A DNA stretch of 64,000 nt from Opitutales bacterium. Its GTDB lineage: Bacteria > Verrucomicrobiota > Verrucomicrobiia > Opitutales > UBA2987. Location of the stretch: assembly GCA_965226885.1 (NCBI GenBank), contig CBDDEL010000014.1, positions 512,001-576,000 of the forward strand, read 5' to 3'. Below, one piece after another: positions 1-64,000 of this stretch (positions are counted from its first letter, which is position 1; each line of letters begins with the position of its first letter). The notes under the pieces were generated by a model. The model saw only the letters and a program-made list of their open reading frames with translations. It did no database searches and was not told the origin of the DNA. The position numbers and the translations under genes are program-made.

Positions 1-482
1 CCGCGAAAACCTCCCATCGTCAGCCATTCTCCTCCATCTATTCTATACTGCAGCGCTATTACGTTATCAAACTCGACTTCATTGGCCATCTGACCGAAGG
101 CCGCTGTGAGCACAAAATTTGCAACACCGGAAATACTGAATGGCTCCCAGGTGACCCGTCCTTCGTCCGCTTGCAGGTCACCAACGGCGGTGCCGTCGCC
201 ATCCATATCCCTGGCGCCCCAGAACCAATCTCCGTCGATGGCGCCTCCGCGGACAAGGTTCCCGATGGAAGTTTCCTCGCGGCGATTAAAATAGTCGTTT
301 TCTCCATCGTCACTTGGGTTTTCAACCGTGTAGCGGCCATCGCCGGTGGCAGAGCTTCCGTCGGTTTCAAAGCTTTCTGAGAAGACTACTACTTGTGCCA
401 TTAGATTCGGATTGAATCCAAGACTGATCAGCATGGCGGCGAGGCCAAGCAGATGATTAATTCTTAACTTTTTTTGTTTCAT
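1..482 (-). CDS. Secreted protein, 5' part only (runs off window); signal peptide then VVVFSESFETDG... extracellular domain
   Basis: Own translation from ATG at 482: MKQKKLRINHLLGLAAMLISLGFNPNLMAQVVVFSESFETDG..., open to base 1; lies just downstream of the TonB receptor on the same strand. Missing from the ORF track because it has no stop in the window. Confidence 0.75.
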   Translation of the reverse strand, partial: MKQKKLRINHLLGLAAMLISLGFNPNLMAQVVVFSESFETDGSSATGDGRYTVENPSDDGENDYFNRREETSIGNLVRGGAIDGDWFWGARDMDGDGTAVGDLQADEGRVTWEPFSISGVANFVLTAAFGQMANEVEFDNVIALQYRIDGGEWLTMGGFR

Positions 483-511
483 AGTGATTTTGGGGTTAGA
501 TTAAGTTTTGG

Positions 512-3500
512 TTAAAGTGAAAATTTTACTCCGATAAAGTAGATGGGCTCGGTGAATCGGATGGAAGCAAGTCGCGAAGGAACGCCATGGAATTTTTCCA
601 AAGGCTCGTTCGAAATATTGGTGCCTTCAACAAACACAACCATCCAGTTGAAGGGGCGGTATTCCACGAGGAGGTCTAAACGCGAGAAATCGTTAACCCA
701 GGTATCCAGGCTGTTGGCCGGAAGTTTCAGTTTGTTTTCAAGATCCACTATGAAATCACCGGCCACAATCGAATCATCCAGGTATTTTCCGCGGAAGACC
801 CAGCTTAATCTCACAAAAAACTTATACTTCTCATAGGACAGGGATACGTTGGCTATTTTATCGGACTGGAGGAAGAGAGGGACTTTTTCTCCCTCTCGTT
901 GCTCCGCCAACAGTTCAACCTCGGAATCAACAAAGGTGGCGTTTGCCTGGAGCCCGAACCCATCGAAGGGAGAGGGTAGTTTCGTGAAGCGTTTTTCGAA
1001 GCTGATCTCAAACCCTGTAAGCTTGCCGGCGCCTGCATTGGTCCTGCGCTCGGTATTCCATTCAGGCGACTCCAGCGGGTTTGAGAAATAGCGTGCGGTC
1101 AACTCCTGGGCAAGAGGATCAGCCGGGCCCAAAGTTCGGACCTCATCGTAAACGGGGCCATCGAGTTTCTTGTGAAAAGCGGCCACGCTGAACAGGCCAA
1201 AACTCTTGAAATAGTAACTGAGGGAAGCATCAAAATTAACCGATGTCATCGGTTTCAATTCAAAGGCGGGAAGCTCCGCGTTGTCTGTGAACCGGGCGCC
1301 CGAAATATCGACGATTTCCCGCGGAACCAGATCCGTGTATTTGGGGCGCGCAATCGTCTTCGTAATAGCTGCCCGGGCTACCCAGTTGTCTCCAATTCGA
1401 CGGTTAACGTGAAAGGCATACAGCGCATTATCATAGGTGCGCTCGCTCTTAATGCTTCGGAGTACGGATTCCTCTCCAAAATTATTGAATAAACTACTCC
1501 AGAATCTCGGTTGGATAAACTGGAATGAAGCCGGCAAAATCGCTTGAACATCCTCGGGGAGTTCATCCCGATGCGTATTGACTCTATTCGTGGTGAATGT
1601 GTTTTTCGTTTGTTCCCAGCGAAAGCCGACGATAAATTCCCAGTCTTTCCAGTTCAGCGTCTGCATCAGATAGGCGGCCGTAATATTTTCTTCGGCTTCA
1701 AAATTTTTCAGGATGGCATCGGTTATAGCCAGGGTCAGGTCATCGTCGGTTTGAACAAACTTAATATCACCGGAGTCGCCAATAAAGGCCTGTGTTGCCG
1801 CCGCATCGAACTTGGGGCCGAACGGGTAATCCTCAACATCGCCATAATCAGGAAGAAATCCGGAAAGCTCCCCCCCGAAAAAAGGCTCATCGGCAAGCGT
1901 GAGAACGCCCTGGCCACCTGTATCCACCCGGCTGAATTGATTGAAGTCTCTAACGAATGCCTTGTCGCGAATATCGACCGCCCAACCCGCTTTCGTTTTC
2001 CATTGCAGTCCGAACCAGTTACTTTCCAGTTTGACATTGATTTCCGCCCCCGACCGTTTATCGTTGCTCATGAAGAAGTTGTTCTCAATTGAGCCCAGAT
2101 TCGAATTGAAGCCCTCATTATCCGAAATGCGGAATACTTCAGTGTTGCTCAGTTTATCACCTTTATCTCTTATGACCGGCCGCCCGTCCACAACCATAAT
2201 TCTTAAATCAAAATCTTCTGCTTCAAGTTGAAGCTGGCGCTCATTCCAGTTCTTATCAGCCTCCGATCGATAAACCATATAATCGATCGATAGAGCGTCC
2301 GAAAGCTGATGCTCGCCTCCAGCCTGGTAGGTCAGGATACTGTCTTCGGTCACCGTCGTTTGCAGGGTCTTCTGGGCATCGCTCTCCTGGTCAATTGAAG
2401 TGTAAGTCTGGGATTCTTCATCGTAGGCAATCGTCCCCAGTTGAATGGCTTCATCAAGGGACAGTCGGCGCTCTTCAAGACTGCCCCCCTCTACCCGGGC
2501 CTTGATTTCAGGATCGTTCAAGTCATAGCCCAGGGCCAGCGCGCGCTCCTCCGTCAGAGTGGCCGCTCCGGTGTAGGCTTCCCCTGAGTTGGTCGGGTTG
2601 AGGTGGGTTTCCTGTAATACCTCGTCATCATCAAACTGATTATACGAAACCGAGGCAAACCAGCGGTGGTTTTCATTGAGTTCAAATTCAAATTTGGAAC
2701 TGATTCCTCTCCGCTCTCGTTTGATAAGGAAGTCTTCAAGTTGCGTCCCCTCGAGCACAAATCCCCGTTTCGGCGATTTCAATTCCGGGTTGGCATCAGG
2801 ATTCCAGCCATCCGTCCTGAGGGTGTCCGAACCTCGATTATCTTCGCTCCAGTTATACGAAAGCGAAAGACCGATTCTCTTCTTCTCCCCCCATGAATTG
2901 CTATAGGTGGCGCTCAACCGACGGCTGCTCTCTTCAGAAGTCTCATATTGTCCCCCCGCGTATTCAAACCCGATATGTGATCCCTCCCGGTCTAGGGCGC
3001 TCCGGGTGACCAGATTGACCGAGCCGCCTATAAAGTGCGCCCAATCATCGGGCAGCCAGGTTTTCTGAACTTCGATCCGTTCCAACTGATCGATTGATAT
3101 GATATTCAATCCGGTGGATCGTCCATCTTCCTCCGGTGTCGCCGAGACCACCCCGTCCACAGAAATCGTATTGAGGGACGGATCGGCTCCGCGAATAATG
3201 ACAAATTTGCCCTCTCCCTGGTCCTGCTGCACCGAAAGGCCAACAACTCGTTGAAGGGCTTCTGCCGGATTGCGGTCGACGAATTGACCGAATGCATCCG
3301 AAGCAATAATCTCTGTTAAATTAGATGCGGCCTTCTTTTGATTGAAGGCCTTCGCTTGCCCAGTCCTTGTTCCTGTTACCTCAAACCCTTCCAATTCAAT
3401 TATTTGTTCCTTCGGCATGGTCACGAAAACCGATAATCTCTCTTCTTCAGCGCTGACCTCGACCGATTCGGTGTAGTTCGAATAACCTATGTATTTCACT

Positions 3501-3718
3501 ACCAATTGGTATCTCCCCGGATCTATGCCTCTAAAAACAAAGCTGCCCCCCCGCTGGGTTTGTACGGTTCTCCCAAGCTCCACCAACCTTACTTCTGCTC
3601 CTTGCAGATAGTTGTTCCCGTCTGGATCCATCACCCGTCCGCGTATCTCTGCGGCTTCAGAAATGCTCCAGATCCCCAATATTCCCGCGATGAATACATT
3701 TAAATATTTATGATACAT
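512..3718 (-). CDS. TonB-dependent outer-membrane receptor with N-terminal carboxypeptidase-regulatory-like domain
   Basis: 1068 aa, signal peptide, plug motifs (NPAEALQRVVGLSVQQDQGEGKFVIIRG, IEVQKT..PD...GGSVNL), barrel-type C-terminus IGVKFSL. Confidence 0.92.
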   Translation of the reverse strand: MYHKYLNVFIAGILGIWSISEAAEIRGRVMDPDGNNYLQGAEVRLVELGRTVQTQRGGSFVFRGIDPGRYQLVVKYIGYSNYTESVEVSAEEERLSVFVTMPKEQIIELEGFEVTGTRTGQAKAFNQKKAASNLTEIIASDAFGQFVDRNPAEALQRVVGLSVQQDQGEGKFVIIRGADPSLNTISVDGVVSATPEEDGRSTGLNIISIDQLERIEVQKTWLPDDWAHFIGGSVNLVTRSALDREGSHIGFEYAGGQYETSEESSRRLSATYSNSWGEKKRIGLSLSYNWSEDNRGSDTLRTDGWNPDANPELKSPKRGFVLEGTQLEDFLIKRERRGISSKFEFELNENHRWFASVSYNQFDDDEVLQETHLNPTNSGEAYTGAATLTEERALALGYDLNDPEIKARVEGGSLEERRLSLDEAIQLGTIAYDEESQTYTSIDQESDAQKTLQTTVTEDSILTYQAGGEHQLSDALSIDYMVYRSEADKNWNERQLQLEAEDFDLRIMVVDGRPVIRDKGDKLSNTEVFRISDNEGFNSNLGSIENNFFMSNDKRSGAEINVKLESNWFGLQWKTKAGWAVDIRDKAFVRDFNQFSRVDTGGQGVLTLADEPFFGGELSGFLPDYGDVEDYPFGPKFDAAATQAFIGDSGDIKFVQTDDDLTLAITDAILKNFEAEENITAAYLMQTLNWKDWEFIVGFRWEQTKNTFTTNRVNTHRDELPEDVQAILPASFQFIQPRFWSSLFNNFGEESVLRSIKSERTYDNALYAFHVNRRIGDNWVARAAITKTIARPKYTDLVPREIVDISGARFTDNAELPAFELKPMTSVNFDASLSYYFKSFGLFSVAAFHKKLDGPVYDEVRTLGPADPLAQELTARYFSNPLESPEWNTERRTNAGAGKLTGFEISFEKRFTKLPSPFDGFGLQANATFVDSEVELLAEQREGEKVPLFLQSDKIANVSLSYEKYKFFVRLSWVFRGKYLDDSIVAGDFIVDLENKLKLPANSLDTWVNDFSRLDLLVEYRPFNWMVVFVEGTNISNEPLEKFHGVPSRLASIRFTEPIYFIGVKFSL

Positions 3719-3784
3719 ATCTAGATATCACAATATCACATATAGATAATAAATAACTATAAATTATTATATATATATACATTG

Positions 3785-3900
3785 GATTCGATTGATTCGA
3801 TTGATTCGATTCGCATGATTCGCATCACGCTATGTCAACATTGATTCGCATCACGCTATGTCAACATTAAAGATTCGCATCACGCTATGTCAACATTAAA
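3785..3900. repeat. Nested tandem repeats: (gattcgatt)n followed by 3x gattcgcatcacgctatgtcaacatt(aaa)
   Basis: 26-bp units at 3817-3842, 3843-3868, 3872-3897; no unique spacers. Confidence 0.9.
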
Positions 3901-3941
3901 TGATTTTTTTGCTTTTGCTTTTCTGATTATATACATGCACA

Positions 3942-3978
3942 TGCTCAGCTGCTCAGCTGCTCAGCTGCTCAGCTCAGC
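3942..3978. repeat. Tandem (gctcagct)x~4
   Basis: Directly visible 8-bp unit repeat. Confidence 0.85.
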
Positions 3979-4283
3979 ATAAGTATTTCTTATGCAACTC
4001 TGTGTCTGGGCAAATTCTGGGCAAATGGATAATTGTTCGCGGCTTCACCATTTCCCAGGCCAGGATTTGATCCCATTTGTAAACGCCGGGATGAAACCGG
4101 TACGGGGGTCGGGGTAAAACCGGTACGCTTGGAATAAGGTTTAGGTTAGTAATTGCAGGTACGTCAAGGTTTAGGGTTTGGGAGTTGGTTTTGGGGATTG
4201 GCTTGGGGTCGGTGAGGAGGCCGGAGGCCGACGAGCCGGGCCCAAGGCGGGCCCAAGGCGGGCCCAAGGTGGGCCCAAGGTGT

Positions 4284-5051
4284 TTATTGTTTTGGGCCAC
4301 GGCGACGGCGTCGAGCATCGCGCAAGCGGTAGCTTTGCCCGTTGGCTTCGAGGATATGCACCCGATGGGTGAGTCGGTCCAGCAGAGCTCCGGTGAGCCG
4401 TTCGGAACCGAGCACTTCGATCCAGTTCTCAAAGGGCAGGTTGGTGGTGACGATGAGACTGGTGCGCTCGTAAGCGCGGCTGACCACGTCGAAGAGCAGT
4501 TCGGAACCGGTCTTGGAAAAAGGGACGTAACCGAGTTCGTCGAGGATGAGTAGGTCGAGCCTTTCGAGTTGCTTCATGAAGCGCTGCAGGTCGTGGTTGT
4601 CGCGTTGCTCGAGCATATGGGTAACCAGGGCGGTGACCCCGAAGAAACGGATCCGCCGGCCCTGGGCACAGGCGGCAAAGCCCAGGGCGGTGGCCAGGTG
4701 CGTTTTACCGGTACCGGCGTTACCGAGGAGCAGCACGTTTTCGCGCTGGTCGACATACTCCCCGCGCATGAGCTCTCGGATGAGCGCTTCGTTGATCGAG
4801 GGCTGCGCTTCAAAGGCGAAGCTCTCGAGGGTCTTGAGCACGGGGAAACGGGCGTTTTTGATCCGCCGCTGGGCGGCCCGCTGTTCGCGTTCAATGAGCT
4901 CCCGTTCGACCAGATGCAACAAAAAGGCGGCGTAATCGAGCCGGTCCCGGGAACAAGCCGCGGCCACCGCCGGCCATTCGCGCAGGATGGTGGGCAACTT
5001 CAGTTTCTTGAGGTGATGGTGTAACAGCAGCTGGTTTTTTTCTTCCTTCAT
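4284..5051 (-). CDS. istB: IS21 helper ATPase IstB
   Basis: Walker A GNAGTGKT, Walker B LLILDELGY, TTNLPF, ALLDRL. Confidence 0.95.
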   Translation of the reverse strand: MKEEKNQLLLHHHLKKLKLPTILREWPAVAAACSRDRLDYAAFLLHLVERELIEREQRAAQRRIKNARFPVLKTLESFAFEAQPSINEALIRELMRGEYVDQRENVLLLGNAGTGKTHLATALGFAACAQGRRIRFFGVTALVTHMLEQRDNHDLQRFMKQLERLDLLILDELGYVPFSKTGSELLFDVVSRAYERTSLIVTTNLPFENWIEVLGSERLTGALLDRLTHRVHILEANGQSYRLRDARRRRRGPKQ

Positions 5052-6555
5052 AAAGCCCCTCCTGGAATCTTGAGCAGTTCGCTGTAGGCACCGAGGTCAG
5101 GGGCGGCCACACGGACGTGACGCAGGTGTGGATGGCCGTCCCCAGCCGGAAGGTTCTGCTCCCGTAGTCTTCCTGAGGATAGAGATACTGGGCGATGGCC
5201 TCACGAGTCAGTCCCCCCACCCGCAGGGCCGAGACGACGGCCTGCTGCAAGGCCGCCATGGGGTGTTTCTCCAACAGCCGCAGCACCCGGATATACTCCC
5301 GGGTGCCTTCGCCCCCGCATTGGCTTTCGAGCCGGCGTCTGAGGACCTGCAGGCACTGCGGCAACTGCCAGCCCGAGAGTGGGCGGGCGAAGTCCAAAGC
5401 GCCCGGTTTTTTCTCCAGCAAAGCCAGGTAGTGCACCGGCTCGAAAGAGACTTGCTCTTTATCCCAAATGCGGCGGTGCCGGGCCACCTCTTGGCCCCCA
5501 CAGAAGATCACCACCTGCCGACAGGACCCTTCCACCACCACCGGATGGTGGGCGCAGCGCACCGGCACCGAATAGTCGTTGCACTCGAAGCGCACCAGCG
5601 AGAGGCTGCTGACGCAGGTCGAGCGTTTGCGGCTCGCTTCAAAGGGTATGGGCGGCAACGGCAGCATGACGGCGCGCTCCTCGGCCAGCAGTTCCTTTTT
5701 CACCGCCCTTTTCCCGCGTAATTTACGCTCCATGTCCCGCTCACATGCCTCCAACAGCTTTGCGTTGAGTTCCTCCAGGTCCCGAACCTGCGGTACCGGT
5801 ACCAGGAAGTTGGCCCGGGCATAACGCACGATCCCCTCGACCACGCCCTTCGCGTTGGGCCGGGCGGGCAGACAGAAGTGTTCCTCGAACAGGTAATGGC
5901 TCTGTAGCTGCAGAAACCCGTCGGTCAGCTTGCGTTCACGCGAACCGATAATCTTACCCACCGCCACCTTCGAGTTGTCGTAGCTGATGCGCCGGGGCAC
6001 CGCCCCGAAAAACTCAAAAGCTCGCAGGTGCCCCTCCCAGAAGCTCTCCGTGCACTCCCGTTCGAACACCTGCACGAAAAAGGCATCGCTGTAGGGCAGG
6101 CTCATGGCAGAAAATGGCCGCCTACGCAATTGCCCCGCCTCCTTCACCAGGGCATGACCGAAGTCCACCTGTCCCTCCCCGGGGCGGTGCTCCAGCGGCA
6201 CGAACACTTCCCGCCGCCTCGCTCGCAGCTCGGCCACCACCTCCTTGACCGCCGTGTAGCCCCCTTGGTAGCCCTTCTCCCGACCCAAACGCTGGTAGAT
6301 CCGTTTGGCCGTATGGCGCTGCTTCTTGGGCACGTTCCGGTCCGCTTTGAGCACCTCCTCGATCCAGCCCACATACGGATCGATCTTGCGCTCTCGCCTC
6401 TTCTTGCGCCGGTATCCCGGCGGCTGGGAATAGGCCAGCATCTTTCCCAGGGTCTCCCAGTGCAGTCCCTCTTCTCGCATTACAGAGCGCTTGCTCTGCT
6501 TGTCCCGCAGCACTTTGTGCCGCACTCTTGTCCATTGCTTCATATCTCGATACAC
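5048..6555 (-). pseudogene. istA: IS21 transposase IstA, +2 G frameshift near 3' end (~5140)
   Basis: GQVDFG, SYDN, KGVVE motifs; ctggggacgg here vs ctggacgg in copy 2. Confidence 0.85.
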
Positions 6556-6858
6556 TCCTCCTTTCTAGGATAAGCGTACCGGTTTTAAAGCGCCCTCTTT
6601 ACCGTACCGGTTTTTCCCCGGCGTTTACACTTTGCAATCGGACCAATTGGACCAATTCGCGTAACCTCGACTAATAAGGAAGGCTTGTTTCGAATATTCG
6701 TGCAGGCGTCAAGTGCAGGCGTCAACCGAGTGACGAATTACTTCCTCATCTCTCAAAGATACAGGTGAACAGCAATGACTTGTTCTTACCTACGTTCTTA
6801 ATTTTGGTGAGCGATGAAGGTATGATTTCTAAGGCACTCAACAACAATAACTTAAAAA

Positions 6859-6943
6859 TGGTGCTCAGGGGGGGACTTGAACCCCCACACCTCTCGGCAT
6901 ACGCCCCTCAAGCGCACGTGTCTACCAATTCCACCACCTGAGC
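6859..6943 (-). tRNA. tRNA-Leu (anticodon GAG)
   Basis: GCTCAGGTGGTGGAATTGGTAGACAC...CTTGAGGG...GGTTCAAGTCC...CTGAGCACCA, 85 nt with long variable arm and encoded CCA. Confidence 0.95.
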
Positions 6944-7234
6944 TTCTACCTCGCGGCGCCTCTTTTTTTAAATCACTTGCTCCTGTCTTTGGGACAGGAC
7001 CGGCTTTTGTAAAGGCGCAGACGCAAAGGCATTTCACCAAAACATCAGCTCTGCCAATTTCAAGTCTTTTCTCGGCGGATGCCATAAAATGGAATAAACA
7101 GACCCCATTTTACTTCCAAATTCAAGACAGTTTCTACAAGGAATTATGCGTTGTCTGCGCTCTGAAGTCCTTCATGACCTGGACTTGACCTGGCGCTGTT
7201 TTTAAGGCTTTATCATCTGTTTGGAAAATGACTT

Positions 7235-9289
7235 ATGAACGATGAACCACAGGAGGAGACGACGGTCGAAGAGAATTTCGGCGAAGGGGAAAAATTGGCC
7301 GCATCCAGACAAGTTGATTTAAGCGGGTTGCAGGATTTTTCCATTGGCCCGAGCTGGGGGGACCCCAATTACAACGAGCCATCCCAAAAACAGGCTCAAT
7401 TGCATCCTGCCAGGGAACGGCGCAAATCTCCCTCGGGGCGTTCGCCTGGCCGCAGCCGGGAAAGGCCAAGGCCAAACAGGCGTCCGGTGGACCGGCGGGA
7501 AGGCAGGCGTCCGGTGGACCGGCGGGAAGGCCACAGGGAAGATCGAAGAGCTGGCCATGGCCAGCGTTTTGAGTCCAGGCCACCGTTCAAGCCGATCGTG
7601 GAGGTTGATTTTTATCCCGAGGATGCTCCATTTCGAGCGCTTAGCCAGGCCATGCGCCATTCCTGCCGCACCTATGAATTGTTCGAACTGGCCCATTTGA
7701 TTCTGGAGAAACCGGAGCGGATGGTGGCGATGATATCGCCTCTTGCCGATACTTCTGCAGGACCCCGTGAATTTTATATTTCTGTCCCCGATGACCTTCC
7801 TTTCGAATCGGAAGAGGAAGCAGTTAATCATGTCATGAGTGCCTATCTGGACCATTTCTTCGATCTGGAAACGGTCGAAGTCGATCCCCCCAAAGGTGTA
7901 TTCAAGAGTGTAAACCGCTGCACCATTACCAGTGAGCTGCTCGGACCGCCCAATTATCATCGCTACAGCCAGATCGAACAGACTCATCACGCCACCCGCC
8001 TCTCCAAGATGAGCATGGAGAAGTTCCGATCCAAAATCGAAGCTGTGACCGATCCTGAAATCATCGAGCAATGGCTGCAGAAAATGCGGACTCAAACCCG
8101 CTACGTCCTCAAAATAAAGCCAGGGGAGGGGGATGATAGCCCGCCACCATCATTTGAAACTCAGGAAAGCGCCCGGCGCTATTTGCTGACGTATGATAAG
8201 AAAAAAATCGTTACGGTTTCCCCCACCGCTCGATTTTCGGGGAAACTGCTGTCAACCCTTTCACCGAGCAGTGGAATCCGGCGGTCGGTGGAAATCAATC
8301 TGGAGGGGCAGCGCCGTTTTCCACTCGTTACGGCCAATCACCTGCGGGGCCGTCTGCGGAGACTGCATTTTTCGGTCTATAAAAAAGGGTCCAAGGGGGT
8401 TTCCTTGGTTTGTGTCGTAAAGCGGAAATTTCGCTCCGCCGCTGTGACTTTTGCCGATCCGGTGCTGGAGTTAATCGAATTCATCGAAAAGCGGCCAGGG
8501 CTTCATGTGTCCAAGCTGGCGGAAGAATTTTTGGAGCTAACCGTTGAGGCAAAAGATACCGAACCGGCAAAAAAATCGACGACCAAAAAGTCAGCTACTA
8601 AGAAAAACCAGGCTGCCGAATCGAAGGAAAAACCCGCTAAAATAATCACCAAAGATAATCCGAAATTCCTTGAGATGGGGCAAAATCTGCGCTGGCTGAT
8701 TTCCGAAGGCTATGTGGTGGAATACTCCGACGGAAAACTCTTCGCCCCTCCGCCCCGATCTCCATCCCGGGAGCGAATTAAAAATGAGCCGCCATCCGTA
8801 GCCGTAGCCGGGATTTCAGACAAAATTGACAAACCGTCCAAAAAATCGGAAGGCAAGGCGCTACCGGTGGATCCGGTCCCCGAATCATCGGAAACGGAAG
8901 AAATAGTTTCCTCCATTTCTGAGGCTGATCCGGAAAATGCGGAGAAAATCGTTCCAATTGAGGAACCCCCAACCGAAGTTGAGCCGCCGCCGGAAACTCC
9001 GGTCGAAGAGGCAAATTCGGGATCCACAGAGGCGCCCGAGGCAATTGAGGAGGATAGGCCGGTAATCGAATCCGAAGGGGAATCCTTGGCCAGCTCCCCG
9101 CCATCAAAAACGGAAACAGAAACAAAGGCTGAGGCTGGTTCTTCGGAGCCGGAACCGAATAAAGAGCTCAATGAATCGAACGTGGAGGCAGAACCTGCAG
9201 AGGATCTACCGGAACTTTCCAGCGCCGACTCGGAACTCCTAGAGAAAAAGGAATCGGATCCGGAATCAACACAGACAAATACTAATTAG
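7235..9289 (+). CDS. Hypothetical protein (globular core with low-complexity charged termini; type seen in Verrucomicrobia)
   Basis: 684 aa ORF; GPPNYHRY core; acidic Pro/Glu tail; in-frame 27-bp duplication (RRPVDRREG x2) at 7477-7530. Confidence 0.75.
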   Translation: MNDEPQEETTVEENFGEGEKLAASRQVDLSGLQDFSIGPSWGDPNYNEPSQKQAQLHPARERRKSPSGRSPGRSRERPRPNRRPVDRREGRRPVDRREGHREDRRAGHGQRFESRPPFKPIVEVDFYPEDAPFRALSQAMRHSCRTYELFELAHLILEKPERMVAMISPLADTSAGPREFYISVPDDLPFESEEEAVNHVMSAYLDHFFDLETVEVDPPKGVFKSVNRCTITSELLGPPNYHRYSQIEQTHHATRLSKMSMEKFRSKIEAVTDPEIIEQWLQKMRTQTRYVLKIKPGEGDDSPPPSFETQESARRYLLTYDKKKIVTVSPTARFSGKLLSTLSPSSGIRRSVEINLEGQRRFPLVTANHLRGRLRRLHFSVYKKGSKGVSLVCVVKRKFRSAAVTFADPVLELIEFIEKRPGLHVSKLAEEFLELTVEAKDTEPAKKSTTKKSATKKNQAAESKEKPAKIITKDNPKFLEMGQNLRWLISEGYVVEYSDGKLFAPPPRSPSRERIKNEPPSVAVAGISDKIDKPSKKSEGKALPVDPVPESSETEEIVSSISEADPENAEKIVPIEEPPTEVEPPPETPVEEANSGSTEAPEAIEEDRPVIESEGESLASSPPSKTETETKAEAGSSEPEPNKELNESNVEAEPAEDLPELSSADSELLEKKESDPESTQTNTN

Positions 9290-10116
9290 TCCTTTCTGAG
9301 AGCGGTAAGTCCTCAGTCAGAAAAAACACCGACGACTTCTATTGGTTGCCCTATGGGGAAGTAATTTTGGAATTCATCATAGAAATGGGTCGCCAAAATG
9401 TTTTTTGTTCAAAAACCACGTAAAAATCTCATGGATAATGACTAAGCATCGAATAATGAGGAGATGGCTATAAAATTAGGGATTTTTCGCATTATCTTCT
9501 TGCCATGATAACGGCGGTGTGTTCTGATATGGCTCAATTACCGATTCCCAATTACCGATTCCCAAATGCACAGAACGCGCACCAAACCGACAGGAACTCG
9601 TTCAAGGCTAACGCTTTACGATTTTAAAGTCTTCTATTGCGCACACCAAATGAAACGACCTTGCACGGATAAATATGGCCGGCGTTTTACCTTTATGCAT
9701 TCAATTTCTCATCAAAACACAAGCTCAGATCTCAACAATAGGAAAATACTGACAAATGCAAAAATCCATATCGCTCAATAACGCCCTCACCTATATATGC
9801 ACAACCACACTCGTCGGTTCGCTCCTGATCTTTTCTGCACAAGCGAACCTTTTAGGACAGCAACAGGATAACCCCCCTCCTCCTGATAATTATTATGTTC
9901 CTCCCCCGCCCCCACAGGGTAAAGTTATTCCGCCAACGCCAGCCACTCCGACCGATATTCCGACACAAGAGGAACTCAATGAAGCCTACCGGCGAGGCCA
10001 GGAGAACAAAGCCGCAGAAAAACTAGCTGCTGCTGAAAGAGCAAAGGCAAAGGCTTCTACTCGCAGACTCCGTAAATAGAGCGTTTTTGATAGTCGCTTT
10101 AATGAGGCAATACTTA

Positions 10117-11248
10117 TACCAAATCTCATTAGGTATGATAATAAGTTATTTGGCAGAAGCGTTTGCTTGAATGTGCTGCCAGCCTCTGCCAACTAAAGAG
10201 AGGACTTTTTCAGTGTCCTCCCACCAGTCTTTGAGATGGGTTGCGACGACTTCTTCGAGTCGCTCAATGCTCGGCCACAGTTTGTTGGCCGTTTGATCCT
10301 GTATCATATCCCAAAGTCTTTCAATCGGGTTGAGTTCAGGACTATACGGCGGCAAATTCACGATATGTATGCCCGGGGAGACGTTGGGGTGCTCCGAGTC
10401 GTGCGGATGGAAGCCTGCCCCGTCCCATACAACCACATGTTCCTCCTCAGGATATTGCTTTTTGATCTGTTGGAGGAAAGCCTCCGTCCACTGTAGATTC
10501 GTGCTAGGGGTTTGGATGCATACCATCTCGCCGTTGACCACGTCGAGGGCTCCGTAACAGTAGCTCCACTGGTATCTTGTCTGATATTTTTTGTGCGGCC
10601 GAAGCCCTCTTTGCGTCCAGCACCGGCGGTACACCGGAAGCAAACCAAAACGGCTTTCATCGGCAAACCACACCCGAACCCGATTGCCTCGGGTGAGGGA
10701 AAGCTCCTGGAGGATCTTAAAAAAGTCTCGCTTGAACGCTTCCGCTTTTGCCGAGTCCCGTTTCTCATGCACGGGGCGAGGGACTCGAAGCACCCCGGCG
10801 CATTTTTTTAGCCATCGCCACACCGTCTTGTAGGCGAAGGAGCGCCCGAAATGTCGCTCCAGCTCTTGCCCCGCCTGAACGGCTGTGTTCCAGCGCGCGA
10901 CCTTCAAACCATTGAGCAAGAAGGCCTCCACCTCTTTGTCGCAACGGCTTTTGATCCCGCCTTTGTAGGCGCGTGTAAGCACCGCCCCGAGCCCTGCAGC
11001 ACGATATTTGTCAAACCAACGCTGGATCGTCGCTTTGCCTCGGCCCACGATGGCTCCAATTTCATCAATGCTGTGGTGCGGCTGGAAGCCCATTTTTAAT
11101 GCCACCAAACGCTCTTTACGCCAGCCGACAGCCTCTTTGTTGAGCAATTTCTTGATACGTTCACGGTCTTCATCGGTTCCCATATATCTTCTCATTCCGC
11201 CTTTATAGCTGTTTTTTAATCTTTATCAATCCTTTTGCGATTTGGTAT
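10117..11248 (-). mobile_element. IS630-family element type A, copy 1
   Basis: IR (A)TACCAAATC/GATTTGGTA(T), TA duplicated at 10115-16 and 11249-50. Confidence 0.93.
10146..11195 (-). CDS. IS630 transposase (type A)
   Basis: FADESRFG, VVWDGAGFH, LPPYSPELNPIERLW. Confidence 0.95.
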   Translation of the reverse strand: MRRYMGTDEDRERIKKLLNKEAVGWRKERLVALKMGFQPHHSIDEIGAIVGRGKATIQRWFDKYRAAGLGAVLTRAYKGGIKSRCDKEVEAFLLNGLKVARWNTAVQAGQELERHFGRSFAYKTVWRWLKKCAGVLRVPRPVHEKRDSAKAEAFKRDFFKILQELSLTRGNRVRVWFADESRFGLLPVYRRCWTQRGLRPHKKYQTRYQWSYCYGALDVVNGEMVCIQTPSTNLQWTEAFLQQIKKQYPEEEHVVVWDGAGFHPHDSEHPNVSPGIHIVNLPPYSPELNPIERLWDMIQDQTANKLWPSIERLEEVVATHLKDWWEDTEKVLSLVGRGWQHIQANASAK

Positions 11249-11888
11249 TATTCATGATTCATACACATCCACTAATAAACCCGACGAATTTATTCGTAAA
11301 AAAATCCTCGAACGTGGTGGAAAGAAGCCACATGCACTCATTCAATCTGTGGTTTGGCGCGATCCAAAAAGCGGAGAGGAATTCATAATTTCCGAAAGGG
11401 CCGTGGTCGGCAACGAAGTTGTCGTTAAAATAAAGCCTGGCGCTTCGCTGCAAGCTCTTGCCGATCATATTGAGGCACAAGGAGGCATTATTTTAGGTAT
11501 TGTGGGCTCCAGAAAAAAACATTGGGTTTCCTTTGAATATATTGGCCCCGACACAATATCTACCGCAATAAGTAAATTACGAAGTAGAAGTGATCTTGTA
11601 GAAGATATGTATCCAAATGATATTACGTTTGCTCATAGTCATATCCCTGGTCACTTGTCGAACGATCGTACATTCAATTCATTATCCGTATTCTATGAAG
11701 AGCAATGGGGCTTGGATAACACAGGGCAGGATGGTGGAACGAGCAATATCGATATAGATGCGGATGAGGCATGGGATATTGTGACAGATGCGATTGATGT
11801 GGATAATGATGACGTGTAAACGCCGGGGAAAAACCGGTACGGTAAAGAGGGCGCTTTAAAACCGGTACGCTTATCCTAGAAAGGAGGA

Positions 11889-13396
11889 GTGTATCGAGAT
11901 ATGAAGCAATGGACAAGAGTGCGGCACAAAGTGCTGCGGGACAAGCAGAGCAAGCGCTCTGTAATGCGAGAAGAGGGACTGCACTGGGAGACCCTGGGAA
12001 AGATGCTGGCCTATTCCCAGCCGCCGGGAGACCGGCGCAAGAAGAGGCGAGAGCGCAAGATCGATCCGTATGTGGGCTGGATCGAGGAGGTGCTCAAAGC
12101 GGACCGGAACGTGCCCAAGAAGCAGCGCCATACGGCCAAACGGATCTACCAGCGTTTGGGTCGGGAGAAGGGCTACCAAGGGGGCTACACGGCGGTCAAG
12201 GAGGTGGTGGCCGAGCTGCGAGCGAGGCGGCGGGAAGTGTTCGTGCCGCTGGAGCACCGCCCCGGGGAGGGACAGGTGGACTTCGGTCATGCCCTGGTGA
12301 AGGAGGCGGGGCAATTGCGTAGGCGGCCATTTTTTGCCATGAGCCTGCCCTACAGCGATGCCTTTTTCGTGCAGGTGTTCGAACGGGAGTGCACGGAGAG
12401 CTTCTGGGAGGGGCACCTGCGAGCTTTTGAGTTTTTCGGGGCGGTGCCCCGGCGCATCAGCTATGACAACTCGAAGGTGGCGGTGGGTAAGATTATCGGT
12501 TCGCGTGAACGCAAGCTGACCGACGGGTTTCTGCAGCTACAGAGCCATTACCTGTTCGAGGAACACTTCTGTCTGCCCGCCCGGCCCAACGAGAAGGGCG
12601 TGGTCGAGGGGATCGTGCGTTATGCCCGGGCCAACTTCCTGGTACCGGTACCGCAGGTTCGGGACCTGGAGGAACTCAACGCAAAGCTGTTGGAGGCATG
12701 TGAGCGGGACATGGAGCGTAAATTACGCGGGAAAAGGGCGGTGAAAAAGGAACTGCTGGCCGAGGAGCGCGCCGTCATGCTGGCGTTGCCGCCCATACCC
12801 TTTGAAGCGAGCCGCAAACGCTCGACCTGCGTCAGCAGCCTCTCGCTGGTGCGCTTCGAGTGCAACGACTATTCGGTGCCGGTGCGCTGCGCCCACCATC
12901 CGGTGGTGGTGGAAGGGTCCTGTCGGCAGGTGGTGATCTTCTGTGGGGGCCAAGAGGTGGCCCGGCACCGCCGCATTTGGGATAAAGAGCAAGTCTCTTT
13001 CGAGCCGGTGCACTACCTGGCTTTGCTGGAGAAAAAACCGGGCGCTTTGGACTTCGCCCGCCCACTCTCGGGCTGGCAGTTGCCGCAGTGCCTGCAGGTC
13101 CTCAGACGCCGGCTCGAAAGCCAATGCGGGGGCGAAGGCACCCGGGAGTATATCCGGGTGCTGCGGCTGTTGGAGAAACACCCCATGGCGGCCTTGCAGC
13201 AGGCCGTCGTCTCGGCCCTGCGGGTGGGGGGGGACTGACTCGTGAGGCCATCGCCCAGTATCTCTATCCTCAGGAAGACTACGGGAGCAGAACCTTCCGG
13301 CTGGACGGCCATCCACACCTGCGTCACGTCCGTGTGGCCGCCCCTGACCTCGGTGCCTACAGCGAACTGCTCAAGATTCCAGGAGGGGCTTTATGA
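11889..13396 (+). pseudogene. istA: IstA, frameshifted in G8 run (~13226-13233)
   Basis: ORF stops at 13238, C-terminus continues in another frame to 13396; G6 at this site in copy 1. Confidence 0.85.
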
Positions 13397-14160
13397 AGGA
13401 AGAAAAAAACCAGCTGCTGTTACACCATCACCTCAAGAAACTGAAGTTGCCCACCATCCTGCGCGAATGGCCGGCGGTGGCCGCGGCTTGTTCCCGGGAC
13501 CGGCTCGATTACGCCGCCTTTTTGTTGCATCTGGTCGAACGGGAGCTCATTGAACGCGAACAGCGGGCCGCCCAGCGGCGGATCAAAAACGCCCGTTTCC
13601 CCGTGCTCAAGACCCTCGAGAGCTTCGCCTTTGAAGCGCAGCCCTCGATCAACGAAGCGCTCATCCGAGAGCTCATGCGCGGGGAGTATGTCGACCAGCG
13701 CGAAAACGTGCTGCTCCTCGGTAACGCCGGTACCGGTAAAACGCACCTGGCCACCGCCCTGGGCTTTGCCGCCTGTGCCCAGGGCCGGCGGATCCGTTTC
13801 TTCGGGGTCACCGCCCTGGTTACCCATATGCTCGAGCAACGCGACAACCACGACCTGCAGCGCTTCATGAAGCAACTCGAAAGGCTCGACCTACTCATCC
13901 TCGACGAACTCGGTTACGTCCCTTTTTCCAAGACCGGTTCCGAACTGCTCTTCGACGTGGTCAGCCGCGCTTACGAGCGCACCAGTCTCATCGTCACCAC
14001 CAACCTGCCCTTTGAGAACTGGATCGAAGTGCTCGGTTCCGAACGGCTCACCGGAGCTCTGCTGGACCGACTCACCCATCGGGTGCATATCCTCGAAGCC
14101 AACGGGCAAAGCTACCGCTTGCGCGATGCTCGACGCCGTCGCCGTGGCACAAAACAATAA
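13393..14160 (+). CDS. istB: IstB ATPase
   Basis: Near-identical to 4284-5051. Confidence 0.95.
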   Translation: MKEEKNQLLLHHHLKKLKLPTILREWPAVAAACSRDRLDYAAFLLHLVERELIEREQRAAQRRIKNARFPVLKTLESFAFEAQPSINEALIRELMRGEYVDQRENVLLLGNAGTGKTHLATALGFAACAQGRRIRFFGVTALVTHMLEQRDNHDLQRFMKQLERLDLLILDELGYVPFSKTGSELLFDVVSRAYERTSLIVTTNLPFENWIEVLGSERLTGALLDRLTHRVHILEANGQSYRLRDARRRRRGTKQ

Positions 14161-14374
14161 ACGCCTTGGGCCCGGCTCGTCGGCCTCCGGCCTCCTCACC
14201 GACCCCAAGCCAATCCCCAAAACCAACTCCCAAACCCTAAACCTTGACGTACCTGCAATTACTAACCTAAACCTTATTCCAAGCGTACCGGTTTTACCCC
14301 GACCCCCGTACCGGTTTCATCCCGGCGTTTACAACTTGTGGGCGAGGCTATGATCTTTAATATTCGTTTTGATT

Positions 14375-14551
14375 CTACTCATAGGGGATGGCCTCCCTTA
14401 CCTCTAGGTCTGCTTCCCAATCGTCCACTGAAACCCGAAGGAAATCCCTGAAATCATTGACCGGTTCCCCTGTGTCGGTGGTCAGTCCTGAAAAGTCATA
14501 AATATCGACCTTTGCACCTCCTTTTTCCAGGGCTTCTACCCAACACTTGGC
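14375..14551 (-). pseudogene. C-terminal remnant, possibly of a Toprim/primase-like mobile-element protein
   Basis: Open frame AKCWVEALEKGGAKVDIYDFSGLTTDTGEPVNDFRDF...PYE*, overlapping the start of a next gene (ATG 14382) cut by IS21. Confidence 0.35.
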
Positions 14552-15352
14552 GGTAGTGTATTAAGTAGGAATGGTGGCTAATTCTTGATTATATTGATGA
14601 ATGAAAAGTCTCAGACAGGTTTCATGCATACTCTTAAGCTTGGAAAAGGAGAGGGTTTTGCGTGTGAAACGACCCAGTCGTTGGCGCAGGGTATTGTTCC
14701 ATCGTTCCACATGGGCCGTTTCACCGGTTTCTTTTCCCACGGATCGGTTATGAGGAAAGACTTCATCATAAGTGCTCCAAAAGTCGCTGTAGGTGGCACA
14801 TCTTTTGTAGGCCCGTGGCAGACGCTCGTAAAGTTCCCGGCAACGATACCAATCCCGAGGCCCAATGGCATAGGAGAGGATTTGACGGGTGCGTCGGCAA
14901 AGAGCGATCCAAACCCATTGGGCATCGCTCTTGCGCCCCACAAAAGACCACAGTTCGTCCAGTTCAATGACATCATGGCGGCGGGCCGCAAGAATCGTGC
15001 TTTTGAGCGGTCGCAGCGATTGTCGTTTTTTTTAACCAACTCAAAACGGTGTTGGGACTCACCCCGAAGGCGCGCTGTAAACCGCGTAGACTGCTGCGTT
15101 CCTGATAGACTCGAAGGATCATTTCTTTTTGCTCTTCGGTGTATTTCACTGTGGGGTTTTCGCGGCTTTGTTTACCACAATCATGGCAGCGGTAGCGCTG
15201 TTTATGGTTGGGCGTCTTGCCAAATTTAATGATATTTTCACTTCCACAGTGCCGACAATTAATAATTTTAGTAACCATGCACTAAGAATAAACTGCCTAA
15301 CGCTATTTGTACAGCTAAAAATACAGATAACATTCTTTTTTTATACACTACC
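14552..15352 (-). mobile_element. IS1-family element, copy 1 (insA 14973-15278, insB 14561-14941)
   Basis: IR GGTAGTGTAT; InsA zinc ribbon CRHC..CHDC; A-run frameshift site; InsB DELWSFV, HVERWNNTLRQRL. Confidence 0.95.
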
Positions 15353-15430
15353 CAATTACTAACCTAAACCTTATTCCAAGCGTACCGGTTTTACCCCGAC
15401 CCCCGTACCGGTTTCATCCCGGCGTTTACA
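15353..15430 (+). mobile_element. IS21 right-end remnant
   Basis: Matches the last 78 bp of IS21 copy 2 (to 14333). Confidence 0.9.
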
Positions 15431-15575
15431 CCCAGTCCAATTCGAGGAAAATATTTGCCCCCCATGGGGGGCAACGAGAAAACAAAACCCTTTACCAAAA
15501 CAAGCCGCCTGACACACTAATCAATAAACAATGAATATAAGAGAATCCCGTGTCCAACAAATCCAGTACACGTCA
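15431..15575 (+). mobile_element. IS3 right-end remnant
   Basis: Matches ~37036-37180. Confidence 0.9.
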
Positions 15576-15808
15576 CCTCCGAGTCGATCAGCAGCCGATC
15601 GATTCGATCAATGGTGGCGCGGAAGTTATCGTAATCGAGGCACCGGTCGACCACAGTTAAAGCTGGACGCAGGAGGCATTGGATGGCTATATTTTTCATA
15701 GAAAGGGCTATATTGATTTTCGCTAACTCAATTATAGAACCCTTTTTTGGCCGGATCGAGCAAAAACTTGCTCTTTCCGGCTCTTTTTATCAACGTCATC
15801 CAGTTGAC
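15576..15808 (-). mobile_element. Probable left end of a further IS (transposase N-terminus MKNIAIQCLLRPAL...)
   Basis: ORF start at 15699 cut by IS3; resembles verrucomicrobial transposase N-termini from memory; candidate end GTCAACTGGATGA. Confidence 0.4.
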
Positions 15809-16059
15809 TATAAAATCTTTATATTTTTGGGACAGCCTCTATTTATGGATTGGACCCGTTTGACATCTGGCTGTGGACTTCCGATATGGGGTTCTTGTGG
15901 ACGAGCGAAACGGCCTATCCCAAGATGTACCGCCAAAACGACGATTCCTGGATCCAGTATCATCGTGGCCTTTCTGATTGGAGTATTCCCAGGGAAACCG
16001 ATCGGGCCTTTTACAACTTCCGCACCAAGGAGTGGGAATTTCATCCGCCCGTGCGGTGA
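15809..16059 (+). pseudogene. Trp-rich C-terminal domain remnant of an Opitutales-type secreted protein
   Basis: WLWTSDMGFLWTSETAYPKMYRQNDDSW...FYNFRTKEW; 5' part replaced by the IS stack. Confidence 0.55.
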
Positions 16060-16076
16060 TTTTCTTCTTTTTAACT

Positions 16077-16601
16077 TTAAGGTTTTCTTTTTTCTCGGAC
16101 CTCTTTCCATTGGATACGGTGGCGGTTTTCCCCGATTATGGTGAAATGCAGGTGCAGGCAATTTTGGGGCAGGCGGTTACCCAAATTTTCCGGCCATTCG
16201 ATGGCTAGGAGGTAGGGGGTGACGAGGAAATCTTCTATTAACAGCTCGTCGTATTGGGTCTCATTATCCAGCCGGTAGGCGTCGAGGTGAAGGAGGTTCG
16301 TTTTCCCCTGGCCCCGGTAGAGATAGTAGATATTGTAGGTGGGGCTGGTAATGGTGTCGCTAATGCCCAAGGCACGGGCGAGGCCGCGAACGAAGGTGGT
16401 TTTTCCCGTGCCCAACTCGCCGTAGAGGGCGATTGCGCTGTCCGGCGGCAAGGTTGGGCAGAAGGATGCGGCAACGTCCTCCATTTCCTCGGCCGATCGG
16501 GTGACGATGCCGGCTCTCAGTTTTTCGATTTCCGGCCCATGTTTTTGGGAATACCGAAGAGTGGGTTTACCCCAGCCGGATTCTTGATCTTCTTCACTCA
16601 T
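16077..16601 (-). CDS. tsaE: tRNA threonylcarbamoyladenosine biosynthesis ATPase
   Basis: GELGTGKTTF, ITSPTY, HLDAYRL, IEWPE. Confidence 0.95.
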   Translation of the reverse strand: MSEEDQESGWGKPTLRYSQKHGPEIEKLRAGIVTRSAEEMEDVAASFCPTLPPDSAIALYGELGTGKTTFVRGLARALGISDTITSPTYNIYYLYRGQGKTNLLHLDAYRLDNETQYDELLIEDFLVTPYLLAIEWPENLGNRLPQNCLHLHFTIIGENRHRIQWKEVREKRKP

Positions 16602-16649
16602 TACAACGCAATGGGATACGATCGCTTTCTATGGCCTTAAATTGCCTGC

Positions 16650-18092
16650 TTAAAGTTCAGCGGAGCGAAGGACGAGCAACTTTTTGATTTGCATGTCGCT
16701 TATGGTGAAGGGAATCCCACCCACCCCCAGGCCCGATTCTCTGAGTCCGGCAAAGGGCATCCAGTCAACCCGGAAGGCAGTGTGGTCGTTAACCATGACT
16801 GCCGAGGCATCGAGCCGAGAATAGGCTTTCATGGCCAGATCGATGTTTTTGGTGAATACGGAGGCCTGGAAAGCAGTGGGTAGCCCGTTGGCCCGCCCAA
16901 TCGCTTCGTCGATATCGGCGTAGGGATAAATGCACACTACCGGGCCGAATACCTCTATTTGACTAACCGCAGTGCCCGGCGGGGGATCGTAAAGAACCGT
17001 GCAGGCATAACAGGTGTCGCTTATCCGCTCGCCGCCGCAAAGCAGTTCCGCTCCGTTCTCAACGGCTTCCGAGACCCAGGATTCCACCCGATCCACTTCC
17101 CTGGGACGAATCAGCGGACCTACCTCGGTTTCCTCTAAAGTCGGGTCGCCAATCTTCATGGATGCGGCTGTTTTCACCAGCCGATGGGCAACCTCTCTGG
17201 CGATGGATTGGTGGGCAAAGATGCGCTGAACCGATACGCAAACTTGCCCAGCATGGTAAAACCCGCCTTTGGCCAGAAGGGGGATGGCGTCGTCGAGATC
17301 GGCGTCCGCGGCCACTATAGCTGGGGCAACGCCACCGTGTTCGAGAGCGCAACGGGCGCCCGGAGCCAGTTTCGAGCGCAGCATCCAGCCCACTTTGGCG
17401 CTCCCGATGAAGGAAAAAAAGGCCACTCGCGAATCCGTCACCAACTGGGTGGCGGCCCCCAAGTCATCCGTCACGAACACCTGGCACCATTCATCCGGCA
17501 ATCCCGCTTCCCGCAAAATTTCCACAAACCTGATGCAGGAAAGAGGTGTGTCCTCGGCCGGTTTTACAATTACAGGGCAGCCCACTGCCACCGCCGGGCC
17601 CACTTGGTGCACAATCAAATTAGGCGGGTGGTTGAAGGCGCTGACCGCTACCACTACCCCGATTGGCTCATGCCTTGTTACGGCCAGGCGATGGGCTGAT
17701 GCTGCGTTCAACCGCATGGGGACTTCTTCGCCCGATTGGGTGCGCAAAAATTCAATGCATTCCTTAACACCATCGATGGCCCGGACCACTTCCACCCTGG
17801 AGTCGATGAGGGGCTTGCCTCCCTCACGGGCTGCCTGCAGGGCGAGGGATTCCGACTCGTTTTGCATGATGCGGGCCGTTTTTTCCAGTATTTCAATGCG
17901 TTGGGGCATGCTCAGCCAGGTATTCTTTTTCCGAAATAAATGATGGGCCGTTTCCAGGGCCAACTTGACGGCCTCACCACGCCCGGTTTCCACCTCTGCA
18001 ATGGCGGAACCGTCGAAGGGGGCGCTCACGACCAGGTTTTGGCCTTCGGGTTTCGCCCCGGGGATCATTAAGGGAAGGGTTTTCATGGTCAT
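16650..18092 (-). CDS. NAD(P)-dependent aldehyde dehydrogenase
   Basis: KPAEDTP, FIGS, LEHGG, AGQVCVS, EVFGP. Confidence 0.92.
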   Translation of the reverse strand: MTMKTLPLMIPGAKPEGQNLVVSAPFDGSAIAEVETGRGEAVKLALETAHHLFRKKNTWLSMPQRIEILEKTARIMQNESESLALQAAREGGKPLIDSRVEVVRAIDGVKECIEFLRTQSGEEVPMRLNAASAHRLAVTRHEPIGVVVAVSAFNHPPNLIVHQVGPAVAVGCPVIVKPAEDTPLSCIRFVEILREAGLPDEWCQVFVTDDLGAATQLVTDSRVAFFSFIGSAKVGWMLRSKLAPGARCALEHGGVAPAIVAADADLDDAIPLLAKGGFYHAGQVCVSVQRIFAHQSIAREVAHRLVKTAASMKIGDPTLEETEVGPLIRPREVDRVESWVSEAVENGAELLCGGERISDTCYACTVLYDPPPGTAVSQIEVFGPVVCIYPYADIDEAIGRANGLPTAFQASVFTKNIDLAMKAYSRLDASAVMVNDHTAFRVDWMPFAGLRESGLGVGGIPFTISDMQIKKLLVLRSAEL

Positions 18093-18099
18093 TCCGATA

Positions 18100-19748
18100 T
18101 TAGATCAATTTGCTTTTCTGGGCAATCTCCCGATTCAGAATCCGGTCGTTTTCGGAATAATCAACCGGGATATCGATCAAATGCACCCCCTCGGTTGAGA
18201 GGCAGGATTGCAGGGTAGTTAACAGTTCCTCGGCGCTGTTCACGCGGTGGCCGATTGCGCCGTAACTTTCGGCGTATTTGACGAAATCGGGGTTGCCGTA
18301 ATCGAGACCCCAGTTTTTGAAGCCCATATTGGCCTGCTTCCACTTGATCATGCCATAAGCGCTGTCGTTGAGGATGAGGACCAGATGAGGACCACGAGGT
18401 TCATTTTCAGCCGTATGGCGGTTTCCAATTCCTGGGAATTCATCATGAACCCCCCGTCCCCGCAGATGGCCTACCTTGCGGTCGGGGTAAACGAGGCGCG
18501 CTGCCATGGCCGAGGGGAGCCCGGTGCCCATGGTGGCGAGGGCATTGTCAAGCAAGACGGTGTTGGGCTGGCGGGCTCGGTAGTTGCGGGCAAACCAGAT
18601 TTTGTAAACACCGTTGTCGAGGGTGATGATGCCGTCATCGGGCATTACTTTGCGCACATCGGCTACCAGACGCTGCGGGTAAACCGGAAAGCGGTCGTCA
18701 TGGGCGCCTTCGCACATGTTTTTTGACATGGCTTCGGATACGCGCCGGTAGTAGGAAAAATCCCAGCACTCCTGAGGCGAAATCCGTTCATTGATTTCCC
18801 AAATGCTGTGAGCGATATCGCCCACAATTTCCACCTGCGGAAAATAGACCGGATCGACGGAAGCGGTGTTGAAATTAACATGAATCACCCTGGTGCCGCC
18901 TCTTTTCATAAAGAAGGGAGGCTTCTCCACCACGTCGTGCCCGATATTGATGATGAGGTCTGCCCGTTCGATGGCCCGGTGCATGAAATCGTTGGCGGAG
19001 AGCGCGGCGTTTCCCAAAAAGAGGGGGTGATCCTCGTTGTTGACGCCTTTTCCCATTTGAGTAGTAATAAAGGGAATACCCTGTTTTTCGATGAGGCGGT
19101 TTAACACCCTGCACGTTAGTTTGCGATTGGCCCCGGCTCCGATGACCAGCAATGGGTGTTTGCAGTTTTGTATCATTTCGACTGCTTTTTGGAGGGCTTT
19201 TTCTTCCCCCACCGGACGGCGCACGCTGCTTTTTTTCAGGGGAACGGCGTCGGTGCCCTCCGCCGTGATATCTTCGGGAAGTTCCAGGTGAACTGCGCCG
19301 GGGCGCTCCTCTTCAGCCAGCCGGAAGGCCTCGCGCACCCGGGGGGGATGTTGTCCCCACTGACAATTTGGCGGGTGTATTTTGTCAAAGGCCGCATCAT
19401 ATCGACGATGTCGACAATCTGAAACTGGCCCTGTTTACTGCTTTTGATCGGTTTCTGGCCCGTAATCATAAGCATCGGCATGGCGCCAAGTTGGGCGTAA
19501 GCGGCAGCCGTAACGAAATTGGTGGCGCCGGGGCCTAAGGTAGAAAGGCAGACACCGGCTTTGCCCGTCAGCCGTCCATAGGTGGCGGCCATGAATCCCG
19601 CTGCTTGTTCGTGACGTGTGAGGATGAACTTAATGGAGGATTCGCGAAGAGAGTTGAGGAAATCAAGATTTTCCTCCCCGGGAATTCCGAAAATAAATTC
19701 CACTTCTTCTTTTTCCAACGCCTCGATAAATAAATCAGATGCTTTCAT
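18100..19748 (-). pseudogene. Acetolactate synthase large subunit (TPP enzyme), frameshifted
   Basis: MKASDLF..FGIPGEEN..RHEQAAGF; frameshift at G-run ~19341; TPP motif GDGG out of frame between ~18470 and 18395. Confidence 0.88.
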
Positions 19749-19786
19749 GAGCTGCTTTAGTTTTAGGATTAAATTATTTCTCTGGA

Positions 19787-20938
19787 TCAGAGGAGTTCCA
19801 GGGCCGAATCGATTTCCGCTAAGGTGTTGTAATAGTGGGGGGAAAAACGGAGCCATTGGCGTCCTTTCAAATCGATTCTCAAAGATGTTTCGATTTTGGC
19901 CAGAGCGAGTTTTTTGTGCAGTTGGGCCATGTCGATATTCTCTTTGTGGATGGAGGTAATTCCCGACAGATGGTTCTCGTCGGAACAAGCCAGGGTGTAA
20001 TCTTTAAGCCGAACCATTTCCCGAATATGGCACGTATGGCCCAAAATGATTTCCGTTATCCTGGACAGGGTATATTGACGCAAGAGAGACAAACCGGCAT
20101 GGAAGCCGGCCTGTCCGAGATAGTTGTCGGTCCCTGCTTCATAACGCCGCGCCCCTACTTCGAATACTATTTCCTTAGGGGGAAGAAAATCGGGACACCG
20201 GACGTTATGCCAGCCCAGCAGTGTGGGCCGTAGTTGTTCCATTGCGTCTTTGCCGACATAAAACAACCCTGACGAGCAGGGGCCCAGGAGCCATTTGTGG
20301 CTGTCGGAAGCGAGAAAATCCACATGCTCCACCGTTGTCGGCAAGGCGCCCAATGTTTGAATGCCATCGACACAAAAGAGCGTCTTTCTGCCGTTCTCTT
20401 TCAACCATGACCCGATAGCCCTCAAATCGATTCGATACCCGCTTATATAGTGGGCGGAGGCCAAGGCCACCAGGCGGGTGTTGGAATCGACCAGTGGCTT
20501 TAGGGTGTCGATGGTGATTTTTCCCGGTTCCTCCGGCTCGACCGGTCTCAATTCGACGCCTTTTTCTGCCAGGTTCATCCAGACTACCGTATTGGAGGGG
20601 TAGTCGGCGCCATGATAAACGACATTATCGCCGGGTTTAAAAGTTAGGCCGTTGGCGACCAGGGAAAGCGAGACCGATGTGGGCCCGACCAGAGCCATTT
20701 CTTCGCGATCGCAATTGAGCAAATCCGCTCCCATTTGGCGAATTTCATCCGGCAGGGACTTCGGCATTCCTTTTTCCTGGTCGCACAAGGTGGTCATGAG
20801 GGCATATTCACTGATGGCTTCGGCAACGGACCTTGGCAGGGGACAGATGGCGGCATTGGCCAGATAAATGCGGCTTGAGCAGATGGGAAACTCACGCTGG
20901 CGCAGTGTTTCGTTATTATGCAAATCAGATAAGTTCAT
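19787..20938 (-). CDS. Class V PLP-dependent aminotransferase / cysteine desulfurase-like
   Basis: CVDGIQTLG, SDSHKWLLGP, RYEAGT, LRFSPHYYN. Confidence 0.88.
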   Translation of the reverse strand: MNLSDLHNNETLRQREFPICSSRIYLANAAICPLPRSVAEAISEYALMTTLCDQEKGMPKSLPDEIRQMGADLLNCDREEMALVGPTSVSLSLVANGLTFKPGDNVVYHGADYPSNTVVWMNLAEKGVELRPVEPEEPGKITIDTLKPLVDSNTRLVALASAHYISGYRIDLRAIGSWLKENGRKTLFCVDGIQTLGALPTTVEHVDFLASDSHKWLLGPCSSGLFYVGKDAMEQLRPTLLGWHNVRCPDFLPPKEIVFEVGARRYEAGTDNYLGQAGFHAGLSLLRQYTLSRITEIILGHTCHIREMVRLKDYTLACSDENHLSGITSIHKENIDMAQLHKKLALAKIETSLRIDLKGRQWLRFSPHYYNTLAEIDSALELL

Positions 20939-21005
20939 GCAGCGGGTGTCAGGAAGAGTCTATGTATCCAGCATCATGTATCAAGCATCTTGCACCCGGC
21001 AAAAT

Positions 21006-23597
21006 TCACCGCCATTGCTGTTTCGGGTAGCGGCCTTTGAGTTGTTTTTTGATTTCCGGGTAGGCACCGGTCCAAAAAGCTCCCAGGTCGTCGGTCACTT
21101 GCACGGGTCGCTGATTGGGGGCCAGTATTTCGATTGTTAATGGGATCTTTCCGCCAGTATTTCGATTGTTAATGGGATCTTTCCATTGGCAATGGCGGGT
21201 TTATCCGGGGCGTCATAAAGTTGCTGAATGGTTGCCGATAAAATCGCTTTGCCATTCGGTTCATATCGAATCTTGAGCGATTTTCCCGATGCCGGGGACA
21301 GCGTATAACGCAGAGGGGCCGAATACTCCAGGAACTCCTGATGTTCCCGGCCCAGCCAGTCTTGCAACACCGGCATTGCCTGACGGTCTTTAATTTCCCG
21401 GTAGCTGACGGCTCCGTGGCAGATTTGTTGCAGGAGAAAAAGCCGTTCGTTTTCGGTAATGGCGGGTATTTCAAAATCTGGATGGCTGACAGCGAGGAGG
21501 TTGACCCGGTTGATCCAGGTTTCTACCGATACATCCCAATGTTTTAATTTAAGCCTTCCTGCGAACACTTCGCGAGCCAGGATATTGGCCGCTTCCTCCA
21601 GGTTGGGCGATCCTTCTTCCTTGCTTTCGAGCACCAGGTCGCGAAAGCGGCGTTCGCAGAGTTGCAGGACCTTGCGCTGCCGAGGGTCGTAATGTTGGCG
21701 CGTTTCCCCTATCAACTCTCCGGGAAAGAGTTCCTGCAGCCATTCCTCCTTTACCGCCGTGTTCATTCCCAGGAGCAGGTGGACGTTTCCCCTTACTTCA
21801 CGTTCCACGATTTCCGCTGAGACAAAAAGAGGATGATCGCGGACGGCGCTTTGCCGGCGCAATTCACCGCTTCTTTCGTGAACCAGGACGCAACGCAGGG
21901 TGCCGCGGTCCCGCCGTATGGCCAGGTGATCGGAAAATCCCGCCAACAAGCAGCGTCCTATCGAATCTCCATCCCATTGCACCGCGTGGTCTTGTTTGCC
22001 GCCACCGCCGCCTTGTTTTTTGGCGATGTTTAAAAACTGGGCCGCCAGTCTCTCCGCCTGTCTGGCCGAGTGGGCATGGATTCCCCATTGTTGGCAAAAT
22101 TTGGCAAAATTTCAGGTCGTATTGCCGGCTGCGAGCCGCTATCCAGGCTTGCAGGACGGCCAGGAAATCCGACTCCACTTTGCCCTTTAAACCGATCATA
22201 TCATCCCGGCGGTCTTCCATCCTTTGGTCCTTTAGGGGCATCAACAAGCTCCTTTCTTGAGCAAAGGCCACAATCAGGGCCATGACCGGGAGGCACTGAT
22301 AATCCCGAGCCGCCAGGAAAATACGTGAATAGCGTGGGTGCAGCGGGTATTGGGCCATCTTTTGGCCTATCTCGGTCAAGCTCCCATCCTGCAAACGCAA
22401 TGCGCCCAGATCGCTTAAGAGCGATTCCGCTCGTTTTAATGAGTTTTCATCGGGCGGTTCCAGCCAGGGAAAATCTTCCGCTCCCAGGTTGTTATGCCCG
22501 GCGGCCTTGAGCGTTAGAAGCGTCTCGGAAAGGTCCAGGCGGCGAATTTCGGGTCTTTCATTGACCGGCCGCTGCCGGTGCTCGCGCTCGCTCCAGAGGC
22601 GAAGGCAATAGCCGGGGGCGGTGCGCCCGACCCGGCCCGCGCGTTGATCGGCCGATGCCTGGCAAATATTTTTCACCAACAGCGTGTTGATGCCGCGGCG
22701 AGGGTCGTAGGCGGCGATCCGGGCCTGCCCCGAGTCGATGGTGAGCGATGATTCGGCCACATTGGTGGAGACGATGACTTTGCGTTTGGGGCAAGGGCCA
22801 AGGGCTTCCTCCTGCCTGTCCAGGGACATCTCTCCGTGCAGGGGCAGCAACCGGAATTCGCGCGTGACGTGCAGTTTTTCGAGTTCCCGCAAAGTTTGGC
22901 GGATCTCGAAAGCGCCCGGCATGAAAATGAGAAAATCCCCCTCCGGAATTTGTTCTGCCAGTCTTTTGAAGTGATTGGCAGCCCGATCCCAGACCTCGGT
23001 CCTTTCTTTATGGCCGCCGGAACCGGAGTATTTCACTTCGACCGGAAAAGTCCTCCCCTCGCTGGAAAGAATGTGACAGGGTTTGAGAAAGTCCTCCAGA
23101 TCGGCAGCCTCAAGTGTGGCCGACATGACGATCAGCCGGAGATGGGGGCGCGTAGTTTTTTGCAGCATGCTGGCCAGGGCCAGGCAAACATCGCCTTCCA
23201 GGTGGCGTTCATGAAATTCATCGAAGATAATAGCATCCACTCCCTTCAGTGTTGGGTCGCCGAGGAATCGGCGCTGCAGGATTCCCTCCGTCACATACTT
23301 GATGCGGGTCTCGGGTCCGCTGCAATTTTCGAAACGCACTTGGTAGCCCACTTCCCGGCCGAGGCGCGATTTTCGCTCCCAGGCTACCCGCCGGGCCAGC
23401 ATCCGGGCTGCCATGCGCCGTGGTTGCAGGATGATTATTTCGCCTTTATCGATCAGGTTATCGTCGAGGACAAATTGGGGAATCTGGGTCGATTTTCCAG
23501 AACCGGTTGGCGCTGCCAAAACCAGTCTGGGGTGTTCGCTGATTTTTTCACGGACTTCGTTTCGCAGGGCGTGAATGGGAAGATGGGCGGGATTCAT
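21006..23597 (-). pseudogene. hrpB: ATP-dependent helicase HrpB, frameshifted twice
   Basis: APTGSGKST, QPRRMAAR, DEFHER, MSATL, QRAGR, C-terminal RPVQVTDDL..FW..YP..KGRYPK; frameshifts caused by 10-bp (22091-22110) and 32-bp (21121-21184) tandem duplications. Confidence 0.92.
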
Positions 23598-23639
23598 ACT
23601 TGGCAGAAACTCTTGAAAAGTTTAATCTTTATCGAATCC

Positions 23640-24770
23640 ATGAAATTTTCCCACCATCCATCCTCCATTTTGCTGGCACTATTCACGAAGTCTGTTCTCT
23701 CGTCAATATACAGGAGAAGATGCTTTTCGGTCTTCCTATTGTGCGCATTAATGATGCCTTCAGCAACACGCGGTGAGGGTGGATTCAAGGTGGAAAGCGG
23801 AGAGATTGACGGAGTGCTCTACGATGTTGCCGTGGCCGACGACTGGAACGGCAAACTCCTTCTTTTCAACCACGGCCTGATTTTTGAACACCTGCCGCTT
23901 TCTACCTATATGGAACCGGAGCGTGAGCCGTTTCGTACCCTTTTGCAGGAGGGTTGGTTGGTGGCGGCCAGCAGTTTTCGGCGCAACGGTTTGATTGTCA
24001 ACGATGCCGCCGAAGACGTTTTAATCCTGCACAGCAATTTGGTAAGAAAATATGGCAAGCCGGAGCGGACCCTGCTGATGGGTGAATCGATGGGCGGGGC
24101 GGTCTCCCTACGCCTCATCGAGAGCCTTCCAGAGCGTTTTCACGGGGCCGTGGTTCTGGGGGCCGGACTCATGAGCCGCGACCCAGATACCCAATTTGTC
24201 TATTCTTACGAGCCTGAATCGCCAGTTTTGTTTATGAGCAACCAGTCGGAAATCGGGCAAGCCCTGGAATACTTTTTCAAATCGAGGAAAAACGGCAAAG
24301 AGACGGCGCTTTGGAGTATCCGCAGAGAGGGCCATATCAACTTCAACGAGGCCGAATTCCTGGCAGTGGCCAAGGCGCTCGACCATTGGGTGGAGACTGG
24401 TGAAATTGAGAGAGAGAAAGACGCCACGGTGCAGGTGGATGAAGAAGATTCGACAGCCCGGTTTGCCGATGGCGGCGCCTATACGAAAATTGTTGGTGTC
24501 GACTCCACTTTCGGCAATTTGACGGTCGATTACCGGGCTTCCGATTTTAACCGATTGGGGGTCGCTTCTGGGCAGAACATCGTTTTTAGGTTAAAGGGAA
24601 AAGAGTTTACGGCCACCCGCGCCAAGACCTACAGCGATGTCCCCGTCGGACAGTGGGTTGTATTTGAGGACGCGGAGGGGCGGCATGTCATTGCCATCAA
24701 TCGTTCCCATGCTGCCAACGAAGCCGGGGTCAAGGTAGGCGACGCGGTTTTCATGAAAACACAAAAATAA
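23640..24770 (+). CDS. Secreted alpha/beta hydrolase with C-terminal SAM-hydroxide-adenosyltransferase-like domain
   Basis: LLFNHG, GESMGG nucleophile elbow, EGHINF; C-terminus VDSTFGNL..TYSDVPVG..IAINRSHAA..GVKVGD; start uncertain. Confidence 0.7.
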   Translation: MKFSHHPSSILLALFTKSVLSSIYRRRCFSVFLLCALMMPSATRGEGGFKVESGEIDGVLYDVAVADDWNGKLLLFNHGLIFEHLPLSTYMEPEREPFRTLLQEGWLVAASSFRRNGLIVNDAAEDVLILHSNLVRKYGKPERTLLMGESMGGAVSLRLIESLPERFHGAVVLGAGLMSRDPDTQFVYSYEPESPVLFMSNQSEIGQALEYFFKSRKNGKETALWSIRREGHINFNEAEFLAVAKALDHWVETGEIEREKDATVQVDEEDSTARFADGGAYTKIVGVDSTFGNLTVDYRASDFNRLGVASGQNIVFRLKGKEFTATRAKTYSDVPVGQWVVFEDAEGRHVIAINRSHAANEAGVKVGDAVFMKTQK

Positions 24771-24797
24771 GGCCGGGGTAAATGGTTCACCCCGGCC
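24771..24797. terminator. Hairpin between convergent genes
   Basis: ggccggggt-N9-accccggcc immediately after the stop codon. Confidence 0.6.
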
Positions 24798-24874
24798 CTA
24801 TCTTGTTTGAGTAGATGGCTACCCCCAGCCATCCATAATGTATATCGTTGTTTACTCTGCCAAAAACAGGGAAC

Positions 24875-25303
24875 TTATTTGACACTGATTTGCCTGGCTT
24901 TGCTCGCTTCGGCCCTCGGCAATGTAATGGTGAGAAGCCCGTCTTGCAATTTGGCCGATACCTTCTCCGAATCCACTTCCTCAGGAAGGCTGATAGAGCG
25001 GCTGAACGAAGATGATTTTTCGCCGTCCGCGGTCTTCTCTTTGCGATCACCTTTGAGCGAAAGCAGGTTTCTTTCCAGATTCAACCGGATGTCGCCTTTC
25101 TTCACTCCGGGCAGTTCAAAGCGGGCGTAATAGTTGTCCGCATCCTCGTAAAAATCGACCGCGGGTTCGTTGCGCGTTAATTTGTTGAAGGCATCGCGAT
25201 TAAAAATCGGGAGGCGCCCGAAGTCAGCGAATACATTTTCAAACAAACTATCGATTTCATTGTAGGGATTGATTCCCGACGGGTTATATCTAATTAATTT
25301 CAT
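24875..25303 (-). CDS. Hsp20/alpha-crystallin small heat-shock protein
   Basis: PAVDFYE..ELPGV..FSRSISLP..AKLQDGLLTITLP. Confidence 0.93.
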   Translation of the reverse strand: MKLIRYNPSGINPYNEIDSLFENVFADFGRLPIFNRDAFNKLTRNEPAVDFYEDADNYYARFELPGVKKGDIRLNLERNLLSLKGDRKEKTADGEKSSSFSRSISLPEEVDSEKVSAKLQDGLLTITLPRAEASKARQISVK

Positions 25304-25351
25304 GATTTTTCTACCTTTCGTTTTTGTTGTTAAAGTGAATTGCCATTGTTA

Positions 25352-25370
25352 TTGCATGCTCCATGCCAAA
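25352..25370 (-). promoter_or_regulatory. Sigma54-type -24/-12 promoter of hsp20
   Basis: Minus strand TTTGGCATGGAGCATGCAA, exact GG-N10-GC spacing, ~50 bp upstream of the ATG. Confidence 0.7.
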
Positions 25371-25434
25371 CATGAAACAAAAGTAACTATTTCATAGTAA
25401 ATAAGAAGTTACAAAACTGACTGAAATCCTTTGA

Positions 25435-25502
25435 TGTGTCAATATGGCACAGTAACACCTTCTAGTTGAGAAAACCAACAATATATGTGTCAAAATGACA
25501 CA
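25435..25502. promoter_or_regulatory. Two TGTGTCA-N3-TG(A/G)CACA palindromes (candidate enhancer-binding sites)
   Basis: tgtgtcaatatggcaca 25435-25451 and tgtgtcaaaatgacaca 25486-25502. Confidence 0.6.
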
Positions 25503-25521
25503 ATCCCGCCTGAGATAATTT

Positions 25522-25821
25522 TTAACTGAGCGGCTTCAGGTAAACAATGGTGGCTCCCCAGCCGCCCGCTTCTCCCCCAGCCTGGTGAAAATCGGCTACC
25601 AGGGGCGATTTTTTCAATTGGGCGTGGACCAATTCGCGCAGGGTTCCGATACCTTTGCCGTGGATGATCCGGATGGTGAAAATTCCCTGTTCCCGGCAGG
25701 CCCGCAAATATTCGCCGACCAAATCTGCTATCTCCTGAGGGCGAAAAGTGTGCAGGTCGAGAACGCCGTCAATGGGCAATTCCAATGGTTCTTCACTCAC
25801 TGTCTTTGCCGGTTTCTGCAA
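25522..25821 (-). CDS. Smr/MutS2-domain protein
   Basis: DGVLDLH..IIHGKGIGTLR..GGWGAT. Confidence 0.9.
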   Translation of the reverse strand: MQKPAKTVSEEPLELPIDGVLDLHTFRPQEIADLVGEYLRACREQGIFTIRIIHGKGIGTLRELVHAQLKKSPLVADFHQAGGEAGGWGATIVYLKPLS

Positions 25822-27043
25822 AGCCGCCTTCAGCCTCGGTCAGTTCCTCGGCCTGGGGACGGGTTGTGATGCGTTCAACGGGCTCTGGAGCCGGGATTTC
25901 CTTACCTTCGCCCGGAGTCACTTCATTTAATTTTCGGGCCGTCACCAGAACGCGTGTTTCCGTCGAACGAACCGCCTTGTTGAATGCTTCCACGGATTTG
26001 TCGAGGTGTTTTCCAATGTCGGAAAAATGTGCGGCCAAAACGCCGATGCGCTCATAAAGCTCCCGCCCAAGATCGCTTATTAATTTGGCGTTTTCGGCCA
26101 CTTTTTCCTGCTGCCAGCCGTAGGCCACTGCCTTGAGCAGGGCGATCAGGGTGGTGGGTGTGGCCGGGATCACCTTTTCTTTTGCCCCGTACTCGATCAA
26201 GCCGGGGTCCTGTTCCAAGGCGGCGCTGAAAAATGCCTCTCCCGGTAAAAAAAGAACCACAAATTCCGGAGTCGGTTCAAACTGTTTCCAATAACTCTTG
26301 GCCCCCAGCATTTTGATATGGTCGCGCACATGGCGGGCATGGGCCTTGAGCCTGGCTTTTCGCTCATCCCCGTCATTCGTTTTCAGGGCGTCCAGGTAAG
26401 CTATGAGGGGCGTTTTGGCGTCCACTACAATCTGCCGGCCATTGGGCAGGCGCACGATGAGATCGGGCCGTTGGCGGGCGCCCTCCCCGGTGGTGGCCGA
26501 TTCCTGCTGCACGAAGTCGCAATGCTCAACCATGCCGGCAAACTCGACCACTCGCTCGAGTTGCACCTCCCCCCATTGGCCGCGGACGTTTGGGGTGCGC
26601 AAAGCTTGCACCAGGTTGGCGGTTTCCTCTTTTAGGCTCGTTTGGGTTTTGAGAAGATTTTCCACCTGCGCGGTCAACCCGGAATAAGCGCCGATGCGGA
26701 CTTTCTCCATCTCACGGATTTTCTCGTCCACCTTTTCGAGGGACTCCCTCATCGGCTTGACTAATTCCTCGACCGCTTTATGGCGTTGCTGTAGCTCACC
26801 CTTGGCCCCCTCCTGGAATTTCCCCAAATTCTCTTTAGCCAAATCGAGAAAAAGGCGGTTATTACCCTGCAGGGCTTCCGCCGAGAGCGACTTGAAAGAC
26901 TCGCTCAATTTATCCCGCGCCTCGTTGAGCAAAGCCAATTTCTCCTCTTCGGCGCGCCCACGGCTGCGGGACAGCCACAAGGCAAGCCCAATCCCGGCCC
27001 CCAGGCCGACAAGCAAAGACAAAGCGGGCAGCAAAGTTTCCAT
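25793..27043 (-). CDS. rmuC: DNA recombination protein RmuC
   Basis: RGQWGEVQL, RPDLIVRLP..VVDAKTP, PEFVVLFLPGE, TPTTLIALL. Confidence 0.95.
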   Translation of the reverse strand: METLLPALSLLVGLGAGIGLALWLSRSRGRAEEEKLALLNEARDKLSESFKSLSAEALQGNNRLFLDLAKENLGKFQEGAKGELQQRHKAVEELVKPMRESLEKVDEKIREMEKVRIGAYSGLTAQVENLLKTQTSLKEETANLVQALRTPNVRGQWGEVQLERVVEFAGMVEHCDFVQQESATTGEGARQRPDLIVRLPNGRQIVVDAKTPLIAYLDALKTNDGDERKARLKAHARHVRDHIKMLGAKSYWKQFEPTPEFVVLFLPGEAFFSAALEQDPGLIEYGAKEKVIPATPTTLIALLKAVAYGWQQEKVAENAKLISDLGRELYERIGVLAAHFSDIGKHLDKSVEAFNKAVRSTETRVLVTARKLNEVTPGEGKEIPAPEPVERITTRPQAEELTEAEGGFAETGKDSE

Positions 27044-27222
27044 AACCTAAAATTGACAGTACCTATGAAAGAGAAGCCATGCTACCATCTCAATCCCGCG
27101 TGGACAGCATAAACTATTCAAAAATTGAAAAACCGGCTTGCCAACGGTAATAGAGCGAGTAAGCTAACTGATATTTTAGTTTTTTCACTGACTCATTTCC
27201 ATTTTTAAAACTCCGACAGCCC

Positions 27223-27479
27223 ATGAATATTCGAACACTGACACTCGCAACCTCCTTATTGTACAACATCCTTTCCCCCCGTATGCCACCGCCCAGGCGC
27301 CTCAGCTATTCCTCAGCGATACGAGCTTTTCTGCGACCGTTGATTATCAAGGAAGCGGCTCCGTCAATCTGACCATAGGAAATTCCGGAAACGCCCACCT
27401 GGAATGGGAGATCAATATCATTATCGAGGAGGACGATTCGTATGATGGTCAACCGTTGGAAGATACTCTCAGGATATTC
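27223..27479 (+). pseudogene. N-terminal remnant of a secreted Ig-like-domain protein, truncated by IS1
   Basis: MNIRTLTLATSLL, then frameshift to AQAPQLFLSDTSFSATV..LTIGNSGNAHLEWEI. Confidence 0.5.
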
Positions 27480-28281
27480 GGTAGTGTATAAAAAAAGAAT
27501 GTTATTTTGTATTTTTAGCTGTACAAATAGCGTTAGGCAGTTTATTCTTAGTGCATGGTTACTAAAATTATTAATTGTCGGCACTGTGGAAGTGAAAATA
27601 TCATTAAATTTGGCAAGACGCCCAACCATAAACAGCGCTACCGCTGCCATGATTGTGGTAAGCAAAGCCGCGAAAACCCCACAGTGAAATACACCGAAGA
27701 GCAAAAAGAAATGATCCTTCGAGTCTATCAGGAACGCAGCAGTCTACGCGGTTTACAGCGCGCCTTCGGGGTGAGTCCCAACACCGTTTTGAGTTGGTTA
27801 AAAAAAACGACAATCGCTGCGACCGCTCAAAAGCACGATTCTTGCGGCCCGCCGCCATGATGTCATTGAACTGGACGAACTGTGGTCTTTTGTGGGGCGC
27901 AAGAGCGATGCCCAATGGGTTTGGATCGCTCTTTGCCGACGCACCCGTCAAATCCTCTCCTATGCCATTGGGCCTCGGGATTGGTATCGTTGCCGGGAAC
28001 TTTACGAGCGTCTGCCACGGGCCTACAAAAGATGTGCCACCTACAGCGACTTTTGGAGCACTTATGATGAAGTCTTTCCTCATAACCGATCCGTGGGAAA
28101 AGAAACCGGTGAAACGGCCCATGTGGAACGATGGAACAATACCCTGCGCCAACGACTGGGTCGTTTCACACGCAAAACCCTCTCCTTTTCCAAGCTTAAG
28201 AGTATGCATGAAACCTGTCTGAGACTTTTCATTCATCAATATAATCAAGAATTAGCCACCATTCCTACTTAATACACTACC
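27480..28281 (+). mobile_element. IS1-family element, copy 2 (insA 27555-27860, insB 27892-28272)
   Basis: Same IRs and ORFs as copy 1; no TSD. Confidence 0.95.
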
Positions 28282-30693
28282 GATTTTGTTTTGTTTGATA
28301 AGGCATACTTCCGCCACATGGACTCCGTGGCCATTACCCCCGAAACCCGCCGCGGCATGCCATTTAAGGGTTAGTTCTCCCGCGGCCGTGGCTTCTGGCG
28401 GAATATCGAATTGCAGGGGCTGAAACGGCACCGGTCGATCGATTAAGGGATGAACTTCATATTGATCTTGATCCCCGGCCATGAGGCGAATCTTTGGGAA
28501 AGGCTTTTCCAGGTCAGCTCCGTAAACAATGCGTACTCGATACCGGCCCTTTGCCTCGATTTTTTCATAATGCATAGTCACCGGCGTTTCATAAAAGCTC
28601 TGCGCCCGGGTTCGCCAGGAGGTGCGGTAACCGTCGGCAGGGATTCCATTGAGATGATTCAAATCGGTCACCACTTCACAACCATCGAGGGCTGATTTGA
28701 GAAAACTTGGATCAGTTTCAAAACCGGGACCCCTGACTAAATGCGGCTCACGGGCAACATCGCCAAGATCATCGTAAAAACCGCCCGGTCCCGGATCGGT
28801 CCAATTTACAATTTCGTCAATTGCTTGCAATCGTTCCTTCTCTTCTGGCAATTGCCGGATTCGGGTGAAATTTTCTATCATCCAGAGTTCGTTGTTGAGG
28901 GGGAAATCCAGCGCATCCAGATTGGCCCCGCGGTGGATTTCAACCGCTTGATAACGCTCCACGCTCACTTGCATTCCAATGCTTTGAAATAACGCTTCCG
29001 CCAGTTCGAAAATTCTTTTTCGCCAAGAGAGCGTTATCGGATCGTCAAGGGGTCGATCAAGAATGATTTCCGCATTCTGCATAACAGCTAACGATCCCTT
29101 TTCGTTGGCCTTGCGGAGTTCCGCCAGCGCCTCGTTTTCCAATGCCGTTTCGTATGCCAGACGGCTTTGCACATAGGCGTCATAGTAGGCCCGATAAAGC
29201 GCCTGCTGGAACCGCCAGTTGACTCGTAGAGCGTCCGAAGCCGTTTTTTCCAAATTCTGAAACAGTTTCAGGGTGGAGCCGATTCCCGCATTTTCGGTAA
29301 TGGGGCCTTTCCAGTTTTTCTCCAGGGCAAAAATACCGTTGGAAAATTCTTCCTCTATTTCCTCTTCGATAAAGTAGCGACTGTATTGCCGCAGGGTCTC
29401 AGCCAACGATTCTTCGGGATTCCAGCCGAGGGCGCTCCAGATGAATTTGTTGACATCGTCGTTACAGCCCTCGGAGTAGGTTAAAAAACCGAAAGAATGA
29501 GGCTGCACCTGTTGGAAAACTACGGCCTGGTCGCGGGGGGGGTTGATAGGCTCCCGGCCCTCGGTCAGGGCAAAGGCCCAATGCCATTGGGCGGGCGGGT
29601 ATTGGCAGCGGAGGCAATGGGTGATATCCGGGTAATGGCGGATGGGATAATTTTCCGGGATCAACTGACGAAATTCCTGAATGGAAATCCTGGACTGTGG
29701 AGCGTAAACTATTCCCTCCAGCCACTCGTGCTTCTCCTCGTTCATCATCCGAACCCAAAAATCGAACCACTCGTCCGTAAATCCCTGGGGCGACATCCAC
29801 ATTTGGGCTTTGGGATGAAACTGGCGCAAGTTTACGGTCTGCTTATCCAGCAAGGCCATGAGGTGTTTGGGATGGGTGTGCCCGGGATCGCCACCGGGAA
29901 CGAAAACGGCGTCGATTCTGGGAAGAGCTTGAAAAATTTCTCCCCATTCCCGTAACGCGAAATCCACCGTTTCAGGATCGCAATAATCTTTATCCATGGC
30001 CGGGTACCAGACCCACACATCGATCCCGTAATCATCCGCCAGTTTCGACATTCCGATCATCATTTCCAACTGGGGCAGGGGGAAATGCGGGCAATCGGGA
30101 ACATCATCCGAACGGGGCGGTATCAGCTCAATGGCGTTGCCTCCAAACACTGCCAGATCGCGAATGTAACGCTCCCATTGAGGAAGGTCCCAGGCGCAAT
30201 AAGAATTCGTTTTCGGCCGATAGCCCAATTGGTGCCCGCGCAAAGGATAAACGGGCGCTGTTGTTTCTTCAAAATCCTCCGGCAAATAAATTTTAACCGG
30301 CCCCATTCGCAATTCTCGCAAGAGGCGACCGATCCCGAAGAGGATTCCGCGCTCGTCATTGCCGATGACAAAAATCAGTAGTCTGCCGCCATTCCTCTGG
30401 ACGCGGATCTGGTACCCTTCGGCCTTGTCGAAATCGTCTGCCAGATATAGCTCTACGGAACATTCATTGAGTAGCTGGTCGATGTCGCCGGACGGGACTA
30501 TGTAGATTGTGGGTTTTTCCGTTTCGGGCCAACAGTCTGAAATGGGCCACAAAATATTCGATCGAGCCTGGACCTCCTCCCTGAGCATGCGGACGGCATT
30601 TTCCTCCCGCTTGCTCAATTTTTCCGGTACGGCAATAACGGCATCGTTTAATTCTATAATACCGTTACCATGAGAATTTTCAGAGTCATTCAT
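28252..30693 (-). CDS. Glycoside-hydrolase-like hypothetical protein (N-terminal GH20/GH67-type accessory domain); stop codon now supplied by IS1
   Basis: AEGYQI..VIGNDERGILFGIGRLLR, P.YPLRGHQLGYRPKTNSY; last ~10 codons lie inside IS1. Confidence 0.6.
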   Translation of the reverse strand: MNDSENSHGNGIIELNDAVIAVPEKLSKREENAVRMLREEVQARSNILWPISDCWPETEKPTIYIVPSGDIDQLLNECSVELYLADDFDKAEGYQIRVQRNGGRLLIFVIGNDERGILFGIGRLLRELRMGPVKIYLPEDFEETTAPVYPLRGHQLGYRPKTNSYCAWDLPQWERYIRDLAVFGGNAIELIPPRSDDVPDCPHFPLPQLEMMIGMSKLADDYGIDVWVWYPAMDKDYCDPETVDFALREWGEIFQALPRIDAVFVPGGDPGHTHPKHLMALLDKQTVNLRQFHPKAQMWMSPQGFTDEWFDFWVRMMNEEKHEWLEGIVYAPQSRISIQEFRQLIPENYPIRHYPDITHCLRCQYPPAQWHWAFALTEGREPINPPRDQAVVFQQVQPHSFGFLTYSEGCNDDVNKFIWSALGWNPEESLAETLRQYSRYFIEEEIEEEFSNGIFALEKNWKGPITENAGIGSTLKLFQNLEKTASDALRVNWRFQQALYRAYYDAYVQSRLAYETALENEALAELRKANEKGSLAVMQNAEIILDRPLDDPITLSWRKRIFELAEALFQSIGMQVSVERYQAVEIHRGANLDALDFPLNNELWMIENFTRIRQLPEEKERLQAIDEIVNWTDPGPGGFYDDLGDVAREPHLVRGPGFETDPSFLKSALDGCEVVTDLNHLNGIPADGYRTSWRTRAQSFYETPVTMHYEKIEAKGRYRVRIVYGADLEKPFPKIRLMAGDQDQYEVHPLIDRPVPFQPLQFDIPPEATAAGELTLKWHAAAGFGGNGHGVHVAEVCLIKQNKIGSVLSRNGG

Positions 30694-30696
30694 AAA

Positions 30697-32658
30697 TTAG
30701 TATTTGATAAACATTTGCTCGGGCATGGTGATTCTTTCCCATCCTCTGTAGAGATCTTCCGAATTCCCACTAGCCGGTACATTTCCCAGGCGTTTGCTCG
30801 ATCCCCATGGTCTTGATAATGAACCAATGGAAATCATGGGAATGTTTTCGGAGTACAAATCCCGGATGCGAATCATGTATTTCCCTTGTTTCTCCGGATC
30901 CCATGTAATTTGGGCCTGTATGATGGCGGTGGTTGCTTCGCGCAGCCAGGACGGAGCCTCTTCTCCAGCATTGCGGTGCCAAAAGGGAAGGTTTTGGCCT
31001 ATCGGGGCCAGCATATGCGTTTGGTTCAATGGATGAGCAGGCATTCCCGTAATGGTTACGTCAAAATTTCCATTTATGCGCCGGGGTATAATGATCTCTT
31101 GCATAGCGATATTGAGATTTACTTTGATGCCGATGGCTTCCCAGTACTCCTTCACCAGTTCACTGAAATCCGGTAGGACGGAAAAGTTTATTACATCGAG
31201 GATCACTTCAAAAACGGATCCATCTTCAAATTCCCGAAAACCGTTACCATCGGTATCTTTATATCCGGCCTGGTCCAATAATTTTCGTGATTTTTCCGGA
31301 TCGTATTGGGAGTAGAGTTGAGCGAGTTCTTCGGAATAGTAGGGGCTCGCCTGACTGAAGGAGATCCCTCCCGGCTTAACCAGGCCGCTATAGACCAGTT
31401 GGCTGATTTCCTCGCGGTTAATGGCATGTGAGAGAGCGATTCTAACCAACTTGTTGCGAAATGCCTCTCGTAAAAGCGGGTTGTGCACGTCCCAATTGGG
31501 GTAGAGGGCTATTCCCGGGGAATAGGTCGAAAGATGAATTTTGAAACTGCTCCCTATCTCTCTTTCCTTGAGAAAAGTATACATATTTTCATTGAAACTT
31601 CGTCCGAATAGATCGAGTTCATCGTTGGTAAATTTCAGCAAAATGAGTTCATTATTCGGAATGATGGAAAATTCCAGCCTGTCGGCGTAGGGAAGCTGGT
31701 TGCCCAGAGTGTCGATTTTCCAATAATAGGGATTCCTTTCAAACACGGCCCTCTGGCTGCGTTCCCAATGTACGGGCACCCAGGCCGAAAGACGCGGAAT
31801 ACCGGGTTGGAAAGCGAGCATTCCATCGGTTGTGTTGCTACGGAATAAATCGTAGTCGGCTTGAGGATTGTACCTTGGGTGGTATTGGGCTAAAATATGT
31901 TTGGGAAAGGCTATTTTGCTATGGCAGAGGGTTTCCAGAATCTTTCCCATAGGTTGTTCTGAAGAAATTTTGAGGGTGATTGCATCCACCATTTCCATTT
32001 TTATGGGTTGGCCACCGTTGAGCCATCTGGCGGGGAAAAGGGGATTGTTACCGGCGATGCGGGCGTCTTCATCGATGGTCATGTCTTCATACCAGAATAG
32101 AATATCCTCGACCGTGAAAGGGGCTCCGTCCGACCATTTGATTCCCTCTCGCAATTTCATGAGCAAGGTGCGCCCCCCATCTTTAAATTCATAACTTTCA
32201 GCCAAGTTCAGCTGTAGGCTGTTGGGCATTGGTCTTTCAAACGCCATGAGGTTTTCGCTGAATGTCTTGGCAATGGCGGATTCGTTAATGACATCGGTAT
32301 TCAACGCTCTTCGAATAGTGCCGCCGTATTTGCCGATTTCTTCCACCGGAACGAGGACCAGGGGATTTTCGGGCAAACGATCTGAGACCGGCGGTAATTT
32401 ACCGGATTGCACTTTTTCTGCCAGCATGGGCGCTTCATTAAAGGCGCGGTTGTCCAGAATTGAGGAATCGATAGTTGGTGGCGCGGTAGAAGTCTGTTGG
32501 GCTTGATGAGACTCCACCTTGGCGCCCTGATCGCTGTTATCGGACTTGGAGCCTAAACAACCCGCCAGATTCAGGCATAGGAGCAGCGGAAACAGTTTGG
32601 ATGGATTAATCGTAATCATGTCATTTATGTTGGCAAAACGGAAATTGGATGGCAACAC
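30697..32658 (-). CDS. ABC transporter substrate-binding lipoprotein (family 5)
   Basis: Lipobox LAGC, EAPMLAE..GKLPPV..RLPENP, KWSDGAPFT..D, ERNPYYWK.D..GNQLPY.D. Confidence 0.9.
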   Translation of the reverse strand: MLPSNFRFANINDMITINPSKLFPLLLCLNLAGCLGSKSDNSDQGAKVESHQAQQTSTAPPTIDSSILDNRAFNEAPMLAEKVQSGKLPPVSDRLPENPLVLVPVEEIGKYGGTIRRALNTDVINESAIAKTFSENLMAFERPMPNSLQLNLAESYEFKDGGRTLLMKLREGIKWSDGAPFTVEDILFWYEDMTIDEDARIAGNNPLFPARWLNGGQPIKMEMVDAITLKISSEQPMGKILETLCHSKIAFPKHILAQYHPRYNPQADYDLFRSNTTDGMLAFQPGIPRLSAWVPVHWERSQRAVFERNPYYWKIDTLGNQLPYADRLEFSIIPNNELILLKFTNDELDLFGRSFNENMYTFLKEREIGSSFKIHLSTYSPGIALYPNWDVHNPLLREAFRNKLVRIALSHAINREEISQLVYSGLVKPGGISFSQASPYYSEELAQLYSQYDPEKSRKLLDQAGYKDTDGNGFREFEDGSVFEVILDVINFSVLPDFSELVKEYWEAIGIKVNLNIAMQEIIIPRRINGNFDVTITGMPAHPLNQTHMLAPIGQNLPFWHRNAGEEAPSWLREATTAIIQAQITWDPEKQGKYMIRIRDLYSENIPMISIGSLSRPWGSSKRLGNVPASGNSEDLYRGWERITMPEQMFIKY

Positions 32659-32660
32659 TG

Positions 32661-34430
32661 TCAGCCTTTTAGCTCGTCAGCTTGCAAAGCTCTCCGGTAA
32701 AGCCGAATCTCGCGCATCTTGCCGCTGAAATACCCTGATTCGCCAAAGCCGATCTTCAATGAGGTGCCATTGGACAGGTTGAAATCTTCGGGCTGGAAAG
32801 GGGAGGATAAGGCCAACTGTTTCCCGTCGAGGTAAAGCTTCAAGCTGCCGCCCTCCTTTACCGCCGCCCAGTGTTTCCACCCATTTCCCGGATCGCGGTC
32901 CGAGGTGGCGCACTTTCCCGCCTGGAAAGAGAATACCCGCCCGCGGACATCCGCCGGTGCATGGTGTATGGAGCCCGTGCAGCTGCCGATGCTGGCAAAC
33001 AATCTGCCGCCGAAAACCGTCAAACTGGTTATCCTGGTCCAGGCCTTTTTCATTTCCCGGTAGTCGCCGCCGTATTTCCTTGGTTCCACCGGCTTCCAAC
33101 CTTCGGGTGAATAAAATCGCTTCATTAAAGTCCAAGATAGGTTTTCATCGTAGCGCCAAATATCGCCCCTGGGTATCGTGCCGGCGTATAATTTTCCATT
33201 AAATACGACTAGATCGTTAGTTTCAATGCTGTCTCCGAGGAAGCCGCCATGTTCCCATTGACCGTTTCTGGAGGCCGCCACCGGATCTGGCCAGGTGCCC
33301 GCAATGAGATTACCTTGATGCACCCCCAGGGTATGCACCTGATTGCACTTTTCCCACGAACCGAGCGGATTTCCCAGCGATTCCCATCGTTCGCCGTCAT
33401 AAGTGTAAACTTCTGCCCCTGGAAAGCCATCGAGCCAGGCATCGGGCCAGTATTTGGCACCATTGCCCCCCACATGAAGTTTGCCGTGGTGGACCAACAT
33501 GCAATGAACATTAGTGATCCATTCTCCGCATGGCTTCCAGTTTTGGGCGCCTTCATAGACATAACACCGGCACTTTCGGTCGGTCGTCGATTCATCGCGG
33601 GAGCCCAAAACATCGCGGGAGCCCAAAACATAGAGCTGCCCCTTATAGGTTGCCAGGCTCGACAGGCGACTGCACATCCCCGGCTGGCCGTAATCTTCCC
33701 ATTCCCGACCGCCCTTGTAGCGGTAGATACGGCTATAATCCAGGCCTGATTCGGAAACTTCACCGCCTTTGTCGTAATTTGAGGTTCCCGCGTAGAGTGC
33801 GCCATCGTGCACGACCATTGCCTCTATGCCGTGGGTGCGGCGATTTCCCACCCGTCCGCAATCTTCCCATTCGGCTCTCTCTATATACCGATAGACATGA
33901 CACCAGTCCGCTTCATATTGAGCATCGTTTGTGCCCACGTACAAACCGCCGTCATAAACCGTTAAGGATCCGCAATAATTGCTGCTCTCGTTTGGCCTCC
34001 CGCAATCCTCCCAATCCGTAGTTTTACCATCATCGATGCCAAAATGAATTTGTTGGTTGTTGCATTGGGAATTATAGCCCCCGGCGCTTGAGTTGAGGCA
34101 TAAGGAAAAACCTTTCCTACGGGATGCGTCGAATTTACCCAGGATATCACCGCCTGTGATTGCCGCCTCCTTATCCGTGAATATCTCTGCGCTAATCGTG
34201 AAGTCGCTAATGCCGAAATTCAAGGAAGCGCTGTTTTTCACTTCGATAAAACTACTTTTTCCGTCGAATTGTCCAATTGCGGGACTTTCGCCCTTGGCGT
34301 TTCCATGGTTTCCATTGCCGGAATGGTCCCGGCAATCTCCTTGTAGTTTCCAATAACCGGCGAGACCGTCCTCGATAGGCGTTTGCTGCCCTGAATCTGT
34401 CAAAGACATTTGCTGGATGTTATTTACCAC
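32661..34430 (-). CDS. LamG-domain / beta-propeller hypothetical protein
   Basis: Split LamG motifs at both termini around WEDCG repeats; in-frame 18-bp duplication VLGSRD x2 (33593-33628). Confidence 0.7.
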   Translation of the reverse strand: MVNNIQQMSLTDSGQQTPIEDGLAGYWKLQGDCRDHSGNGNHGNAKGESPAIGQFDGKSSFIEVKNSASLNFGISDFTISAEIFTDKEAAITGGDILGKFDASRRKGFSLCLNSSAGGYNSQCNNQQIHFGIDDGKTTDWEDCGRPNESSNYCGSLTVYDGGLYVGTNDAQYEADWCHVYRYIERAEWEDCGRVGNRRTHGIEAMVVHDGALYAGTSNYDKGGEVSESGLDYSRIYRYKGGREWEDYGQPGMCSRLSSLATYKGQLYVLGSRDVLGSRDESTTDRKCRCYVYEGAQNWKPCGEWITNVHCMLVHHGKLHVGGNGAKYWPDAWLDGFPGAEVYTYDGERWESLGNPLGSWEKCNQVHTLGVHQGNLIAGTWPDPVAASRNGQWEHGGFLGDSIETNDLVVFNGKLYAGTIPRGDIWRYDENLSWTLMKRFYSPEGWKPVEPRKYGGDYREMKKAWTRITSLTVFGGRLFASIGSCTGSIHHAPADVRGRVFSFQAGKCATSDRDPGNGWKHWAAVKEGGSLKLYLDGKQLALSSPFQPEDFNLSNGTSLKIGFGESGYFSGKMREIRLYRRALQADELKG

Positions 34431-34435
34431 TTAAC

Positions 34436-35303
34436 TTACGCCGTTTCCGCGTGGATCAGTTTCTCGTGCATAGTAAGCCGTTTTCTATGCCTCATGGGAA
34501 TGTTGGGGAAATCATCCGAATCGGTTTCACGGCCCGTCTCGCGGTTGAGGAAGAGCGGCAATTCAGAAGCCTTAGGTTTTGCCCGATCGTATCCGTAATC
34601 ATAGCTTCGCATGATGATGCGTTGTTCCCGGTTGAGCGTTTCCAGCCATTGCGGGGAAGATTGATGACGGTCCGCCTCGCATACCCAAGATGGGCAATAG
34701 GCCAGGAAAATATTTTTTCTTAGAACATCGCTCTCGTTGGGTTCCACCCGATGCCAGAGGTTGCAATGCATCAGGGTAATCGTTCCGCGGGGAATGCACA
34801 TGATTTTTTCACCGGGTAGGCTCTTATGAGTTTCATAAGCATAAAAGTACCTTGTATTGTGGCTGCCCGGCATATAGACGAAGTTGCCAATAACCTATTT
34901 TCACCTGTATTGGCAGGGTGGGTGCGAATACCCCATAAGGAACCGCGCGCGGTCCGTCCTGGTGCCACGGGCTGTGTTTACCGCTGGTCGGCCTCATGAA
35001 AAATTGGGACAGGTGCAGTTTGAGTTGTTCTCCATAGATATCGTAAAAGTATCCAACATGCCGGGGGTGATCGATCAAATCTGCAAAGACCTTATCCCTT
35101 TCCACTACGTTAGTCGGATTATAAGTTTTATCCGGTACATAAGCGGGGTCGTTTGCGCTACAGCGATTGATGGCATCAAGATAGCAATCGATTTCATCTT
35201 GAGTTAAGGTATTCTCAAGGGTCAGAAAACCTTCTCTCATGAATTCTTCCCATTGATCGGGCGTGAAACCGGGAGGCGGTTTTCGATAGTTGGATGGGCT
35301 CAT
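34436..35303 (-). pseudogene. Phytanoyl-CoA dioxygenase (PhyH)-family Fe/2OG enzyme, frameshifted
   Basis: EEFMREGFL, WHQDG, LWHRVEPN split over two frames near 34870. Confidence 0.8.
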
Positions 35304-35852
35304 GGCGTTACTCCATTTGGATTTGATTTGTAATGCATTTGAAAAAGCTAGGCGGCTTAACTTCAATTTGAGAAATGTTTAACAGGAGCCTTAATGATCC
35401 GCAAACCAGAATGAATAGATTTGTGGGGAATCTAGGGCCCCTGATAGTTCAATTTCCAGGCAAATCGCTTGCGCGGCGATGACGCTTAAATTTGGCGAAG
35501 CGTTCCAGGTAACGATGCTGTCCAGAGAGGCTTCATCAATCGCCTGACAATCCTCAAAAGAGAATCCCGGAATTACCTCGCCGGTTTCCGTGTCGGCAAT
35601 TTGCACTTTGACGGAACCAAACCCCGGTGCGTAGTTTTCCACATTGATGTGCAAGGCCCGCCCTGCGATGCCTTGGCTATCAATAGGAATTGTTTTCAAG
35701 GTTCCCCTCATCGCCATGCGGTATTTGGGGACTTTGAAGTAATACAGCGGCTGGGGGTGTATTTGCGGTTTTTTGAGGGTCAGAAATGCAAAGCCGTCCT
35801 GACGTAAATGGGCCAACCCTGTTTTCATTCGCCATATTTCCTTTATCTGGGC

Positions 35853-37180
35853 TGATGTGCACTGGAAAAAGTGGACACGAGATTCTCCTAAATGGAGAAT
35901 CGAAGCATGGGAAGAAGACGCTTTAGTATAGAGTTCAAAAATGAGGCAGTTCAACTGATGATACTCGATGGTCTGAGCGCCACCGAGGTATCGACCAAAC
36001 TTGGGGTCAACACCAACCAATTGTATAGGTGGAAGAGGCTCTATCTGGACGATCAGCAGGGCGAAGCCACCTCAAAGCGACAGAGCAGTCCGAAGGAGAT
36101 GGCGGCCGAGATAGATCGTCTTCGCAAAGAGCTGCGCCGCTCGGAGCGGATCAACCAGATACTAAAAAAAACGGTGGGCTACTTTGCCAAGGACGAACAA
36201 TGAAGTACCAGTTTGTCAAAGACAACGAGGGGCGCTTCAAGATCGAGGAAATATGCTCGGCGATGGGGATTTGTCGCAGTGGCTATTACTGCTGGAGGCA
36301 CCGAGCGCCCTCGGCCCGGCGGATCGAGGACGAGGGAATCAAGGGGGCGATCCTGAAGGTACACAAAGAGGCCAAGGGCCGCTATGGGCATCGGCCAATG
36401 CACCGCCATCTGAAGGATGATGAGGGCATCGATTGCGGCCGTGACCGGGCTCTGCGTCTGATGCGTGAAATGGGAATCAAAAGCACCCAGAGTAAACGCT
36501 TTAAGCCATTAAAAACCAACAGTAACCATCCCTATGGTTACAGCCCCAATGTGCTTAAAAAGCATGGCCAGCCGACCCATATCGACGAGGTCTGGGTGGC
36601 GGACACGACCTACCTACGGACCCTGGCCGGTTGGATGTACTTGGCCACGGTGATGGACCTGTTCAGCCGACGCCTGCTGGGCTGGAGCGTTTCCAACCAC
36701 AACGACGCGAAGCTGGTTGGCAAGGCCCTCAAAGCCGCGGCCATGACCCGCGGCACACTGCGCACCGGGATTATTCATCACAGCGATCGGGGCAGCCCCT
36801 ACGCCAGCGACGACTATCAGAGGCTGGTCTCTGAACTAGGCATGAAGCCGAGCATGAGCGCCCAAGGCAACTGCTACGACAACGCGGCCATGGAATCGTT
36901 CTACGGCCGCTTCAAGACCAGCACGATTCGAGGCCGCCACTTTGCCGACGAGCGCGAACTGCGATCAACTGTCTTCGAATACGTGGAAATCTTCTACAAC
37001 CGATATCGCAAACATTCCTCTCTGAGTTACCAAAGCCCAGTCCAATTCGAGGAAAATATTTGCCCCCCATGGGGGGCAACGAGAAAACAAAACCCTTTAC
37101 CAAAACAAGCCGCCTGACACACTAATCAATAAACAATGAATATAAGAGAATCCCGTGTCCAACAAATCCAGTACACGTCA
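35853..37180 (+). mobile_element. IS3-family element (orfA ~35907-36203, orfB 36200-37117)
   Basis: TG...CA ends with imperfect IR, 3-bp TSD GGC, WVADTTY, HSDRGS, CYDNAAMES. Confidence 0.95.
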
Positions 37181-39217
37181 GGCTGAGGGAGTGTCCGCAG
37201 CGCTCATAGCAATTCTTCCAGTAGTCAGGGTTCCGATAGAACCGCGGTAGTAGAGCCAGATTTTCCCTTCGTGGGCAAAAAAGGAATTGGGAGTGCAAAG
37301 CATCCCGGAATCCCAACTGCCCCTGGGCCCCAACGGCAATAAGGGATTGTTTGGTTGAATGCGTGAAAAGTGAATACCGTCGCGGCTGACTGCCAATCGA
37401 AGATCGACTTCCCAATTTTCCCCTTCCCAATGCTGGTAGAGGCACAAATAAACGCCCTTGTAAGGTTGCACAAGTCCCCCGTGGATTTGATCTTCGTTGC
37501 AGCCGGTGCGGGGGTCCAGAACCGGGTTTCCTTTGTAGCCCATCAACTCGGTGGGGGAAGGGCCGTGGGCCAGGGACAGGTTCCGGGTCTTGGGGGAGGC
37601 GCCGTGGGGGTAGCCGGCCCAGCGATCCTGGCCGTAAAGCTTCCAGCGATAGCCGGGATGTTTTGTTAGGGGGTCCCGAAACATGCTGAGCAGGGCCTCG
37701 ACCCAGGGATTGAAACCATGATGCACCTGATTGTGTCCGGGAGGTCTGCCCCACAAGCGTTGGGGGGGGTAATTGCCAGTGGATGCCGTCAGCGGAATAA
37801 GTCAGGTTAAGCTCAGGCCCTCCATGGTGGTGGGTATCAATAAATAATTTGTAACGGCGCGAGGGATCAGGATCACTTTCATCCCGAAAAATAAGAGCCC
37901 CCCCGGTGCAGTATTCGAGGGGAAAGAGAAGATTGTTTTTTTTCGATCCTTCATACTCGACCAGACCGAGTTCAGGCTTGATCCAGTCGATCCCGTTTTC
38001 ACTCTCAGCATAACAGGTATTCCATTTGCGTTCGAATTTGTCCGAACTTCCCGTATACCAACAGCGAAATTTCCTCTTTTCCAGCAGGACGGTGGCATAG
38101 CCTGACCATGCTGCATCAAGCGAACCGGGCGGACCAGTCAGATTTAAGGGATTGGCTTCGGAACGCCGGGCCGTGGCCACAACCTGTTCCAGGTTTTCCA
38201 TTTCCGCGACCTCCAGAAGATCGAGGAAGAGGACATGCCGGGAATCGCGCACCGAGTACCGGGGAACGGGCAAATAATCAAAACAGTAGCGGTAGTTTTC
38301 ACTTTGGGAAATTAATCGGTGATCCTCGCTGGTATATTCGCCTCTAAGAATGGCAAACCCGCTTTGAGAATCTTGAGTACAGGATAATACCGAATATCCC
38401 ATTGACATCCACCATTGGCCGGGAGCCCCGCCGCACTGTGCCTCGAAACTGAACTCCTCCCCTAAAAAGCGACGGTAATACATGCCTCGCTGGTCGGCAT
38501 CGACCGCGAAAAGCCAAACGATACCGTGTTCATCAACCTTGAGGGATGGCTGGTATCGCGCTCTGCCTCCGAGCCTTTGGATATCGATTAAATGACCATC
38601 TTTCCGAAGATCCACCCGCTGAGTTCCATCCAATTGCCCGGAGACAATGAAGGTCCGATTTCCAGAGCTGGCAATGTCAGGATTAATGCCTTCATGGAGT
38701 CTCTGCGGAGCGGAAGCTTTATAGTGGGCATCCAGGCGAATATACAGGATATTCGGAGTAAGCTCCGATGCCATCCACATAATTTCGAGATTCCCTTCTT
38801 GGTCAAAGCAACCTCGAGGCGAGTAAACAGCTTCTTCGCACTCCAAAAATGTCGTGGCGTTGAAATGGTTTCCCTCCAAAACCGCAAGGCTCATGCTAAA
38901 TTTGACGGGATTGGAATGCTTTTCACGGTAAAGAATAACCACCCGGCCCCGGGGGTCTGTCAGGATTTGTTCGACGGTGACGTTACCTAGAGATTGCGAG
39001 GACCATTTTTTCCATTTGCTGTCGCCATTTATGGGAAAAGAAGTGGCAGCGCCATGGAGGCTCTCGCCTTGGGACCAAAATACCAGCAGCCGGTTCTCGG
39101 AAACGGCGATTCCCTCACTGTCGGGAATTGATTTTTGGAGGGCTCCGGATTCGCCGAATAATGTGAGAGCCGGTTCAAAATCCTCCATCGTGATGGGGTG
39201 CTCTGAACTCGCAATTA

Positions 39218-41465
39218 TTAATCCGGCAAATAAATAGTGACATATCAATAACTTATGCTAAAGTAGGTTCATGAATAGGAATGATGCGCGTTCACTAAGC
39301 GAAGAGACTATATATGAGCTGAGGTGTCGGGCGGTGGATCTGAAAAGAGAGGGTTGCACTTATGAAGAGGTTTCCGTGGTTTTAAAGGTATCGATCAGCG
39401 CTGTGCGCAAATGGTGGGCCCTTTACCGAAATGGAGGGCCAAAAGCCCTGCGGCTTGGACAACGGGGCCGTCGGCAGGGCCAATGTCGAAGATTGAGCTC
39501 CCAACAAGAGCGCATGGTGTGCCGAATGATTACCGATAAGAGACCCGACCAGCTTAAGATGCCCTTTGCCCTGTGGACGCGCCAAGCGGTGCAAGAGTTG
39601 ATTGAAAGGCAGTTTGCTTTGAAGATGCCGATCCGCACGGTGGGCGAGTATCTTCGCCGTTGGGGTTTCACTCCACAAAAACCTCGAAGACAAGCCTATG
39701 AGCAGCAGCCTGAGGCGATTAATACCAAATCGCAAAAGGATTGATAAAGATTAAAAAACAGCTATAAAGGCGGAATGAGAAGATATATGGGAACCGATGA
39801 AGACCGTGAACGTATCAAGAAATTGCTCAACAAAGAGGCTGTCGGCTGGCGTAAAGAGCGTTTGGTGGCATTAAAAATGGGCTTCCAGCCGCACCACAGC
39901 ATTGATGAAATTGGAGCCATCGTGGGCCGAGGCAAAGCGACGATCCAGCGTTGGTTTGACAAATATCGTGCTGCAGGGCTCGGGGCGGTGCTTACACGCG
40001 CCTACAAAGGCGGGATCAAAAGCCGTTGCGACAAAGAGGTGGAGGCCTTCTTGCTCAATGGTTTGAAGGTCGCGCGCTGGAACACAGCCGTTCAGGCGGG
40101 GCAAGAGCTGGAGCGACATTTCGGGCGCTCCTTCGCCTACAAGACGGTGTGGCGATGGCTAAAAAAATGCGCCGGGGTGCTTCGAGTCCCTCGCCCCGTG
40201 CATGAGAAACGGGACTCGGCAAAAGCGGAAGCGTTCAAGCGAGACTTTTTTAAGATCCTCCAGGAGCTTTCCCTCACCCGAGGCAATCGGGTTCGGGTGT
40301 GGTTTGCCGATGAAAGCCGTTTTGGTTTGCTTCCGGTGTACCGCCGGTGCTGGACGCAAAGAGGGCTTCGGCCGCACAAAAAATATCAGACAAGATACCA
40401 GTGGAGCTACTGTTACGGAGCCCTCGACGTGGTCAACGGCGAGATGGTATGCATCCAAACCCCTAGCACGAATCTACAGTGGACGGAGGCTTTCCTCCAA
40501 CAGATCAAAAAGCAATATCCTGAGGAGGAACATGTGGTTGTATGGGACGGGGCAGGCTTCCATCCGCACGACTCGGAGCACCCCAACGTCCCCCCGGGCA
40601 TACATATCGTGAATTTGCCGCCGTATAGTCCTGAACTCAACCCGATTGAAAGACTTTGGGATATGATACAGGATCAAACGGCCAACAAACTGTGGCCGAG
40701 CATTGAGCGACTCGAAGAAGTCGTCGCAACCCATCTCAAAGACTGGTGGGAGGACACTGAAAAAGTCCTCTCTTTAGTTGGCGGAGGCTGGCAGCACATT
40801 CAAGCAAACGCTTCTGCCAAATAACTTATTATCATACCTAATGAGATTTGGTATAAGAAGTGGCTTGATCAAACTTACCCGGCCATCGAAGCCAGAGCCA
40901 AAGCGCAACAGGCCCAAATCCACTGGGGAGATGAAACCGGCATCAGTAGCGAAGATCATCGGGGAAGAGGTTATGCTCCGCGCGGTAAAACGCCAGTTGC
41001 CAAACGCAGTGCGCGTCGTTTTAGCACGAGCATGATCTCGACTATAACCAACCGTGGAAAGCTGCGTTTCATGGTTTACAAGGGAGCCTTGAATGTGGAA
41101 CTGTTTATCAAATTTCTGCGCCAGTCAATCAAAGGAGCCAAACGGAAAATCTTTCTCATTGTGGACAATCTGAGAGTGCATCATGCTAAAAAAGTAACCG
41201 GTTGGATTGAAGCCCACCGCGATAGGATCGGGATTTTTTATCTACCATCTTACAGTCCCGAATTGAACCCCGATGAGTATTTGAATAACACGGTCAAAGC
41301 GAACTTGAAGAACCTGCCGGCCCCGCGCAGCCAAATTGAGTTGCAGGGAAGTCTGCGAACCCACCTGCGCAGCAGGCAACGAAAACCAATTTTGATTAAA
41401 AAACTCTTCCATCATCGGGATGTTCAATACGCCGCTTAACTGTTACTATTCAATTGCCGGATTAA
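39218..41465 (+). mobile_element. IS630-family type B, copy 1, interrupted by IS630 type A
   Basis: IR TTAATCCGGCAA/TTGCCGGATTAA, TA duplication 39216-17 and 41466-67. Confidence 0.93.
39722..40853 (+). mobile_element. IS630-family type A, copy 2 (transposase 39775-40824)
   Basis: Near-identical to 10117-11248; TA duplicated within gcgatTAagaag of type B. Confidence 0.95.
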
Positions 41466-41593
41466 TAGTAATTGGCTATTTCCTGCACCCGGCAGCAATA
41501 TAAGCAGTTTCCCATCCGTGCCGATGGCGGTTCCATTCGGTCCGACGAGCGCATCTTGTGGTTCTGGAATAACTGAGTATGTAGACATATTAC

Positions 41594-41830
41594 TTAATTG
41601 GCGATGGCCATTTGTTCGGAGGCCGATGTGAGAGCGCCTTCTCCGAATGCGATCGGGTACGTGATGTCGTCTCGTACATGCTGAGTGCTGGCATCAATAT
41701 AGCAGACACTATAGGCCCTGCGCGATTGTAAACTATTGTAAATGCCTGAAGCGTGCAGTAAATGGTTATGGGGCAGCGCCACTTCATCGGCTTCCAGTTA
41801 CAGGAATACAACGTCATCTGCCTTATAAAC
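41594..41830 (-). pseudogene. PhyH-family C-terminal remnant
   Basis: HNHLLHASGIYNSLQSRRAYSVCYIDAST; N-terminal part absent. Confidence 0.55.
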
Positions 41831-41838
41831 AAATTCAA

Positions 41839-42600
41839 TTAGAAGGGATGATGGTGAGGCAAAATCGAGAGCCAGGCGGCATCATCGTAATCACCGGATT
41901 GTGCCAGTTTTGGCCATTTTTTGCTCCGGGAATTTTGTGCCAATTCAACGAAACTTTTAATGATTTCGGCAATAGATTCGGCCGATCCCGGGTTAGGAGC
42001 GCAGTCGGCCACAAGGTTCATGCCGCAAGCGGCCAACATGACACCCGCCTCCATCATCTCAGGAATGCTTTCCAAAGTGACGCCCCCCGTTCTCATAATG
42101 GGGCAAAAATCGAACAGGGGTTCCAGACGGACCAATTTTACAAAATTCAGATCGGGGCCGAATAGTTTGATGAAATGGGCTCCCCAATCCATCATTTGCA
42201 TGGCCTCATTCAGCGTCATAGCGGCTGGAACCAGGACATGGCTTGATGAATAAGCGTCGATTGTTTGTTGACTATAACCGCTGGCCGAAACAAATCCTTC
42301 GACCCCAATTTCCTTCAATTCGTCCAAGGTATGTAATTGCGGATAATTCATCCGTGCGTGTTTAATGATGGATTCGCTGTCCAAAGTGCTTCCGACCAAA
42401 ATATTGAGATCAGGGAAATTTGCGCGAATCCAGGGAATCATTTCCCGAAAATCGGGGCGGCGCAGGGTGTATTCGATTGTTGAAAGCCCGGCCAGGACGC
42501 ATGCTTCAACCAGCATTTTACTATCGTATTGATCCCGCGTGAAGATTGGCATGAAAGCTTGTTCATGGGCTTTGCGATAATTTTTCAACAGATTATTCAT
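41839..42600 (-). CDS. KDPG/KHG aldolase-like protein
   Basis: IEYTLR, LVGSTL, TLNEA..GAHFIKLF, TGGVT; start MNNLLK at 42600. Confidence 0.7.
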   Translation of the reverse strand: MNNLLKNYRKAHEQAFMPIFTRDQYDSKMLVEACVLAGLSTIEYTLRRPDFREMIPWIRANFPDLNILVGSTLDSESIIKHARMNYPQLHTLDELKEIGVEGFVSASGYSQQTIDAYSSSHVLVPAAMTLNEAMQMMDWGAHFIKLFGPDLNFVKLVRLEPLFDFCPIMRTGGVTLESIPEMMEAGVMLAACGMNLVADCAPNPGSAESIAEIIKSFVELAQNSRSKKWPKLAQSGDYDDAAWLSILPHHHPF

Positions 42601-42688
42601 CGTACTCGGAGGGTTTCCTTGAATGGGGGAACCTTTAGTCGCCCCTTCATTTAATGCGGATACTTTCACAGCTGGCGATAGCGTCGTC

Positions 42689-44080
42689 TTAGAGATTCCA
42701 GTGTTGCGGGTAGGCTTCCCGGTAAGTGATTTTGGCACAATAAATCGAACAACTGTCTTTTTCCTCATCGTTGATGGCTGGAAACACCCACCGCACGGGA
42801 ACGGTATGGACATGATCGCTTTGTGTGCTGACCGCGCTGACGCGATGGATGAGGTATTGGGTTTTCCCATTGTGAAAGAGCAGTTTGCACATGTCTGCCT
42901 TGGGTCTGGCTTCCTTTCTGAAGGGCAAACCCGCTTTCACCGTATCGAAAACGACGCGTTGATTGGAGGCCTCAAATTTATTATCCGGGTCGATATTCCA
43001 GCAATAAAGCGGATCCCAGCGGTTTTCATAGGGCGACACTTCGCAATCGCTGGAAAAGAGCCTGAGGACGCCGTCCGGGCACCTGTAAACGGTTTTGGGG
43101 GATTTGACGCCGGGAAACTCCTTGTAAATCGGTTCTGGAGGTTTGGCAAAGGGATCGTCCATGCGCAGCCATTTCAATCCTTTTCTGTAACTGACGTGAT
43201 CGACGACGTAATCGGTGCGAATCGAGCACACCCAGGAACCATTGTAGGGGGCCAGGCTGGCATCGGACAGGTGTTCATGCCCGAGAAAAAGGTAGTGCCC
43301 CGTCTCCACCCATTCATAGACCCCCTTTTCTTCATGGAAACGAAACTTAAGCGGCGCAAAACGGGCGCCATAGAAATGATTGCACATGACCCATTCGGTG
43401 CATTCCGGGTTAAAAGGAACAGGAGGCGTGTAGCCCTGCACCATGTGGACGGCATTCTCAGCGCTGCAAAAATCAGGCCCCTCATCTCCGTAACCGAGCT
43501 GCCGCAGTTGCCGGTTTTCCCGTAGAAACTCGATATCGTTTCCATCATCGTTCAGCCTTACTTGCGCCCATTCGGTGCTTGATGATCGTCTGTGTATATC
43601 GGGATCGATGTTGGTGCCTTCTGTCACATTAGTCTCGGGGTCAAACTCCCGGGCCACCATACGCCATAGCAGGACGAAGACATTGGCGCTTTCCGCTGGC
43701 TTGCCCCCGATATCCGCTCCCTTGGGTACCCCGAAAACGCAGGGGTGGCCATGCTGCTTGACGAATCGCCGGCCGTTGCCCAGAGCATCCCAATCGTTTA
43801 GGGTAGGCTGCATCATAGCTTCCTTGATGAGCCTGCCATGCGGGGTGTTTTCCCTGATTTGGTAAACGATGCTGGTGTCGTCGTCGGTCCCGCGAAACAT
43901 GCGTGTGGCGTATAAAATCAACCAGCGATTCTCGCTCAACTGAATTCCGCTGGGATGGGCCGGCACGACGTCGTCACTTCTCCGTTCACCCTCCAATCCG
44001 CATTCAGGAATCAATTTTCCGAGATGGTCGATTCGTTCAATTCCGTCAACTGGTGAATTAGTTGAAATGGATTCATTCAT
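42689..44080 (-). CDS. Hypothetical protein
   Basis: 463 aa ORF heading the minus-strand cluster. Confidence 0.7.
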   Translation of the reverse strand: MNESISTNSPVDGIERIDHLGKLIPECGLEGERRSDDVVPAHPSGIQLSENRWLILYATRMFRGTDDDTSIVYQIRENTPHGRLIKEAMMQPTLNDWDALGNGRRFVKQHGHPCVFGVPKGADIGGKPAESANVFVLLWRMVAREFDPETNVTEGTNIDPDIHRRSSSTEWAQVRLNDDGNDIEFLRENRQLRQLGYGDEGPDFCSAENAVHMVQGYTPPVPFNPECTEWVMCNHFYGARFAPLKFRFHEEKGVYEWVETGHYLFLGHEHLSDASLAPYNGSWVCSIRTDYVVDHVSYRKGLKWLRMDDPFAKPPEPIYKEFPGVKSPKTVYRCPDGVLRLFSSDCEVSPYENRWDPLYCWNIDPDNKFEASNQRVVFDTVKAGLPFRKEARPKADMCKLLFHNGKTQYLIHRVSAVSTQSDHVHTVPVRWVFPAINDEEKDSCSIYCAKITYREAYPQHWNL

Positions 44081-44621
44081 TGTTTTTACGATCTGAAACG
44101 CAGGTTTTTAAAAGCTGGCTTTGGCTCGATTTACAGGCATCAACGAGCAATTCAAAGGATGCCGGATACCAATATTGCGTAATCCGTAATGGGATTGTTG
44201 CGTGAATCCCTGGATTTTATATTTTCCTGCAGAGCGGAAGTCTTCGACATAGAGGTTCGAGCGCAAAATGATTAGAATTGTATTAATATGCATTAAATAT
44301 TGTATCAATAATGTAAATAGCTTTATTTTCCCGAGCCGATTATAAGTCAATTATTTATTTTTCAGAGACAAATTTATGATAACCGATTCTCCCCTTGCTC
44401 AAAGAAAAAGGCTTCACCCACCTCCATTACCACCGTGGGGGCAAACGGATCACCGTTCCCCTCGAAGGCTAACACTAGCAAAGAAGTCAATGTTCATAAT
44501 TTATATTGGAACTGCTGACGTTTACGAAACAAGGTAGCCTACCGGCCTATCAGGCATGTTAATTATAGCGCATTATTGGGAGGGCCCGCACACTGAATTT
44601 TAGTAATAAGAATTATGAACG

Positions 44622-44899
44622 TTGACTTCTTTGATTCACCCTCACCGTAATTCGGCTATGAGTGATTATTTATGCAAAGGGTATGCCATCGTATCGAACG
44701 GTGAATTTGGCAGATATCGCGGTATTGATCGAAATTCGTTTGAGCCGGTAATTCTCGAACAAGATGTCGATACTTTGGCATTCGATACCGGGACGAATTT
44801 AACTGTTTCTAATTTTATAAGCGAAGAATGGAGAAAGGAAGCAGGTCGAAATTTTGAAAAAAATGAACTGAACGATTATGAAGACATATATCTAATTTG
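44622..44899 (+). pseudogene. Gene fragment truncated by IS1
   Basis: AT-rich ORF running into the IS1 end. Confidence 0.35.
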
Positions 44900-45701
44900 G
44901 GTAGTGTATTAAGTAGGAATGGTGGCTAATTCTTGATTATATTGATGAATGAAAAGTCTCAGACAGGTTTCATGCATACTCTTAAGCTTGGAAAAGGAGA
45001 GGGTTTTGCGTGTGAAACGACCCAGTCGTTGGCGCAGGGTATTGTTCCATCGTTCCACATGGGCCGTTTCACCGGTTTCTTTTCCCACGGATCGGTTATG
45101 AGGAAAGACTTCATCATAAGTGCTCCAAAAGTCGCTGTAGGTGGCACATCTTTTGTAGGCCCGTGGCAGACGCTCGTAAAGTTCCCGGCAACGATACCAA
45201 TCCCGAGGCCCAATGGCATAGGAGAGGATTTGACGGGTGCGTCGGCAAAGAGCGATCCAAACCCATTGGGCATCGCTCTTGCGCCCCACAAAAGACCACA
45301 GTTCGTCCAGTTCAATGACATCATGGCGGCGGGCCGCAAGAATCGTGCTTTTGAGCGGTCGCAGCGATTGTCGTTTTTTTTAACCAACTCAAAACGGTGT
45401 TGGGACTCACCCCGAAGGCGCGCTGTAAACCGCGTAGACTGCTGCGTTCCTGATAGACTCGAAGGATCATTTCTTTTTGCTCTTCGGTGTATTTCACTGT
45501 GGGGTTTTCGCGGCTTTGTTTACCACAATCATGGCAGCGGTAGCGCTGTTTATGGTTGGGCGTCTTGCCAAATTTAATGATATTTTCACTTCCACAGTGC
45601 CGACAATTAATAATTTTAGTAACCATGCACTAAGAATAAACTGCCTAACGCTATTTGTACAGCTAAAAATACAAAATAACATTCTTTTTTTATACACTAC
45701 C
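44900..45701 (-). mobile_element. IS1-family element, copy 3
   Basis: Same IRs and ORFs; no TSD. Confidence 0.95.
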
Positions 45702-46389
45702 CAAAAATTGAATAATGTAAATCGATTGTATTATCTATTATATGCTTCAGAAAATGGTTTTAATATTGATGACGAGCAAAACCAGAAAATTTTTGAGGCG
45801 GTAGTTAATATCCTAAGCCCCAATTCAGAGTGGTTGGAAGTAAATAAAATATCAGGAGTTGTTCAGCCTAATAATGCAGCGGGAGTTGTGATATCTTTTA
45901 ATTCAAGAAATATTTCATCCGGAACTTACGAAGCAATCCTCCAAATCGATACCAACGATCCGAGTAATAGAGATTTATCACTCCCGATAACAGTTACTGT
46001 GCAAGATCCGATAGCTCAAGACATTGTTGTTTCGCCTTTACAATTAAATTTCGGTCAATTGACCTCAGAAGCTTCAAGCAGTATTCCATTGACAATAACA
46101 AACTCTGGAGAAGATTTTCTCCATATATCAAACGTGTCCCTTGAAGGTGTTGATTTTTCTTTGGATAACGCCGGAGATATTCGGCTCGATAATGGAGAAA
46201 GCACTCAAATATTTGTTACCTTTAATCCCTGGTCGCAAGGAGAGTTCAACGGCACTATAACGATTCACAGTAATGATACGGAAACTCCGGAAATTACTGT
46301 CGGATTGAACGGATCAGGTCTGGTTCCCGACGGTTCGGTCACAACTGACGAATTAAATATTACATTGGAAAAAAGCCTGATCGGCTTAG
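45702..46389 (+). pseudogene. Internal fragment of a large secreted protein with Ig-like (ASH/choice-of-anchor-D-type) domains
   Basis: GTYEAIL.IDTNDP..LPITVTV, LNFG..LTITNSG..L.IS..F.P...G.ITIHSND..VGLNGSG; cut by IS1 and IS1380. Confidence 0.7.
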
Positions 46390-49094
46390 CCCGGATATTT
46401 CATGAAGGGTAAAGTTTGGCTCGTTATTGCTATTGGAGATGGATTTCTTTGTATTTTGAGCAGATCGTCTTGATTTTTAGGTGTTTTTCAGGGTGTAGAG
46501 ACACTGCCCCCTTTCCCTCATTGGTTCGGTAGTGCCGGGGGCAGCACCAATGCACCCTTTAGGTTGGCACCAATCGGCGGGCCGCATGGTTGAAAAGACT
46601 GGCCCAAGGATAACTCTCACTTAGGTGAAAGTGAATCGTTCGGGTGTTGCGCACGATGACCGCTCCGATCTTGATTAATTTGAGCCGCAGGGTGTGGCAT
46701 TGGGCCCGCGCCCACTTCGTCCCTTTTAAGGCTAACCGGCGCATGGCTTCCATCAAGGTGTAGGCCAGCGCCGACAAGAGCAATCGCCACTGATTGGCCC
46801 ACCATTGATGGGCGCTGGTGCGCTCGCTGAACAATTGCATCTGTTCCTTGATTCGGTTCTCCATTTCACCGCGGCCACAGTATACCTTGTCGTAAAGCTC
46901 CTGGGGATCGCCCGGCAGGTTCGTCACCACGAAGCGCGGGTTGGACCCCTGTGCGGTGTGTTCGGCTTTATGGATGACCAACCGCAGCCATCGCCACGAA
47001 TCGGCAGCATAGACGAAGTCCTGGAATAACCGTTGTTTTTTACCCCTTAGTTCGAACCATTCTTTGGCCTGCTTTTGCAACTGCTGGGCGTCTTGCTGCA
47101 AGCGTGCATTGCGAGCCATCCCCACGATGTAACTATTAATCCGGCAAATAAATAGTGACATATCAATAACTTATGCTAAAGTAGGTTCATGAATAGGAAT
47201 GATGCGCGTTCACTAAGCGAAGAGACTATATATGAGTTGAGGTGTCGGGCGGTGGATCTGAAAAGAGAGGGTTGCACTTATGAAGAGGTTTCCGTGGTTT
47301 TAAAGGTATCGATCAGCGCTGTGCGCAAATGGTGGGCCCTTTACCGAAATGGAGGGCCAAAAGCCCTGCGGCTTGGACAACGGGGCCGTCGGCAGGGCCA
47401 ATGTCGAAGATTGAGCTCCCAACAAGAGCGCATGGTGTGCCGAATGATTACCGATAAGAGGACCCGACCAGCTTAAGATGCCCTTTGCCCTGTGGACGCG
47501 CCAAGCGGTGCAAGAGTTGATTGAAAGGCAGTTTGCTTTGAAGATGCCGATCCGCACGGTGGGCGAGTATCTTCGCCGTTGGGGTTTCACTCCACAAAAA
47601 CCTCGAAGACAAGCCTATGAGCAGCAGCCTGAGGCGATTAAGAAGTGGCTTGATCAAACTTACCCGGCCATCGAAGCCAGAGCCAAAGCGCAACAGGCCC
47701 AAATCCACTGGGGAGATGAAACCGGCATCAGTAGCGAAGATCATCGGGGAAGAGGTTATGCTCCGCGCGGTAAAACGCCAGTTGCCAAACGCAGTGCGCG
47801 TCGTTTTAGCACGAGCATGATCTCGACTATAACCAACCGTGGAAAGCTGCGTTTCATGGTTTACAAGGGAGCCTTGAATGTGGAACTGTTTATCAAATTT
47901 CTGCGCCAGTTAATCAAAGGAGCCAAACGGAAAATCTTTCTCATTGTGGACAATCTGAGAGTGCATCATGCTAAAAAAGTAACCGGTTGGATTGAAGCCC
48001 ACCGCGATAGGATCGAGATTTTTTATCTACCATCTTACAGTCCCGAATTGAACCCCGATGAGTATTTGAATAACACGGTCAAAGCCAACTTGAAGAACCT
48101 GCCGGCCCCGCGCAGCCAAATTGAGTTGCAGGGAAGTCTGCGAACCCACCTGCGCAGCAGGCAACGAAAACCAATTTTGATTAAAAAACTCTTCCATCAT
48201 CGGGATGTTCAATACGCCGCTTAACTGTTACTATTCGCCGCTTAACTGTTACTATTCAATTGCCGGATTAATAACTTCGTTGCGGTCGCACCAAGAGAGT
48301 ATCCGGTCTCGACAAAATCCACTGTCGGCGCGCCAAATAATCCGCGTACGGGGCCAGCTTTGGCGAATCCGTTTAACCAGCAATTTGAGGATGGCCCCGG
48401 CATGCTTGCTGGCATCGATCTTGCTCGGCCGCAGGTAGGCCACCAGCAGCTGATCACCGCAAAAAACATATAGCGGCAGAAAACAGTAATGATCATAATA
48501 ACCGTGGAAAAAACGTCCCTCCTGGAGCCCGTGCACCGGATTGTCGGTGGCGTCAAAGTCCAGGATGATCTCTTCGGGTTCCTCGGCAAAGGAGCCCATG
48601 AACTGTTCGACCAACAGCTCGTTTACCGCAAAGGCCGCCCGCCGATCCTGCCCGTTTTCAAAACGACACAAAGTCGGCGCGCTGGCCAACGTTTCAATGC
48701 GCCCCGTTACCGTTTGCAACAATGGATCGTGGCGCAGGGTATCAAAGTCGTTCAAATCCTCATAGCCCGCCACCAGCCCGTAAACGCGCTGCCGCAGCAT
48801 CCCCAATACCTCATGGCGTACTTTGCCCTTCTGCCGTTTGTCCACTAACTGTCGGGCCGCTCGTTCGGTCAAGCCCAACTGCCGATCCACTTCCCGGATC
48901 AAAAGCAGTCCGGCATCCGAAGTAACCTCTCCGCCCTTGAAATCAACCCGCACACGGCGGCCTTTTACCCTTGTCAACTGTAGCTTTAATTGTTTACCTT
49001 TTGTCATCGCTGATATTGCTTTAATTATTGATCTATCCTGCTGTATATCAGCAGTTAAGCATATCAACGATACTTTTTTTACGAAATATCCGGG
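46390..49094 (-). mobile_element. IS1380-family copy A, interrupted by IS630 type B
   Basis: IR CCCGGATATTTC; transposase split 46559-47133 / 48274-49007. Confidence 0.93.
47136..48271 (+). mobile_element. IS630-family type B, copy 2 (frameshifted ~47460)
   Basis: TA duplicated 47134-35/48272-73; WGDETG, IVDNLRVH, LPSYSPELNPDE; 21-bp duplication 48216-48257. Confidence 0.93.
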
Positions 49095-49429
49095 CTAGCC
49101 GCACTTGCCTTTTTAAAAATTGTCTTAATTTTATTATCATTTGTCTTAACATAGTATCCTCCAGACTCTGGAGTGTCACTTTTCTCATTGGTTTTTACAA
49201 GCGGATATTGTCAATGCCATTTGGCGTAAATGGCGTAAAACAATATTATATTACCCCGAAAATATAACCCGGCAAGGACATATCGGGACTTACCCTGACT
49301 TATTATGAAGACTTAAACTTGACTGAAGTTACTCTTATCCAAAGAGTTAAATGCTCTCAACAAACAGCGATATATTTTGAACTGAAGACAGTTGCTTATT
49401 AAAAACCCGATAACCTATTTCTTTTTCAT

Positions 49430-49490
49430 GCTTAACGCTGGAACTCAGCCGTGGGCGCGTGCGGACGTTTGTTGCAGAGTATGGTTAGAG
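49430..49490 (-). other. Integron attC-like site (degenerate)
   Basis: Minus strand CTCTAAC-N6-CTGCAAC...GCTGAG-N7-GTTAAGC, 61 bp, 44 bp downstream of a small ORF. Confidence 0.62.
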
Positions 49491-49534
49491 TCCAGTCAGG
49501 AATCCAATATTTTTTTATGCCCTCGCCTAGGGTT

Positions 49535-49693
49535 TTAATCCTTGCTTACATCGCTCGGTGCGTTCTCCCCTTGCTGCTTTGGTTGGGTTTCGTCTGGTTT
49601 CTTGTAATCACCAATGACGCCTTTCAGCGGACAGGCTTTGAAGGCTGGACATTTCTTGCAGCCGACTACTAATGCAATAGGGCATATTGTCAT
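49535..49693 (-). CDS. Small Cys-rich protein (probable gene cassette ORF)
   Basis: MTICPIALVVGCKKCPAFKACPLKG..., strong AAGGAGG RBS. Confidence 0.7.
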   Translation of the reverse strand: MTICPIALVVGCKKCPAFKACPLKGVIGDYKKPDETQPKQQGENAPSDVSKD

Positions 49694-50103
49694 TCTCAAT
49701 TCCTCCTTATTAAGTGCTTGGCGGGGACACGCTCTGCGCGTTCTATCATAACATATTTCATATTGAAAGCAGGGCCTGCACAGCCAATGATGGGGCACGA
49801 TAAATTTTTAGCCGAAATTTGCAAGAAAATCTGTAATTCTTTGACTGAGAAGTGGATTTATCGGTTTTCCGCAATTTAGAGCCCATTTTTAATGATTCTT
49901 GGACGCTTCATTCGGTAGCGGTAAATCTACATCATCCAGTATCCAGCATCCTGAGAATGTTACCGACTGGTGACAAATTCGTCATACTTGGGAGTAATTT
50001 TTTGCAAAGTCACACTACATAGCGCTAAATAACGGCCAAATCGGGTCTGACGGCATAAACGCGTTGACCCTTTTCGGTGGGTGGAGGATATTGAAAATTC
50101 TTA

Positions 50104-51378
50104 ATGAGGAAGCACTACAGAATCGCGCTGGGGGGAGACCACGGTGGATTTGAATTGAAACAGGACCTTTTGGCCTATGCCCTGACCAGGGGCCATCATG
50201 TGCGCGATTGCGGAACTCATGGAAAAACTCCGGTCGATTATCCGGATATTGCCAAAAAAGTCGCCGGGATGGTGGCTTCCGGCGATTGCGATTTTGGGGT
50301 CCTAGTCGATGGCGCGGGCATTGGCTCGGCCATGGCAGCAAACAAAGTGCCGGGCATCCTGGCGGCGGCCTGTTATAATGAAGCGCTGGCCCGGAATTCA
50401 CGCCAACACAACGGCGCCAATGTCCTCACACTCGGGTCTGGCCAAACCAACATTTATGAGGCCAAAAAAATACTGGACGCTTTTCTGGAAACCGAATGCA
50501 AGGAAGAAAGGCATCTGCGGCGGGTGCAGCTTATCCGCGATATTGAGAGGGGAAATTATTCAACGACCGCAGCCATCGCGGAAACGGACAGTATCCTGGG
50601 AAAGCAGGAAATTCATCCCCACGACCTTGAGCGTATATCCCGCCGGGTGCAGGAATTAACCAGTGGCAATCCACCAGCGCAGGGCAACGGCGCATTTATC
50701 GGCCCGGACGAGATTGCCCAAATGATCGACCACACCATTTTGAAACCGGAGGCGTCTCTGGGAGACGTCCAAAAACTGAGTGAAGAAGCCAGGCAGTACC
50801 ACTTTTACTCTGTTTGTGTGAACCCCATCTATGCCCGCCAAGCCAAAGCCGCCCTGACCGGGACCGACGTTAAAGTTTGCTGTGTGGTGGGGTTTCCTCT
50901 GGGGGCCAATCCGCCGGAAACCAAGGCCATGGAAGCCCGCCGGGCCATCCGCGAAGGGGCCGGGGAAATCGACATGGTGATCAATGTGGGGGCCATGAAA
51001 AGCGGGAATGAGGATCTCGTATTGAAAGATATCCGCGCTGTGGCCGAGGCCTGTCGCGATGGCAGTGCCCTGCTCAAGGTGATTCTGGAAACCAGTCTTT
51101 TAACGGACCGGGAAAAAGTCCGGGTTTGTGAGTTGGCGATGAAAGCGGGGGCTGATTTTGTTAAGACCTCCACCGGTTTCGGTTCCGCCGGGGCCACGGT
51201 GGAAGATATCGCCCTGATGGCCAAAACAGTGGCGCAAAAAAAACTGGGAGTAAAAGCTTCCGGGGGAGTGCGCACCTATGAAGACGCGGTCAAAATGATT
51301 CGGGCAGGAGCCACCCGCATCGGCGCCAGCAGCGGAATCAAAATCGTCAAAAAAGCCATCGAACTGGCATCGAAATAG
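50104..51378 (+). CDS. deoC: RpiB-type sugar-phosphate isomerase - deoxyribose-phosphate aldolase fusion
   Basis: GGDHGG, PVDYPD, AANKVPG, HNGANVL; then [38 protein letters not shown]. Confidence 0.92.
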
Positions 51379-51413
51379 AAAAAAGAAAGACCTAAAAGAA
51401 GGAAAAATATCAC

Positions 51414-52037
51414 ATGGTTGAATTAAGAACCTACACCTTTCTGGACAGCCTGCAGCCGCAGTTTGCCTCGTTTATCGCCACCATTGCGGGAGGCTACTTG
51501 CCGGTTCCCGGCCAGGCTTCACTTTTCATCGAAATATCGCCCGGCATGGAAATCAACCGGGTGACCGATATCGCCTTGAAAGCGACCAACGTCAGGCCGG
51601 GCATGATGATCATTGAGCGGGTTTTTGGAATGCTCGAGGTGCACTCCAATTCCCAGGCCGATGTTCGCCAGGCGGGCGCGGCCATTCTGGAAGCGCTCGA
51701 TCTCAAAGAAGAAGACCGCCTAAAGCCGCATATCTCGACCAGCCAGTTGATCCGCAACATGTCCGATTACCACACCCAATTGATCAACAAGACCCGGCAT
51801 GGAAACATGATATTACCCGGACAAACCCTTTACATTATGGAGGTGGCCCCGGCCGGTTATGCCGCCATTGCGGCCAATGAGGCGGAAAAAGCGGCCAATA
51901 TCAATATCCTCGAGGTCAGGACCTTCGGCTCATTCGGGCGTTTCTACCTGGGGGGTGACGAGGCCGACATGGAAGTCGGTTACAAAGCGGCCGAACAAGC
52001 CATCAAGGATATCGATGGCCGGGAAATGAAACGCTAG
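51414..52037 (+). CDS. BMC-T shell protein (permuted, CcmP/CsoS1D-like)
   Basis: ELRTY.FLDSLQPQ, IER.FGMLEVH, PAGYAAIAANEAEKAANI, GSFGRFYL. Confidence 0.9.
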   Translation: MVELRTYTFLDSLQPQFASFIATIAGGYLPVPGQASLFIEISPGMEINRVTDIALKATNVRPGMMIIERVFGMLEVHSNSQADVRQAGAAILEALDLKEEDRLKPHISTSQLIRNMSDYHTQLINKTRHGNMILPGQTLYIMEVAPAGYAAIAANEAEKAANINILEVRTFGSFGRFYLGGDEADMEVGYKAAEQAIKDIDGREMKR

Positions 52038-52109
52038 AAAATCGAATTTTTGTTATTCAAATCAATACTGCACAAAAAACTTAAACAACCTATTGGAGAA
52101 TAAAATAAT

Positions 52110-52409
52110 ATGGCAGAAGCATTAGGAATGGTGGAAACAAGATCGTTTGCCGCAGCCGTGGAAGCGGGCGACGCGATGGTAAAGGCTGCCAAGGTGGATC
52201 TCGTTTCTTACGAGAAAACCGGCGGCGGCTACATAACGGTAATAGTCAGAGGCGACGTCGCCTCGGTTAAAGCATCCTGCGATGCCGGGCAGGTCGCCGG
52301 CTCCCGGGTAGGAGAAGTGGTCGCCGTGCACGTGATCCCGCGCCCGCACGCCAATATCGATCAGGTTCTGCCGCTGGGCCGCACTCCGCGGGCCGGAAGC
52401 AAAAAATAA
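52110..52409 (+). CDS. BMC-H hexameric shell protein
   Basis: [35 protein letters not shown]. Confidence 0.95.
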
Positions 52410-52512
52410 AAAAGTAACCCTCAATTTCCCAGCCGCAGAGAGGGCCCGGGCATTCTGGATCAAGGTCCCCGGCCCCGGCCTCAACCTGTCCGGCTGGATA
52501 TTTTGCATTGCT

Positions 52513-52800
52513 ATGAATCTCGGAAAAGTAGTCGGCACCTTGGTTGCCAGCCAAAAAGTTTCCAGCATGGATGGGCTCAAGCTCCTCCTGGTAAAATACC
52601 TCGATAGCTCCGGCCAGGAAACCGGCGGCCAGGTGGTGGCCGCGGACGCCGTTGGCGCCGGGGTGGAGGAATACGTCCTCATCGCCACCGGCAGTTCCGC
52701 CCGGCAAACAGAAGCCACCGATAACCGACCCTGCGATGCCGTCATCCTGGCCATCGTCGACAGTTGGGAAATCGGTGGGGACATCGTCTATAAAAAATAA
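52513..52800 (+). CDS. BMC-P vertex protein (EutN/CcmL)
   Basis: [35 protein letters not shown]. Confidence 0.95.
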
Positions 52801-52826
52801 ATAAATAAAACTTCTATAAGTTGCCC

Positions 52827-53657
52827 ATGCGTTTAACAGATCACGAAATCGAAGCCATCGCCCAAAAAATCGCTTCCAAAACTCCGGCTTCTGGCCGGCG
52901 ACCGATAGTAGTCGGCAATTGGAAGATGCACAAGACGCCCTCCGAGGGCGAGGCCTTGGTGCGGGAATTAGCCGCCCTGGTGCAGACTGCGGATTGTGAA
53001 ATCGGGGTCGCTCCCGCCTTTCCGTGCCTGGAACGAGTGGGCAATGCACTGACTGGGGCCGGATCAAAGGTTTTGCTTTGCGCCCAGAATGCTTATTGGG
53101 AAAAGGAGGGCGCCTATACCGGCGAGGTGGCCATCGGCATGTTGGTCGAGATCGGCGTTACCCACATCATCATCGGCCATAGCGAGCGCAGGCAGTATTT
53201 CGGAGAAACGGATGAGACCGTCAACGGCAGGGCGAAAGCGGTTCTTGAGGCCGGACTGACCTCCATTCTCTGCGTGGGGGAATCCCTTCAGGACCGCGAA
53301 GCCGGATTAACCAATGCCGTGGTCGATCGTCAGGTCAGGGGCGGATTGGCGGGGCTGTCCAGCAGCCAGGTCGCAGGCATGGTGCTTGCCTATGAACCGG
53401 TTTGGGCTATCGGCACGGGCAAGGTGGCCACAGTGGAAGAGGCCCAGGCGGTCCATGCCGTCATTCGCCAACTTCTGACCGAGCTATACGACGAGCCGAC
53501 AGCCGAAGCCGTGCGCATCCAGTACGGAGGCAGCGTGAAACCGGACAACGCCGCCCAACTGCTGGCCCAACCGGACATTGATGGAGCGCTGGTGGGGGGC
53601 GCTGCTTTAAAAGCGACGGATTTCGCCGCCATCTGTTTGGCCGCTGGGAGGCCGTAG
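52827..53657 (+). CDS. tpiA: Triosephosphate isomerase with N-terminal encapsulation-peptide-like extension
   Basis: [33 protein letters not shown]; extra [17 protein letters not shown]. Confidence 0.93.
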
Positions 53658-53720
53658 TTTTTCCATTGAATATATAAAGAATCAAAATTTCCCGAATATT
53701 CTGCAGGGAGAGATTTCAGG

Positions 53721-55175
53721 ATGATAAGATTGACCGATCAAGAGATTGAAGCCATCGCGGAAAAGATAGCCCGCATTCAGCAGGCGTCCCTGGCGGCTGG
53801 AATTCCCGCCGGTCTCGTTCCATCCGCAGTTTCTCTTCCCAGTCAAAACCTGGGCGTATTTCCCACCGTCGAAGCGGCCGTGGCGGCGGCCAAAATAGCT
53901 CAAATATCGTGGGTGGCCCTCCCGCTCGACCATCGCCGCCGGATCATCGCCGCAATTCGCGAAGTAATGCTGGAAAACGCGGCGCCCCTGGCCAAGGCGG
54001 CCCACGATGAAACCGGTTTGGGACGGTTTGAGGACAAGGTTGTAAAAAATCGCCTGGTGACGGAAAAAACCCCCGGCATTGAGGAGCTTCAACCCATTTC
54101 CTACACTGGCGATCACGGTCTTACCTTGCAGGAATCGGCGCCCTTCGGCGTCATCGGGGCCATCACCCCGACGACCAACCCCACTTCCACCATCATTTGT
54201 AATTCCATCGGCATGATCGCGGCCGGCAACAGCGTCGCTTTCAACGTCCATCCCAACGCCAAAAGCTGTTCCGCCCAGACCATTGTTTTGCTCAATAAAA
54301 CGATCCTGAACGAAGGCGGGCCGGAAAATCTGGTCACCACGGTGGCCACGCCGACCATCCAGAGCGCCCAGGCCCTCATGGCCCATAAGGATGTCCGGCT
54401 GGTGGTGGTCACAGGCGGTCCTGGGGTGGTCAAAGCGGCCCAACAGAGCGGCAAGCGAGCCATTTGCGCCGGGCCGGGCAATCCCCCCGTGGTGGTCGAT
54501 GAGACCGCAGATATGGCCAATGCCGCCAAATGTATCGTTCTGGGCGCCTCGACCGACAATAACATCATTTGCACGAATGAGAAAGAGGTCGTCGTAGTTT
54601 CCAGTGTGGCCGACCAGTTGATGGCGGCCTTCGAGGACCGCCAGGATGCCTATATCATTTCTTCCGAACAAATGGCTCAACTCGAAAATGTCATTTTTAC
54701 GGAAATGCACGGACCAAGACAAAAGGCCAGGGTAAATCCTGCCTGCATCGGCAAAAACGCCAATGTCATCCTGCGGCAGATCGGTCTCGATTTACCGGAT
54801 ACGATTCGCCTGGGCATCGTAGAAGTCAATGAAGGCCATCCACTACTTTGGACCGAGCAAATGATGCCGATCATGCCGGTAACCCGGGTGCCCAATGCCG
54901 ATTACGCCATCGACCTGGCCGTCAAAATGGAAAGCGGCTGCCGCCATACCGCCGTCATGCATTCGAAGAACATCGACAACCTGAGCCGCATGGCGCGTGA
55001 GTGCAATTGCAGTATTTTCGTTAAAAACGGCCGCTCCCAGGCAGGCCTCGGTCTGGATGGCGAAGGCTATTGTTCCTTTACCATCGCCAGTCCCACGGGG
55101 GAAGGACTAACCGGACCGCGTTCCTTTTCGCGCTGGCGTAGGTGTACTTTGGTGGACGCTTTCAGGATCATCTGA
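53721..55175 (+). CDS. CoA-acylating aldehyde dehydrogenase (EutE/PduP-like) with encapsulation peptide
   Basis: ETGLGR..DK..KN, PFGVIGAITPTTNP, TGGPGVV, AGPGNPP, NNIICTNEK, SPTGEGLT..RRC. Confidence 0.93.
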   Translation: MIRLTDQEIEAIAEKIARIQQASLAAGIPAGLVPSAVSLPSQNLGVFPTVEAAVAAAKIAQISWVALPLDHRRRIIAAIREVMLENAAPLAKAAHDETGLGRFEDKVVKNRLVTEKTPGIEELQPISYTGDHGLTLQESAPFGVIGAITPTTNPTSTIICNSIGMIAAGNSVAFNVHPNAKSCSAQTIVLLNKTILNEGGPENLVTTVATPTIQSAQALMAHKDVRLVVVTGGPGVVKAAQQSGKRAICAGPGNPPVVVDETADMANAAKCIVLGASTDNNIICTNEKEVVVVSSVADQLMAAFEDRQDAYIISSEQMAQLENVIFTEMHGPRQKARVNPACIGKNANVILRQIGLDLPDTIRLGIVEVNEGHPLLWTEQMMPIMPVTRVPNADYAIDLAVKMESGCRHTAVMHSKNIDNLSRMARECNCSIFVKNGRSQAGLGLDGEGYCSFTIASPTGEGLTGPRSFSRWRRCTLVDAFRII

Positions 55176-55179
55176 TTTG

Positions 55180-55827
55180 ATGAAAAAGCATCCTGCCATT
55201 GCCACCGTTGAATTTCAGAATATCGCCGTGGGCCTTCATACCACGGACGCCATGCTGAAAAGAGCGCCCATCGACCTCATTAAGTCGGGCACCATCAGCC
55301 GCGGACGCTTTCTCACCCTGATTGCCGGTACGACGGCCTCCGTGGATGAATCCTACCACACGGGGCTCATCCTGGGCGGCGACAGCGTGGTGGACAGCGT
55401 GCTCCTGGTGGACGTGCATTGCGATGTGCATGACGCCGTATTCGGTCAACGCACGCCCTGCCTGCCCCTGGCCACAGCCATAATGGAAACCGATACCGTT
55501 TCCAGCAACATCAGGGCGGCCGAAATGGCCCTCAAGGGCACCGACGTCAGCCTGGTCGAGATTCGTTTGGCCGACAGCCTTTTATCGGGCAAAGGACTCA
55601 GCATCTACCAGGGCGAACTCCATGAAATCGAATCGGCCATGGAGATCGCGGGAAACTTCCTGAACTCCCGAAAGATTGAGTTTACGGAGAAAATCATCGC
55701 CTCGCCCCACGAGGGTCTGGTCGAGCAAATCAATTTCACGACCTCTTTCAACAAAGCGAAATACCTCGAACTGGAAGGCGAAGGGAATTACCTGCCTGGA
55801 TTTGAAGCTCTGTCTGGCAGGTTTTAA
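55180..55827 (+). CDS. BMC-T shell protein (PduT-like, single layer)
   Basis: Two BMC domains: EFQNIAVG..DAMLK..; ETDTVSS..AAE.ALKGTDV.L.EIRLA..GKG; lacks the PduT Fe-S Cys. Confidence 0.85.
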   Translation: MKKHPAIATVEFQNIAVGLHTTDAMLKRAPIDLIKSGTISRGRFLTLIAGTTASVDESYHTGLILGGDSVVDSVLLVDVHCDVHDAVFGQRTPCLPLATAIMETDTVSSNIRAAEMALKGTDVSLVEIRLADSLLSGKGLSIYQGELHEIESAMEIAGNFLNSRKIEFTEKIIASPHEGLVEQINFTTSFNKAKYLELEGEGNYLPGFEALSGRF

Positions 55828-55845
55828 GATTATTCAAATGTCATA

Positions 55846-56133
55846 ATGAAATTGGGTCGCGTCATTGGAACGGTGGTTTGCTCGGTGCTTTACGAGGGGT
55901 TGGAAGGCGTTCCCATGCTGTGGGTGCAGCCCTTGGACAAAAACCTCGAACCGAAGGGAAATTCTCTGGTGGCGGCGGACCAGACGAGGGCCGCCGGTCC
56001 CGGAGAATTGGTGAATTTTGAGGGCGGGCGCGAGGCGGCTATGGCCCTCGATATCACCTTCGTGCCGGTCGATCACACCATTATCGGGATTATCGACGGT
56101 GTGAATACGATTAGCGGAGAGCAGGGCGCATGA
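55846..56133 (+). CDS. BMC-P vertex protein (EutN/CcmL)
   Basis: GRVIGTVV..VAAD..AGPGE..GREAA..PVDHTIIGIID. Confidence 0.92.
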   Translation: MKLGRVIGTVVCSVLYEGLEGVPMLWVQPLDKNLEPKGNSLVAADQTRAAGPGELVNFEGGREAAMALDITFVPVDHTIIGIIDGVNTISGEQGA

Positions 56134-56411
56134 TCATCGGCAATGTTATCGGAGATGTGTTTTCCACCATCAACCATCCGTTTTACGACGGCAAAAAATT
56201 ACTCATGGTGGAAACGACCGATTTTTCGGGCAAACCGGATGGAGATTACGTCATAGCCATCGATTACGCCCAGGCCGGGGTGGGGGACCAAGTGCTCGTC
56301 CTGGACGAAGGCAATGGTGCCCGCCAGGTGGTTGACGATTCCACCGCTCCGCTTCGCTCCATCATCGTCGGCGTGGTGGACCATGTTGAAATTGGGACGA
56401 ACTCACTTTAG
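56130..56411 (+). CDS. BMC-P vertex protein (EutN/CcmL)
   Basis: [33 protein letters not shown]. Confidence 0.92.
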
Positions 56412-56927
56412 GGCGAATTGAAATGCCTGCTGGCTGCCTTCCAGTCTAAGGAGCGCTTCTTTGATGGGTAAACCGCCTCCGAAACCGGTCAGTGTGCCAT
56501 CGCTGCCGATCACCCGGTGACAGGGCACTATAATGGCGATGGGATTTTTTCCGTTGGCCCCACCCACTGCGCGGACCGCTCTGGGGTTCCCGATTTGATC
56601 CGCCAACTGACCGTATGAAATCGTCTCACCGTAGGGAATGGAGCGCAGGGCTTTCCACACGCCCATTTGAAAATCCGTTCCCCGTGGGGCCAACGGCAGA
56701 TCGAATTGCTTTAAATCACCAGCAAAATAAGCTTTCAGTTGTTTCACCACCTGAGCAAACCTCGCATCATCCTGAACCCAGTCCCTCTTAGGTTTAAAAG
56801 GATGGGGGCCCTCCTGAAAATCGAGCCCAGTCAGACTCTCGCCGTTTCCCGTCAAGAGGAGTTTGCCTACGGGACTTTTTACAATTGTATAAAAAAAAGA
56901 GTGTTTTTCCAGTTTCATTGCCTCCAT
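56403..56927 (-). CDS. ogt: Methylated-DNA-protein-cysteine methyltransferase
   Basis: GTDFQ..VW..IPYGET.SY, RAVG, PCHRV. Confidence 0.95.
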
Positions 56928-57190
56928 TATATAATGATTTTTGCTTAAAAGCTGGCCATTATCGGACTTTGTTATCGAAAAATAAGCATCGATAATTCGC
57001 CCTTATAATTGTGATTTTAAAGTGCAAGAAGCCTTACATCGCCAATAAAACTCTCTAATGTTTGGAGATGAGGTCGGACACTAGAAGGGAAGGCGTTTGT
57101 TAATCGTCGAGGGACGACAAGTTTTACTCGCGTTTCGAGTCATCGAAGAGAAATTGATTTACAGAAACACCCTCCTGAATTGTCAACTAG

Positions 57191-58757
57191 CCCGGATATT
57201 TCGTAAAAAAAGTATCGTTTATATGCTTAACTGCTGATATACAGCAGGATAGATCAATAATTAAAGCAATATCAGCGATGACAAAAGGTAAACAATTAAA
57301 GCTACAGTTGACAAGGGTAAAAGGCCGCCGTGTGCGGGTTGATTTCAAGGGCGGAGAGGTTACTTCGGATGCCGGACTGCTTTTGATCCGGGAAGTGGAT
57401 CGGCAGTTGGGCTTGACCGAACGAGCGGCCCGACAGTTAGTGGACAAACGGCAGAAGGGCAAAGTACGCCATGAGGTATTGGGGATGCTGCGGCAGCGCG
57501 TTTACGGGCTGGTGGCGGGCTATGAGGATTTGAACGACTTTGATACCCTGCGCCACGATCCATTGTTGCAAACGGTAACGGGGCGCATTGAAACGTTGGC
57601 CAGCGCGCCGACTTTGTGTCGTTTTGAAAACGGGCAGGATCGGCGGGCGGCCTTTGCGGTAAACGAGCTGTTGGTCGAACAGTTCATGGGCTCCTTTGCC
57701 GAGGAACCCGAAGAGATCATCCTGGACTTTGACGCCACCGACAATCCGGTGCACGGGCTCCAGGAGGGACGTTTTTTCCACGGTTATTATGATCATTACT
57801 GTTTTCTGCCGCTATATGTTTTTTGCGGTGATCAGCTGCTGGTGGCCTACCTGCGGCCGAGCAAGATCGATGCCAGCAAGCATGCTGGGGCCATCCTCAA
57901 ATTGCTGGTTAAACGGATTCGCCAAAGCTGGCCCCGTACGCGGATTATTTGGCGCGCCGACAGTGGATTTTGTCGAGACCGGATACTCTCTTGGTGCGAC
58001 CGCAACGAAGTTAGTTACATCGTGGGGATGGCTCGCAATGCACGCTTGCAGCAAGACGCCCAGCAGTTGCAAAAGCAGGCCAAAGAATGGTTCGAACTAA
58101 GGGGTAAAAAACAACGGTTATTCCAGGACTTCGTCTATGCTGCCGATTCGTGGCGATGGCTGCGGTTGGTCATCCATAAAGCCGCACACACCGCACAGGG
58201 GTCCAACCCGCGCTTCGTGGTGACGAACCTGCCGGGCGATCCCCAGGAGCTTTACGACAAGGTATACTGTGGCCGCGGTGAAATGGAGAACCGAATCAAG
58301 GAACAGATGCAATTGTTCAGCGAGCGCACCAGCGCCCATCAATGGTGGGCCAATCAGTGGCGATTGCTCTTGTCGGCGCTGGCCTACACCTTGATGGAAG
58401 CCATGCGCCGGTTAGCCTTAAAAGGGACGAAGTGGGCGCGGGCCCAATGCCACACCCTGCGGCTCAAATTAATCAAGATCGGAGCGGTCATCGTGCGCAA
58501 CACCCGAACGATTCACTTTCACCTAAGTGAGAGTTATCCTTGGGCCAGTCTTTTCAACCATGCGGCCCGCCGATTGGTGCCAACCTAAAGGGTGCATTGG
58601 TGCTGCCCCCGGCACTACCGAACCAATGGGGGAAAGGGGGCAGTGTCTCTACACCCTGAAAAACACCTAAAAATCAAGACGATCTGCTCAAAATACAAAG
58701 AAATCCATCTCCAATAGCAATAACGAGCCAAACTTTACCCTTCATGAAATATCCGGG
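57191..58757 (+). mobile_element. IS1380-family copy B (intact; transposase 57278-58588)
   Basis: IR CCCGGATATTTC, CTAG on both flanks; TSDAG, LDFDATD, RADSGF, RGEMENRIKE. Confidence 0.96.
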
Positions 58758-58769
58758 CTAGTTCTTTTC

Positions 58770-59441
58770 TTGAAACCGTTTAGCTTCATTTAAGGGCGGA
58801 TTTACCGGTTGAATGAGGGGGCAAGGGATCCCCGGTTGTCCGTGCCAGCAGGAGCATACCATGTGTAATCTCACTAGTGGCGCTATCGGAAACAAAGGGC
58901 AGCGGTTGAGTTGAAATGCCAATACTGATGGGATTTGTCCCAACAATGGGTTCGTGGCCGGAGGGTGCGGCCACTCTGGGAGGTGAATTAGCCGCGACAA
59001 CAGTTGCCACCCCCTTCCGCAGGCCATACGAACCCAATCACCAATCGTTCTGCTCGGGTAGAGAGCGGAGCTTGTAGCGAAGCAGATGTCTTGCTTCTGA
59101 ACCGCACGACAGCCCGCTTCCATTAATCTATGGAGAACCGGGTAACCTAGATGTTAGGCTCCGTCCACATGGAGGCGCCCGGAACCAATACGCCGGGGAG
59201 CGGGCGCTGAGGCATTGCCATAAGGCCCAAATTTACCTGAGGAAACAAGATAATGAATGCGGATCAAGCCGTGGTCCGATTTGCCCGCCCGCTCAGAACG
59301 TATCAGATGATCCACCGTTATGGCGGCGTCTTCCCGGGGCAATTTAAGTTTTGTCTCAAGCATTCCAATCAATGGTTCCCTGAGCGAAGCCACCTTCACC
59401 CTGGTCCTGGGAAATTCCCCGTTTTTCATCATTTCCAACAA
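58770..59441 (-). pseudogene. Ldh2 (malate/L-lactate/sulfolactate-type) dehydrogenase remnant
   Basis: SDHGLIRI, VDGA*, NSPPRVA..GTNPISIG..DSATS spread over several frames. Confidence 0.72.
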
Positions 59442-59499
59442 AGGGGCAAGCCGTTGAGGCTTGTGCTTTGGAGGCTTAAATTATAGCTTAACACCGACC

Positions 59500-60262
59500 A
59501 TGCGAACTGTGAATTGGGATAAATTGAAACCGCCCACCGCCCTTCTGTTTTTTATTTTGACTTCAGTAGTGGCGATTTTGCTGGGTTTCTTCCTGCTCTC
59601 CAGGGAAACCATGGCCTCCTGGTTTCAGGCTGCGGGCTATTATTTTATTTTCGCAACTTTTATTATATGGGCAGCCAGCCTGTGGCCGGAAAAACTGACT
59701 TTTGAGCGGTCCCAAGAGTTCATCCGCGGGCATTGGCCCGCCTTGGCGGTGGCCTTTATTCTGACCGCGGCGGGGATTTTAAACAGCCCGCCGAAATTCC
59801 GCATCCTGGCGGACGAAACGAACCTCATGGGCGTGGCCCTGTCGATGTACAGGGAGCGTTCCGTCGGCAACACCACAGAGGGGTATTATTATTTTGAGAG
59901 CTTTGAGCCGAAAACTACCGTTCAGGGCAAACGTCCGCTCCTTTTCCCCTTTCTCGTATCGGTTCTCCACACAGTTAAAGGTTACAGCGCCTCCAACGGG
60001 TTCGTGCTCAACGCCCTGGCCGGGTTCCTGACCCTATTTTTATTTTACTTTCTGCTCCAGCGGATTTTTTCCAGTGGTTTAGCCCTGCTTGGAATGCTCC
60101 TTCTGGCCTCATTTCCAGTTTATGTTATCGGGGTCTCCTCTAGCGGGTTCGAGATCGTCAATTTACTCTTTGCTTTGATTGCATTCCTCCTGCTGGATGT
60201 CTATTTGGAAAAGCGGGAGCCTCGCCACGCGGAGTTGCTGGGGCTAACCCTCGTGCTCCTAT
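59500..60262 (+). pseudogene. Multi-pass membrane glycosyltransferase-like (GT-C) protein truncated by IS1380
   Basis: Many TM helices, ILADE motif, KRPLLFPFLVS. Confidence 0.6.
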
Positions 60263-61835
60263 CCCGGATATTTCGTAAAAAAAGTATCGTTGATATGCTT
60301 AACTGCTGATATACAGCAGGATAGATCAATAATTAAAGCAATATCAGCGATGACAAAAGGTAAACAATTAAAGCTACAGTTGACAAGGGTAAAAGGCCGC
60401 CGTGTGCGGGTTGATTTCAAGGGCGGAGAGGTTACTTCGGATGCCGGACTGCTTTTGATCCGGGAAGTGGATCGGCAGTTGGGCTTGACCGAACGAGCGG
60501 CCCGACAGTTAGTGGACAAACGGCAGAAGGGCAAAGTACGCCATGAGGTCTTGGGGATGCTGCGGCAGCGCGTTTACGGGCTGGTGGCGGGCTATGAGGA
60601 TTTGAACGACTTTGATACCCTGCGCCACGATCCATTGTTGCAAACGGTAACGGGGCGCATTGAAACGTTGGCCAGCGCGCCGACTTTGTGTCGTTTTGAA
60701 AACGGGCAGGATCGGCGGGCGGCCTTTGCGGTAAACGAGCTGTTGGTCGAACAGTTCATGGGCTCCTTTGCCGAGGAACCCGAAGAGATCATCCTGGACT
60801 TTGACGCCACCGACAATCCGGTGCACGGGCTCCAGGAGGGACGTTTTTTCCACGGTTATTATGATCATTACTGTTTTCTGCCGCTATATGTTTTTTGCGG
60901 TGATCAGCTGCTGGTGGCCTACCTGCGGCCGAGCAAGATCGATGCCAGCAAGCATGCCGGGGCCATCCTCAAATTGCTGGTTAAACGGATTCGCCAAAGC
61001 TGGCCCCGTACGCGGATTATTTGGCGCGCCGACAGTGGATTTTGTCGAGACCGGATACTCTCTTGGTGCGACCGCAACGAAGTTAGTTACATCGTGGGGA
61101 TGGCTCGCAATGCACGCTTGCAGCAAGACGCCCAGCAGTTGCAAAAGCAGGCCAAAGAATGGTTCGAACTAAGGGGTAAAAAACAACGGTTATTCCAGGA
61201 CTTCGTCTATGCTGCCGATTCGTGGCGATGGCTGCGGTTGGTCATCCATAAAGCCGAACACACCGCACAGGGGTCCAACCCGCGCTTCGTGGTGACGAAC
61301 CTGCCGGGCGATCCCCAGGAGCTTTACGACAAGGTATACTGTGGCCGCGGTGAAATGGAGAACCGAATCAAGGAACAGATGCAATTGTTCAGCGAGCGCA
61401 CCAGCGCCCATCAATGGTGGGCCAATCAGTGGCGATTGCTCTTGTCGGCGCTGGCCTACACCTTGATGGAAGCCATGCGCCGGTTAGCCTTAAAAGGGAC
61501 GAAGTGGGCGCGGGCCCAATGCCACACCCTGCGGCTCAAATTAATCAAGATCGGAGCGGTCATCGTGCGCAACACCCGAACGATTCACTTTCACCTAAGT
61601 GAGAGTTATCCTTGGGCCAGTCTTTTCAACCATGCGGCCCGCCGATTGGTGCCAACCTAAAGGGTGCATTGGTGCTGCCCCCGGCACTACCGAACCAATG
61701 GGGGAAAGGGGGCAGTGTCTCTACACCCTGAAAAACACCTAAAAATCAAGACGATCTGCTCAAAATACAAAGAAATCCATCTCCAATAGCAATAGCAATA
61801 ACGAGCCAAACTTTACCCTTCATGAAATATCCGGG
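60263..61835 (+). mobile_element. IS1380 copy C (intact transposase 60350-61660)
   Basis: Full IRs; 6-bp duplication at 61785-61796. Confidence 0.95.
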
Positions 61836-63069
61836 TTAGTGGACAAACGGCAGAAGGGCAAAGTACGCCATGAGGTATTGGGGATGCTGCGGCAGCGCGT
61901 TTACGGGCTGGTGGCGGGCTATGAGGATTTGAACGACTTTGATACCCTGCGCCACGATCCATTGTTGCAAACGGTAACGGGGCGCATTGAAACGTTGGCC
62001 AGCGCGCCGACTTTGTGTCGTTTTGAAAACGGGCAGGATCGGCGGGCGGCCTTTGCGGTAAACGAGCTGTTGGTCGAACAGTTCATGGGCTCTTTTGCCG
62101 AGGAACCCGAAGAGATCATCCTGGACTTTGACGCCACCGACAATCCGGTGCACGGGCTCCAGGAGGGACGTTTTTTCCACGGTTATTATGATCATTACTG
62201 TTTTCTGCCGCTATATGTTTTTTGCGGTGATCAGCTGCTGGTGGCCTACCTGCGGCCGAGCAAGATCGATGCCAGCAAGCATGCCGGGGCCATCCTCAGA
62301 TTGCTGGTTAAACGGATTCGCCAAAGCTGGCCCCGTACGCGGATTATTTGGCGCGCCGACAGTGGATTTTGTCGAGACCGGATACTCTCTTGGTGCGACC
62401 GCAACGAAGTTAGTTACATCGTGGGGATGGCTCGCAATGCACGCTTGCAGCAAGACGCCCAGCAGTTGCAAAAGCAGGCCAAAGAATGGTTCGAACTAAG
62501 GGGTAAAAAACAACGGTTATTCCAGGACTTCGTCTATGCTGCCGATTCGTGGCGATGGCTGCGGTTGGTCATCCATAAAGCCGAACACACCGCACAGGGG
62601 TCCAACCCGCGCTTCGTGGTGACGAACCTGCCGGGCGATCCCCAGGAGCTTTACGACAAGGTATACTGTGGCCGCGGTGAAATGGAGAACCGAATCAAGG
62701 AACAGATGCAATTGTTCAGCGAGCGCACCAGCGCCCATCAATGGTGGGCCAATCAGTGCCGATTGCTCTTGTCGGCGCTGGCCTACACCTTGATGGAAGC
62801 CATGCGCCGGTTAGCCTTAAAAGGGACGAAGTGGGCGCGGGCCCAATGCCACACCCTGCGGCTCAAATTAATCAAGATCGGAGCGGTCATCGTGCGCAAC
62901 ACCCGAACGATTCACTTTCACCTAAGTGAGAGTTATCCTTGGGCCAGTCTTTTCAACCATGCGGCCCGCCGATTGGTGCCAACCTAAAGGGTGCATTGGT
63001 GCTGCCCCCGGCACTACCGAACCAATGGGGGAAAGGGGGCAGTGTCTCTACACCCTGAAAAACACCTAA
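61836..63069 (+). mobile_element. IS1380 copy D (internal fragment, both ends cut)
   Basis: Begins at an internal TTAG, ends at an internal CTAA. Confidence 0.92.
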
Positions 63070-63903
63070 CCCGGATATTTCGTAAAAAAAGTATCGTTGA
63101 TATGCTTAACTGCTGATATACAGCAGGATAGATCAATAATTAAAGCAATATCAGCGATGACAAAAGGTAAACAATTAAAGCTACAGTTGACAAGGGTAAA
63201 AGGCCGCCGTGTGCGGGTTGATTTCGGTTGATTTCAAGGGCGGAGAGGTTACTTCGGATGCCGGACTGCTTTTGATCCGGGAAGTGGATCGGCAGTTGGG
63301 CTTGACCAAACGAGCGGCCCGACAGTTAGTGGACAAACGGCAGAAGGGCAAAGTACGCCATGAGGTATTGGGGATGCTGCGGCAGCGCGTTTACGGGCTG
63401 GTGGCGGGCTATGAGGATTTGAACGACTTTGATACCCTGCGCCACGATCCATTGTTGCAAACGGTAACGGGGCGCATTGAAACGTTGGCCAGCGCGCCGA
63501 CTTTGTGTCGTTTTGAAAACGGGCAGGATCGGCGGGCGGCCTTTGCGGTAAACGAGCTGTTGGTCGAACAGTTCATGGGCTCCTTTGCCGAGGAACCCGA
63601 AGAGATCATCCTGGACTTTGACGCCACCGACAATCCGGTGCACGGGCTCCAGGAGGGACGTTTTTTCCACGGTTATTATGATCATTACTGTTTTCTGCCG
63701 CTATATGTTTTTTGCGGTGATCAGCTGCTGGTGGCCTACCTGCGGCCGAGCAAGATCGATGCCAGCAAGCATGCCGGGGCCATCCTCAAATTGCTGGTTA
63801 AACGGATTCGCCAAAGCTGGCCCCGAACGCGGATTATTTGGCGCGCCGACAGTGGATTTTGTCGAGACCGGATACTCTCTTGGTGCGACCGCAACGAAGT
63901 TAG
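63070..63903 (+). mobile_element. IS1380 copy E (5' half, frameshifted)
   Basis: Left IR; 10-bp duplication 63216-63235; ends at an internal TTAG. Confidence 0.92.
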
Positions 63904-64000
63904 CCCGGATATTTCATGAAGGGTAAAGTTTGGCTCGTTATTGCTATTGGAGATGGATTTCTTTGTATTTTGAGCAGATCGTCTTGATTTTTAGGTGTTT
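63904..64000 (-). mobile_element. IS1380 copy F (right end, runs off window)
   Basis: CCCGGATATTTCATGAAG, same as 46390. Confidence 0.9.

Follow-up and report, generated by a model that had tools for sequence, protein, structure and literature searches.

Catabolic microcompartments are generally regarded as optional, substrate-induced modules, and the locus described here raises the question of what kind of organelle it encodes and whether the central metabolism of its host has come to depend upon it. The window analysed is a stretch of 64,000 nt, by whose positions all ORFs are numbered (Table 1). Nine ORFs, all on the + strand and with intergenic gaps of -4 to 103 nt, occupy positions 50104-56411, and the reading preferred here, to which a probability of about 70% is assigned, is that they encode an SPU3 metabolosome for deoxyribonucleoside catabolism, in an operon that also holds the cell's only triosephosphate isomerase (TPI).

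Table 1. Features of the microcompartment locus and its upstream region, in window positions.
Feature	Position	Strand	Remarks
Imperfect palindrome, TGT-N12-ACA type, candidate operator/activator site	49958..49975	.	about 130 nt upstream of first ATG
Candidate sigma-70 promoter	50064..50092	+	17-nt spacer; 9/12 consensus positions
RpiB-DeoC (RPI-DERA) fusion, SPU3 signature	50104..51378	+	PF02502 + PF01791
BMC-T(dp), CcmP-like gated trimer (permuted)	51414..52037	+	PDB matches CcmP, HO-5816
BMC-H hexamer	52110..52409	+	PF00936, E 1e-28
BMC-P pentamer 1	52513..52800	+	PF03319
Putative TPI encapsulation peptide, residues 1-18	52827..52880	+	homologous to AldDH peptide
Triosephosphate isomerase	52827..53657	+	xenologous; sole TIM-family gene found in genome
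CoA-acylating AldDH, EutE/PduP type	53721..55175	+	NF011927; N-terminal encapsulation peptide
BMC-T(s), PduT-like sequence	55180..55827	+	without Fe-S-binding pore Cys
BMC-P pentamer 2	55846..56133	+	PF03319
BMC-P pentamer 3	56130..56411	+	PF03319

The preliminary description had listed nine intact, co-directional ORFs, and this is upheld by the ORF list, by Pfam and NCBIfam matches and by purifying selection, which acts on all nine genes and on the encapsulation peptide (EP) of TPI. The DeoC part scores 284.7 bits with TIGR00126 (cut-off 117.3) and AldDH, in which Cys284 is invariant, 633.7 bits with NF011927 (cut-off 403), while the 314.9 bits of BMC-T(dp) with NF053796 fall under the cut-off of 340 for that model. 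A single contig from a second public run spans positions 49700-53415 with one letter different, so no assembly artefact underlies the junctions as far as tpi. A satellite search of the whole genome (G000) found no BMC-domain or pentamer genes outside the locus.

In PMC11585597, SPU loci are defined by the joint occurrence of DERA, AldDH and shell genes, DERA is described as unique to such loci and the RPI-DERA fusion as specific to SPU3. Here DERA (PF01791) and AldDH lie beside shell genes, among them a triplet of BMC-P genes and a BMC-T(s) gene, the RPI domain has Asp (Asp69) for E. coli Cys66 and keeps His99 (as His102), an N-terminal RPI is joined to a C-terminal DERA via a helical linker, and a CcmP-like BMC-T(dp) occurs without PTAC. 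The SPU-type microcompartment proposed at the outset is borne out by these features and, as judged from its encoded proteins and the features described in PMC11585597, the locus is that of SPU3, a sugar-phosphate microcompartment already published; the absence of PduL is then to be expected. Novelty can accordingly no longer be claimed for the fusion, the CcmP-like trimer or the missing PTAC, all of which are published SPU3 features in that paper; SPU3 TPIs are listed there without an EP. Gene order is identical, minus tpi, in 23 of 24 loci of the same phylum, the remaining one being truncated, and PTAC is present in each of the 12 BMC-P-bearing genomes from other families of the same order.

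Two other organelle types have to be considered. PVM loci carry PTAC, acetate kinase, alcohol dehydrogenase, class II aldolase and a regulator, none of which is present in the locus, and the PVM type was rejected, as it had been from the start; genome-wide, G000 has no match to PF06130 or PF00871. The second is a locus of the Haliangium ochraceum (HO) type, of unknown function, in which DeoC would be present by chance. The HO shell order resembles Tdp-H-P-AldDH-Ts, which is the order found here, and BMC-T(dp) scores almost equally against HO-5816 (E 2.5e-73, 249 bits) and CcmP (E 4e-76, 258 bits), these being its best PDB matches. BMC-T(s) gives 94 bits to PduT versus 54 to 5dih (HO T1); the pore Cys of PduT binds a 4Fe-4S cluster and the alignment with 3pac places Ser at this position, so that the label "PduT-like" holds for sequence likeness and not for the Fe-S site. 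HO main loci lack DERA, and HO genomes with DeoC have it outside the main locus, whereas here the DERA fusion is the first gene; the earlier likeness to the HO order appears real. Since DERA sits in the main locus, and since DERA is described as SPU-only and the RPI-DERA fusion as SPU3-only (PMC11585597), the HO reading is regarded as highly improbable and the locus as SPU.

The proposed cleavage of deoxyribose-5-P is supported by the SPU3 type, by the intact DERA catalytic residues (D290/K354/K384) and by an SPU6 DERA homologue that cleaves this substrate in vitro, its RPI counterpart being nearly inactive (PMC11585597). The fusion holds the only DeoC, one per genome in 5/5 genus genomes, each in the BMC locus, and none was found in the four other family genomes. 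Within the fusion, an amphipathic helix of the linker, spanning approximately residues 171-187, is a putative middle EP. A deoB-pdp-pnp-permease run at C15:72274-77000 of G000, away from the BMC locus, can supply deoxyribose-5-P to judge from its genes, the flux being inferred. Sister SPU3 loci are adjoined by pyrimidine and purine nucleoside phosphorylases (L001) or by these together with deoB and cytidine deaminase (L002). An expansion of the nucleoside-phosphorylase family was rejected as support, as 5-12 matches also occur in members of the family that lack the organelle, and deoB occurs in two of the four, both without deoC; phosphorylases and deoB, being present also in organelle-free relatives, do not single out deoxyribose use.

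It might instead be supposed that the main substrate is another sugar phosphate, which an Asp-type RpiB would isomerise and DeoC cleave, with TPI equilibrating the triose. The RpiB domain is certainly conserved (dN/dS about 0.07-0.1) and keeps the equivalents of D9/H10/H99/R133/R137, Asp replaces the Cys in 34 of 35 loci (the other was not scored), and PMC11585597 leaves room for further substrates. Against this, sister SPU3 loci have deoB and nucleoside-phosphorylase genes next to them, the fusion holds the genome's only DeoC, and the SPU6 enzyme works on deoxyribose-5-P; this alternative is considered improbable. In the preferred deoxyribonucleoside pathway, cytosolic phosphorylases and DeoB, whose genes are present, would produce deoxyribose-5-P, which DERA would split within the shell to GAP and acetaldehyde, the latter being captured as acetyl-CoA by AldDH; the Asp-substituted RpiB domain would probably act as a packing module, by analogy with the SPU6 RPI. 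PTAC (PF06130) and Pta were each found in none of the five genus genomes and acetate kinase (PF00871) has no match in G000, whilst three Fe-ADH genes of G000 all lie away from the locus. The locus itself has no ORF for PduL (PTAC), acetate kinase, alcohol dehydrogenase or a regulator (ORF list, Pfam), as had been claimed; of the satellite genes to be sought elsewhere, adh alone was found. Acetyl-CoA, CoA and NAD(H) would therefore have to cross the shell, probably via the gated CcmP-like trimer, and exit of acetyl-CoA through the BMC-T(dp) pore has been proposed for loci without PTAC (PMC11585597). Cofactor recycling, initially described as unexplained, thus has a published model for CoA and remains without explanation for NAD+.

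What sets the locus apart is its TPI. The gene lies between a BMC-P gene and aldDH, its start is most likely ATG 52827, common to five genus copies and L188, rather than TTG 52821, and the equivalents of E. coli N9/K11/H95/E167 are intact. When a profile built from 24 AldDH peptides, all from outside the genus, was run against 35,387 genome ORFs, only TPI (iE 1.3e-6) and AldDH (1.7e-4) were recovered, the next best match having a value of 2.3, and no further ORF in that set bears an EP of this AldDH type. Residues 5-18 are helical in an AlphaFold model, which together with homology to the AldDH EP bears out a predicted packaging peptide on TPI. A complex prediction for the TPI and AldDH peptides scored 0.23, the mark being 0.32, and was not used as evidence.

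The same organelle could, however, be accompanied by an ordinary cytosolic TPI, an operon hitch-hiker that displaced the native copy and whose N-terminal helix has nothing to do with packaging. Helix and TPI domain are separated by a linker of only about 6 residues; the unstructured linkers by which EPs are defined in PMC11585597 are longer. Moreover, G433 and G434 each have their sole TPI at an SPU locus, in G433 lacking such a peptide and in G434 with its start lost at a contig end, so operon membership alone can displace a housekeeping tpi. On the other hand, the peptide is homologous to AldDH EPs, is kept in all 10 tagged TPIs aligned and is better conserved than the enzyme body (pN 0.023 versus 0.141 for whole TPI, G000 versus G001, although the EP has only 18 codons). 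Among five genus copies no in-frame ATG/GTG/TTG from which an EP-free TPI might start is conserved in the stretch from the peptide to the catalytic N/K. A purely cytosolic TPI is judged unlikely, and a tagged cargo enzyme is preferred.

Exactly one TIM-family match was found in each of the five genus genomes, every one in the BMC locus. Native tpi lies behind pgk in 4/4 family relatives without the organelle and in 5/5 hosts of tpi-less SPU3 loci; in all five genus genomes it is missing from a contiguously assembled pgk-pal interval, where other genes fill the site, and no remnant was detected there (best E 0.07 in G000). It could be argued that the single copy is an artefact of incomplete assemblies, the genomes being 81-96% complete, or that an unrecognised enzyme or route serves as a bypass, for glpK, zwf and tkt are present and allow partial bypasses of TPI. 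The agreement of five assemblies and the assembled, otherwise filled ancestral site without a tpi remnant speak against this explanation, which is judged very unlikely. The genome has pgi, pfk, fba, gap, pgk, gpmM, eno and gpsA, with no match to edd above the cut-off. With native tpi lost and the sole copy in the operon, central metabolism depends on the organelle operon, and glycolysis, gluconeogenesis and lipid-precursor supply should rely on the organelle-tagged TPI.

The locus tpi is, on phylogenetic grounds, foreign in origin, the AU test rejecting a clade of genus TPI with the family's native TPIs (p 1.2e-5). The tpi-bearing loci form one clade in the locus tree (support 100/100), whilst the three out-of-genus tagged TPIs form no resolved clade together or with the genus TPIs in the TPI tree, so that a single origin rests on the locus tree and the shared position. 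L188, P0021 and P0063 are among the out-of-genus tagged TPIs. A metagenome pattern scan for EP-TPI gave 63 matches, one of them a BMC locus (L188) and the other 62 without a BMC or TPI match, and a region-limited protein search returned only five proteins, all genus-level. It may be envisaged that the ancestor of one SPU3 clade gained a foreign tpi, placed between BMC-P and aldDH and provided with a copy of an AldDH-type EP, and that the genus, once it had acquired the locus, lost its native tpi behind pgk; the gene content is observed and the order of events inferred.

Glycolysis, gluconeogenesis and the provision of DHAP for glycerol-3-P would then all fall to one tagged TPI, a situation that would require basal expression of the operon and either partly unencapsulated TPI or a shell permeable to triose phosphates. 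Tpi encapsulated in HO shells is active, its activity not being lowered by capping (PMC11924220), and shell permeability is high for both G3P and DHAP in simulation (PMC12720247). As to expression, the palindrome occupies the same place in 5/5 genus upstream regions; its other exact match in G000 lies within the mnmE coding sequence and no regulon was found there, other matches being mostly coding sequence or IS copies. A scan of the 32 other SPU3 loci did not find it, the upstream sequence available being only 200-320 nt in the majority of them, and the upstream region of the present locus has no Rfam match. The sigma-70 scan gave 6 sites versus 4.7 expected by chance and is by itself no evidence, though the -35 part of the candidate is conserved in 5/5 genus genomes. 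The conserved palindrome suggests regulation and is more in keeping with an inducible than with a constitutive operon.

A bolder possibility, held only tentatively, is that most TPI resides inside the shell, all GAP/DHAP interconversion passing via the organelle in a constitutive housekeeping role, with such capture perhaps repeated in SPU lineages. In the kinetoplastid glycosome, core glycolytic enzymes are targeted to the organelle by a signal peptide. Were the bolder reading true, a metabolosome locked in by displacement of native tpi would be a one-enzyme bacterial analogue; the likeness, by analogy only, lies in a signal-peptide-targeted core glycolytic step, whereas the glycosome is membrane-bound, eukaryotic and contains several glycolytic enzymes, and here no other ORF bears an AldDH-type EP. 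In any case a horizontally acquired organelle operon with the sole, packaging-tagged copy of a central glycolytic enzyme would offer a natural case of an accessory organelle locus turning indispensable, and of cargo recruitment by gain of a pre-existing EP.

Among known systems the closest is SPU3 (Sutter et al. 2021, PMC8217296; Dwyer et al. 2024, PMC11585597), which shares the RPI-DERA fusion and its middle EP, the N-terminal EP on AldDH, CcmP-like BMC-T(dp), BMC-T(s), BMC-P triplet, Asp for RpiB Cys66 and lack of PTAC. This locus differs in having neither PduS nor class II aldolase and in the N-terminal EP of its TPI, Table S2 of PMC11585597 giving any SPU3 TPI as without N-terminal extension, an entry that describes the subtype rather than defines it; sole-copy status is a point not found in the available SPU3 literature. 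The architecture is therefore already known and, within that literature, the EP-tagged, sole-copy tpi in an SPU3 locus is new. SPU4 is the sole subtype that Table S2 lists with an N-terminal EP on TPI, but PTAC belongs to that subtype and BMC-T(dp) does not; the present peptide matches the SPU3 AldDH type, so the EP was probably gained independently, SPU4 TPIs having been left out of the trees. In two unrelated genomes with SPU1-like loci, L055 (Elusimicrobia) and L075 (a Deltaproteobacteria record), the locus tpi is likewise the sole TIM match, but gene order differs, L055 has PTAC, its TPI lacks an AldDH-type EP, the TPI start of L075 is cut off, and both TPIs group apart from the genus TPI. 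The HO organelle has a related T(dp) and a pentamer triplet, with a main locus lacking DERA. In engineered HO shells (PMC11924220, PMC13185154) TPI works when artificially loaded by SpyCatcher, a synthetic rather than native arrangement. The present locus would provide a native system for asking whether an encapsulated enzyme carries whole-cell flux across a shell, and a natural tag for the loading of TPI, which the field now achieves artificially.

The gene-content claim that the housekeeping tpi has been replaced by a foreign tpi throughout the genus is well supported. A TIM profile search of G000, the genome of the window (96.3% complete), gave one match, the tpi of the BMC locus, and the other four genus genomes, G001-G004 (81 - 93% complete), each have a single match, between BMC-P and aldDH. 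In the four genomes of the family without BMC-P genes, tpi lies after pgk and faces an OmpA/Pal-type gene. In G000 the pgk-pal interval is assembled and contains genes for an endonuclease I-family protein and an M28 peptidase; no tpi remnant was found within it. The other four genus genomes have pgk, then one or both of these genes, then pal. As a control, an untagged tpi was located directly behind pgk in 5/5 hosts of tpi-less loci of SPU3, a subtype of the sugar-phosphate utilisation (SPU) BMC. At the former tpi site the endonuclease gene occurs in four of the five genus genomes, as does the peptidase gene; the endonuclease gene abuts the pgk stop in 4/5 and its start resembles a signal peptide. 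A secreted DNase at this site may fit DNA scavenging, or its placement may be due to chance.

The locus itself consists of nine ORFs, all intact and in the same direction with intergenic gaps of -4 to 103 nt, and family scans returned, in order, RpiB plus DeoC, BMC-T, BMC-H, BMC-P, TIM, acylating AldDH, BMC-T, BMC-P and BMC-P, so that ORF calls and scans bear out the families claimed in the preliminary description. Catalytic residues mapped from the E. coli proteins are intact in DeoC (D290, K354, K384) and TPI (N33, K35, H120, E192, numbered from TTG 52821), Cys284 of AldDH is invariant in 8/8 aligned proteins and the solved structures nearest to that enzyme are the aldehyde dehydrogenases 5jfl and 4c3s. 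For the nine genes dN/dS was about 0.03 - 0.31 against G004, and <=0.1 throughout against G001, where dS is near saturation. The intact operon is flanked on both sides by tightly packed IS transposase copies and fragments, and another IS family is represented by well over a hundred matches across G000. An ogt gene (O6-methylguanine methyltransferase) overlaps the stop of the last pentamer gene, and an ogt-like gene also lies downstream of the locus in G001 and G004. In the loci of G002 and G004 the last two pentamer genes are separated from BMC-T(s) by extra genes, a cytochrome c-like pair and IS copies; neither locus showed an insertion upstream of or inside tpi-aldDH.

The BMC TPI is 43 - 46% identical to family TPIs, as against 68 - 70% to proteins that lack the tag, some of them named Candidatus Sumerlaeota, and in trees (one of 151 rows, a second of 37 rows picked from those plus 6 added) the genus TPIs are separate from every native TPI of the order or phylum. 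An AU test (LG+G4), carried out after the first tree had been seen, rejected a grouping of genus and family TPIs (p 1.2e-5). The AlphaFold model (mean pLDDT 89.6; 88 and 76 for the first two ten-residue blocks) shows residues 1-18 of TPI as a helix of their own. Among 35,387 ORFs, a profile of 24 AldDH peptides, all from genomes outside the genus, matched only the TPI and AldDH of the locus, and across its 18 codons the peptide had a lower pN than the rest of TPI (0.023 vs 0.141 for G001, 0.023 vs 0.051 for G004). No conserved internal start yielding an untagged TPI was found. Outside the genus, tagged TPIs are P0021, P0063 and that of the metagenome locus L188, which has the identical nine-gene order. 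In a tree of 35 loci from concatenated RpiB, DeoC, Tdp and H, L188 and the genus group as one clade (100/100) among tpi-less loci, and the tagged tpi would thus most simply have been gained once in the locus lineage, ahead of its acquisition by the genus. Open full texts yielded no printed account of a foreign TPI with an AldDH-type peptide taking the place of the housekeeping copy throughout a genus.

The glycolytic set of G000 comprises pgi, one pfk (whose motifs we take to be of the PPi type), four class II aldolases, gap, pgk, gpmM and eno, plus gpsA. Two E. coli queries gave no pyruvate kinase match in G000, which has a PPDK/PpsA-like gene, and no edd reached the cut-off in the four genus genomes examined. 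The glycolytic/gluconeogenic route requires TPI in both directions and GpsA requires DHAP. Tpi loaded in Haliangium ochraceum type (HO) shells is reported to be active and not lowered by capping (PMC11924220), and simulations gave high G3P/DHAP permeability (PMC12720247), which makes it plausible that a lumenal TPI could supply the whole cell. Incomplete encapsulation of TPI would serve equally and is the more conservative reading; both localisation and essentiality are what we infer. SPU loci have been known to include TPI from the naming of the type onwards (PMC4207490), and archaeal type II loci also contain it (PMC12747264). The sole TIM match lies inside an SPU locus in two of five further BMC-bearing genomes, unrelated and of completeness not given (G433 at L055, G434 at L075), so sole-copy status may be recurrent; the AldDH-type peptide is absent from the SPU-locus TPI in the one with a visible start. 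No statement of sole-copy status was found by full-text searches of the open literature or in the readable supplement text of PMC11585597.

The BMC DeoC is the sole deoC match in 5/5 genus genomes, and none of the four other family genomes has deoC. After the last pentamer gene of L002, one of the loci compared, are deoB-, pdp-, pnp- and cdd-like genes, and pdp and pnp lie just downstream of locus L001; a deoB-pdp-pnp-permease run in G000 is on a different contig from the BMC locus. Four of the five genus genomes have deoB, which is missing from the 81% complete one, but as a point against deoxyribose use it is also present in 2/4 other family genomes, which have no deoC match. PNP_UDP_1 family matches number 9 - 13 per genus genome, 5 - 12 in the rest of the family and 0 - 6 in 32 other genomes of the order, and nucleoside phosphorylases so numerous family-wide count against reading them as deoxyribose-specific support. 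A second, free-standing RpiB in G000 has Gly where the E. coli protein has Cys66.

Family scans of the ORFs found no regulator gene in the locus, as had been stated earlier. The palindrome and promoter-like element conserved upstream make a trans-acting factor likely; they would agree with an operon that is induced but also has a basal level of expression, and they speak against purely constitutive expression. No regulon emerged from match searches with the palindrome. Its second exact copy, within mnmE, may be either a coding coincidence or a candidate binding site, and weaker copies cluster near mnmG, recA and dnaN on the same contig. For the longer, 87-aa frame of the small cysteine-containing ORF there was no Pfam match.

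Coordinates of features in the window and elsewhere (C, contigs of G000; L, loci compared)
Feature	Sequence	Position	Strand	Remark
KDPG-aldolase-like gene	window	41839-42870		adjoins next gene
463-aa protein	window	42689-44080		no Pfam match; three paralogues on C13 (35-42% identity)
IS arrays	window	44900-49100 and 57200-64000		
Small ORF	window	49535-49693		52 aa, four cysteines; divergent from operon; single copy in G000
Imperfect palindrome (candidate site)	window	49958-49975	.	kept in 5/5 genus genomes
Promoter-like element (candidate)	window	50064-50092	+	-35 part conserved in 5/5 genus genomes
Nine-gene operon	window	50104-56411	+	
ogt	window	56403-56927		convergent
Second exact palindrome copy	C6	4262-4279		kept in 4/5 genus genomes
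Second RpiB	C13	190308-190724		
pgk-pal interval	C17	74564-78583		
Former tpi site	C17	75766-77953		L139:3767-5954
Extra genes, G002	L103	7533-12245		
Extra genes, G004	L105	1325-5273		

In Dwyer et al. 2024 (PMC11585597) DERA is given as unique to SPU loci, the RPI-DERA fusion is recorded for 20 SPU3 loci, a CcmP-like T(dp) is a feature of SPU2/3 and all SPU RPIs have Asp at the Cys66 position; Table S2 lists SPU3 without PTAC (phosphotransacylase, PduL type), and acetyl-CoA is probably exported via T(dp) in PTAC-less loci. The fusion, the CcmP-like T(dp), the Asp for RpiB Cys66 and the lack of PTAC are all present here and, judged by these sequence features, the locus is SPU3, a described subtype. 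The full order rpiB-deoC, Tdp, H, P, aldDH, Ts, P, P without tpi occurs in 7/80 loci retrieved via the fusion protein. T(dp) was found in 24 of 400 sampled genomes of the phylum, with BMC-P followed directly by aldDH in 23 of the 24 loci; the remaining one is cut short, and two of the 24 are apparently duplicates of the L001 and L002 records. The novelty claimed for the operon is thus lost, most of the flagged features being already in print as SPU3; the match covers the SPU3 features named above but not the encapsulation peptide on TPI, which Table S2 lists for SPU4 only and not for SPU3. The comparison with the HO shell order stands as a fair likeness of the shell genes, but the typing as SPU, not HO, is decided by the presence of DERA in the main locus.

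Follow-up and report, generated by a model that had tools for sequence, protein, structure and literature searches.

The window, that is, the whole 64,000-nt stretch analysed here (positions 512,001–576,000 of the forward strand of contig CBDDEL010000014.1; assembly GCA_965226885.1, Opitutales bacterium, UBA2987), contains an SPU-type (deoxyribose-phosphate) microcompartment operon, in which Pfam profiles find DERA (PF01791), an aldehyde dehydrogenase (AldDH) and BMC-H, BMC-T and BMC-P shell proteins together. This operon is the sole BMC locus of the genome. Its genes all lie on the plus strand, in the order RpiB–DERA fusion, BMC-T, BMC-H, BMC-P, triosephosphate isomerase (TPI), AldDH, BMC-T and two BMC-P. 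The fusion (50104..51378, 424 amino acids) combines LacAB_rpiB (PF02502, residues 7–144, E = 1.6e-46) and DeoC (PF01791, residues 205–416, E = 3.5e-20) in one open reading frame (ORF), and its full-length matches among 41 relatives are restricted to the five genomes of the genus. It is followed by a BMC-T-like shell protein (51414..52037, 207 amino acids; BMC domain at residues 141–197) that is 72–84% identical to counterparts in at least 20 related metagenome operons, a BMC-H shell protein (52110..52409, 99 amino acids; BMC, E = 1e-28) and the first BMC-P vertex protein (52513..52800, 95 amino acids; EutN_CcmL, E = 9.4e-29). The TPI gene (52827..53657, 276 amino acids) encodes an N-terminal extension and directly precedes that of a CoA-acylating-type AldDH (53721..55175, 484 amino acids; Aldedh, residues 49–438), which shares 59–70% identity over its full length with the AldDHs of related SPU3-like operons. 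Downstream lie a BMC-T shell protein with two BMC domains (55177..55827, 216 amino acids; two stretches, E = 2.6e-20) and the second (55846..56133; EutN_CcmL, E = 1.2e-20) and third (56130..56411; EutN_CcmL, E = 7.9e-22) vertex proteins.

We classify the operon as an SPU3-type variant on the basis of the RpiB–DERA fusion, given that the RPI–DERA chimera, the signature enzyme of this type, has been reported for SPU3 only (Dwyer, Sutter and Kerfeld, Commun Biol 2024, PMC11585597). Table S2 of that study describes the SPU3 TPI, if any, as lacking an extension, whereas the TPI in the window is extended by 24–26 residues; the 'x' entered there for SPU3 is a description in a table and not a defining trait, and the locus is therefore filed as a variant. 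A promoter/terminator scan found no promoter-like site directly 5′ of the TPI gene. Four metatranscriptome runs of a single study yield contigs that match the locus at 99% or more (DNA carry-over is possible); one (52675–52873) joins the end of the BMC-P gene to the TPI leader and another (52844–52991) joins the leader to the barrel. These contigs give neither transcript ends nor levels, and parts of the locus without cover are uninformative. The scan also placed a weak terminator-like hairpin at 53638–53654; terminator-like sites overall were not above shuffles (13 versus 10.5).

The TPI ORF opens with an ATG at 52827 and matches PF00121 (TIM) with residues 26–272, covering profile positions 1–244 of 245 (313.2 bits, the gathering cut-off being 20.1; E = 1.6e-93). 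N31, K33, H118 and E190, which we take to be the catalytic residues, are invariant in 25 aligned TPIs and in the ten TPIs that carry a putative encapsulation peptide (EP), in agreement with the initial annotation, which had called the TPI motifs intact; the gene is predicted to encode an active enzyme. The first 18 residues (52827..52880) form an EP-like helix closely resembling the EP at residues 1–18 of AldDH (53721..53774), whose ORF starts from an ATG at 53721 with MIRLTDQEIEAIAEKIARIQ and contains the leader stretch MIRLTDQEIEAIAEKIA. Aligned as RLTD(H/Q)EIEAIA(Q/E)KIA, the two leaders share 13 of 15 residues but 33 of 45 bases, and the codons differ at 10 of the 13 identical residues, so the earlier description of a near-copy differing synonymously in DNA is accurate. 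Written as a degenerate DNA pattern, the motif R-L-T-[DE]-x-E-[IVM]-[DE]-A-I-A hits the window at exactly two sites, the TPI and AldDH leaders, and never in 100 shuffles. The codons of the two leaders stay distinct in all five species of the genus (Leu TTA versus TTG, Thr ACA/ACG versus ACC), which argues against recent gene conversion.

AlphaFold2 predicts a helix at TPI residues 5–18 (mean pLDDT of 87 for residues 1–10), a disordered segment (pLDDT <50 at residues 19–22) within the variable linker of residues 19–26 (52881..52904), and the barrel from residue 27 (mean pLDDT for the protein, 89.6). Among EP-bearing TPIs this linker varies in both sequence and length. The legend of Table S2 in PMC11585597 defines an EP as an extension without counterpart in non-BMC homologues that has a predicted helix of more than 10 residues and a probably unstructured, poorly conserved linker, and the TPI extension shows all three features: it is absent from non-BMC TPIs, has the predicted helix 5–18 and is joined by a disordered, variable linker. 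The leader is kept in 5/5 species, with L3, I8, I11 and I15 invariant, and the 10 species pairs show 42 synonymous versus 10 non-synonymous codon differences, indicating that the putative EP is under purifying selection and bearing out the earlier claim of conservation at the protein level; the corresponding counts are 29 versus 20 for the linker (codons 17–24) and 52 versus 6 for the AldDH EP. In the Introduction of PMC8217296, EPs are defined more generally as amphipathic helices of about 15–20 residues. Judged by its Eisenberg hydrophobic moment (0.25, reached by 39% of shuffles), the TPI helix shows no clear amphipathicity; the AldDH peptide has a moment of 0.49, reached by 5% of shuffles.

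Considering these data together, the gene probably encodes an active TPI in which residues 1–18 serve as an EP, paralogous to that of the adjacent AldDH, with a short and flexible linker leading from it to the TIM barrel; we infer that the enzyme is encapsulated. With the only TPI of the cell encoded in a DNA-sugar microcompartment operon and bearing a copy of its neighbour's targeting helix, a core enzyme of glycolysis appears to be destined for a protein organelle. The shared helix would bring TPI and AldDH into one lumen through shell binding, co-aggregation with EP-bearing cargo, or both. In the lumen, DERA would cleave deoxyribose 5-phosphate to acetaldehyde and glyceraldehyde 3-phosphate (GAP), AldDH would consume the acetaldehyde and TPI would turn GAP into DHAP. 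Since each of the two enzymes would take one DERA product, both products of a reversible aldolase would be drained. Being the only TPI, the tagged enzyme must presumably supply glycolysis and gluconeogenesis as well, which would call for part of it to remain unencapsulated or for a shell permeable to both triose phosphates; a sole TPI sits uneasily with strict sequestration. It is also possible, although we would not favour it, that the leader pairs TPI with AldDH through helix–helix contacts and not with the shell, giving a multivalent dimer–tetramer core that is enclosed later or a complex independent of the shell. Two oligomeric enzymes do bear nearly the same helix, and EPs drive the aggregation of core proteins in addition to binding the shell, as stated in the Introduction of PMC11585597; such pairing is, however, a variant of EP-mediated recruitment and not an alternative to encapsulation.

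The candidate EP is absent from every other Verrucomicrobiota TPI examined. Of 119 TPI loci, the seven that have the strict motif are all from the genus, and the 112 non-genus loci lack it; it is likewise missing from 149 of 150 best representatives. Among the 150 TPI matches listed from 401 Verrucomicrobiota genomes, only that of the genome studied here (G000) begins at residue 1, the next beginning at residue 9, and the housekeeping TPIs of the family align with the TPI in the window only from residue 22–24. Relatives' non-BMC TPIs therefore do not share the extension, contrary to one of the observations that the initial annotation had named as fatal to its proposal. A homologue search with residues 1–40 returned five proteins, all from the genus (this word-index search is uninformative on distant EP-bearing TPIs), and a genome-contig search with the whole protein matched at least 580 stretches, with TPI identity of at most 56% among the matches listed. 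An EP is also found on four TPIs that are 45–63% identical overall (P0021, P0063, L144 and P0267); P0267 matches the leader at 10 of 14 positions although the whole proteins are just 45% identical. This conservation, which would not be expected of a useless tag free to decay, and the purifying selection on the helix make it unlikely that the tagged TPI is mainly a cytosolic housekeeping enzyme whose helix is a weak tag, or a vestige of an earlier stage of the operon, that brings little TPI into the organelle. That possibility draws support from the TPI peptide's hydrophobic moment, which does not exceed that of shuffles, from the absence of an EP from most SPU-locus TPIs (Table S2 of PMC11585597; Atribacteria locus L105) and from the lack of any other TPI in five genomes with gap, pgk, aldolase and PFK genes.

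A second tpiA, which the initial annotation had recommended looking for, is not present. The genome (96.3% complete) gives a single PF00121 match, tblastn finds no other copy, and each of 41 relatives likewise has one TPI match, which is the BMC-locus copy in 4/4 congeners. The EP-tagged TPI is thus the only TPI gene in this genome and in four sister species, which retain other parts of glycolysis (here gap, pgk, four class II aldolase-family genes and one PFK). The order pgk–tpiA–OmpA is found in 4/4 other genomes of the family, whereas tpiA follows pgk in none of the five genomes of the genus: in G000, other genes come after gap–pgk without an assembly gap, and in the four congeners what follows is a gene for endonuclease I or for an M28 peptidase. 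The ancestral gap–pgk–tpiA operon has therefore lost tpiA, after acquisition of the SPU operon, leaving the tagged enzyme as the only TPI of the cell. That all five genomes instead hide a housekeeping tpiA in their unassembled portions is very improbable: the genomes are MAG-like and 81–96% complete, but the ancestral site is assembled, with other genes after gap–pgk where four family members have tpiA, and the same gene is unlikely to have been missed five times independently.

The start codon of TPI is forced. No ATG, GTG or TTG occurs in frame after codon 1 until the NWKM motif is reached, so a later start would cost N31 and K33, and the leader is almost certainly translated; an alternative start downstream of the peptide, a further objection that had been anticipated, was not found. 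Nor was there an obvious Shine–Dalgarno-like sequence 5′ of the ATG. The public annotation of this TPI (P0004, 225 amino acids) starts after residue 51 and cuts off the leader together with N31 and K33, whereas six further gene calls deposited for the genus (P0001–P0003 and P0005–P0007) keep the leader. A duplicated regulatory leader alike at the nucleic-acid level, with translation starting downstream as deposited and no clear ribosome-binding site 5′ of the ATG, is scarcely credible in view of the loss of the invariant N31 and K33 from the annotated protein, the leader identity of 13/15 residues versus 33/45 bases, the prevalence of synonymous changes across species and the six gene calls that include the leader.

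The TPI in the window is foreign and not the family's own, as it is 68–70% identical to Sumerlaeota-type TPIs compared with 44% to those of the family. In trees, the seven rows of the genus form a clade with a support of 99, nested in a larger clade of 20–21 rows (support 97–98) with EP-less TPIs, two of them from named Sumerlaeota; the TPIs native to the family branch far away. The ten EP-bearing TPIs cluster together with a support of 88 in a 42-row tree whose rows were hand-picked (all EP-bearing TPIs, their nearest EP-less matches and chosen outgroups), and their monophyly is not rejected in a core-only tree (AU p = 0.76). The proposal that a glycolytic enzyme had been recruited into the microcompartment thus stands in that the TPI bears the AldDH leader, but the recruit is not the host's own TPI. 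The same operon order and the motif at the AldDH N terminus occur in 26 metagenome loci, in which leader positions 1–11 were fixed by the search pattern and are therefore uniform by construction. The BMC-P-to-AldDH junction is spanned in 24 of them, and 23 have no TPI there (gap of 0–184 nt), whereas one (L144) has an EP-bearing TPI. TPI is thus a rare insert between a vertex gene and an EP-bearing AldDH gene, in a minority lineage, and its presence with an EP in a related metagenome operon means that the recruitment is older than the genus. Since L144, P0021, P0063 and P0267 all have the leader copy, we also reject a tandem micro-duplication within this lineage as its source. The occurrence of the same leader on AldDH in the 23 TPI-free operons, together with the position of TPI directly upstream of AldDH, supports the earlier suggestion that the leader was copied from AldDH to TPI.

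Microcompartment cargo normally consists of extra, pathway-specific enzymes, and PduP, PduD and EutC carry N-terminal EPs, that is, a short helix and a flexible linker ahead of the enzyme, with related helices on several cargo enzymes. The TPI in the window shares this architecture, but it is the sole copy of a central glycolytic enzyme, and no case of a tagged enzyme being the cell's only copy of such an enzyme was found in the literature searched. An EP-bearing TPI in an SPU locus is in itself already known: TPI genes in SPU loci and the N-terminal EP of SPU4 TPIs have been published (PMC11585597, section 7 and Table S2), so that the idea of an EP on a BMC TPI is less new than the initial annotation had implied. 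The SPU4 TPI likewise lies in a DERA-containing SPU locus, has an N-terminal helix and linker without counterpart in non-BMC TPIs and is proposed to convert DERA-made GAP. By the published description, SPU4 differs in having separate DERA and RPI genes in place of the fusion, and its loci are mostly from Firmicutes in the locus table of PMC11585597. An AldDH-based search of 401 sampled Bacilli genomes found no SPU4 TPI; six genomes matched, five with loci that have shell genes without DERA and TPI and a sixth without a shell gene. SPU3 comprises 20 loci, represented by Verrucomicrobia bacterium ADurb.Bin018 (PMC11585597), and shares with our operon the RPI–DERA fusion, the AldDH N-terminal EP, the lack of PTAC and three BMC-P genes. 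In the canonical SPU3 operon, BMC-P and AldDH are not separated by a TPI gene (23/24 junctions), unlike in the lineage in the window, and Table S2 gives SPU3 TPIs no extension, so that the EP is not a general feature of SPU3. In the Atribacteria SPU locus with TIM (Axen et al. 2014, PMC4207490), TPI also adjoins AldDH (L105), but it starts with MKDGLALRRLFIAANWKMN and has no EP, whereas the L105 AldDH has one; that genome also encodes a second TPI elsewhere (two matches). In the literature searched, we did not find TPI as a rare insert, purifying selection on its EP in five species or a sole, foreign TPI combined with the loss of tpiA.

Dwyer et al. have pointed to a problem with annotated start sites, of which the truncated public annotation of this TPI is an example. 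The locus also illustrates a route by which an enzyme may be added to an organelle, in which a foreign gene is inserted beside a cargo gene and gains a copy of its leader, the same recipe that synthetic biologists use in adding EPs to cargo. As a natural deletion experiment, a lineage left with no copy of a near-universal glycolytic enzyme other than the organelle-addressed one makes it possible to ask, in a single system, how complete EP-mediated packaging is and how freely triose phosphates pass through the SPU shell. We tentatively raise, while rather doubting it, the stronger possibility that in this genus most or all TPI activity resides inside the microcompartment, so that glycolysis and gluconeogenesis would have to route GAP and DHAP across the shell. 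If true, a protein organelle would be obligatory for central carbon metabolism and not an optional catabolic add-on.

The window carries a compact plus-strand operon (50104–56411) that runs from an RpiB–DERA (deoxyribose-phosphate aldolase) fusion gene (50104–51378) through genes for a BMC-T-like protein (51414–52037), a BMC-H (52110–52409), a first BMC-P (52513–52800), triosephosphate isomerase (TPI; Pfam TIM; 52827–53657), aldehyde dehydrogenase (AldDH; 53721–55175) and a second BMC-T (55177–55827) to two further BMC-P genes (55846–56133 and 56130–56411). DERA, AldDH and shell genes define the sugar-phosphate-utilising (SPU) class of bacterial microcompartment (BMC), for which RPI–DERA chimaeras are described in 20 SPU3 loci, with a representative from Verrucomicrobia (PMC11585597). 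All SPU subtypes are described there as including TPI genes, and an Atribacteria locus with a TIM gene is part of the reason for the class name (Axen et al. 2014, PMC4207490). In Table S2 of PMC11585597, an N-terminal encapsulation peptide (EP) on TPI is predicted for SPU4 only and SPU3 TPI is marked 'x' (no extension); the window TPI, although in an SPU3-type operon, has an EP-like leader, as predicted for the SPU4 TPI. Full-length RpiB–DERA was found only in the five genomes of the genus among 41 genomes (that of the window and 40 relatives), and the whole operon therefore looks acquired. The linker of the fusion (residues about 145–205) contains a single cysteine and a helix-like segment. 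An O6-methylguanine-DNA methyltransferase gene (56403–56927, minus strand; PF01035 and PF02870) converges on the last BMC-P gene with a 9-nt overlap. Together with this gene, the operon (8088 nt) lies between inverted copies, 100% identical, of a single IS element (46387–49104 on the left, interrupted by another insertion at about 47136–48271, and 57187–58760 on the right, followed by three more copies, to 63902), which give the genome's only TPI a composite-transposon-like setting. In two congeners, an insertion of about 4–4.7 kb separates the second BMC-T from the final pair of BMC-P genes (G002, L033 7500–12245; G004, L035 2825–6773).

The AldDH N-terminus, MIRLTDQEIEAIAEKIARIQ, is in register with that of TPI, and the likeness reported in the initial annotation was confirmed: 13 of 15 residues but only 33 of 45 bases are identical, with different codons at 10 of the 13 shared residues. 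A degenerate DNA pattern for the leader motif matched the window twice, at the TPI and AldDH starts, and never in 100 shuffles. Given that the Pfam TIM model spans residues 26–272, about 25 residues precede the enzyme. No alternative in-frame ATG, GTG or TTG lies ahead of the NWKM motif in the TPI open reading frame, and the extension must therefore be translated if TPI keeps N31 and K33, which argues against a true start downstream of the peptide. The public gene call P0004 (225 aa) begins at an internal GTG after residue 51, without the leader, N31 or K33; its start is therefore wrong, an instance of the start-site problem raised by Dwyer et al. (PMC11585597). Six sister-genome gene calls include the leader. 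A hairpin and T-run weakly resembling a terminator (53638–53654) lie exactly at the TPI stop, between TPI and AldDH, although such sites are no more frequent than in shuffles.

Both leaders are kept, each with a conserved ATG, in all five species of the genus, as MRLTD[HN]EIEAIAQKI[AV] in TPI and MIRLT[DE]QEIEAIAEKIA in AldDH. Conservation at the protein level was borne out by codon differences over the ten species pairs: 42 synonymous and 10 non-synonymous in the TPI leader (codons 2–16), 29 and 20 in the linker (codons 17–24), and 52 and 6 in the AldDH leader. Each leader also retains its own codons in five of five species (Leu TTA in TPI versus TTG in AldDH; Thr ACA/ACG versus ACC), which rules out recent gene conversion or an assembly artefact as the source of the likeness; the two are old paralogues. 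An AlphaFold2 model of TPI from a 25-row alignment (mean pLDDT 89.6) placed a helix at residues 5–18, pLDDT below 50 at 19–22 and the TIM barrel from residue 27. Less neatly in line with an EP is the hydrophobic moment (Eisenberg), which was 0.25 for the TPI peptide, a value that 39% of shuffles attain, and 0.49 for the AldDH peptide, attained by 5%.

An exact-pattern scan of metagenome contigs matched 97 stretches, and the 80 examined yielded 26 loci with the same operon order and the motif at the N-terminus of an AldDH of roughly 475–487 aa; the remaining matches lay inside unrelated proteins. Of the 26 loci, 24 extend across the junction from the first BMC-P to AldDH, and 23 of these, several of them near-identical to each other, had no TPI, the two genes lying 0–184 nt apart. 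The exception, L144, which is also the locus closest to the window (RpiB–DERA 73%, BMC-H 86%), encodes a 273-aa TPI beginning MRLTDQEVDAIAHMVAAK, followed by an AldDH beginning MLRLTDQEIEAIALKIAG. On this distribution, the AldDH leader is the widespread state and TPI with its leader an insertion directly upstream of AldDH, which fits the proposed duplication of the leader from AldDH. The search pattern fixed leader positions 1–11; the free positions 12–17 read RRI[AV]AD in most metagenome AldDHs versus EKIAR in the genus.

Non-BMC TPIs lack the leader. Those of four family members from other genera are 43–45% identical and align only from residue 22–24, with no BMC genes nearby, so the extension is not shared by non-BMC TPIs of relatives. 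The strict motif matched 7 of 119 TPI loci, all from the genus. In a 401-genome sample of the phylum, TPI was matched in 395, and among 150 matches listed (248 further) only the window TPI aligned from residue 1, the next earliest start being residue 9. When a profile of ten EP-TPIs was searched against 1.84 billion representatives, one protein among the best 150, P0267 (288 aa; start VTQKRLTDREIDVIAHKILE), carried the leader, matching at 10 of 14 positions with 45% identity to the window TPI overall; its leader type (KRLTDREIDVIAHKILE) sits on a longer linker. Either conservation is stronger in the leader than in the enzyme, or the leader has been captured repeatedly.

The best matches to the TPI body outside the genus were 250-aa TPIs (68–70% identical), some named Candidatus Sumerlaeota, that begin MR[KR]P exactly at the end of the window TPI's linker. 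In a 150-row tree, the genus TPIs formed a clade (7 rows, support 99) nested in a 20–21-row clade (support 97–98) with Sumerlaeota-type TPIs and the EP-bearing P0021; the family's own TPIs were 1.3–1.46 substitutions per site distant and clustered with named Opitutales TPIs. All ten EP-TPIs fell in one clade (support 88) of a tree of 42 hand-chosen rows. With the sequence before GNWK removed, they fell in an 11-row clade and forced monophyly was not rejected (AU p 0.76), consistent with, although not proof of, a single gain of the leader. The glycolytic enzyme proposed as recruited is an intact TPI with an AldDH-type leader, but a foreign one and not the family's own.

PF00121 matched exactly once in each of 41 genomes (that of the window and 40 relatives). 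In the window's genome (96.3% complete, 17 contigs) the match is the operon TPI, and tblastn with this TPI or a family housekeeping TPI (E up to 10) found no other credible match; a second tpiA, which the initial annotation had raised, is thus not seen. The operon TPI is likewise the sole TPI in the four congeners (81–93% complete). In the four family genomes from other genera, pgk is followed by tpiA and then by an OmpA-family gene, whereas the window's genome reads contiguously gap, pgk, endonuclease I (whose start overlaps the stop codon of pgk), M28 peptidase and OmpA; in the congeners, pgk is followed by endonuclease I, the peptidase or both, and tpiA is absent there. The endonuclease I (PF04231) and peptidase genes lie outside the window (C17:75766–77956; L228:2766–4953), and the presence of a secreted-type DNase where tpiA once lay agrees with the diet of DNA sugars that has been proposed for SPU microcompartments. 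Because gap, pgk, four class II aldolase-family genes and PFK are present, the organism should need TPI. An Atribacteria genome has a leaderless SPU-locus TPI and a second TPI, whereas this genus has the EP-tagged TPI alone. In the literature searched, no enzyme with an EP is described as the sole copy, in its cell, of a central glycolytic enzyme.

Packaging by EPs works both through binding to the shell and through aggregation of the core (PMC11585597, Introduction). The intact TPI, of foreign origin, with the native gene lost and a conserved, translated, predicted-helical leader paralogous to that of AldDH, would be co-packaged through this common leader with AldDH and the RpiB–DERA fusion, whose internal helix (residues about 183–195) has the same hydrophobic spacing. 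DERA cleavage is reversible, so that removal of acetaldehyde by AldDH and of GAP by TPI in the lumen would, by pathway logic, pull it forward; the TPI equilibrium favours DHAP. Removal of GAP may also shield it, itself an aldehyde, from the acylating AldDH. Sugar phosphates are already expected to cross the SPU shell (PMC11585597, PMC8217296), and since the tagged TPI is the sole TPI, either a useful fraction would remain cytosolic or GAP and DHAP would both be exchanged between lumen and cytosol. Four RNA libraries, all of one study, yielded contigs that match the locus at ≥99%; one bridges the BMC-P end and the TPI leader and another spans the leader into the barrel, at best a weak hint of co-transcription.

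The initial observation therefore stands and its interpretation was largely right, although TPI in SPU operons (PMC11585597, PMC4207490) and an EP on TPI (predicted for SPU4 in PMC11585597) are known in kind. What is new is a rare case of EP-TPI insertion into an SPU3-type operon, support from comparison for deriving its leader from that of AldDH, and the fact that the housekeeping tpiA has been displaced.
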